Positions 1 through 64,000 of a stretch of 64,000 nucleotides of DNA are shown here, in pieces. The notes beneath the pieces were generated by a model. The model was not told the origin of the DNA and did no database searches. It worked only from the letters and a program-made list of their open reading frames with translations. Every line of letters starts with the position of its first letter. The first letter of the stretch is position 1. Made by a program: the position numbers and the translations under genes. The DNA lies in sequence record PP496441.1; one strand, written 5' to 3'.

Positions 1-22
1 TAGTGATTCCCTCGATGGAGTG

Positions 23-211
23 TTAAGCCTGAACTTGTTCAGTAACCTTGCCCGGCAACGGGTAGGTCAACTGATCACGATCCAGACGTTTCAGGACGCC
101 GAGCGGCGGCAGGGTAACGGAATCTTTTCCCTCTGGACCATAGGCCAGCTGGATGGGGTGCTTCGCCGTCGAATACAGATTGACGTAAACTTTTTCTTGA
201 TCAGACATCAC
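23..211 (-). CDS. small hypothetical protein, head/neck operon
   Basis: 62-aa ORF co-oriented with and directly downstream of the 228-aa structural ORF. Confidence 0.6.
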   Translation of the reverse strand: MMSDQEKVYVNLYSTAKHPIQLAYGPEGKDSVTLPPLGVLKRLDRDQLTYPLPGKVTEQVQA

Positions 212-226
212 ATCGTCTCCTAACCG

Positions 227-913
227 TTATGGCGTCGGGGTCAGATCTATTTCCTTGCGGAACAGTACCTCGCCCTTACCGTTTTCACCTTCATCAAGCT
301 GGGCAACGAAGATAATCTTCGAGCTGTTCTTGAGCTTCGTGTCGTACTTGCCCCCATCACTGGAGACATAACCGTGGACAGTGATGTCTACGTTGAACAC
401 GAACGCCGATACGTCCTGACCCGCCTTCGACTTGGGAGGCAATGTCAGGTCACCACCGACTTGAGACTCAATCGTGAACGGGATACCTCGGTACTCCAGC
501 GTGAAATCCAGCAGGCTTAAATGCTGCATGAACTTCGCGTCACTGATGAACTTTAGCGCCTTCAGGTAATCGTCGGTAGCGAACTCCAGAACCATACCCA
601 TTGTAACCGGGATGATACTGATTGCGTACTCTCGATCCCCCTCGTTGATGGCAAAGCGATTAACAATCCCTCGCGCTGTCACATTGGGGCGGTGTCGATT
701 GGAATCACCTACGGTGCCGTAAGTCAGATAAGCGAAAGGGAACGTGGGTGCCTTTTCCCTTTTCTGAACGAACACATCGTAAGCTTCTTCCCGCGTTCGA
801 ATCATGACGCTGCCTTTAGCTAGGTCCAGCCCTTCTTCGACACGACGGCATACACCCGCCAAGACGAACACCTCGATGGGCTTGATCCTTGTACTTGCTG
901 AAGACTTAGCCAT
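227..913 (-). CDS. putative virion structural protein (neck/tail-completion-like)
   Basis: 228 aa, beta-rich, GAGG SD, directly downstream of the MCP; function inferred from position only. Confidence 0.55.
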   Translation of the reverse strand: MAKSSASTRIKPIEVFVLAGVCRRVEEGLDLAKGSVMIRTREEAYDVFVQKREKAPTFPFAYLTYGTVGDSNRHRPNVTARGIVNRFAINEGDREYAISIIPVTMGMVLEFATDDYLKALKFISDAKFMQHLSLLDFTLEYRGIPFTIESQVGGDLTLPPKSKAGQDVSAFVFNVDITVHGYVSSDGGKYDTKLKNSSKIIFVAQLDEGENGKGEVLFRKEIDLTPTP

Positions 914-924
914 TTTCTACCTCG

Positions 925-962
925 AAAAAAAGGGTGGGTGGGCGGTAACACCCACCCACCCT
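925..962 (-). terminator. intrinsic terminator after MCP
   Basis: perfect 11-bp stem GGGTGGGTGGG/CCCACCCACCC followed by a T7 tract on the minus strand. Confidence 0.85.
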
Positions 963-983
963 ATATCACCTGACGTGCTGTGG

Positions 984-2072
984 TTACTGGCGGATAGCCT
1001 TAGTCACAGTGCGAGAGTTGATGATGGACATCGCGGTCAGCTGGCTCATGGTCCAACCACGACCTGGGAAGCGCTCGGTGGTCTCGTCGATAGGGCGAGC
1101 CTCGATGCCATCACGGTCGGAGTACACACCATGGTTCTCTGGCGAGGAAACCACGTACATCTCGCCACGGCCCAGCACCTTGTGCTGCGAATGACGGAAC
1201 TGGTCAGTGATCACTTCCAGGCCGTACACGTTGCCGATGTTGCCGGTTTGAATCAGCTCTTCGGCGTACGAGGTGGCGTTGAAAGTGTTGACCCAGCTTT
1301 CTTCGCTGATGATGTCGGTCAGGATGTCCGACGAGATCAACCAGAATGCCGCTGGCAGGCCCCACTGGGTGATGTTACTCACCATGTTGGCCAGAGCGCG
1401 GGTGGTCACTTGACCGGCGAGGATGGTCTGCTCGTTGGCTACGCCGACCGACGCATCGGCCAGACGTTTCCACAGGCGGTCTTCCGCAACCATGAACGCT
1501 TCCAGCGTGGAGATGTACGTACGGTCGAGCAGAGTGGCCGGGCCGCGAGCCAGGTCTTTCTGTTCGATGTACGGACGCGCTTGGAGGTAAAACTCTTGCG
1601 GGTAGTACACGTTGTCGCGAACCAGGTGGGTCGCAACTTGGGCAGGACCAGTCGAGAGGACCGCGACGGACTGCTTCATGTCCACGGTGACTTTCGGCTC
1701 TTGGCCTTGTTCCAGTTCCATGCGTTGCAGCAGACGACGTGCGAAGCCGTCACGGTTGCCGGTCACTTGCATCTCGGCGGCGAACACTTCGCCCAGTGCA
1801 ACCAGCTCTTCCTTGCTGGCGAATGCGGCTTCAACCATCTCACGCTTGCGAGCGGCAGCAGCCGAAGCAGTTTCAACCTGCTTCTCGGTGGTCAGCTGGT
1901 GACCGCTCTTGGCCGCAGCTGCGAGGGTTTGGAGCATGCCGAACAATTCTTTGTTCGAACTGGCGTTGAACTCGCCGTTCTGGCCAACCAGCTTACCTCC
2001 GCCTGCCATGGACAGTTCGGTGATGATGCTCGGACGGCTGACGGACAGCCCTTTAAGTTGCAATGCTTTCAT
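984..2072 (-). CDS. major capsid protein (HK97-fold)
   Basis: 362 aa, strongly biased codons, strong terminator downstream, HK97-like C-terminal segment (GNIGNVYGLEVITD), follows decoration and scaffold-like genes. Confidence 0.75.
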   Translation of the reverse strand: MKALQLKGLSVSRPSIITELSMAGGGKLVGQNGEFNASSNKELFGMLQTLAAAAKSGHQLTTEKQVETASAAAARKREMVEAAFASKEELVALGEVFAAEMQVTGNRDGFARRLLQRMELEQGQEPKVTVDMKQSVAVLSTGPAQVATHLVRDNVYYPQEFYLQARPYIEQKDLARGPATLLDRTYISTLEAFMVAEDRLWKRLADASVGVANEQTILAGQVTTRALANMVSNITQWGLPAAFWLISSDILTDIISEESWVNTFNATSYAEELIQTGNIGNVYGLEVITDQFRHSQHKVLGRGEMYVVSSPENHGVYSDRDGIEARPIDETTERFPGRGWTMSQLTAMSIINSRTVTKAIRQ

Positions 2073-2135
2073 GAGGTTTTAATCCTGTGCAGGAAAATCA
2101 GAAGACCTTGTCTGTATTGATAAGGCTAACTAGCC

Positions 2136-2843
2136 TTACAGCAGGACCAGTTTCAGGAACGGATAGCCTTCATCCGGGCCTTTCAGAACAGCGACGCCTT
2201 GCAGCACGGTGCCGTTGCCACCGCTGGTGAACAGGCCGTTCGCGCCGAGGGTGACCACGGTCTCAGGGGACCAGTCAACGTTGGTGTCGAATTCGGAAGT
2301 CGCCAGTTCGCCTTTGGTGATGGCGGTGGTAATCCCGAGGAAAGCAGCGGCGGTGCGACCAGCGGACTGTTCGCCTTGCAGCGAAGCAGCTTCTACGACG
2401 GTCGGGGTGTAGCGATAGCCAGCCTGAATCGCTTGGTCTTTCTGTGCAGCGTTCAGCGTGACGGTCTTGCCGTCCGACGCGAGGCTGAACTTACCAGCGG
2501 TGGCAGCATCACCAGCGGCCAGCGTGGTCTTGGTGCCGTTGGCAGCAGTAGCTACCAGGCGCAGCGAACCGGCGTCGGCGACAGCCTTGTCCAGCACCAG
2601 AGTAGTGCTGTTACGGTTGGCTTCGAAACCTTGCAGCTTCGGCAGGAAGTCCGGGAACTGGGTCTGGTTGATGTTGATGCCGAAGAAGCGCTCACCGGCA
2701 ACACCAGTGGAGGGCTTGACTGCCAACTCACCGTCAGCGCCGGTAGTGATAACCAGAGCGCAACCTTCGTTGGTCAATTCGATCCCTTCCGCCACTTGGA
2801 CAGGTTGGGATTCGCGCAGATGAACGACGTCGAAACTGAGCAT
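2136..2843 (-). CDS. probable head decoration/structural protein
   Basis: 235 aa Ala/Gly/Thr-rich beta protein between scaffold and MCP, highly expressed codon style. Confidence 0.55.
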   Translation of the reverse strand: MLSFDVVHLRESQPVQVAEGIELTNEGCALVITTGADGELAVKPSTGVAGERFFGININQTQFPDFLPKLQGFEANRNSTTLVLDKAVADAGSLRLVATAANGTKTTLAAGDAATAGKFSLASDGKTVTLNAAQKDQAIQAGYRYTPTVVEAASLQGEQSAGRTAAAFLGITTAITKGELATSEFDTNVDWSPETVVTLGANGLFTSGGNGTVLQGVAVLKGPDEGYPFLKLVLL

Positions 2844-2904
2844 GGTACGTTCCTCAAAGGAAGGATAGATAAAAACGGATGACTGTCTCGGGTTGAATCA
2901 ACCC

Positions 2905-4434
2905 TTAACTGATGCGGAACAGTCCGCCTTGAGCGAGTTCACGCACACGCGAGTTTCCCTTCTGAACAGGTTCATTCAGGAAGGAAGCGGTGGTTACCTG
3001 GCGCAACGGGGTCTCGAGTTGGGTTTCCAGCTGCGCAGTAGAAGCCTGACGGCCATTGCTGCGAGTCGAGGAACCTACCGGAGTAGTGGACGCGATGGTT
3101 TCCGCCAGATCATTCAGGCTGCTCGGGTCACGGGCTGCCAGTGTCTGAGCCAGCGCGAGGACGTTTTGGTTATGTTCGTCTTCGGTTTCGGCCAAAGCGC
3201 TCTCAACCATGGCTTGCGCGTTCTGTACACCAGCGGTGGTCAGATCGGCAATCAGGCGTTCCTTCACTTTGTGTGGGGTGTTGCGGAAGAACCCACGGGT
3301 CATACCAGCTGTCGCCAGCTGAAGGCCATGCAGCAGTCGTTCGGTCTGATCGCCAACGGTGTCGGCGACTTCGGCGGCAGCGACAGCCTTAGCCTTTTCT
3401 TGCACGAATGCCATCGCCATCGCGGCAGGGGCCTTGAAGCTGTTACGCTGGAAGCCGTAGCTAGCCAGAGTTGCGTCCAAGCCGTCCTTGTTGAACGTCT
3501 GGGCGATTGCTTCCATGTAAGCTGGCTCGCCGAAGATATCGGCGTTGGCGGTTTCTGCGGTCTTGTGCAGGACAGCCACGGTCTGATCGTTGACGTTAGC
3601 CAAGATCTTGCCGTTCAGCGGGATGAATTCAGCAGTCGCGTTTTCACTCAGGCCAACCGAGGACAGCGCTTCGAGAACGTCGATGTTCATATCTTCGGGC
3701 TCGTCACATTGGTCGGGATTCTGCGTGGACTGGATGACTTCGGCTTCTTCAACCGGTTCGTCTTCCGACTCCTCTTCTTCCTCGTCATCAGCTTCGGCGG
3801 ATGCAACCACCGGCTTCTGCTTCGGCATGATGATCATCGGATTGTCCTCGGCGGAAGCTTCTTCCTCCAAGTCCTCGTCAGACTCATTCGATTCGTCGTC
3901 TTCCAGTTCTTCGTCGTCGGCGCTGGTGTCGTCATCGCTTAGATCCGAATCGTCTTCCGACTCTTCTTCATCATCGGCGCTGGCTTCTTCGGCGGGTTGA
4001 TCGCCGTCCCATGCCCAATCGGCGTTCGCGTCTTCTTCGTCGGTAGCAGTGGTATCATCCTCTGCACCTGCGAGAGTTACGCTGGGGTTCAGTACCATCC
4101 CCGTACCGCATTCAACACAGCAGATCTCTACGTGGCCTTCTTTGTTCACCGGCATTTGCGCCAGCTCTTCATCGAACATCACGTTAGCCACGGTGCACTG
4201 ACGGCACTGCGCGCTGGTAAGGCTATCTTCTTCCGACTGGTTAAAGACGGAAGCAGTGATTGCCTCAGCACGCTGTTTCATGGCTGGACTGCCGCAGTGA
4301 CCGCAGAACGGATCGCACCCCGCCAACGCTACCGTTTCCTCTTTGCAGTGACCGCACTGGTATGAAGCCAGTACAGCCTGCTTGAGGCTACGCATGGTTG
4401 GGGCGTGAGAAGCGATCATGGTGAGCTTCGGCAT
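2905..4434 (-). CDS. prohead scaffold/core-like protein with N-terminal Zn-finger motifs and long acidic linker
   Basis: start reassigned to ATG 4434 (AGAGGAG SD); four CxxC motifs, ~90-aa D/E tract, helical Ala-rich C-terminus; upstream of MCP. Confidence 0.6.
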   Translation of the reverse strand: MPKLTMIASHAPTMRSLKQAVLASYQCGHCKEETVALAGCDPFCGHCGSPAMKQRAEAITASVFNQSEEDSLTSAQCRQCTVANVMFDEELAQMPVNKEGHVEICCVECGTGMVLNPSVTLAGAEDDTTATDEEDANADWAWDGDQPAEEASADDEEESEDDSDLSDDDTSADDEELEDDESNESDEDLEEEASAEDNPMIIMPKQKPVVASAEADDEEEEESEDEPVEEAEVIQSTQNPDQCDEPEDMNIDVLEALSSVGLSENATAEFIPLNGKILANVNDQTVAVLHKTAETANADIFGEPAYMEAIAQTFNKDGLDATLASYGFQRNSFKAPAAMAMAFVQEKAKAVAAAEVADTVGDQTERLLHGLQLATAGMTRGFFRNTPHKVKERLIADLTTAGVQNAQAMVESALAETEDEHNQNVLALAQTLAARDPSSLNDLAETIASTTPVGSSTRSNGRQASTAQLETQLETPLRQVTTASFLNEPVQKGNSRVRELAQGGLFRIS

Positions 4435-4761
4435 GCGAAGTGCTCCTCTTGCTGTCAATGGGCTGCTACACACTATAAGCATGAGCAGATCTTCGAGCAG
4501 GCCACCTCGACGGCCCCTGCTACGGTAAACTCGGATTCACCCCTCCACGCGTATATAACGTTTTGGGAACAATTCAAATTACATACGACCAGAGTGCCAT
4601 GGTGTCCATACCTGCGTCAAAACGCCCGTTTGCCATCATGTCGGGATATGCCCAGCCATATGAGTGCTAAGTTATTGATTACCTTGACAATTTATTAGGG
4701 GGTATGTGGCCCCCTAATTCATGGAAATTAAGGTATTTTGGCTATATCTGCGTCAAAGTGC

Positions 4762-4790
4762 TTGACAAACGCTGCCAGGCCCTGTATACT
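4762..4790 (+). promoter_or_regulatory. sigma70-type early promoter
   Basis: TTGACA-17-TATACT with extended TG. Confidence 0.85.
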
Positions 4791-4853
4791 GCACGGGCGA
4801 GCTACTATTCCAGCCCGCTACGTCCATGCCCACCGGGGCACGAAGGAACCAAC

Positions 4854-5330
4854 ATGAAGAGCATGATTCGCCGCAAAGATGGGTTTTACACGGAGTTGTT
4901 GGCCGGTGCTAAAGACCCTGTCGCCCTTTCCAAGACTGCATTCAACCGTGGACTGACCCGGATCGTTGCATCTATTACGAGCAGTGTTAAGCTGCGGTAC
5001 GTAGTAGATTCCGAAACCGGTGATGCGGAATACCGGGTGAGAGTGAAGTTTCAGAAAAGCCAGTTGACCCGCAAGGGTACTCCGGCTATCAAGGTGGGAC
5101 GGGTACTGGTTCCTGTTGATCTCGACAGCATTGCAGTACATTGCACGTGTCAGGACTTTCGATTCACCTGGTACACCTATTTGAAGAACTCTGGGCACGC
5201 TGCCGGTTGGTTCAAGCAGGTGGAGTTGAAAGGATCTGGCCGCACTCGGGAAGCTGACCACGCAGGTTGCTGCAAACACGTCGCCGGTGTACTGGCAATG
5301 GTTGAGCAGAACGTTATCGTCAAGCTGTGA
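4854..5330 (+). CDS. SWIM zinc-finger protein
   Basis: HCTCQDF...CCKHV matches the SWIM CxC-xn-CxH pattern; start 4854 after GAAGGA. Confidence 0.7.
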   Translation: MKSMIRRKDGFYTELLAGAKDPVALSKTAFNRGLTRIVASITSSVKLRYVVDSETGDAEYRVRVKFQKSQLTRKGTPAIKVGRVLVPVDLDSIAVHCTCQDFRFTWYTYLKNSGHAAGWFKQVELKGSGRTREADHAGCCKHVAGVLAMVEQNVIVKL

Positions 5331-5365
5331 CCCAGATGCAGTGAGTGTTACATGATAGAGAAAAT

Positions 5366-5400
5366 AAAACCCCACCGGTTCGCGCCGTGTGGGGTTTTTT
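5366..5400. terminator. bidirectional intrinsic terminator
   Basis: AAAACCCCAC...GTGGGGTTTTTT between convergent genes. Confidence 0.85.
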
Positions 5401-5417
5401 ATGTCTGAAATTCAATC

Positions 5418-8204
5418 TTAGGTAAAGTCTTTCTGTGCCAGCACCAGTGGAACGCCGACAGTATCCAGTGCTATCTGTGTGAACTCCTTCAATTCTGATC
5501 TGGTAAGCTTCCGGCTCAGCATCACCCCATCGTGCTCTTGTGCTACCACGATGTCTTTGTGTCGCATGTTGAACTCTATCATCACCGCTTGCTCCATACC
5601 GCAGGTGATGAAGTGCAGCAGCTTCGACTTCTCCTTTTGTGTCGTCCACCCATTCAGCAGCTTGTCCGTGTAGAAGAATGCAACGGACCCCAGAGCATTG
5701 CGTACGCTCACTGCGCTGGCGGTAGCATTGTCTGGATCAAGCCCCGCATCCTTGATTGATCTGGACAGCGACTTGTACAGGAAGTAGTTCTGCTTGGCGA
5801 TCAGGTCTCGATTGACCGGCAGCTTGACGTGTTCAGTTACCTTGTAGTCCGGGTGTGCAAGGATCATGCTGGGCAATGCCTGCATCGTCCTGATCACGGG
5901 GAAGATCAACCGGTTGGTGGTGTAGATCAAAGCGATTGCCAGCTCCATCATCTTAATCTTGAGGGCTTGCACGTGGCTCTCGTTCAACTCCAGTTCAATC
6001 GGTGCAACCAAACCACGGATAAGTTTGTCTATGGTGTCGGGCACCACGGAAGATTTCAGGATGGACTCATGCGATGTCTTGAGGCTGGACCCGTACATGA
6101 CGGACAGGAACATCAGCTTGCAGACTCCGTCGATAACCCGGATGAACTCCTTCTCCTTGCGCCACGTTTGACCCATCGTCCCCCCTGCGCTTTTCCATAC
6201 CTGATGCAGCACCAGTCGGTCATTCCATCTTGACTCACTTCCAGACCACTTCGGTGCGCCGTATACCCCAGCTCTCCATGGGTTCCGTACCATGACCAGC
6301 GCCGACTCCAGCAGCCCTTTGAATCCGGAGTCTTCCATCTCAGTCAGCACATGATCCGTCCACGTCTTGGATTCGTACATGCCGAAGATGGTCAACGCAC
6401 TATCCACGTCCCGGTCCGTGAGAAACACCTTCCCGTATTCGTCTATCGTCTCGACCAGTTCCTTGCGATACTTCTTGACCAGCCCACCGATCAACATCGG
6501 GTGGCAAGATTTGACATCGTAGTTGACGTATCCACTCTTGGTGAGGATCACCTGCTTGAGTTGGTTGGGCAGCGAACCAAAGCCCACCGGGGAGTTTATC
6601 CGGGGCGAGCGCAAGGTGGTGAAGTGATGTGCACGGTGCATTACGATCTGGTTGTGGCGGTCGCTGCTTCCTTGCTGACACCCCAAGTTCTCCGGGTTGA
6701 TCATGCGGGCCAGCGTACGGAAGGCTCCGGAGGATATGGCATCACCTGACGTGTGGTGCATCCAGCTCAGTTCCGCCAGCAGATCGTTTACGGGTAGGCG
6801 CACGCTCTTGGTGGACAGCATGCGGATATAGGCCTTCACGTTGACCGGAACAACTGGCCGGGTCGAAAGGTTTATATTGTCGCTGATCTCCTTGTACGTC
6901 GGGTTGTTCACCACGCAAGACTGAACCATTGAGACACGGCGCATCATCGTGCACGCCTTGACCGGCACCTTCTTGTCATGGAACATGTACAGCTTGCCCG
7001 GCTGGCCGGTCAGGTTATCATTCGCCACCAAAGACTCACCGTAGGGCAGCTGAGAGCTGAATACCATTACTGCCTGCCCCCGTTCGGCGAACGCGTAGAT
7101 CGCATTAGGCAGTACCCGGTTGCTACCCTTCAGATTGGTTAGCCAGCGGCCCAGCGGTTTAACGTCACGAGGCCGGCCCATCAAACGCCCATGCAGGTAG
7201 GCATCAACCTTATCCATGTACGAGTCAACGAACTGGGTGACCACAGGACCAGGTTCGAACGTGAACGTCTTGTGCTTCCAGTAATCTGCTTCCGTGGTTA
7301 CGGCCATCAGCCCCATGGTCTCCAGCACAGCGCGCACGGTATCCCAGTGATACGTCATCTGACCTTTCTTCGATCCTTCGATGTTCCGCCAGTTGATCAG
7401 ATTGTTGAACCGTTTTTCACCTTGATGCGAGCCGAGCCCGTAGCCTTCCTTGACCTGATCCTTCTTTATCGCGAACTGGGTATCGTGGCTATGATCCAGA
7501 TCAACGTGAAGGAACCGGGAAACAGACCGAGCGTGGTTCAGTTCCATGGGGAACGCCAGCTTGTTGGTCAGGTCCTTGGGGTTGAACGCAGGGTTCCATT
7601 GAAAGCCGTCCTTCGAGGTTCCCTTGTGTACGGCGGACACTAGATGCCGGGCCATTGAGTCGCGGGAGTCGAAGTGGCCTTTGTCGTTCACCTTATCCAG
7701 CAGCATGGGATATGCCACGACAAGGCGGGCGATCAGGAAGGCGAAGCAGTAGGCAGCAGACGGACCGGGCGCACAGTTGCGCTCCGCCATCTTCTGGAGG
7801 AAGGTTTCGTATTGATCAAGGATGAAGTAGCCCAGACCGGGGGTGACCGCTACCGGCAGGCCGACGACGCGGCTGTCCAGCCAGCTTTTGCCGCTAGGGT
7901 ACAGGTTATGCTTGGGGTTCAGCGAAGGTTCAACCACCATCATCCGCACATAGGGGACGTAGGACTGCACCCATTCAACGTTGGATTGATCTTTAGCTTC
8001 GGGGAAGTCACGGGTTACCTTTCCCACTTTGGCAATGAGATCAGTATTGAAGCGCCCTACATCCTTTACCTCAGGGGCCAGTGCGGGGTTTAGTCGAGCC
8101 GTAGCCTTGATGATGGGTATTTGGTCATACACGGGATACAAGTCTAGGGGCTTGGACAGTATGCCTGCATATTCCTTTTCCGAGAGTGGGGTATAGTCAG
8201 CCAT
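5418..8204 (-). CDS. divergent family-A-polymerase-superfamily protein
   Basis: 928 aa; PRINSPVGFGSLP (GRLSS-like), motif A NYDVKSCHPMLI, motif B KLMFLSVMYG, motif C QEHDGVM; no 3'-5' exonuclease motifs seen. Confidence 0.6.
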   Translation of the reverse strand: MADYTPLSEKEYAGILSKPLDLYPVYDQIPIIKATARLNPALAPEVKDVGRFNTDLIAKVGKVTRDFPEAKDQSNVEWVQSYVPYVRMMVVEPSLNPKHNLYPSGKSWLDSRVVGLPVAVTPGLGYFILDQYETFLQKMAERNCAPGPSAAYCFAFLIARLVVAYPMLLDKVNDKGHFDSRDSMARHLVSAVHKGTSKDGFQWNPAFNPKDLTNKLAFPMELNHARSVSRFLHVDLDHSHDTQFAIKKDQVKEGYGLGSHQGEKRFNNLINWRNIEGSKKGQMTYHWDTVRAVLETMGLMAVTTEADYWKHKTFTFEPGPVVTQFVDSYMDKVDAYLHGRLMGRPRDVKPLGRWLTNLKGSNRVLPNAIYAFAERGQAVMVFSSQLPYGESLVANDNLTGQPGKLYMFHDKKVPVKACTMMRRVSMVQSCVVNNPTYKEISDNINLSTRPVVPVNVKAYIRMLSTKSVRLPVNDLLAELSWMHHTSGDAISSGAFRTLARMINPENLGCQQGSSDRHNQIVMHRAHHFTTLRSPRINSPVGFGSLPNQLKQVILTKSGYVNYDVKSCHPMLIGGLVKKYRKELVETIDEYGKVFLTDRDVDSALTIFGMYESKTWTDHVLTEMEDSGFKGLLESALVMVRNPWRAGVYGAPKWSGSESRWNDRLVLHQVWKSAGGTMGQTWRKEKEFIRVIDGVCKLMFLSVMYGSSLKTSHESILKSSVVPDTIDKLIRGLVAPIELELNESHVQALKIKMMELAIALIYTTNRLIFPVIRTMQALPSMILAHPDYKVTEHVKLPVNRDLIAKQNYFLYKSLSRSIKDAGLDPDNATASAVSVRNALGSVAFFYTDKLLNGWTTQKEKSKLLHFITCGMEQAVMIEFNMRHKDIVVAQEHDGVMLSRKLTRSELKEFTQIALDTVGVPLVLAQKDFT

Positions 8205-8978
8205 TGGATAGCTCGCGTATTACCGGAGTGAATGGAATTGGACGTTATCAGCCCATTTACCAGACTATATACAGAGTATCTTATGGGGGTTAAAAAGGAC
8301 CATCTTGCAATTATTTGGGTCATTAATTACCTTCCAGAACATAAACCTCTATCTGTGGATACGGGGGTAGTTAGCCCTAGATACATCCCTATTACCTGTG
8401 TATATTGCCCATGTAGACTCTATTCCCCTATCGGGAAGTATAACCTCGAAAAAGGTTCCTAGCTTGCATGGGCTGGCCCACCCACCCCCGTGACCCACCC
8501 GACCGCCCGGTTAAGGCCATACCTAGGGATTCCTTTCTCCCAGAGGGACCCCCAGCCGCCCATCCTTCCCCTGCTCCTCCCTTTCCTTCATCATCTACAC
8601 CCACCCAGCTATTGACTTACCATCTAGTGATCCTCCTTCCTCCAGCTTCTACATAGGCAGTTAGCTTCCCCATGCCTCTAAGCTCCTCCGCTTCATCATG
8701 CACTTATGCTCTGTAGTACTGATTCCCCACATGCCCGTGACTTATGCTCTGGTGTCAGTATTCCCAGCCTCCCAGGTGAAAAGGGTGTCCATGCGCTGGG
8801 GAGTTGTCCGGGGAATAGCGCCCGTGAATAGGGCTTCCAGGCGTGCGATATGGGGAGTTTTCCGGGGATGGATGAGTCAGTATGGCGGGGAATGGGGAAT
8901 GAAGCGCCTGCGAGCTTGTAGGAGCCCGTGGTTATTGGCTGGATACACGGGGCGGGGCGTGGGTTTCCTGCGGAGGTG
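8205..8978. other. long non-coding region, candidate replication origin or control region
   Basis: no ORF with phage-like codon usage; AT-rich block, then C/pyrimidine-rich block, then G-rich block; imperfect direct repeats at 8702 and 8741. Confidence 0.45.
8702..8768 (+). repeat. two imperfect 28-bp direct repeats (39-nt period)
   Basis: ACTTATGCTCTG-N8-ATTCCC at 8702 and 8741. Confidence 0.7.
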
Positions 8979-9012
8979 AAAAAGCCCGCACGGCTTGGGA
9001 CCGATACGGGCT
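8979..9012 (-). terminator. intrinsic terminator
   Basis: AGCCCG...CGGGCT-TTTTT on the minus strand. Confidence 0.75.
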
Positions 9013-9170
9013 CTGGTATTACTTGACTTACTCGGGATGCCTCACTTGTGGGTGACACACGAAGTCGATGGACTGCACTGGTAAGATGAGTGGCACCGTG
9101 CCCTTGTACTTGCGGATCAGCTGGACGTATATCTCACCGTCCCACTTGCCCAGCTCGTTCACCTGACTAA

Positions 9171-9614
9171 CTATCTCGTCGAGGGAGAGCCGAGTTGCCG
9201 CTGGCTCAGGATGATCTCGTACAGCTCGCCGCCCGGTTTCAACGTGTCGGGGTTCTCAGTGTGCAGCACCGCGATCAGATCCATGATGTCCGTGTTGTGT
9301 CCCAGTTCCGCCGACGGGATCATCTGGAATTCCTGACTCACGCCGGGGATCGGATCTTGCGGTCGGTACAGCGCGACCACCCTGCCTTTGCCCGGCTCGG
9401 CGCCCAGCTTGCTACCGTCTCGTCCCACCCACATCTCACGGGAGCCCGGCACACTAGCTGGCACGTATTCGATAGAACCTTCAGGGTAATGCGCGGAGAA
9501 CGTGGCAACGAACCACCGCGAACTGCCCTTGTAGCAGCGGAACGGTTTGGTCTCTCTGGCGTGACGGGTCAGTGGGTTGTTCATAGGCGTAGAGTGTTCG
9601 ACGATCAGTGACAT
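9171..9614 (-). CDS. hypothetical protein, possibly frameshifted into 9028-9170
   Basis: 147 aa with AAGAGGAA SD; the -1 frame continues coding-like to TAA at 9028. Confidence 0.65.
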   Translation of the reverse strand: MSLIVEHSTPMNNPLTRHARETKPFRCYKGSSRWFVATFSAHYPEGSIEYVPASVPGSREMWVGRDGSKLGAEPGKGRVVALYRPQDPIPGVSQEFQMIPSAELGHNTDIMDLIAVLHTENPDTLKPGGELYEIILSQRQLGSPSTR

Positions 9615-9648
9615 GGTGTATTCCTCTTCGGGGTAGTGGGGGCTGCGG

Positions 9649-9975
9649 TTAGTCGTTGAATTCTTTGGGATCGAAGCCGTGCCGTTCGCACCAATCTCGG
9701 CGCTCCACGCTCAAGTCGCGGCCCTGATCTTTTTGCAATGCGCCCCGGCGGACCCACTCGACCAGGTCCCCCATACGCTCCCAGCGCTGGAAGCCTTGGT
9801 AGAAGTCCTCCAGATCCGCGGTGTTGTCCTTGATCAGTTGCGCGATGTGGACGGAAGGAGATGTCAGCGTCATCAGCTCGGCGTGGTCTTTCGCGAACTG
9901 GGCCAGCTTGTCGCCCACCCACTTGTCAGATTTGATCTGCAATTCGGTTGGGCCAAGTTCTGCTTCGTCGATCAT
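9649..9975 (-). CDS. hypothetical protein
   Basis: 108 aa, AGAGGAG SD. Confidence 0.7.
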   Translation of the reverse strand: MIDEAELGPTELQIKSDKWVGDKLAQFAKDHAELMTLTSPSVHIAQLIKDNTADLEDFYQGFQRWERMGDLVEWVRRGALQKDQGRDLSVERRDWCERHGFDPKEFND

Positions 9976-9987
9976 GGTGTGCTCCTC

Positions 9988-10524
9988 TTAGTATTTCTTG
10001 ATGTTCTGGCGTGCGGATGTGAGTGGTTCGTACGGAGGTGTCTCAAACCACGATACCGGATTTCCGCGTTGCAGCCCCTGCGACCACCCGGCATAGAAGT
10101 CTTCCTTAACCGAGGACTGGCGGCGGTTGGTGATCTCAATGCGTCCGGTTGTCATCAAAGTCTTGATGTCCACGAAACCCGCACGCTCAACCTCGATGTC
10201 AACTTTGCTCCAGTGCTCTTTCGTCTTGGCGAAGTCGGACACGGCTTTCGGCTTGAACAGTTTCTTGTCGGTGAAGTACACAGCGGGGTTGTTGATCTTT
10301 CCCAGTTTCCTGTCGGCTTTGCGGGTTTGGTACACGGCCTCTCTAACTACGCTGCCGATATCTGCTGCACCAATACGTGCACCCAGACATTGCCATACGG
10401 TCGGGGAGAAACACACGCGCAGCGTCTCGGCGCATTCATCGTGATTCCTCCCGGATGGCACCTTGGCTTTCAGGGTGACGTGCTTGCCAATGTCTTTTTC
10501 AGACACGTGATAAAAGCGTGGCAT
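9988..10524 (-). CDS. hypothetical protein
   Basis: 178 aa, AAGGAG SD, operonic. Confidence 0.7.
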   Translation of the reverse strand: MPRFYHVSEKDIGKHVTLKAKVPSGRNHDECAETLRVCFSPTVWQCLGARIGAADIGSVVREAVYQTRKADRKLGKINNPAVYFTDKKLFKPKAVSDFAKTKEHWSKVDIEVERAGFVDIKTLMTTGRIEITNRRQSSVKEDFYAGWSQGLQRGNPVSWFETPPYEPLTSARQNIKKY

Positions 10525-10533
10525 GGGGACTCC

Positions 10534-10758
10534 TTACTCTTGGCGCAGTTTAGCGTTGAGTGTGGCGGTCCCTCTGCTGAGGATTTTCACTCGATCAACG
10601 TGGTCTAGACCTTGTTCCACCCGACTGAGTGACTTGGGGTCTATGTCGATCAGGGTCGCTAACTGGCCGGAGCTTACGCCAGCCTTGATACGCAGCGCAC
10701 GCAGTGCAGCACCATGGGCAATCTGACGCATGCGGGCTGGGGTTTGGATAGATGGCAT
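10534..10758 (-). CDS. XRE-family helix-turn-helix protein
   Basis: LRALRIKAGVSSGQLATLIDIDPKSLSRVEQG is a typical HTH_3 pattern. Confidence 0.8.
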   Translation of the reverse strand: MPSIQTPARMRQIAHGAALRALRIKAGVSSGQLATLIDIDPKSLSRVEQGLDHVDRVKILSRGTATLNAKLRQE

Positions 10759-10807
10759 ATTGCATTCCTCTTGGGATAGTGGTGCGCCGTCCGTGGCGCG
10801 TTGTCGC

Positions 10808-10969
10808 TTAGTTGATGGCCGGGAATTCGATCAGCAAATCCTTCACCTCTTGCACCGACAGCGGCAAGCCGGTGATGGGGTGAACTCTCTCGTCCCGGAT
10901 GATGTCGCGCAGCCGCTGGCGCTGCTCACGGGGCGATTGGGCCTTACTGGGGGTTTTGCGTGCTGGCAT
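10808..10969 (-). CDS. small hypothetical protein (53 aa, not in ORF track)
   Basis: hand translation MPARKTPSKAQSPREQRQRLRDIIRDERVHP...; AGGAA SD; first gene after a sigma70 promoter. Confidence 0.6.
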   Translation of the reverse strand: MPARKTPSKAQSPREQRQRLRDIIRDERVHPITGLPLSVQEVKDLLIEFPAIN

Positions 10970-11016
10970 GGTGGGGATTCCTATTGGACAGTGGGGCGGC
11001 AGCGTGCCGCACGTGC

Positions 11017-11046
11017 ATGATATCAGAGGGGAACCATGGGTGTCAA
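11017..11046 (-). promoter_or_regulatory. sigma70-type early promoter
   Basis: TTGACA-18-TATCAT with extended TG on the minus strand. Confidence 0.75.
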
Positions 11047-11065
11047 CACCCGACCGACGCAGGTG

Positions 11066-11100
11066 AAAAAGCCCACGCAGCGGTTAGGCAGGTGGGCTTT
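11066..11100 (-). terminator. intrinsic terminator
   Basis: AGCCCAC...CTAACC loop...GTGGGCT-TTTTT. Confidence 0.75.
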
Positions 11101-11102
11101 GG

Positions 11103-11393
11103 TCAAACTAATCTCAATACCGGCTTGGGTTTTTCACTTAAATCAACGGACGCGTGCAGTTCCAGATCAAGTGCGAGCCGTATCACGTCTGAGTAGGGTT
11201 CACGAGAATGCGCCCAAACATCTGGCAGTGTCGTACGATAGATGTGGACAATCGTGTGAAGCTCTTCCTTGGCGTGAACACCTGCCCGCATCAACTGAGT
11301 AACCCGTGCACGCACCTTGGGTGTGATCCACGTTATCAGGTCATCATAAGTTCCGGTCCAGATCATTACCTGATGGTTAACGCGCTTCGCCAT
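11103..11393 (-). CDS. hypothetical protein
   Basis: 96 aa, GAGG SD, overlaps upstream gene. Confidence 0.65.
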   Translation of the reverse strand: MAKRVNHQVMIWTGTYDDLITWITPKVRARVTQLMRAGVHAKEELHTIVHIYRTTLPDVWAHSREPYSDVIRLALDLELHASVDLSEKPKPVLRLV

Positions 11394-11718
11394 CAGCCAC
11401 CTCTTTGTTGGTCAGTACCCAGCCGATGCTCAGGACCAGACGTGGCCCATGGCAAAGAACTCGGTGTCGGTTGATGTCGGGACGGAACAGATTGAAGCGC
11501 CCCTTGATCTTGGCTTCGGGACATTGGAATGCGGACGTTGATCCCTTGAGCACGATGTTCAGACGCCAGTGCCGTTTACCTTCCACTGGATCAACGTGCC
11601 ACGCGATGCCTTGCTTGTCCATGTACCGGATCAGATAACAATCACCAGAGCGCCATTGGAACAGCAGCATCTTGCGGTACTGCCCGGCCCGACCTTGAAC
11701 CCACGTGAACCATTTCAT
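11377..11718 (-). CDS. hypothetical protein
   Basis: 113 aa, ATGA overlap with upstream gene. Confidence 0.65.
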   Translation of the reverse strand: MKWFTWVQGRAGQYRKMLLFQWRSGDCYLIRYMDKQGIAWHVDPVEGKRHWRLNIVLKGSTSAFQCPEAKIKGRFNLFRPDINRHRVLCHGPRLVLSIGWVLTNKEVADGEAR

Positions 11719-12047
11719 TTTGAAGACTCCGCCAGTGGCTTCCCTGATACAACAAACCAGAATCCGCTTTCCTCATCCACTTCGAACTCAGTCAGCGTGC
11801 CTTTGCTATTGGTCAGTAGAGAGACTCTACGAATAAGGTTAGTACGATCGAAGAACACCTTAAGATACGGTCCGCTATTGTCCGTTATCAACATAGGCCT
11901 TTCGTAATCGAACGGGATTATAACACCTGGAAGGGAGAAGCCTACATGAAGAGGGTAATGCTCAGGACCTTTATAGTCCTCGGGAGGATTGGTAGTTTCT
12001 TCAGGTACGTAGTAACCGAATCTACCTTTAACTACCTTGATTGACAT
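11715..12047 (-). CDS. hypothetical protein
   Basis: start at MSIKVV after GGAGG. Confidence 0.6.
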   Translation of the reverse strand: MSIKVVKGRFGYYVPEETTNPPEDYKGPEHYPLHVGFSLPGVIIPFDYERPMLITDNSGPYLKVFFDRTNLIRRVSLLTNSKGTLTEFEVDEESGFWFVVSGKPLAESSK

Positions 12048-12366
12048 TACCGCCTCCGGATACTGACTCGATGGCAATTATCTCGGCACCGATGAGCAGG
12101 CTCTTCAGCCATTCCTCACCACGCTCGTCTCTGTCTTCTACCCGAGTGTCTCCCATCATAATGAATGGGCAGTCGTTGTGCACCTCGAGCCGGTCGTAGG
12201 CTATACCCACGGCAGAATCGATGATATCCCAGCCAGTACAATTGCCGCCGATCTTAACTTGCATCTCGGCACGAAGCAATCCTGACGCGAAGGTAAGTAT
12301 AACGGTCTGGAGGCAATTGCCCATAGTGTAGAACTTACCCATCTGTTCGTGATCATAGTTCAACAT
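12028..12366 (-). CDS. hypothetical protein
   Basis: start MLNYD in TAATG overlap with the GNAT gene stop. Confidence 0.6.
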   Translation of the reverse strand: MLNYDHEQMGKFYTMGNCLQTVILTFASGLLRAEMQVKIGGNCTGWDIIDSAVGIAYDRLEVHNDCPFIMMGDTRVEDRDERGEEWLKSLLIGAEIIAIESVSGGGNVNQGS

Positions 12367-13190
12367 TAGTCTGTCCTCTTGATGTTGCCGGGTAGGGTGT
12401 AGGACCACGGCTTGACGTAATCTGCCGGGCGGGTGTAGCCTATCAGGTCTTCACCTTCGTAAGGGCCATACTTCCATGGGTCAGTAATCTCTGCGCGTTC
12501 AAACCCGATGGACTCGTATAACTTGATCGCACCTTCGTTGTCCGGATCCACGTTGAGATGGTGTGGCAGTCCTTGGGTCAGTTCCCAAGACAGCAGGAAG
12601 TCCAGCATGCCGCTGGCGACACCGCGACGGCGGTAGTCTGGATCAACACTGATCTCCTTGACGAAGCACGCATCCACCTTCTCGCTGTCCTCGTCTTCCT
12701 TGAACATCACAACGTCCATCAGTCCGACGACCTTGTTGTGCGCGGTAACTGATACCCGTATCTCTTCCTGATCCGGAATATCCCCGCTCCAGCCATTCCA
12801 TCGAGCCATGGTCACCGTGTACAGATGGTGTTGCCCGTCATGCTTGGGGCCGTGCACCTGATGCAGTGCCCGTGCATTCTTCAACTCCGTCTTGGGGCCG
12901 GGCTTGATGACCGGTAATTCCAGATGTTTGATTTCCTTTTCAAGCATGATACCAATCTCGGAGTCTTTCGCTTTCTTGTCTTTGATGGTGGCTCGGTACA
13001 CTGTGTCTGTGTCCGTGTTGTAAACACCCACCTTATCCGTCATCACCGTAATAGACGGCACAGCGGACCAGATGTACTCTTTGCAATGAGCTTTATCTGG
13101 GAATGCGAAGCCAACGGACTTGCCGTCTACAATGACCAGCCACGGGCAATGGCCGGGATGCGGAAACCGAAGGATCTTTTGTGTGGGCAT
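12366..13190 (-). CDS. GNAT (RimI-like) acetyltransferase with N-terminal extension
   Basis: ISVDPDYRRRGVASGML (AcCoA loop R/QxxGxG/A), LNVDPDNEGAIKLYESIGF. Confidence 0.85.
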   Translation of the reverse strand: MPTQKILRFPHPGHCPWLVIVDGKSVGFAFPDKAHCKEYIWSAVPSITVMTDKVGVYNTDTDTVYRATIKDKKAKDSEIGIMLEKEIKHLELPVIKPGPKTELKNARALHQVHGPKHDGQHHLYTVTMARWNGWSGDIPDQEEIRVSVTAHNKVVGLMDVVMFKEDEDSEKVDACFVKEISVDPDYRRRGVASGMLDFLLSWELTQGLPHHLNVDPDNEGAIKLYESIGFERAEITDPWKYGPYEGEDLIGYTRPADYVKPWSYTLPGNIKRTD

Positions 13191-13195
13191 GACAC

Positions 13196-13528
13196 TTACC
13201 TCGAAGGGGCAGGGGATTTGATTGGTGTCACCAGCTTAAGACCGGGCGAACTGGCATTCAGACGTGGGACCGGGTTGATGGTCATCTTGGTCAACGGTGT
13301 CAATCCCAGCACACGGACTACTTCTTCCGGCAGCTCGGCACGCGTCCACACAACTACGTCTGGAGACACAGTGGACATCACGTAGATGGGCAAGTCATTG
13401 ATCGCCCGTGCTTCCACTCGGTGCACGGTCTTCAGCCGGTCCAGTGCTTCCTTGGTCAGAAAGGTGGTGAGTGACTCGACGCTACCCATCCAGGTCATGA
13501 TGGGGATGTTGCGGCTAGCAGAATTCAT
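13196..13528 (-). CDS. hypothetical protein
   Basis: 110 aa, operonic overlap. Confidence 0.6.
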   Translation of the reverse strand: MNSASRNIPIMTWMGSVESLTTFLTKEALDRLKTVHRVEARAINDLPIYVMSTVSPDVVVWTRAELPEEVVRVLGLTPLTKMTINPVPRLNASSPGLKLVTPIKSPAPSR

Positions 13529-13734
13529 TGTTCAATCCCTTGATCGAGTGGAGTTTCAAGTCTGGCGATAACCGAATTCAACCAGATGATGCGGTTGTTA
13601 TAGCGCTGTTTCAGACGGCCTACCGGTGGATTATTCCCTTGCAGCACCCCGCACATTCTTTGCAGCTCAAGGCGAAGGGAAGCAATAGCCTGCTCGACGT
13701 GATTGCGGTCAGGATTAGAGTTCTCAGTGCTCAT
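13525..13734 (-). CDS. hypothetical protein
   Basis: 69 aa, AAAGGA SD. Confidence 0.6.
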   Translation of the reverse strand: MSTENSNPDRNHVEQAIASLRLELQRMCGVLQGNNPPVGRLKQRYNNRIIWLNSVIARLETPLDQGIEQ

Positions 13735-13748
13735 GTATCTTTCCTTTA

Positions 13749-14090
13749 TTACGGTTGGGTCAATGCAGATTCAAGTTTCTTGTAGCATGCTGCGACGATG
13801 CCTCTGGACATGCGGTCAGCCGCCCAAGAGTTTTGTAGCAGCAAGTGACTGTAGTGGAACAGATCACCTTGGAGCAACAAGTCGGACAGTTCCATCCGGT
13901 TAGCCAGATGAATAGAATAGTCCTCGTCTGCCAGATCTGCCACCTTCGGACCCCACGTGGCAATCACAGCATCGAGATTGGTTGGAACGACGGCCAGTGT
14001 CAGCACCGTCTCTCCCTTCACAACACGCAGCCCCGCCAGCGTCTTGCTCACATACCGTTCAATGGTGATGCTCATATCAGATGTCCGCAA
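13749..14090 (-). CDS. hypothetical protein
   Basis: 113 aa, operonic. Confidence 0.55.
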   Translation of the reverse strand: MRTSDMSITIERYVSKTLAGLRVVKGETVLTLAVVPTNLDAVIATWGPKVADLADEDYSIHLANRMELSDLLLQGDLFHYSHLLLQNSWAADRMSRGIVAACYKKLESALTQP

Positions 14091-14715
14091 TGATCTTCAG
14101 GATGAACGAACGTGCTGCTTCGTTCAGTGTCTCGATACCCTCCAGTGCTTTCTTCTTGGCTGGCTTATACGGTGACAGACGTTGCTCGTCTACGTGTTCT
14201 ATTGCACCGTCATAGTCGAAGTCGATGAACTCTGCTGACAGCAACCAATAGGCACACGCACGAGACGCAGCGAAGTGGAACTCCAAGAGTCCAGCGGGGT
14301 ATTCTCGCATAATACCCTGACCCTCATCATCGTGAAGACAGTACAGGGTGTTGTAATCTTTGGGACCGCCGGTGGTGAACTGGAAGGTGCGTTCCCTGAT
14401 GTCCATCTTCTCGAACTCAGCAAAATCTGCTTCGTTGAACGGCCAGTCAACGGCCTCGATGGATTGAACTACGCCACCTATAGTCCAAGTATAGGTGATT
14501 ATTGGAGAGTCACCCATCTTATTTATGCTGCCCTTGGAAACGGTCAGGACAGATACGTCTGGGTGCTGCATGGTCAGGAACAGGTTGCCGGTTTGCACAT
14601 GAGACGGAACAAGTCCGATCTGCATGGCACGCTGATACTCGTGGCGGCAGTCCAACCTGACGTGCAATTTCGGTTTGGGTTTGCTTACGGTTGACCTGGA
14701 TAACTTTGTGGGCAT
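14077..14715 (-). CDS. hypothetical protein
   Basis: 212 aa, GAGGA SD, follows a promoter. Confidence 0.7.
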   Translation of the reverse strand: MPTKLSRSTVSKPKPKLHVRLDCRHEYQRAMQIGLVPSHVQTGNLFLTMQHPDVSVLTVSKGSINKMGDSPIITYTWTIGGVVQSIEAVDWPFNEADFAEFEKMDIRERTFQFTTGGPKDYNTLYCLHDDEGQGIMREYPAGLLEFHFAASRACAYWLLSAEFIDFDYDGAIEHVDEQRLSPYKPAKKKALEGIETLNEAARSFILKIIADI

Positions 14716-14767
14716 GGTGTCTTCCTCATTGGGTCAGTGGGCGGCGGCTTAGTGGCGCCGTGCTACC

Positions 14768-14796
14768 AGTATGGACTCATTTACCCAGTCTGTCAA
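14768..14796 (-). promoter_or_regulatory. sigma70-type promoter with GTAAATG in its spacer
   Basis: TTGACA-gactgggtaaatgagtc(17)-CATACT on the minus strand. Confidence 0.75.
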
Positions 14797-14803
14797 GCCC
14801 AAC

Positions 14804-14838
14804 AAAAAAGCCCACCGCCGGTTAGGGTCAGTGGGCTC
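14804..14838 (-). terminator. intrinsic terminator after rnhA
   Basis: AGCCCAC...CTAACC...GTGGGCT-TTTTTT. Confidence 0.8.
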
Positions 14839-14841
14839 AGG

Positions 14842-15504
14842 TCAAAACAAACTGTTCTTCGGTACACGTTGCGTCAATGCCTGCAATTCATCAAACGTAA
14901 ATTGGAACCATTCATGATCTCCGGATACCAGACTATCCGTGGGCTTGGCCTTCTTAGCCTGCTTCAAGATCAGCTTTCGCTGTTCCCCAGCCAGCACATC
15001 TGCCCGCTCATTCCCCACGTTGCCTTTGTGACCTCTTACCCATGACACCTTGGCATTGGTTTTCTCTTTCAACGCTTTGGCGCATAACCACAGATCAAAA
15101 TTGGCGACTGCTTCCCCGTTAGCCTTGAGTCCACCTCGACGCATCCAGCCATCCAGATGCTCGGTGAATCCCTTCTGCACGTATTGGCTGTCGGTGATCA
15201 CCTGAACGGGTCGTGGCACTTGCCCGAAGATCTGTCGGTGCAACATGTTGTAGCGGAAGGCGTCAGCCATGGCTGCGATAACACCTGACAGTTCCATGCG
15301 TGAGATCGTGGTGTCGTTGTATCCGGCGGCACGGTGACTGACCTCCAGTACATTGGTCAGGTCATTGAACTGTGCACGCAGTGGAGAGAACACGGGGGCA
15401 TTCAGATCCACCATGCGGACAGCAGCCCAACCGCCGATACGATCTTTCGATCCGCAAGACCCATCGGTGTAGTACGTCAACGGTATGTTCTTCTTGCCAC
15501 GCAT
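14842..15504 (-). CDS. rnhA: ribonuclease HI
   Basis: YTDGSC, TTISRMELSGVI, ITDSQYV, ANFDLW, WVRGHKGNVGNERADVLA. Confidence 0.95.
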   Translation of the reverse strand: MRGKKNIPLTYYTDGSCGSKDRIGGWAAVRMVDLNAPVFSPLRAQFNDLTNVLEVSHRAAGYNDTTISRMELSGVIAAMADAFRYNMLHRQIFGQVPRPVQVITDSQYVQKGFTEHLDGWMRRGGLKANGEAVANFDLWLCAKALKEKTNAKVSWVRGHKGNVGNERADVLAGEQRKLILKQAKKAKPTDSLVSGDHEWFQFTFDELQALTQRVPKNSLF

Positions 15505-15513
15505 GGTAGGACC

Positions 15514-16248
15514 TTACTTGGTGATTATCTTGTAGGTGAACAACGCATCGGACAAGATGCGGTGAACCCCGTCGGCTTTGGTTACGAACAGGTCGGCAAT
15601 AGCTTCCGCGTTGAGTGCGGGGTCGATCTGCCGAACGGCGCCGTCACCCATTACGTAGCCTTGATCCTGATCGCGAGTGCGTTCCTTGTCTTTCAGGATC
15701 GACAGGTGTATTGTGCTGCCGTACCGAAACATGATCTGTGCACGTCCGTGTGTGGTACTCTGGATACGATCAACGCTGTCCACTACCACCTGGCCGTACG
15801 TTTGTGCAGCTTCCATGACGTGGGCGATCATCGGAGACGCATAACCGGGAGTGCACGCATAGCTAGAACATTTCTGCCCCAAGGTATGTTTCAGTGGATT
15901 GAACAACTGGAGGACTGGCACGGTCTTGCTCATCGAGTGTAGACCGTTGTGGACATCAGTCTTGTCCGCCATCACATGCCAGTTGCGCAGGAAAATCTGG
16001 CTACTGGAATGGACAAGATACGGTAGTCGCATCAAGTCCTCCATCTGATCCACGAACAGGTGAATATCTATGAGGAACTTGTTCTCAATCTTAGTCCACC
16101 GACCGGGGTTGGTACGCTCGATCTCGAGGAACCCAGTTAGGGTCAGGGCCTCTAGGATTACACCCTTGGCAAGCAGTGCGTCCCGGTCGGTCAGGTTGAA
16201 CAAAGATTCGGAATGATCCCTGTCGGTGATTAAGGTAATGTAATTCAT
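15514..16248 (-). CDS. hypothetical protein
   Basis: 244 aa, operonic. Confidence 0.7.
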   Translation of the reverse strand: MNYITLITDRDHSESLFNLTDRDALLAKGVILEALTLTGFLEIERTNPGRWTKIENKFLIDIHLFVDQMEDLMRLPYLVHSSSQIFLRNWHVMADKTDVHNGLHSMSKTVPVLQLFNPLKHTLGQKCSSYACTPGYASPMIAHVMEAAQTYGQVVVDSVDRIQSTTHGRAQIMFRYGSTIHLSILKDKERTRDQDQGYVMGDGAVRQIDPALNAEAIADLFVTKADGVHRILSDALFTYKIITK

Positions 16249-16266
16249 GGTAGGGTACCTGGGTGT

Positions 16267-16575
16267 TTACAACTTCTGAGGGCTGACGGTGACGACGCGG
16301 ATGTCGGCCACGCCCGCACTGATCTGCAGCTCGACTTTGATGAACAGGCTCTTGTCTTCGTTGGTGTAGTAGAAGACTCCGTTGGTACGCTTGAGGAAAA
16401 ACTTGCCTTTGTTCTCACTGCGATACACAGTGAAGTCTTCCATGTTGTCTTTCTTGAACCGGGTGTAGATCATTTCACTGGTGATCTTGGCGACGGCTTT
16501 GGTGCCGAGGTCATCCAAGTCCCACTTGATGCCTACACCGGCGGACTGTTGCACGAAACTTGCGAGGGTAGTCAT
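16267..16575 (-). CDS. hypothetical protein
   Basis: start MTTLASF after TTGGAG; ~102 aa. Confidence 0.6.
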   Translation of the reverse strand: MTTLASFVQQSAGVGIKWDLDDLGTKAVAKITSEMIYTRFKKDNMEDFTVYRSENKGKFFLKRTNGVFYYTNEDKSLFIKVELQISAGVADIRVVTVSPQKL

Positions 16576-16607
16576 TTGGTCTCCAAGGGATCTTAGTTGG
16601 GAAGTGG

Positions 16608-16760
16608 TTAGCGAACCAACATCCACAGGCAGGTTGAAAAGCTGAAGGTATCTCGGCATTCAGCCCACGTGAAGTACTCCCAGGTGAAGGCGGCGATGAT
16701 GATCACGGCGATTGCGAGTAACCCGAGATTAGTATTTAGCGCGGTATCTTTCTTACTCAT
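16608..16760 (-). CDS. small membrane protein (50 aa, not in ORF track)
   Basis: hand translation MSKKDTALNTNLGLLAIAVIIIAAFTWEYFTW...; one TM helix; GGAG SD. Confidence 0.55.
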   Translation of the reverse strand: MSKKDTALNTNLGLLAIAVIIIAAFTWEYFTWAECRDTFSFSTCLWMLVR

Positions 16761-16963
16761 GGTTGACTCTCCACGCATTGGCTGAATGTTTCCTTACCTG
16801 TGTATTGAATGGCGGACCTTCCCTTGTTCTTAACAATGCGCTGCATTGCCTTGTCGATGGCTCGGTTGAAGAGTGCATAGGTTATACGCTGCCTCATCTC
16901 GGCCCGCAACTTGGGAGTGGCCCGCACAGGTAGTGTCAACGTGTATCTGTCTGCCAGTTTCAT
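16757..16963 (-). CDS. hypothetical protein
   Basis: 68 aa, ATGA overlaps. Confidence 0.55.
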   Translation of the reverse strand: MKLADRYTLTLPVRATPKLRAEMRQRITYALFNRAIDKAMQRIVKNKGRSAIQYTGKETFSQCVESQP

Positions 16964-17178
16964 GGTCTATCTCCAGTCATGGGCGTGACCCCAAGATAAC
17001 GACCGAGTGCCGGGATGAACAATGGGCAAGCGCTGACACAGACCCAAGCAACGGACATGGGAAGCGATACCTCGTTTAGCATCTGCCAACCACATGCGAA
17101 CAGGATGATCAGACTGAGAACTGCGTAGTACGCGGACCAGATGATCAACCACCAAGCCTTACGGGACACGTTCTTCAT
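16960..17178 (-). CDS. small two-TM membrane protein
   Basis: start MKNVSRKAWW in ATGA overlap with the helicase stop; two hydrophobic segments. Confidence 0.6.
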   Translation of the reverse strand: MKNVSRKAWWLIIWSAYYAVLSLIILFACGWQMLNEVSLPMSVAWVCVSACPLFIPALGRYLGVTPMTGDRP

Positions 17179-18782
17179 TTGTTCCACTCCTTGCGAGCCT
17201 TCAATTGGGCCTCGGTAGGGGCCACCCGGAACCGTGTGTTCTGGGGTGACAAGTTCTTGAGCAGTGTGGTGGTCACGCATTCGTGCGGCGTGATATGCAG
17301 CAGCAGGTCACTGGCTCGGGTGTACGAGACGTATTGCACGTGGGGTAGCTGACCGTCTTCACAGTCGAACCAGTCATCGATCACCGCGACCCGTTCGCTC
17401 TCCATACCCTTCGCACCCCATGAGGTGTTCAGCTCCACACCTTTGCCATGGTCGTTGGCAATGATCTTGGTGATGAACGTCTTCACTTCGGCGGCGCTAC
17501 CCAGGTCCCAGTTGGTGACGATGTACAGCGCAGCGTCTGCGGCATCCTTGATCAGTGGTTCCTTTGCCTCCTTACGCAAATCATCCAACGCTTTAACGAA
17601 GTCAAGAGTGGACTTGCGACCACAACGCATGGCGACACCGATCACTTGTTCCAGCACCTTGGCTTTCTTGAAGGTAACCTCTAGCCCCCGATCCATGTAC
17701 TCCAGTGCGATACGGATCAGATGCTTGTTGCGAGCGCTGACCACACGTTGCACGTCGAACTTTATCATGCTCTTGATGCGGTACGGATCTTTCTTGGTGT
17801 GCGCCGTCAGCATCTTGACTTGCCCACCCTCGGCGAAGGCTTCCAGCGGCACATTGGGGAAGCGACCTTTGACGAATTCAACTATCTTCGACTTGGACCG
17901 GTATGTGGTGGTCGATGGCAGGCGCTTGGCGTTGAACTCCTTGAACATGTCAGCCATGCCCGCACTCAACCCGCCTCGGAACGCATAGATGGCCTGCCAT
18001 GGATCACCGACGAAGACGAACAACATGCCGGGCTTCAATCGACGGAACAGGCGAAGCGTGTCGTGCTGCACAAGGTTGAAGTCTTGGAACTCATCGACGA
18101 ACAACACGTCCGGCAGGATCTTCGCCAGCTTGGCGTACTGCGTGCGGATAAAGCTGTTGGCCAGAACCATGCGGCTCATATCGTTGAAGTCTACCGACGA
18201 CGTGGTCTCGTCACTGGCTTCCAGCGCCTCACAGATTTCAGGGAGCAGTGGCACCACTTTCTCATGCGGGATCAGGAAGCGGTACTTGCCGGTGATCAAC
18301 TCTTTGATCCGCTTGGGGTCGCTGTAGGGAATGCCCAATTCACGGATACGCTCTCCGTGCCAGCGAATGTCCTTGTTCACCCGTGGCCCATCTTGGGGGA
18401 ACAGTGCGTCCACCACCTGGAACCACTTGTCGAACATGATCGGTACGGCCTTGGAACCCGTCAAGGTTTTGAACAACTCCAGACCGTAGCTGTGCATGGT
18501 GGAACTGTAGACTGCCCGATCCTTGATGCGCTGATCGAATACTCTGGCGTTGTCCGTGTTGAACACGATGGCGCGCATGGTCAGCTTCGGGCACTCTTTA
18601 CGAATGCGGCGGATAGTCTCGATGATCAGGGTGGTCTTACCCGATCCGGCACCGGCGTCGATACCCACTGCGTCTTGTGGCTTGCCAGTGTACAAGTCTT
18701 TAGGCATCGACTTGGCTTTCTTCAAGATCTCGTTGAAGATGTCATTCTGTTGCTTGGACCAAACTCTTTCAGTAGTGGACAT
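17175..18782 (-). CDS. UvrD/Rep-like SF1 helicase
   Basis: AGAGSGKTT Walker A, TMHSYG (Ia/Ib), VDEFQD (II), VGDPWQAIYAFRG (III), TTYRS (IV), TSWGAKGMES (V), YVSYTRA (VI). Confidence 0.92.
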   Translation of the reverse strand: MSTTERVWSKQQNDIFNEILKKAKSMPKDLYTGKPQDAVGIDAGAGSGKTTLIIETIRRIRKECPKLTMRAIVFNTDNARVFDQRIKDRAVYSSTMHSYGLELFKTLTGSKAVPIMFDKWFQVVDALFPQDGPRVNKDIRWHGERIRELGIPYSDPKRIKELITGKYRFLIPHEKVVPLLPEICEALEASDETTSSVDFNDMSRMVLANSFIRTQYAKLAKILPDVLFVDEFQDFNLVQHDTLRLFRRLKPGMLFVFVGDPWQAIYAFRGGLSAGMADMFKEFNAKRLPSTTTYRSKSKIVEFVKGRFPNVPLEAFAEGGQVKMLTAHTKKDPYRIKSMIKFDVQRVVSARNKHLIRIALEYMDRGLEVTFKKAKVLEQVIGVAMRCGRKSTLDFVKALDDLRKEAKEPLIKDAADAALYIVTNWDLGSAAEVKTFITKIIANDHGKGVELNTSWGAKGMESERVAVIDDWFDCEDGQLPHVQYVSYTRASDLLLHITPHECVTTTLLKNLSPQNTRFRVAPTEAQLKARKEWNK

Positions 18783-18813
18783 GGGTTTACCTTAACGCTT
18801 CACGGTTTCCATC

Positions 18814-18847
18814 CATTTACACGAGGCCTATGCGCGTGGGGTAAATG
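18814..18847. promoter_or_regulatory. back-to-back GTAAATG elements at the strand switch
   Basis: CATTTAC 18814-18820 (minus-strand GTAAATG) and GTAAATG 18841-18847 facing divergent genes. Confidence 0.55.
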
Positions 18848-18909
18848 AGCGTATAGCAATCGAATGCGTGGAATTAGCCCTTAACGGCGTCCCCACTAGT
18901 GGAGAACAC

Positions 18910-20388
18910 ATGAAATCTGTAGCCGTTGACTACCAAAAGATAGCCAAGGAATGCCAGTGCACCGAGCTGCCTTCCAAGGTAAGAGTTACTCGTGCACGGG
19001 TCTATCCAAACTTGAGGACGTGCCTACTCTTCCTCAAGTACGATGCCAAAGGTGAACTGGTACAAGCCGAGATCACTGCGCCGTACGACACGTCCACCGA
19101 GCCAAAGGTGAGGGTGCTCAAGCACCCGGACAAGAAGTCCGACTTCCTTTCATTATACAGGGCGCTGATCCGCCACCAGATCATACCCGAGTCTATTCCG
19201 AAGAAAGGTAACGGGATTGCACCAACGCTGGAGGTCATCGGCACACTGGTGAGCCTGCTGCCGGAACGGGATGTCGAAACCTTCCGTACGCTGACCCCGG
19301 CCATCCAGACTGGCAGCGTCATGTACGTCCCGCTGGTCACGTCCCGGCCAATGCCCATGGTGCAACACTGGATACCTGTTGACCAGCATTCAGAGCTGGG
19401 CATGATCGAGCTAGTCGATACGGATAGCAAGCCTTTCCTTAATCAGTGGGTCAACAGGTTGAGCAACACCGCCACTGGTTATGTGATCTACACCCCCGAA
19501 GGCTCACACGGTCAGGAACTAGCCTGCTTCCGGGTGCCCAATGTGCAAGGGGAGGAACTGTGTGTGGTCAAGAAGGTTGACTTCACCCTGACTGTTGCTC
19601 GCACGCTCAAGCCGGTACTGACTGTATCCACCAAGAGTACTCGGGCAGTGTCCCGCATTCCCCTACCCCACTATCTGATGCTACGCAATCACCACATCAA
19701 GGTGGGCACGGTTATTTCCCTGCGTCGTAACGACCGAGGTGGGTTGGTGTACCATGAGACGGTGGCCGAGGAAGGCATGACACCCCTCCCACTGTGCCCG
19801 CACTGCCACAGTGGGTCTGTGCTGCGAGGTAGTAGCAATGACGTGTACTGCAATAACGATTCATGCCGAGGCCTAGCCATTGTGCGACTTCGCTACATCT
19901 TGAACAACAAGCTGGACGTCAAGTACCTGAGCGACAATAAGGTAACGGCGCTGATCAATGACAAGCAGGACCTGTTCAGCTTGCTTAAGACCCCGACGCA
20001 CCAGTTACGGCACAGACCTGGCTTTGGTGCACGTACCGTGGACGCACTGGAGGAGAAGCTTAACACTATTGCCGGTCTTCCACTGCACACACTGGCCGAG
20101 ATGTCCTGCGCTTTCTACAACGTGGGCGTGCCCCCACTGGATGAGATGGTGTTCAAGAAGATCTTTTCCGTTATGTCGCTTGACTACCTGAAAGCGCTGC
20201 CGTCTACCGGCAAGATGTACAGTCAGCTGCTCGACATCGAAGGTATCCGCAACAACCGCGCAGTGGCTTTCCTTGCTGGCTGGCCTGCATTTCAACAGTG
20301 GATGATAGACCTGAACGCTGCCCTACAGTCTCGCATCGCAATCTCCTCCACGGTAAATAACCCGAAACAAATTCGAGGTGTGAAATGA
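18910..20388 (+). CDS. degenerate NAD-dependent DNA ligase-like protein (OB + Zn finger + HhH)
   Basis: TVARTLKPV...HIKVGTVISL (LigA OB-like), CPHC..YCNNDSC Zn finger, PGFGARTVDAL HhH; no KxDG adenylation motif seen. Confidence 0.6.
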   Translation: MKSVAVDYQKIAKECQCTELPSKVRVTRARVYPNLRTCLLFLKYDAKGELVQAEITAPYDTSTEPKVRVLKHPDKKSDFLSLYRALIRHQIIPESIPKKGNGIAPTLEVIGTLVSLLPERDVETFRTLTPAIQTGSVMYVPLVTSRPMPMVQHWIPVDQHSELGMIELVDTDSKPFLNQWVNRLSNTATGYVIYTPEGSHGQELACFRVPNVQGEELCVVKKVDFTLTVARTLKPVLTVSTKSTRAVSRIPLPHYLMLRNHHIKVGTVISLRRNDRGGLVYHETVAEEGMTPLPLCPHCHSGSVLRGSSNDVYCNNDSCRGLAIVRLRYILNNKLDVKYLSDNKVTALINDKQDLFSLLKTPTHQLRHRPGFGARTVDALEEKLNTIAGLPLHTLAEMSCAFYNVGVPPLDEMVFKKIFSVMSLDYLKALPSTGKMYSQLLDIEGIRNNRAVAFLAGWPAFQQWMIDLNAALQSRIAISSTVNNPKQIRGVK

Positions 20389-21149
20389 ACAATCAAAACA
20401 GAACTCGTATCGCTGTGCTTGTCGGCGGCGGTCTGGACTCACATGCGTACATGGTATTGAAAGCCGACCAGCCTCAGACAGACTTCATTCATGTGGACTA
20501 CGGCCAGCGGGTTGCAGTAGCCGAGAGAAACGCCGTGTTGCAAATGGCTGAGAAGCTGGGCATTGCCCGCAGCCGGGTGTACACGCTGATCTGCAACAAG
20601 AAGAATCACATGCGCAAGGTCAATGACGGTGTGGGTGTGTTGTTTGGCACCGGCCCGGTCGAGATGGACAATGCGTTTGTTAAGGGACGTAACCTGTTCC
20701 TGATTCAGAAGGCCATCGAGCTGGGCTACGGTCACGTGCACTTGACGCTGACCCAAGAGCGTGGCCGGATGTTCCCCGATGCCGATCTGGCATTCGTCCA
20801 GCTGGTTGACAACCTGATGCACCGCAGTTATGACGTGAGGGTATCCGCCCCCTACATCATGGAAGACAAGCATCGGGTGATGTTCAAGGCGTATCGGCAT
20901 TGCCCCGAGTTCCTCGATATGTCTTTCACGTGCTGGGTAGGTCCTTATGTGGAATGTGGCACGTGCCCGCACTGCGTCAAGAAGGAAAAGATTCGAGCCG
21001 AGATGATCGTTGAGAAGATTGAATACGATCTCAGCAAGGATGAACGTGAGGCGCAGTGGGAGCAAGTCAAGGCAGGCTACGGCGACGCGTTGAAGCCCGC
21101 TGAGACCATCAACATGAACATTCAGGTTGTTGACGGAGGACTGAAATGA
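20385..21149 (+). CDS. queC: 7-cyano-7-deazaguanine synthase-like PP-loop ATPase (QueC paralog 1)
   Basis: VGGGLDS, DYGQR..AERNA, FVKGRN, FPDAD, TCW..CGTCPHC Zn site. Confidence 0.85.
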   Translation: MNNQNRTRIAVLVGGGLDSHAYMVLKADQPQTDFIHVDYGQRVAVAERNAVLQMAEKLGIARSRVYTLICNKKNHMRKVNDGVGVLFGTGPVEMDNAFVKGRNLFLIQKAIELGYGHVHLTLTQERGRMFPDADLAFVQLVDNLMHRSYDVRVSAPYIMEDKHRVMFKAYRHCPEFLDMSFTCWVGPYVECGTCPHCVKKEKIRAEMIVEKIEYDLSKDEREAQWEQVKAGYGDALKPAETINMNIQVVDGGLK

Positions 21150-21856
21150 ACAAGTTCTTAGGTTGGTTCAAGCGTCTGCTGGATAAGAAGCACAAGTCGA
21201 TCACGATGACGTTGACCGACGCCGAAGGTAAGTTGGTCACCATCCACATACCGCAAGGTGCGGGTGTCGAATACACGCTCTCGAAGTCGGGCACCCACTT
21301 GAACGTCTCAGTTAAAGACGACGTCTTCATGTTGCGCACGAATGGCGCTGGAGGCGGTGGCAGTGGAAGTTCCAAGCCCGGTCTCAACGGTGGCCCCGGC
21401 CATACACCTATCCCCCGGTCCCCAAGCTTCACGGGCGCTGGTACGCCGAACTACGGTCACGCAGGCGACCCGCCTGTTGGTGCTCAAGCTTCGTTCCCTA
21501 TCGGCGCCCGAGCAACTGTTTCTGGTGGTGGGCGCGTTGGTGGCCTGTCAGGTGGAAGCGCAAACGGCACAATGGCTGGTGGTGGAGATGGCTTCGTTCC
21601 CTCTCCAATCCGTAGCTCTGATCGAGCTTACCTGATTAGAGGTTTGTATTACGTCATCACGACGAAGAAGATAACGGGAGAGCAATACCCGATCCATGAG
21701 CTTCTGCATTGGGGTAAGAAGTCAATCGAACTCATGGGCAAGTTCTCCACCGTCCGAGACGCTATCGACGAACTCAAATTGAAGACGGGTATCCCATTCG
21801 AAGACCTGACGGACTATCAGGTTGATTCCCTTCCCAAACGACTGTGCAAGCCTTGA
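21146..21856 (+). CDS. hypothetical protein with Gly/Pro/Ser-rich central linker
   Basis: 236 aa between the two queC-like genes. Confidence 0.7.
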   Translation: MNKFLGWFKRLLDKKHKSITMTLTDAEGKLVTIHIPQGAGVEYTLSKSGTHLNVSVKDDVFMLRTNGAGGGGSGSSKPGLNGGPGHTPIPRSPSFTGAGTPNYGHAGDPPVGAQASFPIGARATVSGGGRVGGLSGGSANGTMAGGGDGFVPSPIRSSDRAYLIRGLYYVITTKKITGEQYPIHELLHWGKKSIELMGKFSTVRDAIDELKLKTGIPFEDLTDYQVDSLPKRLCKP

Positions 21857-21894
21857 TCGGGTAAATGGCCCGTAACTAATCCGGAGACACCAGC

Positions 21895-22713
21895 ATGACC
21901 ACTGCGCCCCCAAAGATTATCGTTGCATTCAGCGCCGGTACAGATTCAACTACAGCGGCCTACTACTATCGCAAGCTCGGCTATCAGGTAACGCTGGCCG
22001 TGTTCGATGACGGCGCATGCAACGATCCACTTGACCCTCTGTACGATCCGAACAAGCCGAAGGACTTGACCAACTTCTCGGATGAGTTCTACGATTACGT
22101 ACGGATTCACCAAGAGCACACGGAAGGCCATCTTCAGTTCGACTTCGTGGAGATTCGTTATCCGCAACTCGCATTGCTGGAAGCCAACAAGACAGCCAAG
22201 CCCGGTCGGGACAATGCAGCAGCAGCAGAGGCTGACGGCTTGGGCTTCTGGGTCGGCTTCAAGGGCCTGATGGCAATGTTGCTGATGAGCCACGGCGCCG
22301 CCAATGGTTACGAGGCAGTAGTCTTCGGCCACATGCCGTACAACAACCATTACGAAGATGAGCTGCCCCAGAACTTCGAGCTGCTGCGTCAGTACATGGT
22401 TACGGCCTATGGCAGCCGAGTGGAAATTCCTCAGATCTACCACCCGTTCTATCGACCTAATTTCGATACCAAGGAAAAGGTTATTGAGCTGGCGCAGGCA
22501 ATCGGCGTGCCCTTGCGAGATACCTATTCGTGTCGCCGAGGTGAAGTAGAAACCCGAGGTATCCTCCTGCCACTTCTGCGTGGCGGTAACTCCAACTACG
22601 TGAGCCCCACCTACCGTTGGAAGCATTGTGGTACGTGTGAGAACTGTGTCGAACGCAAGCGAGCCTTCGCGGCGCTGGGCATGAAAGATCCTGCCCCTTA
22701 TATGGAACATTGA
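21895..22713 (+). CDS. queC: QueC-like PP-loop ATPase (paralog 2, divergent)
   Basis: FSAGTDS, TKEKVIELAQAIGVPLRDTYSC, CGTCENCVERKRAF. Confidence 0.75.
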   Translation: MTTAPPKIIVAFSAGTDSTTAAYYYRKLGYQVTLAVFDDGACNDPLDPLYDPNKPKDLTNFSDEFYDYVRIHQEHTEGHLQFDFVEIRYPQLALLEANKTAKPGRDNAAAAEADGLGFWVGFKGLMAMLLMSHGAANGYEAVVFGHMPYNNHYEDELPQNFELLRQYMVTAYGSRVEIPQIYHPFYRPNFDTKEKVIELAQAIGVPLRDTYSCRRGEVETRGILLPLLRGGNSNYVSPTYRWKHCGTCENCVERKRAFAALGMKDPAPYMEH

Positions 22714-22714
22714 T

Positions 22715-23731
22715 ATGGCCCTTTCAATCTGGCCGCTGACCGAAGGTGAACTCGGTCAGGGCCTCGTCAACGAACTGAATCGTACCAGCAAGGCGCTGGT
22801 GAACCGGAGTATGTGGTCTTTGCCATTGCTCCGGCGGTTGTTTTATCGGCGCACCGAGATTGGTGTCCCGGAGCTACTCCACGTCTGTACCAGCATTCAT
22901 CGGGGCAAGACTTACTTCTGCCTGTTGGTGAACTTCCGAGACGTGGTGATGGGCAACCCCGAGCAATACGGATGGGACCTAGCTGGCCGGTGGTTGTTCT
23001 ACGATGTGGATCTGCTGGATACCCCGGAATTTAAACAGGTAAACGCGGCTATTCGTAAGGTGGCTACGGTCAACACGGTTACCTACGGTCAAGCATTCGT
23101 TCCGGATGAAGGTGGTATGGGGGAGGAGCACTGGATCAAGAAACTGAAAGGTAACTACCGCCCCCACATCTTCGGCGAAAAGTCAAAACAGGTTATCGTC
23201 AGTCAGACCTGCGGACACGCGGCTACTCACGTGCTGACCGAGGCAGTGATGTCATTCGGTATCCAGCGCGCTGAGAGATTTCTCGCGGAAGGTCAGTCGG
23301 ATGTCATGCCGGAGTTGTATGACCTACCCATGCAGCTAGCCGGTCTAGGCTCGATCCCCGGAACCCGGATTGGCACCGTGTCGCTCACCTGCCGGGATAC
23401 CCATGCGCTGATCGGTACCCTGTCGTTCTACGTTGTGGCGGGCTTGGGTCACAGTGATATCTTGTATATGCACGAGATGCTGATTGATCCGGATCCGAAG
23501 TGGAAGCATCTATCGGTGGCCGTCAACTTGCACATTCAGGCAATCATGTATGTGCGCTATCTAAACAACCGATCTGATCGGGCTTCGGACTTGGTTATCA
23601 ACCTCGGATTCAACTTGGACGAGAAGTACAACACATACAAAGAGGTGTTCCGTCCGAACAAGTCCGAAATGGAAATCTATACCGGCATGCACACCGAGCC
23701 AGGCGTCCCACTGTCCTGTTTCAAGGGGTAA
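22715..23731 (+). CDS. Fem/ATE1/Bpt-like GNAT-fold transferase 1
   Basis: C-terminal IDPDPKWKHLSVA...INLGFNLDEKYNTYKEVFRP resembles the YLGY..YK..FRP end of aa-tRNA transferases. Confidence 0.5.
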   Translation: MALSIWPLTEGELGQGLVNELNRTSKALVNRSMWSLPLLRRLFYRRTEIGVPELLHVCTSIHRGKTYFCLLVNFRDVVMGNPEQYGWDLAGRWLFYDVDLLDTPEFKQVNAAIRKVATVNTVTYGQAFVPDEGGMGEEHWIKKLKGNYRPHIFGEKSKQVIVSQTCGHAATHVLTEAVMSFGIQRAERFLAEGQSDVMPELYDLPMQLAGLGSIPGTRIGTVSLTCRDTHALIGTLSFYVVAGLGHSDILYMHEMLIDPDPKWKHLSVAVNLHIQAIMYVRYLNNRSDRASDLVINLGFNLDEKYNTYKEVFRPNKSEMEIYTGMHTEPGVPLSCFKG

Positions 23732-23734
23732 GAC

Positions 23735-24736
23735 ATGTACACTCCGTATTCCCAAAACAGTCTGATGCAATCGATCCCGCTGGATGACCAAGGTACATTC
23801 GCCCATCCACCGTACACGATGGAAGGAGAGTTCACCGACGTGTGGACGAATCCAAACCTATATGGATTCGTCAGCCTGTTGAACGGCCAGAGCAATAGCC
23901 GGGCATATCGAGACTGGATGACCACCCACAATCTTCCAGCCCTGTTCCTCGGTCCGCACCATGAAGACAACTTCTGGTTTGAATTCAGCACTGGTCTCGA
24001 TTCCAACTGCACGCTGGATTACAACGAGATCAACGTCCAAGGCAACCTGCAGGACTTCCTTGGGAGATTGACGTCATCTCGCCGTCGCTCCGTGCTCAAG
24101 GCAAAGGAAACGGATACAATGATCCACAAGGCAGGCTCGGTAGCCAACTTCAACCTGTATCATCCGGTGGAGGGTAGGCTGTATAGTCTGACCGTGATTC
24201 ACGAACGCCGGGTGATGAAAGATATTTCCGAGTTTATCGAATCGAAACTCTGGAGTATGAAGCATACGCCTACTGACCTCACGTACGGTGCATTCACCAC
24301 TCTGATGGACTACATCCGGTTGAAGCAGCGAGATGACACGCCGCTGGGCCACCGGTTGCGCAACGTACAGCTCTTGGTCATTCGAGATGAACGCTCCGGG
24401 TTTATCGTGTCAGTTCATCTGGTGGCGATCAACACGTTGAAAGATGATTCCATGAACCCCACCAAGACGTACATGCACTCCTTCGCACGCATCACTGTTC
24501 TCCCTGCACGTATCGCCTTACTTGCGTTGATCAAGGCGGTTCAAGAGTTAAACGTCACCAGTCAGTACGCGTCCCGTGCACTGGCGAAGATCGACTATCT
24601 TGATGTGAGCAACGTGGTGCTGTCCGAGCGAGAGCAGTACAAGTCGGACTTCTTAACCGGCAAATGCCAAGTGCGTGCGTGGGCGTCCCCGGCGCTGCTG
24701 GAACGGCAGTTACCTTTCGTTACGCCGATCCCGTAA
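23735..24736 (+). CDS. Fem/Acetyltransf_6-like GNAT-fold transferase 2
   Basis: LQDFLGRLTSSRRRSVLKA helix and terminal YLD..EQYKSDF. Confidence 0.5.
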   Translation: MYTPYSQNSLMQSIPLDDQGTFAHPPYTMEGEFTDVWTNPNLYGFVSLLNGQSNSRAYRDWMTTHNLPALFLGPHHEDNFWFEFSTGLDSNCTLDYNEINVQGNLQDFLGRLTSSRRRSVLKAKETDTMIHKAGSVANFNLYHPVEGRLYSLTVIHERRVMKDISEFIESKLWSMKHTPTDLTYGAFTTLMDYIRLKQRDDTPLGHRLRNVQLLVIRDERSGFIVSVHLVAINTLKDDSMNPTKTYMHSFARITVLPARIALLALIKAVQELNVTSQYASRALAKIDYLDVSNVVLSEREQYKSDFLTGKCQVRAWASPALLERQLPFVTPIP

Positions 24737-24790
24737 CTCTGTAAATGATGGGAACAGCCCCACCATCACTTCATCTCTAGGGTAGTTCCC

Positions 24791-25843
24791 ATGCAAGACT
24801 TCGATAAGATCATGATCGACAGTAGTTTGACATCAAATCTGGTGTACGCAGGCTTGGGTAGCTTGATCACACCCCGTGCACTTGACCTGCTGATCGAACA
24901 TCAGGCTGCACTGGAAAACGTATACGCCAATCTGGAAACAGCGTATCAGATTACCCCACCCTTCCCCTGTGAAGCTGCATTCAATTCCCCTGACAAAGAT
25001 CCTGTGCTGGTCGCCGACTATCTGAATGCTACTCCCGCCATCCGTTGCGGAGAGCTGGCTGGATTCGAGGCAAAGCCCGGCAGTTACTACCACGCCCCCG
25101 CTGCTGGCATCTGCCCGGAACATCGCATCGACGTACGAGGTATGTCTTTGCGTGAGTTCGATCACTATCTGGTTGAGCGGGCGGAGGTGTCACGGATCAC
25201 TACCAATCTGGTGGCCGACAAGTTCCGCTGTGAGACTCATGTGTACAAAGTGGATGAAGATCATATCCTGATCCATGACGCCGAACGAGTTGGGATCAGC
25301 CAGACGGACTTCCGCCGCATGTGGGCGCAGACCCGCCGCCGGGAAATCGCTGATAATTATCTGCAGCACATGCCCATCGAAGACTCCGCCAAGGATGATC
25401 AGGTGGTGCGACTGATCAACGAAGACGTAGCACGGGTGTTCGCCCAGAACGTCGACTACGACCGCATGATTCCGCCCGAGCTGATCTTCGATGGTCAGGG
25501 CAAGCCGGTGCTGACCGTGCTGAAAGATTGCAACGCCAAGGTATTGGGCATTGGTGTGTACGTCATCTACAAGTCAGCTGACCCAGAGCATGACAGCGAA
25601 CTGCACTGGCGTGGCGCTTTCTACGATCACGAAGATCCGCGTACTGCATCCATGGGCATTGAACACGCTCTGGTTGCCAGCGCACTGCACACAGCGTACG
25701 CCTGCAACGCAGTTCTCTATCTGACCAAGGCACCGAAGTCCGTGTGTGACGCATGGAAGACGGAAGTGCACCAAGGTTACGGGCTGGTCCGTAATGCGAT
25801 GCCGGAACTGTCTGACACCCCTTACATTCTGGCTATCCAGTAA
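24791..25843 (+). CDS. Fem/ATE1-like GNAT-fold transferase 3
   Basis: VLGIGVY...AFYDHEDPRTASMGIEHAL...LYL resembles ATE/Bpt FYDP..SLG. Confidence 0.45.
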   Translation: MQDFDKIMIDSSLTSNLVYAGLGSLITPRALDLLIEHQAALENVYANLETAYQITPPFPCEAAFNSPDKDPVLVADYLNATPAIRCGELAGFEAKPGSYYHAPAAGICPEHRIDVRGMSLREFDHYLVERAEVSRITTNLVADKFRCETHVYKVDEDHILIHDAERVGISQTDFRRMWAQTRRREIADNYLQHMPIEDSAKDDQVVRLINEDVARVFAQNVDYDRMIPPELIFDGQGKPVLTVLKDCNAKVLGIGVYVIYKSADPEHDSELHWRGAFYDHEDPRTASMGIEHALVASALHTAYACNAVLYLTKAPKSVCDAWKTEVHQGYGLVRNAMPELSDTPYILAIQ

Positions 25844-25876
25844 ATAGCCGGTAACTCCATCCATTGAGGTACTTCC

Positions 25877-27961
25877 ATGAAATCCGTGAACCCCATCTTC
25901 AAGCACGTTCCCCAGTTCGACTGGCCTGTCATCCCTCGTGCACAGTGGGAAGAGATCATCAAGGGAAAAGAGCATGTGATGTTCGACTCCTTCTCGCAGC
26001 TCGCTCAAGTGTTGGCTATCCCGGTGAGCAGTTACCAGTTCTACTTCGAAGATGGGTCCACGTTGTTCGCCGGTCCCGAAGCAACCTTCACCGCCGCGCC
26101 GTACCCGCTGTATCAGGACCTTGAATTCGTCCTGACCCCTGACGAGACGTTGGTGCCGGGTCTTGCACTGGATACCAAACCGTGGGGCCTGTACACCGAC
26201 GAATGGGTGGACAACTACGAAGGTGCGGACAAGGAAGACATCGGCAACAAGACCGGGTTCGAATTCATTCCGCTGTCGGACGCCTTGAAACTGGTGGTCC
26301 TCAACACGGAGACCATGCAGCTCCAGTACACTGCCATCGAGAGCTTCACGTACGACGGCGTGACTTACGTATACCTGCTGGCCGATGGCGTGTGCTGGGT
26401 ACTGGCGGGCAAGTCCGGTGGTCTGGTTGCCAGCGAGCATGACAAAGGTGCTGCGTTCATCATGGTGTCCCATCCCGAGTTCGCCGGGTGCAGCGTAGAC
26501 AACATGTATCCAAGTGAGTTCGGTGAAGCGGAAGCGACGTTCTACGTTCAAGACGAGGAACACAATTACCTGGACGCGGCTAACCGCATCTTCGAGGAAG
26601 CCAAGGACGTAGGCGCTGGCACGTTCCTGACCATTGAGACCGGTGATGGATTGCCGACCGCGCTGGCGTACAACCTGCGGTACAGTGATGTGGCCCACGT
26701 TAACCTGCCGATGCACAACATCCACCAGTTCACTTCTCTGCACGTACGACTGGGTGAGACTCCTAACTTTTCCGAGGCCCCGGAAGCGTGCCGCATGAAA
26801 GAGGTGATGGAGTATCTGGCGGACCCTGAGTCCCCGGTAGATCATTACTGGTCGGCCATCATGGTACTGGAGAAGAACTTCCCCGGTTTCGCCGACGCCC
26901 TGAAAGACTCCAGTGTCCCGACCCGTGACATCGTGCACTCCAAACAGGCGTTCAGCTTGGAGATCGATCGCCAGTTCGGCAAGGAAGTGGCAAGCAAGAT
27001 CGGCCTGAACACTGGCGTATTCGCCCAAGTGAAAGACCGTGATGAGTGGCTGACCCGTCAAGACGATTTTCCTACCGACAAGGTGGCCGTCAAGTACAAC
27101 ACCAAACACTTCATCGGCATCTTCGACAAGGACGAGGTATCGAATTCCATCAACATGTGGCTGGCCGGTCAACCCGGAGAGTCGCTGATGATCGAAGAGT
27201 ACTTCGGTGAGGGCAATCAGGAATTCAACCTGTGCTATGTGATCAACGAAGAGTTTGTGCAGCCGACGCTGTTCCTGTGCGAAGTCAACAAGATCCTCGG
27301 TAATGACACCGGCGGCAAAGGTGGCAACACGCTGGCCTGCCATGATGCTCGTATTAACAAGTACCCTGAGTTCTTCGAGCCGGTAAATAATGCGCTTGCT
27401 AACCTGCATGAGCACGTGGAAGGTGTGAAGGGCTGGGTTGACCTGAGCTTCATGGTCCGCGACGGCATCCCTTACTTCACAGAGTGGTGCATTCGCATCG
27501 GCTGCTCCAACAACGCCACCATCGTGCGCCAGATGGAGACCCCTCTCGACGTTCTTTTGACTAACGTGGTTAACAAGGTGCATACCGAGCTGTCTTGGAA
27601 GCACTCCATGTCTGTTAGCGTGGACATCTACAGCATGCCGCTGTCCGCAGGCAATGATGCCAACATGCAGTTCACCGACTCGCTGACCACTCCGGTAGAG
27701 ATGGTGTCCCCACTCAATCTGGAATTGGCAGCGGAGAGTTTCTTCGACCCGATTGATTCGGCCTGGAACGCGGTGTACGACGGCTACATTGTCGAGGCGT
27801 ACAACCGATATGGCACCGTCTCGGGGTATTCCACCAACTGGAACTTCGCCTGCAATGCGGCGTACAATCACTTGAAAGATCAGTCGGTGTTGTACGGGGC
27901 ATACCGCGAAGCGCCTGCCCACCACGACCCACTGACTCTGTTCCCTTTCCTCAAGGCGTAA
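25877..27961 (+). CDS. PurD-like ATP-grasp amide ligase with ~250-aa extra N-terminal domain
   Basis: LEIDRQFGKEVASKIGL, VAVK, MIEEYFGEGNQEF, NKILGNDTGGKGGNT, YFTEWCIRIG parallel PurD motifs. Confidence 0.75.
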   Translation: MKSVNPIFKHVPQFDWPVIPRAQWEEIIKGKEHVMFDSFSQLAQVLAIPVSSYQFYFEDGSTLFAGPEATFTAAPYPLYQDLEFVLTPDETLVPGLALDTKPWGLYTDEWVDNYEGADKEDIGNKTGFEFIPLSDALKLVVLNTETMQLQYTAIESFTYDGVTYVYLLADGVCWVLAGKSGGLVASEHDKGAAFIMVSHPEFAGCSVDNMYPSEFGEAEATFYVQDEEHNYLDAANRIFEEAKDVGAGTFLTIETGDGLPTALAYNLRYSDVAHVNLPMHNIHQFTSLHVRLGETPNFSEAPEACRMKEVMEYLADPESPVDHYWSAIMVLEKNFPGFADALKDSSVPTRDIVHSKQAFSLEIDRQFGKEVASKIGLNTGVFAQVKDRDEWLTRQDDFPTDKVAVKYNTKHFIGIFDKDEVSNSINMWLAGQPGESLMIEEYFGEGNQEFNLCYVINEEFVQPTLFLCEVNKILGNDTGGKGGNTLACHDARINKYPEFFEPVNNALANLHEHVEGVKGWVDLSFMVRDGIPYFTEWCIRIGCSNNATIVRQMETPLDVLLTNVVNKVHTELSWKHSMSVSVDIYSMPLSAGNDANMQFTDSLTTPVEMVSPLNLELAAESFFDPIDSAWNAVYDGYIVEAYNRYGTVSGYSTNWNFACNAAYNHLKDQSVLYGAYREAPAHHDPLTLFPFLKA

Positions 27962-27964
27962 TCC

Positions 27965-29128
27965 ATGAGCACTCCATTCCAAGAGTTCACCCTAGAAGGG
28001 TGGATTCGCTACATGAGAGATGAAAGCATCATCTGGCGCGCGTACGCTGATGGTCATCCGGATAAGGTCGAGTTCAGCCCGGAGTGGCGTGACGAGATGT
28101 ATCGGTTGATGGTGCAGTTCAAAGATCTGCTGCCGATGTCGTTTTCCAATCCGGTGTACGGCTTCACTGAAGGTTGGCTGGAAGGGCTCGGACTCCAGCC
28201 CTTTTATGGCGATGATCCGTTCAATCCGATGGTGCAACCGCTTAGCCACCCTCTGGTGCATGTGGGGCTTCCGTTTACTCTGAGCGAGCTGACGGCGGGC
28301 GTATGGGACTGTCAGTCCCTGAGCGCTCACCTGGAGCGTCCGCTGCTGGTCGATACATTCGAACCGATCCCAGTGCCATCTATTAGCCTGGACGCTTACA
28401 AAGCCGTCCTGACCGTACGGGACCGGGAAGAGATCGTGATGAGTGCGGGAACCCCGGTGAACTACTTCCTCTGGTTGAATAGTCCGATCACCGAACTCAA
28501 AGACGACTTCGACGTTTATCTGGCCAGCCTGACCAAGAAGCGCCGCTACAAAGTGAAGCAGGCACTGGCGACAGTGGGCACCGAAGAGAACCCGGCTATC
28601 AGCGTCAGTACTGGATCTCGTTTCGGCGAAGGGTTGTTGTCCGATCAGGTGAACAGCATCCTCGCGACTTTCGAAGATCCGGTGGACATAGAGTGCATGC
28701 TTCTTCAGCTGCTGTTCGGGGTGGCAACCTGCAATACCCATCCGCATCTTGTCGATCTGGTTTGTGCAGACCAGCAGTTGGGGATCTTCATCAAGCGCAA
28801 CGGCCACACGATGAATTTCCTCTACAACCGTGACCCGGACAACCGCGCTGACTCAGGCATCAACCTGCTGACCCAGTACGTGCGCCATCTGCACATGAAC
28901 CGCCCGGAAGGTGTGATGTACGTGGACCCGACATGTCGATATCGGCCTGACGAGGACAGTATGAACACCTACAAGCGGGTGATCACCAACGAGAACCGGT
29001 ATCACCCAATGCCGTTCGTCTCGGCTGATCCTGCGCACATCGAAGGTGTTATTACCCCGGCGTTCATTGCAGGTCATTGGCAGATGTCGGCGTCCAATGG
29101 CCCGGCCAATCCTGAGATGATGGAGTAA
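27965..29128 (+). CDS. Fem/Acetyltransf_6-like GNAT-fold transferase 4
   Basis: DDFDVYLASLTKKRRYKVKQA signature; RDPDNRADSGINLL...YVD...YKRV. Confidence 0.65.
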   Translation: MSTPFQEFTLEGWIRYMRDESIIWRAYADGHPDKVEFSPEWRDEMYRLMVQFKDLLPMSFSNPVYGFTEGWLEGLGLQPFYGDDPFNPMVQPLSHPLVHVGLPFTLSELTAGVWDCQSLSAHLERPLLVDTFEPIPVPSISLDAYKAVLTVRDREEIVMSAGTPVNYFLWLNSPITELKDDFDVYLASLTKKRRYKVKQALATVGTEENPAISVSTGSRFGEGLLSDQVNSILATFEDPVDIECMLLQLLFGVATCNTHPHLVDLVCADQQLGIFIKRNGHTMNFLYNRDPDNRADSGINLLTQYVRHLHMNRPEGVMYVDPTCRYRPDEDSMNTYKRVITNENRYHPMPFVSADPAHIEGVITPAFIAGHWQMSASNGPANPEMME

Positions 29129-29130
29129 CC

Positions 29131-30078
29131 ATGGCAAAGCACAAGGTCAAAAGGTTGGAAATCAACCACATCTACGACTTCTACCCGTTGTATCAGGTGA
29201 TGTACGGGCGTGGCATGGAGACCAAAGCGTTCGAGGTCTCCAAGTTCGCCAAGATGGTGCTGGACTTCGAAGCATCAACCAGTACTCGCCGGAAGTGGGA
29301 CGTGCTGGAACCTTTCAGCGGTATCAGCGAGCATGAACACTTCTTCGCTGCTACTGGCCTGAACATCGAGCACTACACCGGCATGGACATCGTGGTTCCA
29401 GATGGGGCCAAAAACGTCATTCAAGGTGACATCATCACCGACACCCTTCCGTTTCACGTCAACGCGGTGTTCGCCTTCTACTACAGCTTGCAGAATGTAC
29501 GGGACGCCAAGACTGGCATGCACACGCGGGAAAAGCTGGTGGAGTTCTTCGACAACATCCTCGGCCATCTGCAAGTCAATGCGAACAAGAGCCGTATGCC
29601 CGCAGTGTTCGCTTTCCACCTTGACCAGCCTGAAGACCCTAATTACTATCTGACGTCCCGTGCCGACGTTGGAGGTGAACAGTCATGGACCGCACCCGCG
29701 TGTGGTCTGCTGGGGCAGTGGGTCAAGTGCAAACCGACCGACACTCTGGAAGTGAAGTGCAATCTGGACACCTGGTACAACCGTGTGCAGTGCACCGCGT
29801 ACGATCAGGCGGAGGATATCCAGATTCTGGTAAATGGGCGAGTAGTGGCGACCGTTGAGATCGAACAGCCGTTCACCCATCGGGTCTGGACCGAGCATGA
29901 GGTGATCGACATCCTGCGGGGTCTGGACTACAATCTGCACTTCCACATGTACAACGGCACCATCTCCAATTACGACTTCTTGATGACCCGTTTGGAAGAC
30001 AAGCCCGTTCCCGGCGATGAAGAGGCTAATACTAATCAGATGACAACTGATATGCTGGTTGTCGTTAATCCGAGGTAA
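29131..30078 (+). CDS. class I SAM-dependent methyltransferase 1
   Basis: VLEPFSG (I), YTGMDI (II), VIQGDI (III), AFYYSLQ; paralog of the next gene. Confidence 0.7.
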   Translation: MAKHKVKRLEINHIYDFYPLYQVMYGRGMETKAFEVSKFAKMVLDFEASTSTRRKWDVLEPFSGISEHEHFFAATGLNIEHYTGMDIVVPDGAKNVIQGDIITDTLPFHVNAVFAFYYSLQNVRDAKTGMHTREKLVEFFDNILGHLQVNANKSRMPAVFAFHLDQPEDPNYYLTSRADVGGEQSWTAPACGLLGQWVKCKPTDTLEVKCNLDTWYNRVQCTAYDQAEDIQILVNGRVVATVEIEQPFTHRVWTEHEVIDILRGLDYNLHFHMYNGTISNYDFLMTRLEDKPVPGDEEANTNQMTTDMLVVVNPR

Positions 30079-30080
30079 GA

Positions 30081-30998
30081 ATGGCTAAGCCCAAGATCCC
30101 TACACGAACCATCCCCACGTTGTACCAAGACTGGGGGTTGTACAGCGCCATCTGCGAACTGCCGCAGGAGACGATGCTGATGATGTCGCGCTTCGTGGCA
30201 GACCGGACCATCGAACATGCCGAGCGCCATGACCTGGAAAGTGTGGCGATCATGGAGCCCTTTAGCGGGCCGATCCCGTATTACGAGCCAGACATCCGAA
30301 GCTTCCTGACTCGCGCCCGTGTTGACCTGGATACGTACGATCATGTCGAGTACCTTGATCACGGTGGATTGTCGGAAGACAACAATATCATCATCGGTGA
30401 CATCACCACCATCGACCTGAAACAGAAATACGACGTCATCTACGGCAGTTACGGCAGCTTGGCCTGCCTGCTGCTGGATCACACGCACAACAAAGCGTAT
30501 GAGAAGTCACACGCAGCTCTGGTCAACATTCGCGAGCACCTGAAACCCAACGGCATCTTCGTCCTGAACGCCAACGGATCCAGCGAAAGCCTGCTGAATA
30601 ACCTGTTGAACTCCGATGAGCCGGATCAAGAGATTCGCGTCCGTCCGGGATCGCAGTTGGGCAAGGCGTTCCGAATCAAACCAGACAGTAACGCGCTGCT
30701 TCGTTTCTCCTACAACGTGGAGTACGACCGACGCACCACCTGCACCATGTGCCATTACAGCGATATGGTGCTGTCTGTAAATGGGGTTGACATCCAGCGC
30801 TGGGAGGTGGAATCCCCGACGTATCTTGCGCCGCTGGATGAACCCGAACTAATTCGAATGGCAGGTATGGCTGGTTTCAATCTGGACAACACCGAGTTCT
30901 ACGGATTGGACACCACCGGTTATCCTGCCTTCTTCAAAATGGATACGGTCTGCGACGGGTCATGGTCACCCGCCGAGTTCGTAGTCTTTCGCACCTAA
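30081..30998 (+). CDS. class I SAM-dependent methyltransferase 2
   Basis: IMEPFSG, IIGDITTIDLKQKYDVI, LVNIREHLKPNGIFVL. Confidence 0.85.
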   Translation: MAKPKIPTRTIPTLYQDWGLYSAICELPQETMLMMSRFVADRTIEHAERHDLESVAIMEPFSGPIPYYEPDIRSFLTRARVDLDTYDHVEYLDHGGLSEDNNIIIGDITTIDLKQKYDVIYGSYGSLACLLLDHTHNKAYEKSHAALVNIREHLKPNGIFVLNANGSSESLLNNLLNSDEPDQEIRVRPGSQLGKAFRIKPDSNALLRFSYNVEYDRRTTCTMCHYSDMVLSVNGVDIQRWEVESPTYLAPLDEPELIRMAGMAGFNLDNTEFYGLDTTGYPAFFKMDTVCDGSWSPAEFVVFRT

Positions 30999-31008
30999 CG
31001 AGGTTCCT

Positions 31009-32244
31009 ATGAGCGTTATCATCCCCACCGTAGCGATGGAGAGTGGTCAGCCAGACATGATCATTCAAGGCTGTTCCACGGGTCGCCTCTCTATGGCCGA
31101 GCCTAACGAGAGCGCCAAACCCAAGTCTTCCAAGAAGCTGTACGAACGTGAAGACCTGATGGCGTACGACAGCGAGTCGGAGCACTGGCAGAAGCAGTTG
31201 GCCCGCCGCTACGCGCATCACGGTGAGATGGTCGGCGTGTTGAACAACGTCGAGGTGGTGCCGGAAGCCACCTATCAGAACTTCGACATGAAGATCACCC
31301 CGTACACCGCGCAGTTGATGGACCAGAACGACCCCAACTGCCCGATCCGTTTGCAGTACATGCCGACCAACAAAGAGCTGGAGTCTATTCAGCGCGAAGA
31401 GACCATGCACAACGAGCTGGGCGAGGAAGAGGACACCATCCCCGGTACCTCGGTCGTGCACCGCTACCCGCGTCGCGTCTTGTTCCTGACCACTACCCAA
31501 TGCGCCAGCTTCTGCCGTTACTGCACCCGTGCACGCATCGTCTCCCACGGCGGCGAAGCGGCGATCACCAAGAAGCACCTTGACGCCAGCATCGACTACA
31601 TCGCCGGGAACAAGGACATCGAAGACGTGCTGCTGTCCGGCGGTGACCCGTTCATCCTCCCAGACAACAAGCTCGACGAGATCCTCGGTCGTATCCGCGC
31701 CGAAGCACCTCACGTTCGCTTCCTGCGTATCGGTAGCCGACTGCCGGTACAGATGCCGACCCGTATCACTCCAGAGCTGTGCGAGATTCTGGAACGCCAC
31801 AACGTCAACATGGTCAACATCCATGTGAACCATCCGAAAGAAGTAACCCCTCTGCTGGCCTCCCGGATGAAGATGTTGCGCAAAGCTGGCGTGATGATCG
31901 GCAATCAGGCCGTCATGCTGAAAGGCGTGAACGACTCCATCGAGGTGATGACCGAGCTGTGCTTGCGTATGGTCGAGATGGGCGTGCGTCCGTACTATGT
32001 CTACTCCAACGATCCGGTGGCGCAGGCTGCGCACTTCACCGTGTCGCTGAAAGAGATGCTGAACATCAACGAGGGTATGCGCGGCTTCCTGTCTGGCCCG
32101 GCTATGCCAACCTTCGTGGTAGACGGTGTGGGTGGCTTGGGCAAGATGCCGGTGCAGAAAGAGTACGTCAGCTTCGATAAGAACGGCGGTATCTTCGCCC
32201 AGAACTTCGAAGGGAAAACGGCCCGCATGCCCCATCTGGAATAA
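31009..32244 (+). CDS. kamA: lysine 2,3-aminomutase (KamA/EpmB family radical SAM, PLP)
   Basis: HRYPRRVL, CASFCRYCTR (CxxxCxxC), LLSGGDP, LRIGSRLPV, HVNHPKE, NQAVMLKGVND, PTFVVDGVGGLGK (PLP lysine). Confidence 0.93.
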   Translation: MSVIIPTVAMESGQPDMIIQGCSTGRLSMAEPNESAKPKSSKKLYEREDLMAYDSESEHWQKQLARRYAHHGEMVGVLNNVEVVPEATYQNFDMKITPYTAQLMDQNDPNCPIRLQYMPTNKELESIQREETMHNELGEEEDTIPGTSVVHRYPRRVLFLTTTQCASFCRYCTRARIVSHGGEAAITKKHLDASIDYIAGNKDIEDVLLSGGDPFILPDNKLDEILGRIRAEAPHVRFLRIGSRLPVQMPTRITPELCEILERHNVNMVNIHVNHPKEVTPLLASRMKMLRKAGVMIGNQAVMLKGVNDSIEVMTELCLRMVEMGVRPYYVYSNDPVAQAAHFTVSLKEMLNINEGMRGFLSGPAMPTFVVDGVGGLGKMPVQKEYVSFDKNGGIFAQNFEGKTARMPHLE

Positions 32245-32394
32245 GCGTTCCAGACACTCCCTAGTTCCAGTGTACAAGCTTCAAATGCCCCATTTGCGCT
32301 AGGTCCTGTAAATGGGGTTGCTTATCCGCGTTGCAATGTGTTACGCTGGATTGGACCCATATTATTCCGATAACCGAACCACCGAGGTATCACC

Positions 32395-32826
32395 ATGAGC
32401 TTCTCCGTAACCGTAGCTGCACAGACCATCGCTGCCCCCGAGTCGCTGGGTAGCCCGAAAGGCATCAGCGTCCTCGAAGCCAACGAAGGCTTTGCTGTCA
32501 TCGAATTCCAACGTCCTCGCGCCTCGAAGCGTGACCAGATCGCCGTCCCTCGCGTCCAGATCCTCTCCCTGAGCCACGGCAGCGCCGACGGCGACAGCGG
32601 TTACCTGATCGCTCAAGGCATGGCCGGTGTGGCCGACGAATTCGAAGCCGCAAGCTTCACCATCGAAGGCAACGTTGCCACGTTCGTGACCGCTGAAGGC
32701 GCCACTATCGAAACCGACGCACGTCTTACCCGTATCCTCGCTTACGGCGTGGAAGAGGGCGAAAACAGCCTGCTGGGTAAGCCGGAAAAGAAAGTAAAAC
32801 CGAAAGCAAGCACCAAGAAGAAGTAA
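32395..32826 (+). CDS. hypothetical protein, basic C-terminal tail
   Basis: 143 aa, highly expressed codon style, own motif upstream and terminator downstream. Confidence 0.75.
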   Translation: MSFSVTVAAQTIAAPESLGSPKGISVLEANEGFAVIEFQRPRASKRDQIAVPRVQILSLSHGSADGDSGYLIAQGMAGVADEFEAASFTIEGNVATFVTAEGATIETDARLTRILAYGVEEGENSLLGKPEKKVKPKASTKKK

Positions 32827-32856
32827 TCAACACGGCCCGCGCCGGTTGAACTAAGA

Positions 32857-32888
32857 AAAAGCCCCTTCCGTTCGGTTGGGGCTTTTTC
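32857..32888 (+). terminator. intrinsic terminator
   Basis: AAAAGCCCC..TTCG..GGGGCTTTTT. Confidence 0.8.
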
Positions 32889-32906
32889 GTTATACCGAGG
32901 TGTCCC

Positions 32907-33227
32907 ATGGCTAAAGACAGATTCCTGATCTACTCCAAAAACTGCTTAGGGTGTAAACACCTCGTTGATGGAGCCAAGAAGACCTACACTGCGTGTCACT
33001 ACAGTGAAGGCAACGAACGCTGCCCCGCGCAGTACGTCCAGATTATTACGGGTGTGGATATCCATGCCTTGGCTACTGAGTTGGCAGACGCCATCAGGGC
33101 CAATGATTCCAAGAAGTATGATCGGGTGAATACCAAGATCGGTAAATTGGACACTGTGATTGCCAGCAGCGTGAAGCTGGCCGCAGACAACCTAATAGCA
33201 GGGGCCGGTGATGGCGAAGGTAAATAG
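32907..33227 (+). CDS. hypothetical Cys-containing protein
   Basis: 106 aa, CLGC..C..C, GAGG SD. Confidence 0.7.
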   Translation: MAKDRFLIYSKNCLGCKHLVDGAKKTYTACHYSEGNERCPAQYVQIITGVDIHALATELADAIRANDSKKYDRVNTKIGKLDTVIASSVKLAADNLIAGAGDGEGK

Positions 33228-35181
33228 TAAGCAGGAAGGTTACAGCGCGGATAGCGTTCGGGCGCTGAGCGGTCTGGAAGTAATCCGCAACAACATCTCG
33301 ATGTACATCGGGTCCACTGACTCTGACGCACTGTTCACTCTGGCTCGCGAACCGTTGGATAACGCGGTGGACGAGGCGCTGGCTGGTCGTAACGATGAAG
33401 TGTTCTTCCGTGCACACGGCACATGGAAAGGTTCAGCGTTCACGCCGACCGTCATGCTGATCGCAGACAACGGCACCGGTATTCCGATTGAGAAGCCGAA
33501 GGGTGAGACGCGTTCCGCACTGGAGATCGTGACCAGTCACGTGCACGGCGGCGGCAAGTTCAAAGACGCAGGCGCATACGCTGCATCGATTGGCACGCAC
33601 GGCGTGGGCATCAAGGCAACCAACGCCCTGTCCTCCTCGTTCTCGGCGTACACGTTCCGCAACAAGAAGTGGCACGTGATTCACTACAAGGATTCCAAGC
33701 TGGTCAAGCCGCCAGCGGAAGCCAGCGCGCTAGAACTGAAGTCGCTGTGGGGTGAGCTGGGTGAGACCAGGAAGCGCGGCACCGTAATTCGCTTCTCTCC
33801 AGACTACAGCTTCTTCGACAAGGGCTCGTTCCTGTCCATTGCGGACCTGACCCACTGGTTCGAGCTGCGCGCCTACTTCAACTCAGGCATCAAGTTCCGC
33901 ATGGAGTATTCCCAGTCCAAGAAGGAAGACTTCAAGGTACTGGAGTTCTACCACGATGATGGTCTGAACGACTACATGAAGATGCGCTTGAAGGAACTCA
34001 AGTGTGAGCTGATGACCGACAACCACTTCTCGGTCCACACGCCGCATCTTGACGTGATCCTCGCATTCAGTGACGCCGATGGCTGCAAGGTGGACAGCTA
34101 CACCAACACCATGTACAACTCTGTAGGCGGCAACCACCAGCGCTCCACGTTCAACATGATCTCCGACGCGCTGGCGCCGTACGCAGGCAAGCACGACTTC
34201 CACAAGGACGACATTCGGGAAGGTGTGGTCGGCCTGATCAACTTCAAGATCGACACGCCGAAGTTCGCCAGTCAGACCAAGGAACGTTTGGCTGACCCCC
34301 GCTTTGAGATCCTGTGCACCGAGGAACTGGAGCAAGCACTCGCCAAGTTCTTCAAGAAGAACAAGGAGCTGGCACAGCAACTCTGTGAGCGTGCGGCTCG
34401 ACTGCGTAGTCTCAAGGAGCAGTTCAGCCTGACCAAGAAGGCAGCTGGCGCCCTCAAGAAGATGCGCACTGGTTCCAACCTCCTGCCGGGTAAGCTGACC
34501 GAGGTGAAGGAATGCCCGGTAGCTGAACGTGAACTGTTCACAGTGGAAGGTGACTCCGCTGCAGGTACTGCCAAGTCCGCCCGGATGAAGAGCCCGTATC
34601 GCTATCAGGAGACGTTGGCCCTCAAGGGTAAGATCCTGAACGTGATCAAGGAAGTCCAGAAGGGTAAGGGTGACGCTATCTGGGATTCCGTGGAGGTGCA
34701 GTGCATCTTAGTGTCCATGGGCTACAAGCCGGAATCCAAAGATCCTCTCAAGGACTTGCGCATCGGCAAGTTCATCATCATGGCAGACGCCGACGATGAC
34801 GGTGCCCACATCGCCATGCTGCAGATCGCCCTGATCGCCAAGTTCTTGCCCGCCATGTTCGACATGGGCATGGTGTACATCGCTGACCTGCCGAAGCGCA
34901 TGGTGACAATCAAGGAGAAGGGTCGGGACAAGATGTACTTCGGCAACACGGTCGATGAAATCCAAAAGCAGATCCCTCATATCAAGAACCCACCTATCGT
35001 GTACCTGAAAGGGCTGGGTGAGATGAGTGAAAACGCTTTGCGTGAGACGGCGTTCGACCCGGCCACCCGCAAGCTGATCAAGATCATGCCCGCGTCTGCC
35101 AGTGAACTGCTGGACATCGACCGACTCATGGGCGTAGATACGAGCGAGCGTAAGCGCTTGCTGGGCATCGAGTCGGAATAA
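33211..35181 (+). CDS. gyrB: type IIA DNA topoisomerase subunit B (GyrB/ParE-like)
   Basis: EPLDNAVDE, DNGTGIP, HGGGKF, GTHGVG, VEGDSA, LKGKILNV, MADADDDGAHI, YLKGLGEM. Confidence 0.95.
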   Translation: MAKVNSKQEGYSADSVRALSGLEVIRNNISMYIGSTDSDALFTLAREPLDNAVDEALAGRNDEVFFRAHGTWKGSAFTPTVMLIADNGTGIPIEKPKGETRSALEIVTSHVHGGGKFKDAGAYAASIGTHGVGIKATNALSSSFSAYTFRNKKWHVIHYKDSKLVKPPAEASALELKSLWGELGETRKRGTVIRFSPDYSFFDKGSFLSIADLTHWFELRAYFNSGIKFRMEYSQSKKEDFKVLEFYHDDGLNDYMKMRLKELKCELMTDNHFSVHTPHLDVILAFSDADGCKVDSYTNTMYNSVGGNHQRSTFNMISDALAPYAGKHDFHKDDIREGVVGLINFKIDTPKFASQTKERLADPRFEILCTEELEQALAKFFKKNKELAQQLCERAARLRSLKEQFSLTKKAAGALKKMRTGSNLLPGKLTEVKECPVAERELFTVEGDSAAGTAKSARMKSPYRYQETLALKGKILNVIKEVQKGKGDAIWDSVEVQCILVSMGYKPESKDPLKDLRIGKFIIMADADDDGAHIAMLQIALIAKFLPAMFDMGMVYIADLPKRMVTIKEKGRDKMYFGNTVDEIQKQIPHIKNPPIVYLKGLGEMSENALRETAFDPATRKLIKIMPASASELLDIDRLMGVDTSERKRLLGIESE

Positions 35182-35266
35182 TCCGCCCCATTGCATACCC
35201 CGATCCGTTGCGCCCCGCCTGGAGCGTTATACGCGGTCGGGTAAATGCTGGGTAGTGAGGTGAGTC

Positions 35267-35482
35267 ATGCGCAATACAACGATGAAGTCGGTCAAGTGCA
35301 CGACGTGCAAAGGTGAGGGATTCACGGTGGACACGTCTCGGTCCAAAGGATCGATGGATGAACAGATCAACAAGTGCTACACGTGCAAAGGCGAGAAAGT
35401 AGTAATCGTCAAGATTGTTGATCCGTCCCCGGAAGATCAAGTCAATCCGTACGCTGCCCTATACGAACAGGATAAGAAGTAA
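35267..35482 (+). CDS. DnaJ-type zinc-finger mini protein
   Basis: CTTCKGEG and CYTCKGEK repeats. Confidence 0.65.
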   Translation: MRNTTMKSVKCTTCKGEGFTVDTSRSKGSMDEQINKCYTCKGEKVVIVKIVDPSPEDQVNPYAALYEQDKK

Positions 35483-36990
35483 TGGCGAAGGTAATCAGCA
35501 AGACGAAACTGGCCAAGGCTAAAAGTGGTATCGCGGCAGACCTGAACATCCGGGAAGTACCGCTTCTGGAATGGTCCATTGATGCCTACATCGGCACGTA
35601 CGCCACCATGACGTTGGCAGACCGAGCCATCCCGGATATGTACGATGGTCTGATGCCATCCGAGCGTCGAGCCATCTGGGCTGCTCACGTAGTAGGGGCC
35701 ACCCCGGATAAGAAGTTCATGAAGTCTGCCCGTGTGGTAGGTGACATGATCGGTAAGTTCCACCCGCATGGTGATACCTCAGCGTACGGCACCGTGGTCA
35801 AGAGCGTGAAGCATGTGAGCAATCCGTACTTCCTCGGCCAAGGTAACTGGGGCACGTTCGAAGATCCGAAGGGTTTCGCCGCAATGCGATACACCGAGAC
35901 TAAGTTGTCCAAGTACGCCATGCAGGTGTTGCTGGACAGTGACTATCTCGCGGTCACCGAGATGATCCCCAACTATGACGGATCGCTGGAAGAGCCATTC
36001 ATCCTGCCCGCACTGCTCCCCAACCTGCTGCTCAATGGTTCCTATGGCGTGGCTACCGGGGCCACCACCTACTGTCCGTCGTTCGAAGCGGAAGGCGTAA
36101 TCACGCTGATCCAGAAGCTGCTCAAAGGTCGTAAGCTCAAAGCCCGCGACTGCATGGCTAGCCTGGTGTTCGATAATCCGTACGGCGGCTACGCGGTCAT
36201 TGACGAAGATGACGAAGAGAGTACGGAGGAACTGGTCGCCCTGTTCGAAGGTGGGCAAGGACGGGTCTACTACTCTTGCGATTACGAGTTGCTGGAGGAT
36301 GAGCATGCCGCGTACATCCGAGGCTTCGTCCCCTACCAGTCGATCCTCAAGGGTGTTGAGAAGATCGCGGAGGACGAACGGGTAGCCAGCATCATCGATG
36401 ATTCAGATATCGATGACAACGGGAAAGGGTTCATCGCCTACAAGATCATTTTCAAGCGCAGCGTCAGCAAGATGATGTTGCAGGAAGTGGCGGATGATGT
36501 TCTGAGTGTCTTCGACAAGATGCAGAACTTCAAGATGAACGTCAACGAACGGGCCTGGAACGAGTACGAAGGAAAGGCCGACTGTAAATTCGGGATGATG
36601 GGTGTCATCGGTATCCTCGAGAAGTGGGTGGCATGGCGACTGGCGCTGGAACAGCGCTACCTCGAATACAAGACCGCCAAGCTGGAGCAACGCAACTGGT
36701 CGCTCAACACCCTGCTGCTGGCATGCAATGCGCTGGACATCATTGTAGCCGCCTTGAAGCGTGACGACACCGAAGCGTATCTGGCCAAGACGATGAAGAT
36801 CACGCCAGAACAGGCAGAGTACATCCTTGACCGGCAAGTGCGGTCCCTGAAGAAGCTGAATCAGGATAAGATGAAGGCGGAACTCAAAGCCAATCTGGAC
36901 ACCATCAAGCAGCACAAGGAATGGATCAAGACTCCTGAAGTTCCTGTGGCGGCACAACTCAAAGACTTCGCCAAGCTGTTGGCTGAGTAA
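35482..36990 (+). CDS. gyrA: type IIA DNA topoisomerase subunit A (GyrA/ParC-like, no C-terminal pinwheel)
   Basis: RAIPDMYDGLMP, KSARVVGD, FHPHGD, AAMRYTE catalytic Tyr; 502 aa. Confidence 0.95.
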   Translation: MAKVISKTKLAKAKSGIAADLNIREVPLLEWSIDAYIGTYATMTLADRAIPDMYDGLMPSERRAIWAAHVVGATPDKKFMKSARVVGDMIGKFHPHGDTSAYGTVVKSVKHVSNPYFLGQGNWGTFEDPKGFAAMRYTETKLSKYAMQVLLDSDYLAVTEMIPNYDGSLEEPFILPALLPNLLLNGSYGVATGATTYCPSFEAEGVITLIQKLLKGRKLKARDCMASLVFDNPYGGYAVIDEDDEESTEELVALFEGGQGRVYYSCDYELLEDEHAAYIRGFVPYQSILKGVEKIAEDERVASIIDDSDIDDNGKGFIAYKIIFKRSVSKMMLQEVADDVLSVFDKMQNFKMNVNERAWNEYEGKADCKFGMMGVIGILEKWVAWRLALEQRYLEYKTAKLEQRNWSLNTLLLACNALDIIVAALKRDDTEAYLAKTMKITPEQAEYILDRQVRSLKKLNQDKMKAELKANLDTIKQHKEWIKTPEVPVAAQLKDFAKLLAE

Positions 36991-37017
36991 CCCAATCCGA
37001 AACACGAGGCACATCCC

Positions 37018-37710
37018 ATGGCGAGCACGATGGGCATTAAAGAAGCACAAGACATACTGGGGCTGGAACCGGGCGCTGACCTTGCCGATGTCAAAAAGGC
37101 CGTACGCAAGCTGTGCCAGAAGTTCCACCCGGACAAGGAAGGCGGTGACCCTGAGATGTTCCGGCGTGTGCGGGAAGCCGGGGAAATGCTGGAGGAAATT
37201 CTGGCGGATCACGACATCATCCCGAATGAGGAATACCTGGACGCGCTCAGCTACGTCATCACCATGCTCGGCCAGAAGTACGTGGCGGCTGAGATGAACG
37301 GGATGAATGCCCGGCGTCGTGTCGCGATCAAGATGACCAACGACGTGTTCAGCTTCCACAACCTGCAGCAAGCGGCTTTCGCAGCGGCAGCACCACCCAG
37401 TGCAGAGTCCTACGTGTTGAACGAACTCGAACAAGAGATCAAAGTCAACATCGATGAGTTCGACGCCTCAATCGAACGGCACTCCGTTCAGGGTAAAGGG
37501 CTACGAATGCTGATGCAGAACATGCGGGCGCCTAAGATGGCGTACTCCGTGTGGCAAGACGCTCGGGACTCCTTGGCGCAGGCTATTCGCCAGCAACGCA
37601 ACAACATCCGCATGGCGAAGATACGGATGCAAGCACTGGAAGAGTTCGAAGCCATCCAGCACAAGCGCAAGCAGGAAGCCATTCGTCTGGCCCATGGGGT
37701 GCGCTCATGA
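37018..37710 (+). CDS. J-domain (DnaJ-like) protein
   Basis: ILGL...DVKKAVRKLCQKFHPDKEGGD with HPD motif. Confidence 0.9.
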   Translation: MASTMGIKEAQDILGLEPGADLADVKKAVRKLCQKFHPDKEGGDPEMFRRVREAGEMLEEILADHDIIPNEEYLDALSYVITMLGQKYVAAEMNGMNARRRVAIKMTNDVFSFHNLQQAAFAAAAPPSAESYVLNELEQEIKVNIDEFDASIERHSVQGKGLRMLMQNMRAPKMAYSVWQDARDSLAQAIRQQRNNIRMAKIRMQALEEFEAIQHKRKQEAIRLAHGVRS

Positions 37711-38318
37711 TCTCGGAGCAAATGTTGCACTGGTTGAAGACCTCCGCCCCGTGGAAGCCCGTGCTGATCGTGGACATCGACGGCGTTATCTTGAACAACG
37801 AACATCGCCTGCATCACATCGTGCACACGGTAGACGGAATTCAGGTGAACCGTACGGATGCGGACTGGGAAGCCTTCCACGCCAAAGGGTCCATGGATAC
37901 GCCGGGCGCGGCAGCAGCGTTCATTGAGGCATCTTACAACACGTTCACTCCGATCTTCGTTACGGCCCGTGTGGCCTTTGGTGAGCAGCGCAAGCACGTG
38001 CACGATATGCTGGTTAAGACGTTGCCCAAGATCAAGGACATCAACTGGCGTACGGGTTGCCCGTCCAAGGATGAGATCTTCCCGTTGTTCATGCGCGCGC
38101 CCAACGAGAACTGGGACACACAGAAGGTGGGCGGTGGGGACGCCATCGTGCACCACTCTGATTATAAGCGAGTGGCAATCCAGTGGCTTCGGGCTCAAGG
38201 TATAAATCCCATGGCTGGTCTGGATGACTCCCTTACCATTTGCAAGATGTTCGCGGAGGAAGGCCTCCTGAGCTTGCGAGTGCACAACCATGTAGCAGAC
38301 GCGGCGCTGATGCGCTGA
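37707..38318 (+). CDS. HAD-family phosphatase (PNKP 3'-phosphatase-like)
   Basis: VDIDGV motif I, VTAR motif II, LFMR, GLDD motif IV; start reassigned to the ATGA overlap. Confidence 0.8.
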   Translation: MISEQMLHWLKTSAPWKPVLIVDIDGVILNNEHRLHHIVHTVDGIQVNRTDADWEAFHAKGSMDTPGAAAAFIEASYNTFTPIFVTARVAFGEQRKHVHDMLVKTLPKIKDINWRTGCPSKDEIFPLFMRAPNENWDTQKVGGGDAIVHHSDYKRVAIQWLRAQGINPMAGLDDSLTICKMFAEEGLLSLRVHNHVADAALMR

Positions 38319-38328
38319 GGATAAGAAC

Positions 38329-38709
38329 ATGAAGACTGAACAAGAAATGCAGCGCGCCAAGGTTTCCCAATCGATGGCCGCGCTTCTTAACGATGCCGTC
38401 GGTGGATCGATAGGACCTTCGTTGCGTGACCTGGGCAATGCGGTCATGGGTAAACCTGAAGCAGCTCACGAAGGTGGTATGTCCGCCACCATGCGACAGG
38501 AGAAAGAGTCGCTGGAAAAGTTCGGTGATAACTACCTCACCATGATGAGCAGACCTAAACACAAGCGCAAGGTGGTGAACCGAGCGATCAAGCGGGTCAA
38601 TGCCATCGTCTCCAAACACGGCGTGTGCCCAAAGGTTCTGGCGCCGGTCCGCTTCGTGTCGTCCAAGAAGGACGTGTTCAAACTGGCTAAGATCAAATCG
38701 ATCTGCTAA
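38329..38709 (+). CDS. hypothetical basic protein
   Basis: 126 aa, GAGG SD. Confidence 0.7.
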   Translation: MKTEQEMQRAKVSQSMAALLNDAVGGSIGPSLRDLGNAVMGKPEAAHEGGMSATMRQEKESLEKFGDNYLTMMSRPKHKRKVVNRAIKRVNAIVSKHGVCPKVLAPVRFVSSKKDVFKLAKIKSIC

Positions 38710-38723
38710 TCGAGGGCAAGACC

Positions 38724-38864
38724 ATGAATGACTATCCCGTGTATCCGTACCACTCTGCACAGGCAAAAGATTTTCGTAAGAACTTCGCAGAGGCACGTGC
38801 CGCTGGACTCCCTGAGTTCACGTGGGAAGGTCGACTTTACACCACCAAACGAGCAGACGATTAA
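38724..38864 (+). CDS. small hypothetical protein (46 aa, not in ORF track)
   Basis: hand translation MNDYPVYPYHSAQAKDFRKNFAEARAAGLPEFTWEGRLYTTKRADD; GAGG SD. Confidence 0.65.
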   Translation: MNDYPVYPYHSAQAKDFRKNFAEARAAGLPEFTWEGRLYTTKRADD

Positions 38865-38867
38865 ACC

Positions 38868-38893
38868 AATGCCCGGCCTAACCGTCGGGCATT
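38868..38893 (+). terminator. hairpin/terminator with CTAACC loop
   Basis: AATGCCCGGC-CTAACC-GTCGGGCATT. Confidence 0.6.
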
Positions 38894-38901
38894 GTCGCCT
38901 G

Positions 38902-38931
38902 TTGACATCCCGCTTCGACGTGTGGCATACT
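38902..38931 (+). promoter_or_regulatory. sigma70-type early promoter
   Basis: TTGACA-18-CATACT with extended TG. Confidence 0.7.
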
Positions 38932-39000
38932 GGCACCATGGGGCTACCATGGCCCCGGAAATGCTGGACCGACCAGCCACTGTCCTAAGAGGAATGCACC

Positions 39001-39423
39001 ATGTCCAAGCCCGTACCGACCCTGTTCATAAAGGCCCCGTTCGAACTCGTCTGGGGTAAACCGGAGGATGGCAACGAACTGCCGGGATCTCCGTTTGACG
39101 GCATCAACGTCAAAGGCAATGACTACGCTGCCAGCGCACAAGATCTGATGCTGCTGCACACGATGGTCGATGACTGGGCCTTCGTTCGCTTCACCGTGTT
39201 CGGCTTCGAGTTGACTCTGGATCAGATGCTGATGCTTTGCTGGTGGGAAGACAAGTGCCCGGCACACTGGTCAATGGCAGAGCATGTGGACAATCCCCAG
39301 GTTAATACTGCCAGTCATAATGAGGCAACTCTCGCCCAGCGCTGTGCCCAGATTCTTTCAGTGGCATTGGGTAGCGCGGGAAATTGCATTCTTGATATCG
39401 AGTCAAATCCCAGCAAGGTCTAA
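39001..39423 (+). CDS. hypothetical protein
   Basis: 140 aa, AAGAGGAA SD. Confidence 0.7.
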   Translation: MSKPVPTLFIKAPFELVWGKPEDGNELPGSPFDGINVKGNDYAASAQDLMLLHTMVDDWAFVRFTVFGFELTLDQMLMLCWWEDKCPAHWSMAEHVDNPQVNTASHNEATLAQRCAQILSVALGSAGNCILDIESNPSKV

Positions 39424-39479
39424 TTCACACACGGACCTTTCGGGGTCCGTTCACTTTCTGTCCCAAAGAGGAATGCAAC

Positions 39480-39836
39480 ATGAGCAGAGCACCCGTCCGC
39501 AATAAGGTCTACACGTATGGCGAAATCATCGACGATCTGTTCCTGCGTGACACCCCGTGTCTGATGGTGTACGTCGGTGATGGGGGTAGCCCGATCAAGA
39601 GCTACTATCCCGTCAACTCTGATCTCACTTACGAGGAACTGCGTAAGCTGCCGGGCTGGGAAGACAGCCGCTGGACGTTCGTTCGTGAGACCAGTGAATG
39701 GATTCCAGTCTTCCACTGGGACAATGATCAAGGTAGCCCGACGCAACTGGTGCAGGTGAACCGTAGTGAGTACTACGATCTGGAGCACACGTCCATGGAT
39801 CGTCTTATCGTAACACCGAAAGAGGCAGCTCGATGA
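39480..39836 (+). CDS. hypothetical protein
   Basis: 118 aa, AAGAGGAA SD. Confidence 0.7.
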   Translation: MSRAPVRNKVYTYGEIIDDLFLRDTPCLMVYVGDGGSPIKSYYPVNSDLTYEELRKLPGWEDSRWTFVRETSEWIPVFHWDNDQGSPTQLVQVNRSEYYDLEHTSMDRLIVTPKEAAR

Positions 39837-40321
39837 AGATCCAACGGATTGAAAAGACTACAGTAACTGATCTGATGCTCCGTGCGTTGGATCAAGGATT
39901 CTTAGTCAGCTCGTATCACGACAAGAAGAAACGTCCTGTGGTCATGGTGGTGCGTATCCATGAGGACAAGATGAAACTGGTCAGTAATACGACGGGCAAG
40001 AGCTACGTCCACATGCTGGTTCAGTCGCTCGCTGATTCGCACGCCCTGTTCCCCGGCGTTCGGGACGTAGATGCACCCGTGGCTAAGAAAGACCTTACCC
40101 CACTGCTGGTGCAGGCAATGGAACGCGGATTCCGTGTTCACGGCGGCGGTCCATGGGAGAAAGGTGACACCACCTATTCAGTGATGATCTCACGGGATAC
40201 TGACACCGAGGTCCTTGTCCTCGCAGCTGCGACGGAACCAGATCACTGCGACGCGCTGGAGAGGGCGTTGACACGGGCGCTGGAGCGCTTCGGCCAGGTA
40301 GTCCCGATCACCAAAAAATAA
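39833..40321 (+). CDS. hypothetical protein with internal duplication
   Basis: two similar halves (LMLRALDQGFLV vs LLVQAMERGFRV). Confidence 0.7.
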   Translation: MKIQRIEKTTVTDLMLRALDQGFLVSSYHDKKKRPVVMVVRIHEDKMKLVSNTTGKSYVHMLVQSLADSHALFPGVRDVDAPVAKKDLTPLLVQAMERGFRVHGGGPWEKGDTTYSVMISRDTDTEVLVLAAATEPDHCDALERALTRALERFGQVVPITKK

Positions 40322-40324
40322 AGT

Positions 40325-40353
40325 TTGACAGCCAAAACTGTCTCTGGTACAAT
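40325..40353 (+). promoter_or_regulatory. sigma70-type early promoter
   Basis: TTGACA-17-TACAAT with extended TG. Confidence 0.85.
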
Positions 40354-40403
40354 GTATGTGCCGCGCCGTAAAGCGGCACACTACCCGAAGTGAAGGAACC
40401 GAG

Positions 40404-41306
40404 ATGACCAAAACATTAGCGCTGGCTCCTATGGAGAAAGCAAATCTGATACAGGACGCTGAGTTCGCCGCGACCGCCATCAAAGAGTTGCTGACCCTGC
40501 TGATCGAGACCACTACCGAGTTGAAGAAAGAGCACGAAGACCCAATGTCTGCGGCCAAAGCTCGGTGTGATGAGTTGAATAAGACGGTGACCAAGATTGT
40601 GTCGTCGCACAACGCCAAGAACCCTGAATTCATGTTGGCTATCGAGTCTGTGACCCGAGTGATCAACCATACCGTCTCAATCATGGACTTGACCAAACGT
40701 CGAGGATTGAGAGTCGGTAAACCCTATCTCCTAAGCTACAAGAAAGAGCTGGCTGACAAGCTGGTTCAACTCGTAGACTTTCATCAGTTCTCTAAAGGAC
40801 TGCCCGTAAAAGGGACGAAAGACGCCTTGTCTGATACCGTGGTAGCACTCGCCGCCGATGCCGACAGCATCGATGCAAAGGTGAAGGCTAGCTCGGACAA
40901 CTCCAAGAACCCTGTGTTCATGATGGAGATGAATATCGTCCCGCCGTTCAACTACTTCTACGTACAACCCCGCAAGTTCCTGCTCCACAAGCTCGCCTTC
41001 GACCGCATCGGCAAAGGTGACAACAGCGACTTCATCGTGCTGAAGAAGCAAAAGGTTCTGGTGGTGGACAACGTTGCCGCCGAGAACTACAAGATGGAAC
41101 CGCTGGAGCTGGCCGCTACGCTGATCGAAGCCATCAATCTGAAACGCCCCGCTGGCACATCAGAGCTGGCGATGGTGATGGAAGAGCATGCGTCACTCAA
41201 AGGTAGTTCAGGCTACACGTTCTACTGGGTGGTTCCTCTGCCCACGCTTCACGTGCTGCAACCCATCATCGGCCAAGGTACCCTCGCTTGGGGCTTGGCA
41301 GTCTAA
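40404..41306 (+). CDS. hypothetical protein
   Basis: ~300 aa, start MTKTL after GAAGGA. Confidence 0.75.
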   Translation: MTKTLALAPMEKANLIQDAEFAATAIKELLTLLIETTTELKKEHEDPMSAAKARCDELNKTVTKIVSSHNAKNPEFMLAIESVTRVINHTVSIMDLTKRRGLRVGKPYLLSYKKELADKLVQLVDFHQFSKGLPVKGTKDALSDTVVALAADADSIDAKVKASSDNSKNPVFMMEMNIVPPFNYFYVQPRKFLLHKLAFDRIGKGDNSDFIVLKKQKVLVVDNVAAENYKMEPLELAATLIEAINLKRPAGTSELAMVMEEHASLKGSSGYTFYWVVPLPTLHVLQPIIGQGTLAWGLAV

Positions 41307-41336
41307 TCCGTTCACCCACCATAAAGAGTAATTGAA

Positions 41337-41843
41337 ATGGCAAAAGGTAAAACCCCGCTGTATCTGAGCTACATTGACACCATCAATGGTCTGCTCAACT
41401 CCATCAAGTTCTCGGCAGAACTGCCGGTGCACAAGAAGTCCATCGACCGTTCGGGTCGTAACGTTGAGTGGTTGCGCAAGGGGATCAAGCGTGGTAAGCT
41501 GACCATCCCCGGTGTCGATATCGGCAACGAGTTCTGGAAGCTGGCTCAACTGCTGGAGGTGGAAGCACCGGTCTACGGCACAGACGTTGTTCCTGTGATG
41601 ACTGCTGTAGACCTTGGTAAGAAAGAGAGCGGTGGGTTGAAGCCTGGTGAGTTCGCCACCGTCTCGGCAACCACGGACCCGTCCAAGTCTGAAGTAGCTC
41701 TGAGCAGTATCGAGCAACGTGAAGGTCGTATCCCTGCGCATAAGCGTTCGATCAGCAAGAGCCGTCACTTCGCCGAGAACTACGGCACCAATGCAGACGT
41801 GACGGCCAGCACCAAGACCCTCGACAAGTATGAAACCCGCTAA
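41337..41843 (+). CDS. hypothetical protein
   Basis: 168 aa, biased codons. Confidence 0.7.
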   Translation: MAKGKTPLYLSYIDTINGLLNSIKFSAELPVHKKSIDRSGRNVEWLRKGIKRGKLTIPGVDIGNEFWKLAQLLEVEAPVYGTDVVPVMTAVDLGKKESGGLKPGEFATVSATTDPSKSEVALSSIEQREGRIPAHKRSISKSRHFAENYGTNADVTASTKTLDKYETR

Positions 41844-42321
41844 CCTCAAAGCTCTCGGGATTGACACCCGACCCGGAGCGATGAACATTCCTGACGGAAG
41901 GTGCTGGGTGTGCCCGGCGGTAGCGGGGCTGGAAGACCATCACATCATTCCGCGACACTGCGGCGGTGAAGGTGGGCCACAAGTCAGATTGTGCGGCGTG
42001 TGTCATACGTCGATTCACAATCTGGCCAACAACAAGAAAGTGCTGGCGCAAGAGATTGAACCACTGGAGATCCATGAGTACAACAAGGCTTGGTCCGACG
42101 CGCTGATGTTGCGCAAAGGTCATGCACTGGCGTATGTCATTGCGAAGTCCAACAAGGTGACGAAGGGGGACGCCAACAGGAAGGTTAAGTTCGCCACCAC
42201 GTTCGACGGACTCACCAGCAGGCAGTTGAAGCAACTCAAGAAGAGCATGGGCTGCACAAGCCTTGACCAAACAATAGTGACGTTGATAAAACAGGCCCAC
42301 GGGCGACTGTTTAGGGGATAG
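41830..42321 (+). CDS. HNH endonuclease-like protein with C-terminal helical domain
   Basis: CWVC..EDHHIIPRHCGG...LCGVCHTSIH. Confidence 0.8.
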   Translation: MKPANLKALGIDTRPGAMNIPDGRCWVCPAVAGLEDHHIIPRHCGGEGGPQVRLCGVCHTSIHNLANNKKVLAQEIEPLEIHEYNKAWSDALMLRKGHALAYVIAKSNKVTKGDANRKVKFATTFDGLTSRQLKQLKKSMGCTSLDQTIVTLIKQAHGRLFRG

Positions 42322-42323
42322 AG

Positions 42324-43247
42324 ATGACCAAAAGTACTTCAGCTAACCAGAAGCAATTGAAAGACGTAGTTAGCTCACCGAAGCCATTCAATACAAAGCT
42401 AGAGCTGTATGTAGAAGATCATTTGTATTTCGATACGAAGAAGCCGTCGATCAAGGCGTCTTTCTCCGAGCTGGGGTTACAGCCGTTCGCCAAGGCACCG
42501 TCCAAAGGGTTCATCCCTAATCTGTCCAAGCTGGCCCGCTCCACCAACGGACCCGAACTGTTCCAGCATCTGGGCTCCCTCACCCAGAACCTAGATGCCA
42601 GCCAACTACGGCTGCTGTCCGTGGTGTTCAACAACATGGCGAAGATGGAAGCCCATGGCTTGAATTTCGGCCAGAAGGTTTACGTCAACGTCTCAAGCCC
42701 GCGCATCGAGTTCGTCGAGTGCTACGTCGAGGCCATCGTGATCGGCGTCGAGTCGGAACATCCAGAGTCCCCGGTGTTCCTGAGCGTAGCCTTCGAGAAG
42801 ATGGCGGCAGATGCTCCGATGTGTTGGTCAATGCCCACCAGTTCTTTCCTGACCGAACGCCAGTTCCGGCTGCTGCGTAAGAGGCTGCGTGCGGAAGGCA
42901 AGACCAGTGTACCGGACAAGATTCGCAAGGAACACTTGTGCTGGGAACGCGAGAACTTCGGTAAGCCGTCGAACCGGTTGTCCGTTGACGAGACTGTTCA
43001 AACCATCGACACCGTCTCGGAGGACTGGCTCAACAGCAACGTCCTCTCACTGCTCGATCCGTATGTGGATCCGACAGCACTGGAAGAGACCGAAGTGGCC
43101 GATGTCGAAGTGGTTGAAGAGAAGAAGACGCGAACCCGTGGTCCACGGAATCGTCGTGCAGAAGATAAGCAGACGCTTAGCCAAACTAAGGTCAAGTCGT
43201 CTGGTTCAGTGAAGATGAGCAACAACAGCATCTCCATCGTTCACTGA
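42324..43247 (+). CDS. hypothetical protein
   Basis: 307 aa, operonic. Confidence 0.75.
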   Translation: MTKSTSANQKQLKDVVSSPKPFNTKLELYVEDHLYFDTKKPSIKASFSELGLQPFAKAPSKGFIPNLSKLARSTNGPELFQHLGSLTQNLDASQLRLLSVVFNNMAKMEAHGLNFGQKVYVNVSSPRIEFVECYVEAIVIGVESEHPESPVFLSVAFEKMAADAPMCWSMPTSSFLTERQFRLLRKRLRAEGKTSVPDKIRKEHLCWERENFGKPSNRLSVDETVQTIDTVSEDWLNSNVLSLLDPYVDPTALEETEVADVEVVEEKKTRTRGPRNRRAEDKQTLSQTKVKSSGSVKMSNNSISIVH

Positions 43248-43311
43248 TACCGATCCGCTGTATACCTTAAGTTGCTTATACCTTCAATACAACGAACCGA
43301 GATTCTGATAC

Positions 43312-44391
43312 ATGAAGATTACAAATGTGCATTCCACCCTACTCAATCTTGGAGTTAACCGATCACTGCTGGAGCAAGCGGTTCAGGTTACATTGAGTGC
43401 GTTGATGCGACTGATCTCAGTTGACGCATACTGTAAGAAGATGAAGAAAGACTTCGGCATCGTGATGAACACTCAAGTGTTCAACGACACCTTCGACAAC
43501 GGCTACTATCTGAAACATGTCAAGCTTTATCTGGCGTGGTGTGTCGGCAAGAAGCTGACGGACAGCATCGACATCCGCCGGGCAGGTCGCCAGTTCGAAC
43601 TGGACGCCAAAGATCGTCAGCTGGTCAACCTGATGAAACCCGCCGACCGCAAGATGGTACTGAGCAAGATCAATCCGGAAGTCGAACTGTACGCGTCACC
43701 CAAGGTGATGGACATCAAGATTGGTGCGGCCATCGACTCGCTGACAGATCACATCGGCAAGTTCACCAACAAGAAGTTGACCTTCACCACGAAGGGTACT
43801 GGCCGGGATAAGGATGACGTGCACAGTGATCTTCGTATCGCCGCGTTGCGTGCCGCCTACAAGACCTACCCGTTCCAGCTGTGTGACTTGCATCTCCTCA
43901 ACTCGATGAAGTCTGCCATCCACAACGTCGGCATCAACCTGATCCAGTCCGCCACGACCAAGAGTCGTCAAGTAATGGTCAAGGAAGATGATGAGTTCAT
44001 AATGTTGCGCGAGAACTTCGACTTCTACGGCAGCCATAACGACGTGGCGTCGGTCGTGAGCAGTTGCGGGCTGGACGGGGGCGCCGCTATGGGCTCAGGC
44101 GGGTGTTCCACCACTGACAGCATTACGTATCAGCAGTTGGTGTCCCAAGTCAAAGGCCGGGCAGCACAGTTCCTCGTAATGCTGGCCGGTCACTACTCGG
44201 AAAGGTTCTCCGCGTACTTGCGACAGATCGGCATCAACAAAGACAATGATGAATGGTCCCAAGCAGTTCTCACCGGTCGGCGCACGTCCATCCAGCGCTA
44301 CTGTGAGATCATCGCAGACTATTGCAAAGTCCCCCACGAGATTGCCAACAAACTGCTAGCAGGTTATCGCCAGCAGATGGCCGTAATGTAA
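43312..44391 (+). CDS. putative divergent phage sigma-like transcription factor
   Basis: DKDDVHSDLRIAALRAA...MKSAIHNVGINLIQSATTKSR resembles sigma region 2; by-eye only. Confidence 0.4.
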   Translation: MKITNVHSTLLNLGVNRSLLEQAVQVTLSALMRLISVDAYCKKMKKDFGIVMNTQVFNDTFDNGYYLKHVKLYLAWCVGKKLTDSIDIRRAGRQFELDAKDRQLVNLMKPADRKMVLSKINPEVELYASPKVMDIKIGAAIDSLTDHIGKFTNKKLTFTTKGTGRDKDDVHSDLRIAALRAAYKTYPFQLCDLHLLNSMKSAIHNVGINLIQSATTKSRQVMVKEDDEFIMLRENFDFYGSHNDVASVVSSCGLDGGAAMGSGGCSTTDSITYQQLVSQVKGRAAQFLVMLAGHYSERFSAYLRQIGINKDNDEWSQAVLTGRRTSIQRYCEIIADYCKVPHEIANKLLAGYRQQMAVM

Positions 44392-44402
44392 GGAGAGCTG
44401 TC

Positions 44403-44618
44403 ATGCCCCGTATCGTAGTCCATCCCTCTGAGAGTCACTGGTTCAGGGGGTTAAAGTTCGCCGAGAAGTTGTATCTAAAAGATGGACTCACTTTAGAAGA
44501 AGTTGAGACGTGTCTGAATATCAACCGACGCGCCCTTCTCCGAGATGAAGAATACCTACGGGGCGTTGATGACTATCTGGGGTATGCCCGTGAGAAGCTC
44601 CGGGCTGTCCATCACTAA
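44403..44618 (+). CDS. hypothetical protein
   Basis: start MPRIV after AAGGAG. Confidence 0.6.
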   Translation: MPRIVVHPSESHWFRGLKFAEKLYLKDGLTLEEVETCLNINRRALLRDEEYLRGVDDYLGYAREKLRAVHH

Positions 44619-44635
44619 TAAAAGAGGAAACGACC

Positions 44636-44773
44636 ATGCGTCGAGCCCAACGTACATCTCAAGGCTTCAAGAACGGTTCCCACAATCGCAAGATGAAGGA
44701 CCACCGCAAACAACTCAACCAACCTCAAACCGAAGTACCGAAGGTTTGGGAAGCACTGGCGGAACTGGCATGA
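44636..44773 (+). CDS. small basic hypothetical protein (45 aa, not in ORF track)
   Basis: AAGAGGA SD; stop overlaps next start (ATGA). Confidence 0.55.
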   Translation: MRRAQRTSQGFKNGSHNRKMKDHRKQLNQPQTEVPKVWEALAELA

Positions 44774-45459
44774 AAGACTACACACTGATCGTAATCTCCG
44801 GCACGCATCGCACCGGTAAGACCACCATGATGCAGGAGTTCGTCAAACAGAACCCTGAGTTCCAGATACTGCCGTTCACTGTGACCAACATCTGGCACAA
44901 TGTGTTCGGCGACCGTCCGTACACCATGGATCTGGAACCCTATGATCGTCTGCTGCTCCAGTTCGGTCTGCTTAATGCGTGGATTATGTGTGTTACAGAT
45001 CACGTTGCCAAAGGTGGAAAGTGGATCGTTGATCGAGGTCCACTTGACTTCGCCACATACATGCGTCTCGGATTGATCGACTGCATGAACCACGATGTCA
45101 ATCTGCAAGCCGAACAGTTCGTGCTCAACTGCATCCAGGCCACGGCGGGGCTTGTCAGTTACGAAATCTTGGTCAGTCCTGTTCTGCACCGGATCAACGG
45201 GGATATGGTAGAGGATGATGTCACGAAGCTCACCGGCAAGGTGGGGCTGATGAATCAGACGGTGTTCCATTCCATCCTGCGTGACGTGGCCCAAGACACC
45301 CTCCGGTCCAGCATCTGCAGCGGGTACTCGGTTGGGCAACTGATCAATCTGCAGGAGTTGCCTACCGAGATCATTCATCTTGGGGATCGTGTCAATTGGC
45401 TGCGGGAGGTGATCGATGCCAAACAAAAAGGAAAGGCCCGCCTACAGCCAACCCGCTAA
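44770..45459 (+). CDS. P-loop nucleoside monophosphate kinase-like protein
   Basis: ISGTHRTGKTT Walker A, IVDRGPLD. Confidence 0.75.
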   Translation: MKDYTLIVISGTHRTGKTTMMQEFVKQNPEFQILPFTVTNIWHNVFGDRPYTMDLEPYDRLLLQFGLLNAWIMCVTDHVAKGGKWIVDRGPLDFATYMRLGLIDCMNHDVNLQAEQFVLNCIQATAGLVSYEILVSPVLHRINGDMVEDDVTKLTGKVGLMNQTVFHSILRDVAQDTLRSSICSGYSVGQLINLQELPTEIIHLGDRVNWLREVIDAKQKGKARLQPTR

Positions 45460-46948
45460 GGCGTTCTCCGTCGGCGTACGGTTACTGGGGCGCCTGTGGT
45501 GGGAGCCTGCCAGCGGCAAGCATCGGCGGTTCGCCACAGTCAATCTGCCCCACGCCGCGCTCACGCTGTACATGGCAGATAGTGCGGGTGGTACGCAACT
45601 GAGTGTGACCACTCGTCTGAGCCGCCGCACATCCAAGAAAGATAAGAAGCCCAAGTCCGCGTATATAGACCTTGGACACTATCTCGACTACCAACATGCC
45701 AGCAAGGCAGCGCTCGGGAAGCTCAAAGAGTTTCTCGACAATAATCCGGAGCACTGTGTCATGCCTGAAGTCAACACCGCAACAAAGCTGGACATCACGC
45801 TGGATCAGATGAAGTCGTTACTCGACGCTGCCGGGGTGAAAGAACATACTGCTGACACCCTGTGCCGCGTGTTCATGCCGGTCCCAATCAAAGGTGATCC
45901 TACCGATGGTCAGTCCAAACTCTCCATTGCGCTGGCAAAGCTGACCGACGACATCGACGCGATCTCCGGGATGTTCGACGCGGCAGAAGGTTTTACCGCC
46001 ATGGACTTCTGTCAGGCGGACGTGGCCTTCCAGAAGTTAATGCGACTGATCAACATCAAACCCCATGACCTGGACTCGGGTGGCGAAGAGATCAGCAAGT
46101 CGATCAATCGTTTGGTCACCAGCATGTGGCGGTTCAAGATTGATCCGGCACCCTATCTGCTGGAACTGGGTTTGGACCCAGATCAGTCCACTGTGCTTGC
46201 CATGGAGAAGAAGCTGGTGGAAGTGTACGATGTTGAACCTGAGTTCATGCAGATGATGGAGTCCCAGTTGTCTAAGGCAGACATAGTTCGGGCTAACCAG
46301 CTTCGGTGGGGTTCAACAGACCTGAAACGTTACTTGCGAGACAACGGGTTACATATCCGTATGATCTTTAGCGACCCCGACAAAACCCCCTACGTAAAAC
46401 GGTCCGTGTTCGTGTGCGATCTTGATGTCGTCAGCGTGGACGCGTTGGTAGATTCAGGTATTCTTTCGGCCAGTACCACTGAGCCTGATCTCATGTACCG
46501 AGCTTTCAACAGTCAGACGTGGAACCGTAAGCAAGCTCGTTACCTAGTAATCCAGAAAGAGACGTGGGATTTCCTTGATGCCAAAGGGTTAGAGTCCTTG
46601 GAAATTGAGGTAGCAGGATTACAACCGCATGTACTGGAAGGGTATGTTACACCGGAAAATGGAGAGTGGCCGGAAGATGTTGCCAACTATTTGGTAGACC
46701 TGGGATTCCGGAAACACGGGCATGCAGGTAGTGAATGTTACGTCATGCGACAACCATCTGGGATTAGCAAGAACGATTTCATTCGTAATCTGATCGACGC
46801 CCGTATACTTCGGGTCGACGGTACAGGGCACTATGCCAAAGTACGAGCCTTCACCGACGGTTTCAAGTCGAAGATTTACAAGTCCGACATCGATGAGTAT
46901 CTGATCCTCCACGTTGACAACTGGCAGACGTCGTCCACGGCGCGCTGA
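45416..46948 (+). CDS. hypothetical protein
   Basis: 510-aa ORF, no motif recognised. Confidence 0.75.
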   Translation: MPNKKERPAYSQPAKAFSVGVRLLGRLWWEPASGKHRRFATVNLPHAALTLYMADSAGGTQLSVTTRLSRRTSKKDKKPKSAYIDLGHYLDYQHASKAALGKLKEFLDNNPEHCVMPEVNTATKLDITLDQMKSLLDAAGVKEHTADTLCRVFMPVPIKGDPTDGQSKLSIALAKLTDDIDAISGMFDAAEGFTAMDFCQADVAFQKLMRLINIKPHDLDSGGEEISKSINRLVTSMWRFKIDPAPYLLELGLDPDQSTVLAMEKKLVEVYDVEPEFMQMMESQLSKADIVRANQLRWGSTDLKRYLRDNGLHIRMIFSDPDKTPYVKRSVFVCDLDVVSVDALVDSGILSASTTEPDLMYRAFNSQTWNRKQARYLVIQKETWDFLDAKGLESLEIEVAGLQPHVLEGYVTPENGEWPEDVANYLVDLGFRKHGHAGSECYVMRQPSGISKNDFIRNLIDARILRVDGTGHYAKVRAFTDGFKSKIYKSDIDEYLILHVDNWQTSSTAR

Positions 46949-46959
46949 CCGAGTGACCA

Positions 46960-46992
46960 AGAGCCCTGTGCCAGTACGGACGGGGCTTTTTT
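46960..46992 (+). terminator. intrinsic terminator
   Basis: AGCCC...GGGCTTTTTT. Confidence 0.75.
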
Positions 46993-47009
46993 GCATCTGA
47001 AAATAAATG

Positions 47010-47039
47010 TTGCACGCCGTAATGCCCATGTGCTATACT
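47010..47039 (+). promoter_or_regulatory. sigma70-type early promoter
   Basis: A-rich UP element, TTGCAC-18-TATACT, extended TG. Confidence 0.7.
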
Positions 47040-47084
47040 GGAATCACGGGAACTCCCCGCCACTATCCCACTGAGGAAAACGCC

Positions 47085-47348
47085 ATGACTACTACCCAGA
47101 TGAAAGCCCCAGCCCGCCCGGTCCAGTATCAGGTCGCTGTCGCCATTTTCATTACGTGCACCGCAATCTCCGTCGTGATCGGTTTGCACCACTTGTTCTG
47201 GATGATGGTGTTCGGCTTCACCCCGGCAGGTGTGGTTGACTTTTCTTCACCGATCATCTTCGGCCATGCCAACGTCACCGCCCCACTCCTGATCGTCACG
47301 GCTCTGGTTGCCGTGTTCACTTGGCAGCTCGTTGACGTGGAGGCTTGA
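47085..47348 (+). CDS. two-TM membrane protein
   Basis: start MTTTQ after GAGGA; two hydrophobic helices. Confidence 0.7.
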   Translation: MTTTQMKAPARPVQYQVAVAIFITCTAISVVIGLHHLFWMMVFGFTPAGVVDFSSPIIFGHANVTAPLLIVTALVAVFTWQLVDVEA

Positions 47349-47350
47349 TC

Positions 47351-47695
47351 ATGGGCCATCGTAGCAAGTTCCCATCGCTGGACAAGCAGGCCCGTGAACT
47401 GGAAGCCATGCGCAAGTATCTGGGCTTGGGTACATCGGTCGTCACCCCGCTGGTCGAACAAAATCTGGTTCCGGTCACCACCGTCAAGCGGGCAGGTTGG
47501 AACGTGTCGCTGTGGATCATGCCGAAAGACGGATACGTTCCCGAGTTTCTGGAAGTGTTCATCACCATCATGGACAGACAGCTCGCATGGGACTCGGCTA
47601 TCCAGTCGATCCCTAAGACCCACAAGCTGCACTTCGTCGTTGACTGCATCTACGTTTACGAAGTCAAAGAATGGCACCCGGAGACATCGCGATGA
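47351..47695 (+). CDS. hypothetical protein
   Basis: GGAGG SD. Confidence 0.65.
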   Translation: MGHRSKFPSLDKQARELEAMRKYLGLGTSVVTPLVEQNLVPVTTVKRAGWNVSLWIMPKDGYVPEFLEVFITIMDRQLAWDSAIQSIPKTHKLHFVVDCIYVYEVKEWHPETSR

Positions 47696-47949
47696 ATGCC
47701 CAAGAAAGAGCTGCACCTAAGTTCGTGATCAAGAAAGACGGCAAGTATCACGCCGGTTCTTCTTACGCCACGGGGTACGGCTACCGCAACAGCTGGAGCA
47801 AGACGATCGAGGGTGCACGAATCTTCGTCCCGGCGAACTCCCGTGTTAATAGTGACGCCGGTGCGCTTGAGAACATCGCCGCCCGGCTAAAAGGCAAGAT
47901 TATTCAAGTTACCCTCAATGCAGCTAACCGATACGTAGAGGTACTCTGA
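47692..47949 (+). CDS. hypothetical protein
   Basis: ATGA overlap. Confidence 0.65.
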   Translation: MNAQERAAPKFVIKKDGKYHAGSSYATGYGYRNSWSKTIEGARIFVPANSRVNSDAGALENIAARLKGKIIQVTLNAANRYVEVL

Positions 47950-47950
47950 C

Positions 47951-48379
47951 ATGCAACTGACCAATCAGCAACTGACCGCCCGTGAAAAAGAGTACTGTGT
48001 GAACCGCTTGAAAGGTTACCGCAATGAGATCAAGACGCTGCGCAACTGGGAGCATCGGGACAAGGTCAAGCGGCCGCATCGCGTCCCTAGTCTTCGTGCA
48101 CAGCGCATCAATGACATCCGCCGGGCGGTGTTCTACCGAGGCATCCTGCGCGGCACCGTTGAACTGCCGCTTGCCAATCTGGGCCACAACCGATTCATCA
48201 CGCCCGCCGTGCCACTCGGATACACCATCACCCAGAACCGAGACGGCGTGTGGGGATGGGAGTCCGCCACTGCCCCCGAGTCGCATCACAAGTCTGGCTT
48301 CGATATGTATCTAGTGGCGCTAATGGATTGCGTCCGGGCACAAGGTCCGACCTACGCCGCTGCCGCCGTATCGTACTAA
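47951..48379 (+). CDS. hypothetical basic protein
   Basis: 142 aa, GAGG SD. Confidence 0.65.
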   Translation: MQLTNQQLTAREKEYCVNRLKGYRNEIKTLRNWEHRDKVKRPHRVPSLRAQRINDIRRAVFYRGILRGTVELPLANLGHNRFITPAVPLGYTITQNRDGVWGWESATAPESHHKSGFDMYLVALMDCVRAQGPTYAAAAVSY

Positions 48380-48384
48380 CAGAC

Positions 48385-48416
48385 AGCCCATGTGGTTTCG
48401 GCCCATGGGCTTTTTC
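48385..48416 (+). terminator. intrinsic terminator
   Basis: AGCCCAT..TTCG..ATGGGCTTTTT. Confidence 0.8.
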
Positions 48417-48457
48417 CTCTTTGTAAATAGTCCGCATAACCCAACGAGGTACCTGCT

Positions 48458-48949
48458 ATGAAATTTCCAACGACTAACGATGTGGTAGAGATGTTGACCA
48501 ACTCTGAATGGTATGTGATGACCATCGGATGGATACTTGTCTTCGTGATCGCCATGCAGTTCTCATGGATCCTCTGGAACGTGGTGCTCCGCTTCCTCAA
48601 GTGTTATGCTAGAGGGTTCAGCTTTGGGCTGATGACTACCTACGTGGCTATCCGTTCTGGCGCGCCGATCCAGTACGTCCTGTTCTATCTCTTGGTTGAG
48701 ACGATATTACTTGCACCTTTCCATTTTATACGAGAGGAGATGTTCTCTGGTGTTCATTACTCCAGTATGACTCTGGCCAACGGCGGTACATGGTCCGGGA
48801 CCTTCCAGTGGTACATCCGTAAGGAGATAACCCGCAAAAGCTGGAACCAATGGGAAGCAGAGATGCTGGAGGAAAAAGCCAAGCGGGCAGAGATCGCTAA
48901 GCGTAACCGTGAAGACTATCTGCGTGACCCTGACAACTTCGACGTGTGA
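48458..48949 (+). CDS. membrane protein
   Basis: N-terminal TM segments, charged C-terminus. Confidence 0.7.
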   Translation: MKFPTTNDVVEMLTNSEWYVMTIGWILVFVIAMQFSWILWNVVLRFLKCYARGFSFGLMTTYVAIRSGAPIQYVLFYLLVETILLAPFHFIREEMFSGVHYSSMTLANGGTWSGTFQWYIRKEITRKSWNQWEAEMLEEKAKRAEIAKRNREDYLRDPDNFDV

Positions 48950-48958
48950 GATCCCCGA

Positions 48959-49636
48959 GTGAATATATTCTTCGTCCACGCTGATCCTGTTATTGCCGCA
49001 AGCATGCTCTGCGACCAGCATGTGACTAAGATGATAACCGAGTCAATCCAGATGCTGTGTACGGCGCACCGATGGTTCGGTAACGAAGATATGCCGTATG
49101 CCTCGATGAACCCGAACCATCGGTGCAACATCTGGGTCCGGGAGTCCACTGAGAACTATCGGTGGTTATGGCGGCACGCCCATGCGCTGGCGCTGGTGGC
49201 AGCGTCCCGATACGGGGCTGTACGCTCGCAGGCGGTGACTTTGTTGTCCCGACTGATCGATGCCCCGGCTGGCGTCGAACGCGGCGCCTTGACGATCCCA
49301 GCGGCTGCTATAAGTGAGCCGCCCGGTTCCCCAATCCCACCGGAGTACTTGCAAGCATGGCGGGAGAGTGTGGTGTGCTTCGAGTCTGCCGTCGTTGCTT
49401 ATCGCCAATTCTATGTTCAACAGAAGTCGGTGTTTGCTCGTTGGTCTGGTTCGGCACCCGCATGGTATATCCAAGGTTTGCGGCAGTACAGACTCATGCA
49501 CCGACTTCGTGAACGAGACCCTAAACGACCGTGGCCGCGAGGCATGACCAAACCTGATACCTCAGTGCAATTTCGGTCGCACCCTACCCTAAGTGATTGG
49601 AAGCACTTCCCTAATGAACAAGAGGACCTTGTATGA
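48959..49636 (+). CDS. pyrimidine-dimer DNA glycosylase (DenV/Pyr_excise)-like protein
   Basis: MNIFFVHADP...LCDQHVTKMITESIQMLCTAH, HRCNIWVRES..NYRWL. Confidence 0.8.
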   Translation: MNIFFVHADPVIAASMLCDQHVTKMITESIQMLCTAHRWFGNEDMPYASMNPNHRCNIWVRESTENYRWLWRHAHALALVAASRYGAVRSQAVTLLSRLIDAPAGVERGALTIPAAAISEPPGSPIPPEYLQAWRESVVCFESAVVAYRQFYVQQKSVFARWSGSAPAWYIQGLRQYRLMHRLRERDPKRPWPRGMTKPDTSVQFRSHPTLSDWKHFPNEQEDLV

Positions 49637-49908
49637 CGACCCCGTTGACTGACGCCGAACTTCAGATGCTGGTTACGGCTGCACGTGATCAGATGGCTGA
49701 CGTGATCACCCGACACTTGCGCACCGTACTGCTACCCCAGCATACCGGAACAGAGGCGGAACAAGCTCGTATCGTGGCAGAGGACTCCGGGATCGATCTG
49801 ATCCAGCTGGTGTTTCTGCTGAATGGAGATTCGGCCAAGCTGTCCACGCACAAGCTGCTTGAGATCGCCATCCGCTTGCGGCTGCGTCCCGTGTTCACCC
49901 TGACCTGA
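49633..49908 (+). CDS. small HTH-like DNA-binding protein
   Basis: QARIVAEDSGIDLIQLVFLLNGDSAKLSTHKLLEIA resembles an XRE HTH. Confidence 0.5.
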   Translation: MTTPLTDAELQMLVTAARDQMADVITRHLRTVLLPQHTGTEAEQARIVAEDSGIDLIQLVFLLNGDSAKLSTHKLLEIAIRLRLRPVFTLT

Positions 49909-49924
49909 TCTAGCGTCACCCTAA

Positions 49925-49958
49925 CCCCGCCCGGCCATTGTGCTGCGCGGGGTTTTCT
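49925..49958 (+). terminator. intrinsic terminator
   Basis: AACCCCGC...GCGGGGTTTT. Confidence 0.7.
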
Positions 49959-50014
49959 TGCCTCTAATCGCCTAATTATGGATACACTCAGGTAAGTTTA
50001 CTAGGAGTTTAATT

Positions 50015-51649
50015 ATGGCAACCCTTGGATTCAAAAGGACAGTGTCTGCCCCCGTAGGACTGGAACTTTCAGGCAACAAACTCAGTTACAACTGGTATTA
50101 CCCGGATGAAGATTATATCCGGGCTAATTTCCGTAGTCTGCAGGACATCGTGAAGAAAGGTTGGGCAGTTTGTTCCAATGCTTACCTAGTAAACTTCCCT
50201 TCGTTCGGGGAACTGGATGCGTACCATCCTACCTTGGGTGTATCTACAACACCCGTAGTGTCTATGGTAGAACTTACCACCACCCATCTGGCTGGGGATC
50301 ATAAGTACCTGCAAGCCGTCCTGCTAGGTAATATCCCGGTTCTTCTTCTTAGCGATGGCGTGAACTGGCGTAACATCTCGGCCAACAACGCCATTGTCGC
50401 CACGGACCCCGGCGGTGAAGTAACCCCGCCAGCCCCGTTGAACGCACTCAAGATGGCAACCCAGTGGAATGCTATTCACTGGTACGTCGAGACACCTACT
50501 GATATCGTTCCAGGTGCAACTGAAGCAAGGTACGTGTCCAACATGGTCCACTTCGTCGGCGGCGGCGCCCTGAAGACCATTGCGCTGAGTTTCCCGAACT
50601 GGTATCTGTACACGGGTGACGGTCCGGTTGCTAACGGAGGCAGCGCGTTGCCACTGGACAAGGCAGTTATCGAATACAACAGCATCGTTGTCCCCGTAAC
50701 CTTCAACGGTGCGCGGTCGAAGCTGATTCCAGACGGAGCTAGTGACGTAGTGTGCGATGAGATTCCTGCCAGTGCATTCGGCTTGGAAGAGATTCCTAAT
50801 CTGTCCAAGTTGCTGGTGCGAACACAGTTCACCTTTGCGGCGGGTGGAAAGATTGTATTCTCGGATCGGAAAGTAAGCGCGGTACCGGGAACTCAGGTAA
50901 TGGTCGGCAATACGGCCAATACCCAGTTCTCTGATATTGATTTGCCGGGTCAGATTACTTATAGTGGTACCTACCCTGAGATGCGGGTCTCAGGTTACTG
51001 TCCTTTCGTTATCGGACGGCATACCGATCCAGACGCAGTTGCCATCGCGGCCATTGGCGATTCGATCACCGTAGGCGTAGGTGATTATGAGGCCAACCCT
51101 TCCGGGACAGGCTGGTTCCAACGTGTCATTGGCAAGTTGCCGGGCAAACCCGCAGCAATCAACCTGTCAGTGGCCGGTACTATCTCACTGGCGGGCAGCA
51201 CGGATGATCGCCTTCAGGATTACTTCAAATACTGCAACAAGGGTATCGCGTTCTACGGGACCAACGATATGTCCTTTGGTGCAACCCCTGACGGAACCCG
51301 TGACCGTCTGAAGAATCGTGTACTGCAGATGAAATCTAAGGGCATTCAGACCGTAGGGGTTGCCAAGTGCCTGATGAAAACCACGTCTACCGACGCGTGG
51401 GCTACCGAGGATAACCAGACGCTGGAATCAGCTATCTGGGGTGCGGGTAACACCATCGAACAGTTCAATGACCTGTTGCCGTTGTCTGGCTTCGACTTCG
51501 TTATCCCTTTCCTCAGTGTTCGAGGCGTAACCGACAAATACAAGTGGAGACCAATGGGCACCGCTGATGGTATTCACCCCGCTGTTCAAGCGAACAAAGA
51601 CATGTGCGACGAAGCGCTTCCTCTTATGCAGTCAGCCTTCTATCCGTAA
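50015..51649 (+). CDS. SGNH/GDSL esterase with N-terminal beta-sandwich domains
   Basis: IGDSITVG (block I), GTND (block III), DGIHP (block V). Confidence 0.85.
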   Translation: MATLGFKRTVSAPVGLELSGNKLSYNWYYPDEDYIRANFRSLQDIVKKGWAVCSNAYLVNFPSFGELDAYHPTLGVSTTPVVSMVELTTTHLAGDHKYLQAVLLGNIPVLLLSDGVNWRNISANNAIVATDPGGEVTPPAPLNALKMATQWNAIHWYVETPTDIVPGATEARYVSNMVHFVGGGALKTIALSFPNWYLYTGDGPVANGGSALPLDKAVIEYNSIVVPVTFNGARSKLIPDGASDVVCDEIPASAFGLEEIPNLSKLLVRTQFTFAAGGKIVFSDRKVSAVPGTQVMVGNTANTQFSDIDLPGQITYSGTYPEMRVSGYCPFVIGRHTDPDAVAIAAIGDSITVGVGDYEANPSGTGWFQRVIGKLPGKPAAINLSVAGTISLAGSTDDRLQDYFKYCNKGIAFYGTNDMSFGATPDGTRDRLKNRVLQMKSKGIQTVGVAKCLMKTTSTDAWATEDNQTLESAIWGAGNTIEQFNDLLPLSGFDFVIPFLSVRGVTDKYKWRPMGTADGIHPAVQANKDMCDEALPLMQSAFYP

Positions 51650-51653
51650 AACC

Positions 51654-51688
51654 AACCCACTTCGGCTTCGGCTGGGGTGGGTTTTTCA
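51654..51688 (+). terminator. intrinsic terminator
   Basis: AACCCAC..TTCG..GTGGGTTTTT. Confidence 0.8.
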
Positions 51689-51759
51689 TCTTCGTCATTC
51701 GCTTTCGCTCTGGTAAATAGCACGCATGAAAGTCCCCGTTTTTGAAGAGGGTAACCTGT

Positions 51760-54700
51760 GTGTTAATATCCAGAGCGTCATTAGAGAAGTTTGATTTCGG
51801 AAGTCTGTTTGATGATCACGTCAACAACGTCGGCAAACCGTACAAGGTACAGTCAGTAAGATCCACCGATTGGTTCCAGTCCAAGGAACGTCTGCTGGTG
51901 ATCATGGGTCGTCCCAACTACCGGGATGCCAAAGACGAAGTGCGCTGCATGATGGGCGCAGATGAAACCCGCATGGTGTTCGATAACCTGCTGGACTTGG
52001 CTGCGTCCAACGCTGAGGTTTATGCGAAGAAGGCAGGAATCAAGCTACGGTCCCGTAACAAGCACGCGATCATGGTCACCAACTTCCAGATTGCTGACCT
52101 GAGTTCAGCGTCGGAGGAAACAGAGTCCATCGCCAACCACGCGGCAGCTAACCGCGTCTCCATGCTTATCCACGTGACCCGGCCCACCAAGGTATTGATC
52201 GTCGGGCTGTACGCCGAGTCGTACCTGATGGAACGCTCAGGCATCGAGTACCCGGCCAAGAAGCGCGGCAACCCGCATCAGGTTGAGTTCAAGGTTGAGT
52301 TCAAGCCCAACGAGAAAGAACTCAAGCGCATGCAGTCACTGGAAAAGATGCGCTCTAAGGCTTTGGTACGGGAACTGGAGAGCAACGAGTACCACCCATG
52401 GGTAAACTTCTTCCTTGAGGAAGTGGCGCACGAAGGTGCCAAGCTGGCTGACTTCGCCAAGAAGGGTGGCACGTACTCGCTGAGCAACACGGTCCAGACG
52501 TTCTCCACTATCGACTATGACCGGGCGTTCACCAGTGGTTCCGGCGAGAGCGACCTCGATGATGACGCGGTGGTAGAAGCCAACCTGCTCGGGTACGTGA
52601 GCCGGAACATCGCTAACTGCCTGCTGGGCTGCAATCCATTCAGCCTGCGTCATCTGTTCAGTGAGAAGCAACCGTCCGGGCCAAAGGGTAAGCCCACGAT
52701 TCAGTGCCACTATGTCGATACGCTGAAGAAGTTCGACACTCTGTGGGATAAAGTGATGGAAGCGGACCTGGTGTCCCTCGACGTGGAGACGACGGGATTC
52801 TACCCGCACACGAACCGGTTACTGTCGCTTCAGGTGGCTACGCGGAAGGAGGAAGGTTTCTTCGTCCCGCTCTATCACAAGGATACCCCGTTCACCAAGA
52901 AGGAACTGGAGCACATCCGTCTGCGCGTCAAAGCGCTGCTGGAACTTAAGGTTACCTACCACAAGAACCAACGCCGCAAGCGCATGATGCTCGGCCAGAA
53001 CTTCGGCTTCGACAAGAAGTGGTTGATGCACTGGTGCGACGTACGCTATCTGTACTGGCCGGTGTGGGACACTATCGCCGGTGAGTTCTGCCTCGACGAC
53101 AACCTCAAGGGTCTGGTGGGTAAAGCCCTCGGCTACAAGTACACTCCGTTCTCGTTGGACTCCATCGTGGCGTCGTACGAGAACTACCACTATCTGGAAT
53201 CGGAGTTCGGCAAGGAAGATCGGACCACCATCGAGCATGCCAAGTTCGGTCCAGGTGAACCGGTTGTCACCTACGGCTGCATGGACGTTGTCTTCCCCAT
53301 CGCCGCCATGGAACAGCAACTGAACCGTGCAGAGTGTGAGCACTGGCCGACCGGTAACTACCGAGACACTCTGTTCAACTTCATGTTGGCTCAGATGTCG
53401 AACATGATCAAGGTGCAGTCGGGTATGTCGCACCGAGGCATCATGATGGACCAAGGTTACATGGAGTTCCAGCTGAGCGAAGAGGGTGTGTTCGCCAAGG
53501 ACGTGGAACGCCTGACCCGCGAGTTGTACGCATCCAAGAATGTGAAGAAAGCGTCCGAGATGCTACGGGGCAAGAAGGGTATCCCTCAAGGTTCCCTGTT
53601 CGGTAATGCGGGTGGTGACGCTGCGGGCTTCAACCACGCCAAGCAGGAACACTTGGAGATCCTCTTCTTCGACGTGCTCAAGCTGGCACCGGTCAACGTC
53701 AAGAAGGAGACAGATAAGCGCTCGCTGGACGATGACTTCAAGAAGGCGTACAAAGCCGTACCAGAGGTTGCGTGCTGGGCGCAGATGGGTAAGATGCAGC
53801 GGTTGCTCGATACGTTCATTCGCGCCATCTACAACCACATGAACAACGACCCAGACTATTCGGTGCACAACAGGCTCCATCCCGGCTACGGGTTCAAGGA
53901 GGTTGTGACCGGTCGATCCAACAGTAGCAAGCCGTCGCTCCAGCAGATCCCGGTGCACAGTGCCGAGGCCAAGTACGTCAAGCGGCAGTTCGTGGCCCCG
54001 ATGTGGACCTTGTTCGATGACGCTGACTATAGCTCTCACGAGGTTCGCTGCGCGGGTATCACGGCGTTCGACGAAGCTTCATGCTCGGGCTTCCGCAAGA
54101 TTCACAACATCGTACTGGATCACAGGCTGTATCCATCGAAGGATAACAAGATCGTCCTGCTCACGGCGGGCGACAGCCACAAGCAGAACTACTCCCGCTT
54201 CACCGGTCTGGATATCAAGGAATGGATCACCTTCGACTTGACCGAGGAAGGCAAGAAGAAGGCAAAGGCACTGCGACAAATCGCCAAGACCATCGTGTTC
54301 GGTGCGATCTATGGTAAGTCGGCACCCTCGCTGGCCGCAGAGCTGGGTATCAGCGTCGAGGAAGCAGAAGAGCTGCTGTTCAACTTCTTCAAGGAGTTCG
54401 CGGACCTCAAGGACTGGCTGGAGTGGACCAAAGACTATTCCAACAAGCACTTGTACACCTTCGGCCCCCACGGTCGCAAGCGCCGTCTGTTCGGCTACAT
54501 CACCGGCATCAAGCGTACCCAGTCTGCGATGGAACGTCGTGCGCAGAACTCGCCAATTCAAGGCTTCGCATCGGACGTTATGTTCGACGCCGCCGAGATG
54601 TATGCGCAAAAGCAGCATGAGGTGTACGCACTGATCGAAGCCAACCGTAGCCTGCGCAAGATGCTGAGCAAGGAGCTGGAGATTGTCAATCAGTTCCCTA

Positions 54701-55161
54701 CTGGCGCCAACGTTCTGGTTCACGACTCCAGCAAGTCAGAGTCGCCGTTCAACTTCCTGCTGATGAACATGCACATCAAAGAGTGGTGTATGACCACGGG
54801 CGTCCAGAACTATCTTGAGTCCAACTTTGACATGCAGTTCTTGACCCCGTTCGGTATCGACTTCGACATCGGCGCATCGTGGGCAGACATGGAAGGCTGG
54901 GACTTCAACCCGACCACCCTGATCGGACCTCAGCCCAAGGACAAAGATGGTAAGCCGGGTATGGGCATCATTGAGACGGCACTGGAGAACAGCCAGAAGA
55001 TTCACAACTACTCGTTCAACACCGACAAGGTAGCGCAAGGTATGTTCACCCGCTACCACATGCTGAGAGACGAGCTGAAGCTGGATGAACTCTTCCCGTT
55101 GAACATGAAGTACTGCGTGGACAAGGACTGGCAGGTGCCTACTCCGAAACTTCCAAAGTGA
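51760..55161 (+). CDS. polA: family A DNA polymerase with N-terminal UDG-like domain and 3'-5' exonuclease
   Basis: LDVETTG, NFGFD, YGCMD (exo I-III); TGRSNSSKPSLQQIP; ADYSSHEVR; AKTIVFGAIYG; VHDS; likely GTG start after GAGG. Confidence 0.95.
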   Translation: MLISRASLEKFDFGSLFDDHVNNVGKPYKVQSVRSTDWFQSKERLLVIMGRPNYRDAKDEVRCMMGADETRMVFDNLLDLAASNAEVYAKKAGIKLRSRNKHAIMVTNFQIADLSSASEETESIANHAAANRVSMLIHVTRPTKVLIVGLYAESYLMERSGIEYPAKKRGNPHQVEFKVEFKPNEKELKRMQSLEKMRSKALVRELESNEYHPWVNFFLEEVAHEGAKLADFAKKGGTYSLSNTVQTFSTIDYDRAFTSGSGESDLDDDAVVEANLLGYVSRNIANCLLGCNPFSLRHLFSEKQPSGPKGKPTIQCHYVDTLKKFDTLWDKVMEADLVSLDVETTGFYPHTNRLLSLQVATRKEEGFFVPLYHKDTPFTKKELEHIRLRVKALLELKVTYHKNQRRKRMMLGQNFGFDKKWLMHWCDVRYLYWPVWDTIAGEFCLDDNLKGLVGKALGYKYTPFSLDSIVASYENYHYLESEFGKEDRTTIEHAKFGPGEPVVTYGCMDVVFPIAAMEQQLNRAECEHWPTGNYRDTLFNFMLAQMSNMIKVQSGMSHRGIMMDQGYMEFQLSEEGVFAKDVERLTRELYASKNVKKASEMLRGKKGIPQGSLFGNAGGDAAGFNHAKQEHLEILFFDVLKLAPVNVKKETDKRSLDDDFKKAYKAVPEVACWAQMGKMQRLLDTFIRAIYNHMNNDPDYSVHNRLHPGYGFKEVVTGRSNSSKPSLQQIPVHSAEAKYVKRQFVAPMWTLFDDADYSSHEVRCAGITAFDEASCSGFRKIHNIVLDHRLYPSKDNKIVLLTAGDSHKQNYSRFTGLDIKEWITFDLTEEGKKKAKALRQIAKTIVFGAIYGKSAPSLAAELGISVEEAEELLFNFFKEFADLKDWLEWTKDYSNKHLYTFGPHGRKRRLFGYITGIKRTQSAMERRAQNSPIQGFASDVMFDAAEMYAQKQHEVYALIEANRSLRKMLSKELEIVNQFPTGANVLVHDSSKSESPFNFLLMNMHIKEWCMTTGVQNYLESNFDMQFLTPFGIDFDIGASWADMEGWDFNPTTLIGPQPKDKDGKPGMGIIETALENSQKIHNYSFNTDKVAQGMFTRYHMLRDELKLDELFPLNMKYCVDKDWQVPTPKLPK

Positions 55162-55168
55162 GACAACC

Positions 55169-55420
55169 ATGACTCAGATTACCAAGATGGACTTCGAGCA
55201 GGACCTGCTGGTGTTCTACCATTTCGTCAAGACAACGCAGGATAGTGAAAGCGCATCTTCCGTATGGGACAGCTTCCGTTACGCCTATCTTCGTCTAATC
55301 CTCCTGAAGGGTATGACATTGCCACCGGCCACGAACTGGACCGAGCAGGGGATCGACAGCGCAGTTGATCTGCAGCTGGAAAGGATCCTCGGCGTGTACC
55401 GGCCACCAAAGGAGGCGTGA
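55169..55420 (+). CDS. hypothetical protein
   Basis: 83 aa, operonic. Confidence 0.6.
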   Translation: MTQITKMDFEQDLLVFYHFVKTTQDSESASSVWDSFRYAYLRLILLKGMTLPPATNWTEQGIDSAVDLQLERILGVYRPPKEA

Positions 55421-55424
55421 CGCC

Positions 55425-55751
55425 ATGATAGGTAACGGACAAGCCTTCAACGTAAGTCAGGAACTTAAAGACGCTACTTCCAAGTATCTAGCTAGCCGGG
55501 GTCATGGCACGTCGCAAGACTGTGAGACTTCGTGGGGTGTGATGCGCTACGAGTTCCTCAAGGCTCAAGTAAAGTTCGAAGGGGAGGCACTAATAACGGA
55601 GATTACCCCGAATACCCGAATGCATCGGGGCGCCAACTTCTGGTACGACTTGACGATGCGTATTCCCGCAGCTCACCCCGGTGAGACGATTGATGACGCT
55701 ATTGACCTGTGGCTGGAAACGCTGCTAGGCGTCAAGCGACCGGGTAAATAG
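55425..55751 (+). CDS. hypothetical protein
   Basis: start MIGNG after GGAGG. Confidence 0.6.
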   Translation: MIGNGQAFNVSQELKDATSKYLASRGHGTSQDCETSWGVMRYEFLKAQVKFEGEALITEITPNTRMHRGANFWYDLTMRIPAAHPGETIDDAIDLWLETLLGVKRPGK

Positions 55752-55789
55752 CCGGTGACTAACTACGTATCTATAGGGATACCGCAAAC

Positions 55790-56761
55790 ATGAAAGATAT
55801 GCGCTATACCGAACTGTTCTATTCCCTCCAAGGTGAGGGGTTGCGCGTTGGAGTGCCGTCGGTATTCTTCCGCATGTTCGGTTGCAACTTCGAGTGCAAG
55901 GGATTCTCCAATCCTGAGATGAAAGATCCCAACGTGATCCCGGCCATCAACCTGCTGTCGATCAACGAAGCGGATCTGGAGCTGGGCTGTGACTCTCGTT
56001 ACAGCTGGCACAAGGACTATCGCAACCTGGCGATTAAAGCGGCACCCCATGAGGTGGCCAACCGGCTGATCGACTTCACCAAAGAGAAGTTCATGGCAGC
56101 TGCGGCTCGCTGGCCTAAACGTAATCTGGAGGGCAAGGTAGTTAAGCTGATCCCCGGACAAGCCCCGGAAGTAGGCGTCCAGACGCTTACGCTGGCTAAT
56201 GTACCAGACTGGGTGTTCACCGGCGGAGAACCGTTCATGCAGCAAGAGCAGCTGGAAGGCCTGCTGCGTCACGCCATGTACGTTGTGGAAGAGGAGGACG
56301 TTAACTTTGGCCTGCTTGGCCTGCCGATGCTGACTTTCGAGACCAACGCCAGTATTTCGATGAGAGACTCCATGCTGGATTGTCTCAAAGATTACAACGA
56401 TGGCTTCGGCGACGTGCACTTCTCTAACAGCCCCAAGCTGTCATTCACGGGAGAGCATCGCAACGCGGCTCTGAAGCCCTACGTTATCGAGCAACAATGC
56501 TCCATCGGGGGCTCCAGTTCGTTCAAGTTCGTGGTGCGCCCTGCTCGCGAAGACTTCGATGAGCTGATGGAGTTCATGCAAGAGTATCAACCCTACATGG
56601 ATGAAGGTAGTATCGAGAACATATACGTCATGCCGGTCGGTGCCAGCCTACATCAACAGCAGGCCATCGCCACACAGGTTGCCGAGCTGGCACTGGAATA
56701 CGGCCTGTCCTACAGCCCCCGACTCCAGTGTGACCTGTGGGCCAACAAGATAGGGACGTGA
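55790..56761 (+). CDS. queE: 7-carboxy-7-deazaguanine synthase (radical SAM)
   Basis: ELFYSLQGEG, FRMFGCNFEC...GCDSRYSW, FTGGEP, FETN, SPKL, KFVV, YVMP, SPRLQCDLW. Confidence 0.92.
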   Translation: MKDMRYTELFYSLQGEGLRVGVPSVFFRMFGCNFECKGFSNPEMKDPNVIPAINLLSINEADLELGCDSRYSWHKDYRNLAIKAAPHEVANRLIDFTKEKFMAAAARWPKRNLEGKVVKLIPGQAPEVGVQTLTLANVPDWVFTGGEPFMQQEQLEGLLRHAMYVVEEEDVNFGLLGLPMLTFETNASISMRDSMLDCLKDYNDGFGDVHFSNSPKLSFTGEHRNAALKPYVIEQQCSIGGSSSFKFVVRPAREDFDELMEFMQEYQPYMDEGSIENIYVMPVGASLHQQQAIATQVAELALEYGLSYSPRLQCDLWANKIGT

Positions 56762-56763
56762 TC

Positions 56764-57108
56764 ATGGATTCCTTTCAAGAGTGGTTCATTTACGACGTGA
56801 TGTTTTGGGTGACGACAGGTGCCATGTTACTCGGTGCCTTGATGAGCTTACTGGTGACACTGGTACTGGTCAAGATGGACCAGCGCATGGTAAATAAAGG
56901 TTACTGGAGTGCACCCCAAAATCGGGGTGATCCGGCCTTCCTGTGGTTCCACATAACCATGACCGTGATCTTCTTTCTCCTTGTCATCACGGACCTCATA
57001 AACGCCAGACTTTTCACTATCATCGGAACCCTTGGGTACTGCGCTATCTCTATATACGCGCTGATCCTCAGGTTCCCCACAACTACCAACAAGGACACCC
57101 CGCAATGA
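56764..57108 (+). CDS. multi-TM membrane protein
   Basis: three hydrophobic segments. Confidence 0.65.
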   Translation: MDSFQEWFIYDVMFWVTTGAMLLGALMSLLVTLVLVKMDQRMVNKGYWSAPQNRGDPAFLWFHITMTVIFFLLVITDLINARLFTIIGTLGYCAISIYALILRFPTTTNKDTPQ

Positions 57109-58331
57109 CGATCAAAGACCGTAACCGCCGAGAGAAACGTAGCAAGCGCGACAGCCGACTGGTCAAGTCTGTCAAGTCCCGTACCTCCAGCTGGAAGTTG
57201 CACATCAACCCCGGAACACTGGTCAAGAGCATGCAGAACGCCCTGACCATGACCAAGAGCGAGCACGTGCTGCTGACTGTCGAGACGTCGCCGGAGGGTA
57301 ACGCCCAGATAGTAATCGTCGCCACGGGTAACGACGTGCAGTTCAAGCAGGTAGTGGTCGGCACCATCGATCAACTGGGTCCAGAGCCGGGGCTGGGGTT
57401 GGACGTTAACGTCTTGACCGGCATTGCACGTGGCCGGAAAGAGATGTGCCTGTTCACCGAACCAGACGATACCCGCATTCACTTCTCGTCGAAGGGCGCC
57501 AATGGCCGGGCCTACTCCGGAGATGTGTGTTCGGTCCCTGATATCGCCTTCGCCGTGGACAGCATCGCCCCGAGTAAAGACGATGTGATCCTCGATCAGA
57601 GCATCCGTACCGCGCTACAGACGGCCGTCAACCGTGTGGGACTGACCGACGTGGTGGAAGGCAAGGAACTCGACCTGTGGGTACAAGCCAACATGAAGGG
57701 CTTGACCGTGGCGTGCTTCGACACTCTGCACGTAGCAACCCTGCATTTCTCCGAACTCAAGGTTAAGCGTGACTTCAACCTTAACTTGCCGCTGTCCACG
57801 TTCACTACCATTCAAGGCCTTACCGAGAGCGGTGAGTTCACCATCGGCATTGCAGACAACACCATCACGGCGTATAGCGACGAGTTCTTCGTGAGCATGC
57901 CACTGCTGCAAGAGACGGCGCGTACCCAATCGCTGGCCGACGTGTTGAGCCTGCTGCAAACCATCACCAGCAACGGCAGTCCGGAAGCCAGCTTCACGTG
58001 TTCGGTGGAAGATCTGAACACCGCGCTAGGCTCGACCAACGCGGTCTTTGAAACGGGTGCCAAGACCCGACTGACCGTCGAGAAGAAAACCGGGGTAACG
58101 ATCAACATCAAGACCAGCTACGGTCAAGTAAATGACCAAGTGGCGAACGACAACTTCACAGGCAGCGGCGAGTTCGTAATCTCGCAACCGTTGCTGGAAG
58201 ATATCCTGCGGGTGTACAGCGACGACAAGATCACCCTCAAGCTGTATAACGATAAGCCGGCCTCGCTGCTGTCGGCCACGGGTAAGGTAAAGGACTATAC
58301 CTATACCTACATCGCACTGTTGATGGATTGA
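57105..58331 (+). CDS. DNA polymerase sliding clamp (beta-clamp-like)
   Basis: ~408 aa, three-domain pattern; VACFDTLHVA resembles DnaN vatDghRla; sits in the replication module. Confidence 0.65.
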   Translation: MTIKDRNRREKRSKRDSRLVKSVKSRTSSWKLHINPGTLVKSMQNALTMTKSEHVLLTVETSPEGNAQIVIVATGNDVQFKQVVVGTIDQLGPEPGLGLDVNVLTGIARGRKEMCLFTEPDDTRIHFSSKGANGRAYSGDVCSVPDIAFAVDSIAPSKDDVILDQSIRTALQTAVNRVGLTDVVEGKELDLWVQANMKGLTVACFDTLHVATLHFSELKVKRDFNLNLPLSTFTTIQGLTESGEFTIGIADNTITAYSDEFFVSMPLLQETARTQSLADVLSLLQTITSNGSPEASFTCSVEDLNTALGSTNAVFETGAKTRLTVEKKTGVTINIKTSYGQVNDQVANDNFTGSGEFVISQPLLEDILRVYSDDKITLKLYNDKPASLLSATGKVKDYTYTYIALLMD

Positions 58332-58720
58332 TGAAACCCTCGGACATCAAGCACATACCGTTGCATACGTTCGTCAAGGTGGGAGTGGCCGAATACCTGT
58401 TCCTGAACCGCAGCGCAGTTTCAGGTATCAAGCTGACCACCACCAAGATGGCGTTGGATGAGATTCCGAGCATCCATGTCCACGAGATTACCATGGGTAA
58501 AGACGGCATCCACGTAGGGTATCTGTTCAAGACACCCAAGCGAGTTGCCCACTCGGCGAAGTCGCTGATCTTCGCCCCCGCTATTTCCATAGATGCAGCC
58601 AAGCGGTGTGAGGCTGTGTTCCAAGAATTCTTTGTCGGCTTAGACTGCTGGGTGACTTCCGAAGGGGGTACGTTGTTCAACGCCCAGAAGTACGATGCCT
58701 CATTACTCAAACCATTATAA
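58331..58720 (+). CDS. hypothetical protein
   Basis: ~129 aa, operonic. Confidence 0.6.
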   Translation: MKPSDIKHIPLHTFVKVGVAEYLFLNRSAVSGIKLTTTKMALDEIPSIHVHEITMGKDGIHVGYLFKTPKRVAHSAKSLIFAPAISIDAAKRCEAVFQEFFVGLDCWVTSEGGTLFNAQKYDASLLKPL

Positions 58721-58729
58721 GGGCCTACC

Positions 58730-59470
58730 ATGGCTATTGATGCACATAAGTATCCGTTGTTGGCGGCGGCTCAAGACCGACTCATCGAGTCTGGTCAGCG
58801 CTATTTTGCGAATGACAATATCCATCCGGTATTTGAATACCTGGACAACATGGCATTGCCTATGCCAGTCGGGGCTCAGACACTGGAGCAGATGAAGGAG
58901 GCTGTTCAAGAGAAGTACGGCGAGCTGCTGGAACTCCTCTTGATCGATTGGGCTGCGGATCATAACTCCGAAGGTACCCCGCGCCGTGTCGCCAAGATGC
59001 TGGTCGAGGAAACCTACAAGGGTCGCTATCAGCCGACGCCGAAGATCACCGCGTTCCCCAACGACAGCAAGCGTACTCAGATGATCGTGATCGGGCCGCT
59101 GCGCGTTGAGAGCCAGTGCAGCCATCACCATCAGAACATCCGGGGCTGGGCATGGGTCGGTGTTATGCCGTCGGAAGATGGTACACTGATCGGTCTGTCG
59201 AAGTTCAGCCGCCTACTTGATCATATCTGCCGCCGTCCTCAGATCCAAGAGGAAATGGTTGCTCAGGTGTGTCACCAGTTGAACGATCTGGTCAAGGACA
59301 ACCTCGGTGTCGCGGTCGTGATCAACGCAGAGCACCAGTGCATGGCCGTTCGGGGCGTGCAAGAGCCGTGTGCCCAAACCGTTACGTCGGAGATGCTGGG
59401 TGCGTTCCTCGAACCTGGTGTTCGTCAGGAGTTCCTGACCTACGTGCAAATGAACCCAGCCCCGTGCTAA
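58730..59470 (+). CDS. folE: GTP cyclohydrolase I
   Basis: TPRRVAKM, SQCSHH, GLSKFSRL, RRPQIQEE, AEHQCMAVRG, TSEMLGAF. Confidence 0.95.
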   Translation: MAIDAHKYPLLAAAQDRLIESGQRYFANDNIHPVFEYLDNMALPMPVGAQTLEQMKEAVQEKYGELLELLLIDWAADHNSEGTPRRVAKMLVEETYKGRYQPTPKITAFPNDSKRTQMIVIGPLRVESQCSHHHQNIRGWAWVGVMPSEDGTLIGLSKFSRLLDHICRRPQIQEEMVAQVCHQLNDLVKDNLGVAVVINAEHQCMAVRGVQEPCAQTVTSEMLGAFLEPGVRQEFLTYVQMNPAPC

Positions 59471-59479
59471 GGTGACATC

Positions 59480-60061
59480 ATGGCAGTCAAGTCCACACCA
59501 AAGAAACCGGAGAAGCCACCCAAGACGGATCGGGTAGCTCGGGGCTTCTCCGCCAAGACGGAAGATCCGTACAAGGACATCAACTACATCTCCCTTGGGA
59601 AGATCCTCAAGTCGGTGCGGATCGATCCTGCTGGAATGAAAGTGGAGATCCGCCGGATCCACAAGGACCGTAGTTCTCGAAAACTGGTCAGTATCAACGT
59701 GACAGGTGATGAGCTGTCCGCAACGGGTCGCCGGGATAACTCTCGTCGGTCCCGACTGGTGGAGATTGCCAGTGACTGCCGTGAAGCGCGTAACGAAGTG
59801 GCTAAGGCCTATGACGCCGTGCACATGCACATCGCGGTAACCTACGGCAAGACGTACTTCACGGAGTTCAAGGCCATCGCATCGCTCAACTCGGCGGTGT
59901 ACAACATGGAGAACTTCGTGAAGGCAGCTGACCTGCTGGGGACGCTGGACTCGGTTATCCAGATGGCAACCTTCGCCATCGAGGACATCGACAAGTCCGG
60001 CATGAACCTGACCATGGCATTGAAAGCGCTTGAACTGAAAGCGCGAGGGAAGGACTTCTAA
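59480..60061 (+). CDS. helical protein, possibly UvsY-like recombination mediator
   Basis: coiled-coil composition, adjacent to a UvsW-like helicase. Confidence 0.35.
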   Translation: MAVKSTPKKPEKPPKTDRVARGFSAKTEDPYKDINYISLGKILKSVRIDPAGMKVEIRRIHKDRSSRKLVSINVTGDELSATGRRDNSRRSRLVEIASDCREARNEVAKAYDAVHMHIAVTYGKTYFTEFKAIASLNSAVYNMENFVKAADLLGTLDSVIQMATFAIEDIDKSGMNLTMALKALELKARGKDF

Positions 60062-61650
60062 TGAGGCGTACTCGGCGGCGGGTGTTCAAGCCGTTCATTG
60101 AGTGCAATGCCATCTGGCTGCCGAAAAGCCAGGTGTACATGAGCACCGTGAAGCGGCTCTTCACGTTGGAGCTGGAGGACAAGCAAGTCAAGTCCAAGAA
60201 GCGTGAAGACCGGATGTACGAAGTGCAGGTGTTCCGTACGAGGAACTGGCACGGGGAGGAGATCGTCGGCCTGCCACTGGGTGACAAGAAGCGTGTGCGT
60301 CAATGTCTGATGGACAAGCACGCGGTCAACGACGCGATAGATATGCGTCCGAAGTTCGACGATGTAAGAATCAAGGCGTGCTCAACCAGTATCGTGCTGC
60401 GGGACTACCAAGATCCCGCCGTTCGCACCTTCACGACAAAGGAAATGGTCAGCGGCGTACTGCGTGCACGCCCTCGTTCCGGCAAAACGGTGATGGGTGT
60501 AGAGATCGCCATCCGTAACCGGGTGAAGACTCTGGTGCTGGTTCACCAGTCCGATCTGCTCAAGCAGTTCAAGCGTGACACCTTCGACGCGTTGACTGCG
60601 GCGGGCATGCGCTCCAAGATCTGCAAGACGTGGAAAGACTTTAGGGAAACCGATTTCTGTCTGGCCACGTATCAGTCGTTCCTGAGTCCCGGCGGCAAGA
60701 AGCTACTGCGCCGGATCGCGAACATGTTCGGACTCGTCCTGACCGATGAGATTCACCGAGCGGCGTCCAAGGAATACAACAACGTTCTCTGCCAGCTGAA
60801 CGCACTCCAGTACATCGGTCTGACCGGTACACCGGATCGTAAAGACGGCAAGTACGACATGATCAACGTGTGCGTAGGTCCTATTCGGATCACGTGCAAG
60901 GCTCCGGCACTCAAGCCGAAAGTCCAGATGGTGTACACCGATCTTCCACAGCGGCACTTCGGCGGCAACGGCTGGACCTACATGGTCAAGTACATCGCCA
61001 CCAACAAGGCTCGCAACGAACTGATCGCAGACCATGCGGTCCGGGATATGCTGGCAGGTCATCACGTGGTTATTCCGATCACCATGATCGAACATGGCAA
61101 CCTGTTGGAAGCGCTGATCAGCAAGAAATGGGAGGCCCTTGGCAAGCAATTGCCTGTGGCTGCACGCTTCGATGGACGACTGCAAGGCAACAAGCGTGAC
61201 GCCGTGCTGGACGACATCCGAGACGGTAAATATGGTTGCACCATTGCCATGCGTTCGATGCTCACAGGCGTCAACGTTCCGCGCTGGTCTATGATCTATA
61301 CGGTCATCCCTATTGCCAACGCTCCGACGTACACTCAGGAGGTAACCCGAGTCGGTACTCCAATGGAAGGTAAGAACCGTCCAGTGGTCAAGTGCTTCCT
61401 CGATACCGAGATGACTGCGTGCGTGGCGTGCTTCCGCAAGATGTTCTTCGCGGTCCTCAACATTCGGTCTGACTTCACCGTGTCGTACGGTGTTCTCAAG
61501 TACTTTCACATGTCCGGTCGCACGATTGAGCAGGTGGCGTCAACCCCGGCGTCCAGTGCTCGTGCCCCAAGCTATACCAGAAGCTCGCAGGCCATTACCC
61601 GGACAGCCACTGCTCGGGGTGGGAAGATGCGTGGCTTCGGTGGGAGATAG
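60061..61650 (+). CDS. SF2 DEAH helicase (UvsW-like)
   Basis: ARPRSGKT, DEIH, GLTGTPDR, LTGVNVP, QEVTRV. Confidence 0.9.
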   Translation: MRRTRRRVFKPFIECNAIWLPKSQVYMSTVKRLFTLELEDKQVKSKKREDRMYEVQVFRTRNWHGEEIVGLPLGDKKRVRQCLMDKHAVNDAIDMRPKFDDVRIKACSTSIVLRDYQDPAVRTFTTKEMVSGVLRARPRSGKTVMGVEIAIRNRVKTLVLVHQSDLLKQFKRDTFDALTAAGMRSKICKTWKDFRETDFCLATYQSFLSPGGKKLLRRIANMFGLVLTDEIHRAASKEYNNVLCQLNALQYIGLTGTPDRKDGKYDMINVCVGPIRITCKAPALKPKVQMVYTDLPQRHFGGNGWTYMVKYIATNKARNELIADHAVRDMLAGHHVVIPITMIEHGNLLEALISKKWEALGKQLPVAARFDGRLQGNKRDAVLDDIRDGKYGCTIAMRSMLTGVNVPRWSMIYTVIPIANAPTYTQEVTRVGTPMEGKNRPVVKCFLDTEMTACVACFRKMFFAVLNIRSDFTVSYGVLKYFHMSGRTIEQVASTPASSARAPSYTRSSQAITRTATARGGKMRGFGGR

Positions 61651-61652
61651 TT

Positions 61653-61916
61653 ATGCGTATGCTCGTTGTCAAAGGTTACAAGGTTGAACGTGACCTAGTG
61701 CAGGTGGGACCTGTTGGTCAAGAGTTCGGAGCTAACGACGTATACGCCTATTCGTCGGGTCATTCCGGAGATAGCAATATCGAAGCCACGATAAAGTCGG
61801 CCGTTGAGACCCTTGGCTTGACCGAAGCCGACATCATCTCGATCACCATGGTGCCATGGCAGGTTAACGGACGTGATCGCGGCAGCAACGACTATCACAT
61901 CTTCCTTCGGGGATAA
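61653..61916 (+). CDS. hypothetical protein
   Basis: 87 aa, GGAG SD. Confidence 0.6.
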   Translation: MRMLVVKGYKVERDLVQVGPVGQEFGANDVYAYSSGHSGDSNIEATIKSAVETLGLTEADIISITMVPWQVNGRDRGSNDYHIFLRG

Positions 61917-61928
61917 GGAAAGCAGGCC

Positions 61929-62576
61929 ATGGCCGTCAATAGCAGTATGATCAAACTCCCCAAGATGGGAAGTGTCACGTTCAAGAAGATGCAAGCGGTT
62001 AACGTGCCGATCCATCGTCTGGCCCAGTCCAACATTCAGTTTAACCTGCGAGAGAACTTGCAGGAAGATGTGTTCGTTGAACGAAACAAGGCCAAGGAAG
62101 TAAAAGACATCGTTCGACACACTGCTGCGTCTCAACTCCGGGCGTGGCAGTTGTTGATGCAAGAACCCTTTGGTGAGCCGTACAGCATGTGCGTGTCCAC
62201 CTACGAGTCCGATTTCCTGCCCAAGATGGTAGCCGCCACACTGGTTGCTGCTGCCTTCGATCAGGGCGCCACTGTTAATCAGGTGGCTTGGCACACGATC
62301 ACCGGAGACGCGGTTGACTACATGCTGGTAGATCATCATGCCCGGAAGAAAGACCTGAAGCTGATCGTGCTTGCCAACCTGCCAACGTCCTACGATCACA
62401 CGACCCGGATGGACAGCTCTTTGCTGAAGTATGAGAAGGTGCGGGACATCATCGAGGTGTTCCCCAACGCAGCGGTGTGCGTGGTGTCAACAGGCACCAG
62501 CCCGTCGGACCTGTTCCATAAACTTCAACTTCCTCTGGACATCGCCATCCGCCTGATGGATAAGAGACAACTATGA
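61929..62576 (+). CDS. degenerate DnaC/DnaA-like AAA+ protein (putative helicase loader)
   Basis: directly upstream of dnaB; alpha/beta pattern with LKLIVLANL at the Walker B position; no intact GxxGxGKT. Confidence 0.4.
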   Translation: MAVNSSMIKLPKMGSVTFKKMQAVNVPIHRLAQSNIQFNLRENLQEDVFVERNKAKEVKDIVRHTAASQLRAWQLLMQEPFGEPYSMCVSTYESDFLPKMVAATLVAAAFDQGATVNQVAWHTITGDAVDYMLVDHHARKKDLKLIVLANLPTSYDHTTRMDSSLLKYEKVRDIIEVFPNAAVCVVSTGTSPSDLFHKLQLPLDIAIRLMDKRQL

Positions 62577-64000
62577 AACTGGTTAACCAACCCGCAGAAG
62601 TACGTGCAGTTGTGTCCATCTGTAAGAGCCCAACAAAGCTTCGCTACAAGCTGTTGGCTAACCTCAATGAAACTCACTTCGACTCAGACATCGCCAGCCG
62701 GGCATTCAGTCGTATCTCCACACTGGCCCGGAAGCGCGCCACACTGGTGAGCTGGGAAGACCTGTGTGAAGATCCTACGCTTCCGGACGCCACCAAGGCT
62801 GCGCTGCGCAATGCCAAAGTCAGGCCGATCAAGACCGATAAGGATATGTCCTCGCTGGTAGAGAACCTGACCTACTATCGCAAGTGCCGACTGACCTTCG
62901 AAGCAGCGCAAGCGGCCATCACCTCTTTTCAGACTGATGCGCCGAACGTAGACAACATCGTGGTAAGTCTGGCCAACGCTGTGACTGCTGCGAACACCTC
63001 CATGGCCGTGGACAGCGAACTGCTCGTCTTTGGTAAGGGTTCCAACTCCAAGGAGATGATCGACGAACTGCTGGACGGTGAAGCACCCGAGGTTATTCCG
63101 TTGGGCTTCTCCGGGTTCGATGACCGCAACGGTGGCCTGTTCCCCGGCTCGCTGGTAATCGTGGCCGGTCCATCTGGTGGGGGTAAGTCGCTGACGGCTG
63201 GTCAGATGGCGATCAACTTCACGGAAGGTGGGTATTCAACCGCTATCGTGCCGTTGGAGATGACCAAGCGTGAGCAGACTGCGCGTATCGTCGCCAACCT
63301 TGCGGACATCCCGGTCAACAAGATTCTCACGGGCAAGCTGACGCTCAACGAGAAGAAAAAGATTCGCAAGGCGATGAAGGACTACGAGCGCCGCTGCAAG
63401 AAGCTCGGTTCCTCGTACGCCATCTACGAGCCGGAAGAAGACGTCACCATCGAAAACGTGTTGGGCAACCTTCGCCCGTTCGGCCATCGCGTTGTTATCA
63501 TCGACTACGTGGGTCTGCTGGATGGTGTCGACGGCGATGACTCTTGGAGACAGCTGGGTAAAGCGGCACGCTACGCCAAGATCTGGGCCAAGCAGAACAA
63601 CGTGCTGGTCATCCTGCTGGCGCAAGCGGCAGAAGATGGTACGCTGCGTTACTCCAAGGTAATGACCGACCATGCCAACAACGCCTTCGTGTGGGTGACC
63701 ACGGAAGAGATGAAGGATCACGGCATCATTCGCGTCATGCAGCCTAAGGCACGTAACCATGACCCGGCGCCGTTCTACATCAAGATGCATTGGGGCAGTA
63801 TGAAGTGCGTCGGCCTCACGGATCAGGAAGCCGAGGAACAGATGTCGGCCAGCGGGCATCGCAACGTGGTCAATACGGAACGGCGAGGTGCACGACAAGG
63901 CGGGGATAATTCCGGGAAAGCTGGACGGACCAATAACTTGCGCCGTGAACTGCAAAACCGCAGGCAGCAAATGGGCGGCGGACAGAGACGCGCCGCGTAA
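62573..64000 (+). CDS. dnaB: replicative DnaB-like helicase
   Basis: AGPSGGGKS, PLEMT, IIDYVGLL, VILLAQ, QPKARN. Confidence 0.92.
   Translation: MKLVNQPAEVRAVVSICKSPTKLRYKLLANLNETHFDSDIASRAFSRISTLARKRATLVSWEDLCEDPTLPDATKAALRNAKVRPIKTDKDMSSLVENLTYYRKCRLTFEAAQAAITSFQTDAPNVDNIVVSLANAVTAANTSMAVDSELLVFGKGSNSKEMIDELLDGEAPEVIPLGFSGFDDRNGGLFPGSLVIVAGPSGGGKSLTAGQMAINFTEGGYSTAIVPLEMTKREQTARIVANLADIPVNKILTGKLTLNEKKKIRKAMKDYERRCKKLGSSYAIYEPEEDVTIENVLGNLRPFGHRVVIIDYVGLLDGVDGDDSWRQLGKAARYAKIWAKQNNVLVILLAQAAEDGTLRYSKVMTDHANNAFVWVTTEEMKDHGIIRVMQPKARNHDPAPFYIKMHWGSMKCVGLTDQEAEEQMSASGHRNVVNTERRGARQGGDNSGKAGRTNNLRRELQNRRQQMGGGQRRAA

Follow-up and report, generated by a model that had tools for sequence, protein, structure and literature searches.

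Twin QueC-family proteins of large phages and a proposed pathway to a decorated 7-deazaguanine base in phage DNA

Two distinct QueC-family proteins, here termed type A and type B, are encoded as a pair by a clade of large phages, with A followed by B in each of 12 independent lineages. We propose, with no more than moderate confidence, that they act in a 7-deazaguanine DNA-modification pathway in which 7-carboxy-7-deazaguanine (CDG) is amidated with an amine, most likely beta-lysine. If so, the DNA of these phages would contain a hitherto undescribed decorated 7-deazaguanine base. The window analyzed is a 64,000-nucleotide stretch of PP496441.1, the record of Pseudomonas phage vB_PpuM-Pori-4, a jumbo phage with a Pseudomonas putida host and a 202-kb genome. 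Three open reading frames were found at precisely the coordinates given in an initial annotation of this DNA:

20385..21149, plus strand, P1, type-A QueC paralog, 254 aa, with a GGGLDS P-loop, YGQ(x)5E, GRN, FPDA, and four Zn-site cysteines
21146..21856, plus strand, Gly-rich ORF, 236 aa, with an N domain (~1-65), a Gly/Pro/Ser linker (66-152), and a C domain (153-236)
21895..22713, plus strand, P2, type-B QueC paralog, 272 aa, with a SAGTDS PP-loop, FDDG, GFK, YEDE, and C213-(31 aa)-C245GTCENC

The GenBank record already annotates both P1 and P2 as 'QueC-like queuosine biosynthesis protein', and the observation of two QueC proteins is therefore not new by itself. Both pass the Pfam QueC model (PF06508, cut-off 22 bits), which bears out the initial description of QueC paralogs on both sides of the Gly-rich ORF. 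The match to P1 was near full length (residues 10-202, E 6.9e-19, 68.6 bits), and that to P2 was confined to the C-terminal half (129-260, E 2.8e-12, 47.1 bits), with the PP-loop of P2 also matched in the domain search. The translation of P1 has VGGGLDS at residues 13-19, DYGQR at 38-42, and GRN at 101-103; thus, GGGLDS in place of SGGxDS, DYGQR, and RN could all be read as first reported. The cysteines of the Zn site are spaced C183-x7-C191-x2-C194-x2-C197. GGGLDS, YGQ(x)5E, RN, and the four cysteines characterize the type-A family, in which D18, Y39, G40, E47, R102, N103, D132, C183, C191, C194, and C197 are invariant (alignment A1). GGGxDS was present in 87 of the 150 closest P1 cluster representatives, and the canonical QxHxxE in just 8 of them.

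P2 carries SAGTDS at residues 13-18, with FDDG and GFK where YGQ and RN are missing. The initial annotation had correctly noted SAGTDS, the lack of YGQ and RN, and an insertion in the Zn site, but its gap of ~24 residues measured 28 between SCRRG and CGTCENC, or 31 from C213 to C245. The type-B family is marked by SxGxDS, FDD, G(F/W)K, YxDE, and this insert, whose length varies from 8 to 31 aa and is no family trait; S13, G15, D17, S18, F37, G121, K123, D155, C213, C245, C248, and C251 are invariant (alignment A5).

Outside of CGTCxxC, P1 and P2 have hardly any similarity to each other (blastp E 0.003). In the phylogenetic tree, type A formed one clade (SH-aLRT 98) and type B grouped together (SH-aLRT 88, core 97), and the two groups were not sisters. 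Judged by their sequences, P1 and P2 are members of two separate orthologous groups rather than recent duplicates, in agreement with the divergence first ascribed to them. Both are under purifying selection (dN/dS 0.10-0.34 for P1, 0.03-0.10 for P2), and neither looks catalytically dead. These results support P1 and P2 being functionally distinct members of the QueC family. The order A then B was found in the Pori clade, L005, L006/7, L009, L010, L011, the P0010 context, L012, L013, L021, L022, and L089, neighborhoods that are mostly unannotated metagenomic contigs.

The pair in Pori-4 lies in a compact operon whose genes overlap or abut, and which comprises in addition:

18910..20388, plus strand, LigA-like protein, 492 aa, structurally similar to NAD-dependent DNA ligases (Atlas, TM 0.51-0.59), NCBIfam LigA region (1.6e-6)
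22715..23731, plus strand, F338, tandem-GNAT (dupli-GNAT) protein, predicted acyl- or aminoacyl-transferase
23735..24736, plus strand, F333, no assigned family, phmmer match to L012_7163 (1.9e-9)
24791..25843, plus strand, 350-aa protein, restricted to the Pori clade in the loci compared
25877..27961, plus strand, ATP-grasp protein, 694 aa, domain at ~354-585, carboxylate-amine ligase type
27965..29128, plus strand, F387, conserved with L013 (phmmer 1.5e-10 to L013_7091)
29131..30078, plus strand, F315, predicted class I SAM-dependent methyltransferase, closest to amine N-methyltransferases
30081..30998, plus strand, 305-aa F315 paralog, methyltransferase-like, phmmer 2.4e-6 to F315 and 3.2e-9 to L013_3640
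31009..32244, plus strand, KamA-family radical SAM/PLP aminomutase, lysine-2,3-aminomutase-like, matching TIGR00238 and AblA

F338 follows the A/B pair in five lineages, with orthologs in L012, L006/7, L021, and L022, and is the most consistent partner of the pair among proteins without a prior function. Its AF2 model was of medium confidence (pLDDT 61.9, pTM 0.59); Foldseek matched it, with low TM-scores, to the tandem GNAT 2wpw (7e-6), Eis2, and FemX and, in AFDB, to FemA/FemB and BioF2-like proteins. Family searches gave no match for F333 or the 350-aa protein, and no homolog of the latter was found in the other loci compared. The ATP-grasp protein matched PurD (TIGR00877, 2.4e-7) and Pfam GARS_A (0.034) and recurs in four to five lineages, with orthologs in L005 (E 5e-40), L006, and L022. 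The F315 model (pLDDT 74.6, pTM 0.78) was matched by Foldseek to CalS10 (1.3e-8, TMt 0.68), CypM, TylM1, KedS8, and MtfA, as well as to class I methyltransferases in AFDB; orthologs are found in L012 and, as two copies, in L013. The 305-aa paralog had weak matches to Pfam Methyltransf_31/12. The KamA-like protein scored 275 bits with TIGR00238 (cut-off 199) and 4.3e-93 with AblA, and aligned to the lysine 2,3-aminomutase 2A5H (4.5e-79) with CxxxCxxC, the PLP Lys, and both Asp residues binding the lysine epsilon-ammonium; its orthologs in L006/7 and L022 are 43-44% identical. The content of KamA, ATP-grasp, Amidoligase_2, and methyltransferase genes differs among lineages; therefore, the end product may differ as well, or some of these genes may have nothing to do with the pair.

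Canonical QueC (7-cyano-7-deazaguanine synthase, PF06508 cluster 1) is of the same fold family as the twin proteins, with a PP-loop, a four-Cys Zn site, an RN motif, and a YGQ that type A retains, and linkage to FolE and QueE is common to both. The type-A clade profile matched canonical QueC (2pg3, 2.9e-22) better than Cap9 (1.5e-16), so type A may simply make preQ0 or ADG. A and B as a split or heteromeric ordinary QueC, or A alone, might then yield only a base that is already known, such as preQ0, ADG, or one of archaeosine type, for insertion by DpdA, with the GNAT, ATP-grasp, methyltransferase, and KamA proteins serving something else. Canonical bacterial QueC is also the closest outgroup of type B, the partner genes differ by lineage, and phage FolE/QueE/QueC/DpdA systems for dPreQ0, dADG, and dG+ are well known (PMC6884629; 10.1101/2023.04.13.536721). 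We nonetheless consider this reading unlikely, if worth keeping in mind. A single QueC is enough in all characterized systems. Types A and B are always paired. The His of the canonical YxQxHxxE is gone from both, and type A further differs by GGGLDS for SGGxDS, FPDA for YPDC, and W for the Y that follows the first Cys. Type B has a Cys-Cys insert and is devoid of YPDC and of YGQ and RN, the latter two being essential in E. coli QueC (PMC13329287). The recurrence of F338, KamA, and ATP-grasp genes with the pair and the overlapping or abutting genes of the operon also argue for a shared pathway.

The initial annotation had suggested that one paralog probably activates CDG (or another carboxylate) for a non-ammonia amine in the manner of deazaguanylating enzymes of the Cap9/QatC type, and had named the Gly-rich protein as a candidate acceptor or scaffold. 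Read as protein deazaguanylation, this would mean that a phage or host protein receives CDG at its N-terminus and that the TGT-like protein has a Cap10-like role. Cap9, the QueC-like deazaguanylase of type IV CBASS (PDB 9nto), was the sole PDB match of P1 as a single sequence (2.6e-8). Type A is similar to Cap9 in size (~190-210 aa in most members), in the Y/FxQ(x)5E spacing, and in the loss of the His, and it falls in the part of the tree that also holds sequences with the full Cap9 signature; TGT-QueC adjacency is known from type IV CBASS too (10.1101/2025.04.06.647259). However, only two of the six published Cap9 motifs are present in P1, the type-A profile is nearer to QueC, and models for CD-NTase, QatA, QatB, and QatD (PADLOC) had no match in the ten operon proteins scanned. 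The type-B profile matched Cap9 (2.9e-8), QueC (1.3e-6), and, weakly, QatC (3e-3), which P2 resembles in its longer first Cys-Cys spacing and CGxC knuckle, the one region covered by the QatC match. QatC, however, is a protein of ~400 aa that is extended at both termini and has a motif set of its own (PMC13329287), and the P2 spacing varies within type B.

The Gly-rich ORF begins with MNKF, confirming the reported lack of a Met-Gly start, and no ORF of the genome starts with the acceptor motif M(G/S)G(G/S)G. Residues 66-152 are 32% Gly. It was found in every sister phage examined (76-98% amino acid identity) with conserved N and C domains, a dN/dS of ~0.2, and in-frame linker indels giving total lengths of 236-255 aa, and it is therefore a real gene under selection. 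It had no match in Pfam, PHROG, PADLOC, or Atlas. In the HMM matrix, it was restricted to nine Pori-clade phages and missing from all 11 other lineages keeping the pair; a role as acceptor or scaffold is not supported, and we regard it as a clade-specific insertion or passenger rather than a core part. Elsewhere than in the Pori clade, A and B adjoin or have unrelated ORFs between them. Together with the phage-encoded FolE and QueE described below, which argue for bulk base synthesis, these results make protein deazaguanylation very improbable. Its chemistry, an amide from CDG-AMP and a non-ammonia amine, is nevertheless what we propose too, in a setting of phage DNA modification rather than bacterial defense. 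The proposed use of a non-ammonia amine is plausible given the KamA-like protein with both Asp residues and the tandem-GNAT, ATP-grasp, and N-methyltransferase-like proteins, and the mention of beta-lysine fits the aminomutase gene.

Two further genes of the window would act in 7-deazaguanine synthesis:

55790..56761, plus strand, QueE-like radical SAM protein, CDG synthase-like, within the replication gene block and annotated QueE-like
58730..59470, plus strand, FolE, GTP cyclohydrolase I, first 7-deazaguanine step, Pfam GTP_cyclohydroI (3.8e-39)

The QueE-like protein matched Pfam Fer4_12 (1.5e-6), and its N-terminus is 56% identical to bacterial QueE over 36 aa. Its orthologs lie close to the pair in L021 and L089, and those of FolE in L006/7 and L022 adjoin the DpdA-A-B cluster. 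In four lineages (L006/7, L021, L022, and the P0005 context), the gene immediately preceding type A is DpdA/TGT-like. The Pori-4 counterpart outside the window, gp105, matched Pfam TGT with 33 bits (threshold 26.3), and in an alignment with ArcTGT it shows DSGGFQ, the catalytic Asp, and CxCxxC..HN; we label it DpdA-like on a comparison that did not separate it from TGTs of the Cap10 or tRNA type. The distance from the operon in Pori-4 is ~75 kb for this gene and ~25 kb for FolE/QueE, and linkage there is thus by synteny with other phages only. The Pori-4 phage has no tRNA genes, and neither the scanned proteins of the window nor the record annotation showed a Gat domain, QueF, or ArcS. The DpdA-like, FolE, and QueE-like genes point to DNA, not protein, as the target; this context had been missed in the initial annotation.

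A free 7-deazapurine/beta-lysine conjugate, acting as a metabolite, signal, or inhibitor and not put into DNA, would accord with the resemblance of the KamA and GNAT, ATP-grasp, and N-methyltransferase proteins to natural-product tailoring sets, with the antibiotic-pathway enzymes that are the closest methyltransferase structures, and with the position of the Pori-4 DpdA-like gene outside the operon. We think it improbable, since a DpdA-like gene directly adjoins type A in four lineages and the phage's own FolE and QueE fit the stoichiometric demand of genome-wide base replacement.

For the DNA-modification pathway that we favor, the analysis shows the family memberships, the conserved motifs, purifying selection, linkage of the genes in several lineages, and the predicted folds, whereas we infer the chemical steps, their order, the amine, and DNA as the final acceptor. 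CDG would be supplied by FolE, the QueE-like protein, and probably host QueD; QueD was looked for in Pori-4 and not found. Type A, with a QueC/Cap9 base-binding and catalytic signature, would adenylate the CDG carboxylate on the way to an amide. Type B retains the PP-loop, the Zn site, and the base-contacting Tyr/Asp, with FDD replacing YGQ and (F/W)K replacing RN, and it may carry out a second, different ATP-dependent step or be what selects an amine other than ammonia, possibly in a heteromer formed with A. The amine would most likely be beta-lysine, made by the aminomutase-like enzyme. No link of an aminomutase to a deazaguanine/DpdA system was found in the literature searched. The side chain would then be acylated or aminoacylated by the tandem GNAT, extended by the ATP-grasp protein, and N-methylated by the two methyltransferase-like proteins, and gp105 would swap the base into phage DNA, presumably evading host nucleases.

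Known phage DpdA-dependent systems (9g dG+, CAjan dPreQ0, CP220 dADG with 'QueC*', and the DpdL/M/N variants) likewise have phage FolE, QueE, QueC-family, and DpdA-like proteins, with the final base set by extra tailoring enzymes, as proposed here. None of the eight described bases, however, requires two QueC subfamilies, a tandem GNAT, ATP-grasp, an N-methyltransferase, or KamA (10.1101/2023.04.13.536721), in contrast to the dedicated subfamilies and partners encoded here. The LigA-like gene, whose stop overlaps the P1 start, is conserved upstream of type A in just Pori-4 and L012. Its product has no KxDG motif, its L012 ortholog has Pfam OB_DNA_ligase, and its membership in the pathway is uncertain. 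In AblA/AblB synthesis of N-acetyl-beta-lysine, a KamA-type aminomutase is paired with a GNAT, as in the Pori-4 operon. Thymidine hypermodification in phages M6, ViI, and PaMx11 follows a similar logic, with amino-acid-derived side chains on a DNA base and radical SAM and acyltransferase tailoring, but it uses 5-hmdU and activation by a kinase/pyrophosphorylase, whereas here the base would be a G analogue introduced by transglycosylation and activated by PP-loop adenylation.

The 6-kb region around the two QueC-family genes matched Pseudomonas phage vB_PpuM-Pori-4 (PP496441.1, 202,632 bp) at 100% identity. This P. putida jumbo myovirus was isolated in Estonia, and its eight sister phages share 84-98% nucleotide identity with it. 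Subtraction of 138,632 from a record position gives the window position used here. Three ORFs were found where the initial annotation had placed them, and the outer two, P1 and P2, are both QueC family members scoring above the Pfam gathering score. In the record both carry the annotation "QueC-like queuosine biosynthesis protein", and the intervening ORF is labelled hypothetical. They lie in a plus-strand operon (18910-32244) whose genes abut or overlap; a promoter and terminator scan of 17-34 kb gave counts not above those of shuffled sequence.

Features of the window discussed in the text
18910-20388, plus strand: LigA-like protein, 492 aa
20385-21149, plus strand: P1, type A QueC paralog, 254 aa
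21146-21856, plus strand: Gly-rich ORF, 236 aa
21895-22713, plus strand: P2, type B QueC paralog, 272 aa
22715-23731, plus strand: F338
23735-24736, plus strand: F333
29131-30078, plus strand: F315
31009-32244, plus strand: KamA-like protein
55790-56761: QueE-like radical SAM protein, present but divergent
57105-58331: unannotated "hypothetical protein", 408 aa
58730-59470: FolE (3.8e-39)

P1 matched the Pfam QueC model along its length (E 6.9e-19), and P2 matched it over the C-terminal half only, in addition to a PP-loop match (E 2.8e-12). The two were nearly unalignable pairwise. All of the motifs originally quoted for them were present, with the spacing between the first cysteines of P2 revised to 31 residues. 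In P1 the canonical SGGxDS loop is GGGLDS, with the first Ser replaced by a Gly that is invariant across type A; the phosphate loop of P2 is SAGTDS, a consensus variant. The canonical YxQxHxxE motif, whose Tyr is essential in E. coli (PMC13329287), appears in P1 as YGQ(x)5E, without the His and with spacing one residue longer, and in P2 is replaced by FDDG. At the VPxRN and YPDC sites P1 has VKGRN, with RN invariant in type A, and FPDA, in which the Asp is invariant while Tyr is changed to Phe and Cys to Ala; P2 has GFK and YEDE. The Y131F variant of QueC retains partial activity in E. coli (PMC13329287). The zinc site C(x)8CxxCxxC is retained, its four Cys being invariant in both types. The first Cys-Cys gap measures 7 residues in P1 and 8 in the majority of type A proteins, 31 in P2 and 8-31 across type B. 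Both genes are under purifying selection (omega 0.10-0.34 for P1 and 0.03-0.10 for P2). The type A proteins of the Pori clade carry a C-terminal tail of ~45 aa that the majority of type A proteins, at about 200 aa, lack, and P1 of the sister phage Peetri (L016:1686-2510) is 274 aa, with a C-terminus 20 aa longer.

An exhaustive HMMER search returned only 498 relatives of P1 at E<1e-3, the nearest being proteins of 190-210 aa with 32-42% identity. Within their genomic contexts a second QueC-family gene was repeatedly found immediately downstream, and all-against-all comparison of the paired genes resolved them into P1-like type A and P2-like type B. Invariant columns of type A are D18, Y39, G40, E47, R102, N103 and D132 together with the four Cys, and the GGGLDS P-loop, YGQ(x)5E, GRN and (F/W)PD are clade-wide. 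Among the 150 nearest cluster representatives of P1, GGGxDS was present in 87 and the canonical QxHxxE in 8; since GGGxDS is so common among these relatives, we read the change from Ser to Gly as a family signature rather than decay. In type B, S-x-G-x-D-S and the four Cys are retained, as are Y153/D155, which align with the base-contacting Tyr and Asp of Cap9 (10.1101/2025.04.06.647259); FDD stands in place of YGQ and (F/W)K in place of RN.

When compared with solved structures, the type A profile was closest to canonical QueC (2pg3, 2.9e-22; 3bl5, 4.9e-20), followed by Cap9 (1.5e-16). A single-sequence PDB search had returned P1 as closest to Cap9, but this was overturned at the profile level. 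The type B profile matched Cap9 over the C-terminal half (2.9e-8), QueC over the full length (1.3e-6), and QatC at the Zn knuckle only (3e-3). In a maximum likelihood tree of 101 sequences, built by quick search with a midpoint root and having weak deep branches, all context-verified type A proteins formed one clade (SH-aLRT 98) and all type B proteins grouped together (SH-aLRT 88, core 97). The two were not sisters; type B lay on the canonical QueC side, and type A beside short SGGxDS/Q(x)5E proteins, some with the complete published Cap9 signature. As the genomic contexts of two such short relatives (P0064 and P0102) were uninformative, Cap9 is placed in this tree through motif-flagged sequences only. 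Judged by sequence, P1 and P2 represent two orthologous groups and not a local duplication.

A gene of type A was followed by one of type B in twelve lineages, comprising phage genomes and contigs, and the sole exception to this order was one contig of at most 4.6 kb.

Lineages with type A followed by type B
L005, L006/L007, L009 and L010: A then B
Pori clade: Gly-rich ORF between A and B
L011: two A and one B
P0010 context (235-kb contig): two small ORFs between A and B
L012: A and B abut
L013: unrelated 292-aa ORF between A and B
L021 (231 kb): A then B
L022 (210 kb): F338-family ORF between A and B
L089 (174 kb): A then B

The ordinary QueCs of IMG/VR phages occur singly, with intermediate scores on both HMMs. 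Among 50,697 sequenced phages the pair was restricted to nine P. putida phages, and a word-indexed protein search with P1 gave matches limited to the Pori clade. A search of IMG/VR with P1 alone gave no match, and one with a tighter type A alignment yielded two loci only. The genes of L011, a MAG contig labelled Oligoflexales, are three tandem QueC-family genes in the order A-A-B (451-2390), the two A proteins being 53% identical. A different adjacent pair, one canonical-like and one very divergent QueC, was found on three IMG/VR phage contigs (L034:9494-10922, L050:8996-10845 and L079:9186-10663); the divergent members of L050 and L079 form their own long-branch clade and precede the canonical gene. 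Because these pairs are of another kind, paired QueC genes may have arisen more than once.

The Gly-rich ORF had been put forward as an acceptor or scaffold. Its product has conserved N- and C-terminal domains flanking a 32%-Gly linker, and the gene evolves under purifying selection (dN/dS about 0.2); the linker varies between sister phages by in-frame indels. No search revealed a homolog outside the nine Pori-clade phages, and the best scores in an Atlas search were <=0.48. In the close relative L012, with a type B protein 46% identical and strong synteny from helicase to gyrB, A and B abut with no ORF between them. Given this restriction to the Pori clade and the lack of a Met-Gly start, the proposal of an acceptor was abandoned, and the ORF is best interpreted as an insertion confined to this lineage. 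Relative to phage Lauda, dS was about 0.8-0.9 for the Gly-rich gene and F338, and 0.012 and 0.09 for P1 and F333. Such high dS between low-dS flanks indicates mosaicism among the sister phages (L016-L020) in 21146-23731: the Gly-rich gene and F338 each occur as two old allelic types that recombination has exchanged.

Protein deazaguanylation, in which a protein would receive the base as in Cap9 and QatC systems, is a rival reading of the P1/P2 pair. Of the six Cap9 signature motifs, LxSGGxDS, Y/FxQ(x)5E, RN, H(x)4YxDCxxxF, PF(x)4K and CE(x)6CxxCxxCxD, P1 reproduces two exactly and shows PF(x)4K and the YxDC block in conservatively altered form, and P2 has none; all six occur in 4 of the 150 nearest P1 relatives. 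No ORF in the genome has the acceptor N-terminus M(G/S)G(G/S)GG of the CD-NTase tail, which speaks against this rival. CBASS models matched none of the ten operon proteins scanned, and the TGT-like gene of Pori-4, which would have to stand for the Cap10 of type IV CBASS, lies in a DpdA-like phage context. QatC, with a length of about 400 aa, is extended at both termini and has its own motif set, whereas P2 is only 272 aa, and PADLOC detected no QatA, QatB or QatD in the ten operon proteins, a generic QueC model being the only match.

That TGT-like protein, gp105, is encoded outside the window (record 82055-83425). It scored 33 bits with Pfam TGT (gathering score 26.3), and alignment to archaeosine TGT showed conservation of DSGGFQ, the catalytic Asp and the CxCxxC..HN zinc site. 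We therefore regard gp105 as a candidate DpdA-like, TGT-family transglycosylase; a profile of DpdA-like proteins searched against the PDB did not discriminate among DpdA, Cap10 and tRNA TGTs. In L006/7, L021, L022 and the P0005 context, the gene immediately preceding type A encodes a protein of 412-501 aa, which is a gp105 ortholog in the first three and gives a faint TGT match in the last. Two other proteins considered for this role were set aside: the 408-aa protein encoded between the QueE-like protein and FolE proved to be a beta sliding clamp (0.95 by Atlas features; TM 0.75 by structure), and the 492-aa protein upstream of P1 has a LigA-like fold. FolE also adjoins the DpdA-like/A/B clusters of other phages, and QueE-like genes lie near the A/B pair in L021 and L089. 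The QueE-like protein of Pori-4 has GCNFECKGF at the expected radical SAM CxxxCxxC, with the third Cys off its usual position; as Fer4_12 is its only Pfam match, it is an atypical QueE, if QueE at all. QueD was detected neither by tblastn with bacterial QueD nor in the record annotation, and may be supplied by the host. Pori-4 has no tRNA genes, making a phage-tRNA target unlikely. As a whole, this gene neighbourhood favours DNA as what is modified.

Recurrent partners were sought across the loci with a local HMM matrix and phmmer. F338 occurs in five lineages, and its AlphaFold model (pLDDT 62) matched both tandem-GNAT proteins and FemX-type transferases with a Foldseek probability of about 1 and a low TM-score. 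An ATP-grasp protein was present in four to five lineages, F315 and a paralog in three, and Amidoligase_2 in L005 and L006 only. The F315 model (pLDDT 75, pTM 0.78) was nearest the amine N-methyltransferases CalS10, CypM and TylM1. A KamA-family aminomutase is encoded in Pori-4, L006/7 and L022; that of Pori-4 scored 275 bits with TIGR00238 (cut-off 199) and matched lysine 2,3-aminomutase 2A5H at 4.5e-79, with CASFCRYC, GGLGK and both Asp conserved. These we take to be the CxxxCxxC cluster Cys, the PLP-binding Lys, and the Asp pair for the lysine epsilon-ammonium. As a whole, the partner set comprises enzymes predicted to form an amine-bearing side chain, couple it, and add acyl and methyl groups to it. 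In L013 the gene immediately after type B (10777-11391) encodes a 2OG-Fe(II) oxygenase; its occurrence in that lineage alone suggests that end products differ by lineage.

The P1/P2 module is predicted to be a conserved twin-QueC part of phage 7-deazaguanine DNA modification. The most parsimonious interpretation is a DpdA-dependent modification that takes the base further than any of the eight known derivatives, all of which have small C7 substituents (10.1101/2023.04.13.536721). Each QueC subfamily would catalyse a distinct ATP-dependent activation of the C7 carboxylate or amide, and at least one would use a non-ammonia amine; in lineages with the KamA-like gene, beta-lysine would be the leading candidate for it. 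That portion of the chemistry first envisaged for the paralogs is kept, with its protein acceptor discarded. Type A has in common with Cap9, whose chemistry is amide-only, both the Q(x)5E spacing and the loss of the canonical His, a suggestive but unproven parallel. Three other readings are judged less likely, in descending order. A preQ0/ADG pathway of the ordinary kind, its QueC split in two, would accommodate FolE and the QueE-like protein more readily than the amine-directed partners; a free metabolite as the operon product would accommodate those partners more readily than the DpdA-like genes; protein deazaguanylation comes last. Under DNA modification, a tentative proposal, to which we give a little short of an even chance, is that a clade of large phages (about 170-235 kb) makes an undescribed hypermodified 7-deazaguanine DNA. 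Its base would be a beta-lysine-type amide or amidine of 7-carboxy-7-deazaguanine (CDG), acylated and N-methylated, made via the two co-inherited QueC subfamilies with type B re-tooled from ammonia to an amine.

The literature searched contained no paper tying an aminomutase to a deazaguanine or DpdA system. CDG coupled to an amino acid and then tailored would, if true, be a new chemical class of DNA hypermodification, and types A and B would be two new functional subfamilies in a fold whose clusters so far are canonical QueC, Cap9, QatC, LarE and others (PMC13329287). Type B would then be the small-molecule/DNA counterpart of Cap9/QatC protein-deazaguanylation chemistry, and phages, not only bacterial defence systems, would have evolved "carboxylate-AMP plus non-ammonia amine" chemistry. 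Such DNA would likely withstand restriction enzymes, and possibly Cas nucleases as well; the enzymes could serve in enzymatic DNA functionalisation. P. putida KT2440, the host, is non-pathogenic and tractable as a chassis, and the nine phage isolates differ by natural allelic variation. The paper describing the isolation of Pori-4 makes no mention of QueC or DNA modification; it reports that a standard phage DNA kit gave unusually little DNA from the G3 jumbo phages, and that KT2440 prophages restrict G3 phages >1000-fold (10.1101/2024.03.26.586772). Either observation could relate to modified DNA.

The LigA-like gene is translationally coupled to P1 and occupies the same position in L012. Its product is divergent, with no BRCT domain and no KxDG adenylation motif found, and is the second of its kind in the genome, which also encodes a full-length NAD-dependent ligase (Pori4_00144). 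The LigA-like protein may be a non-catalytic DNA-binding partner.
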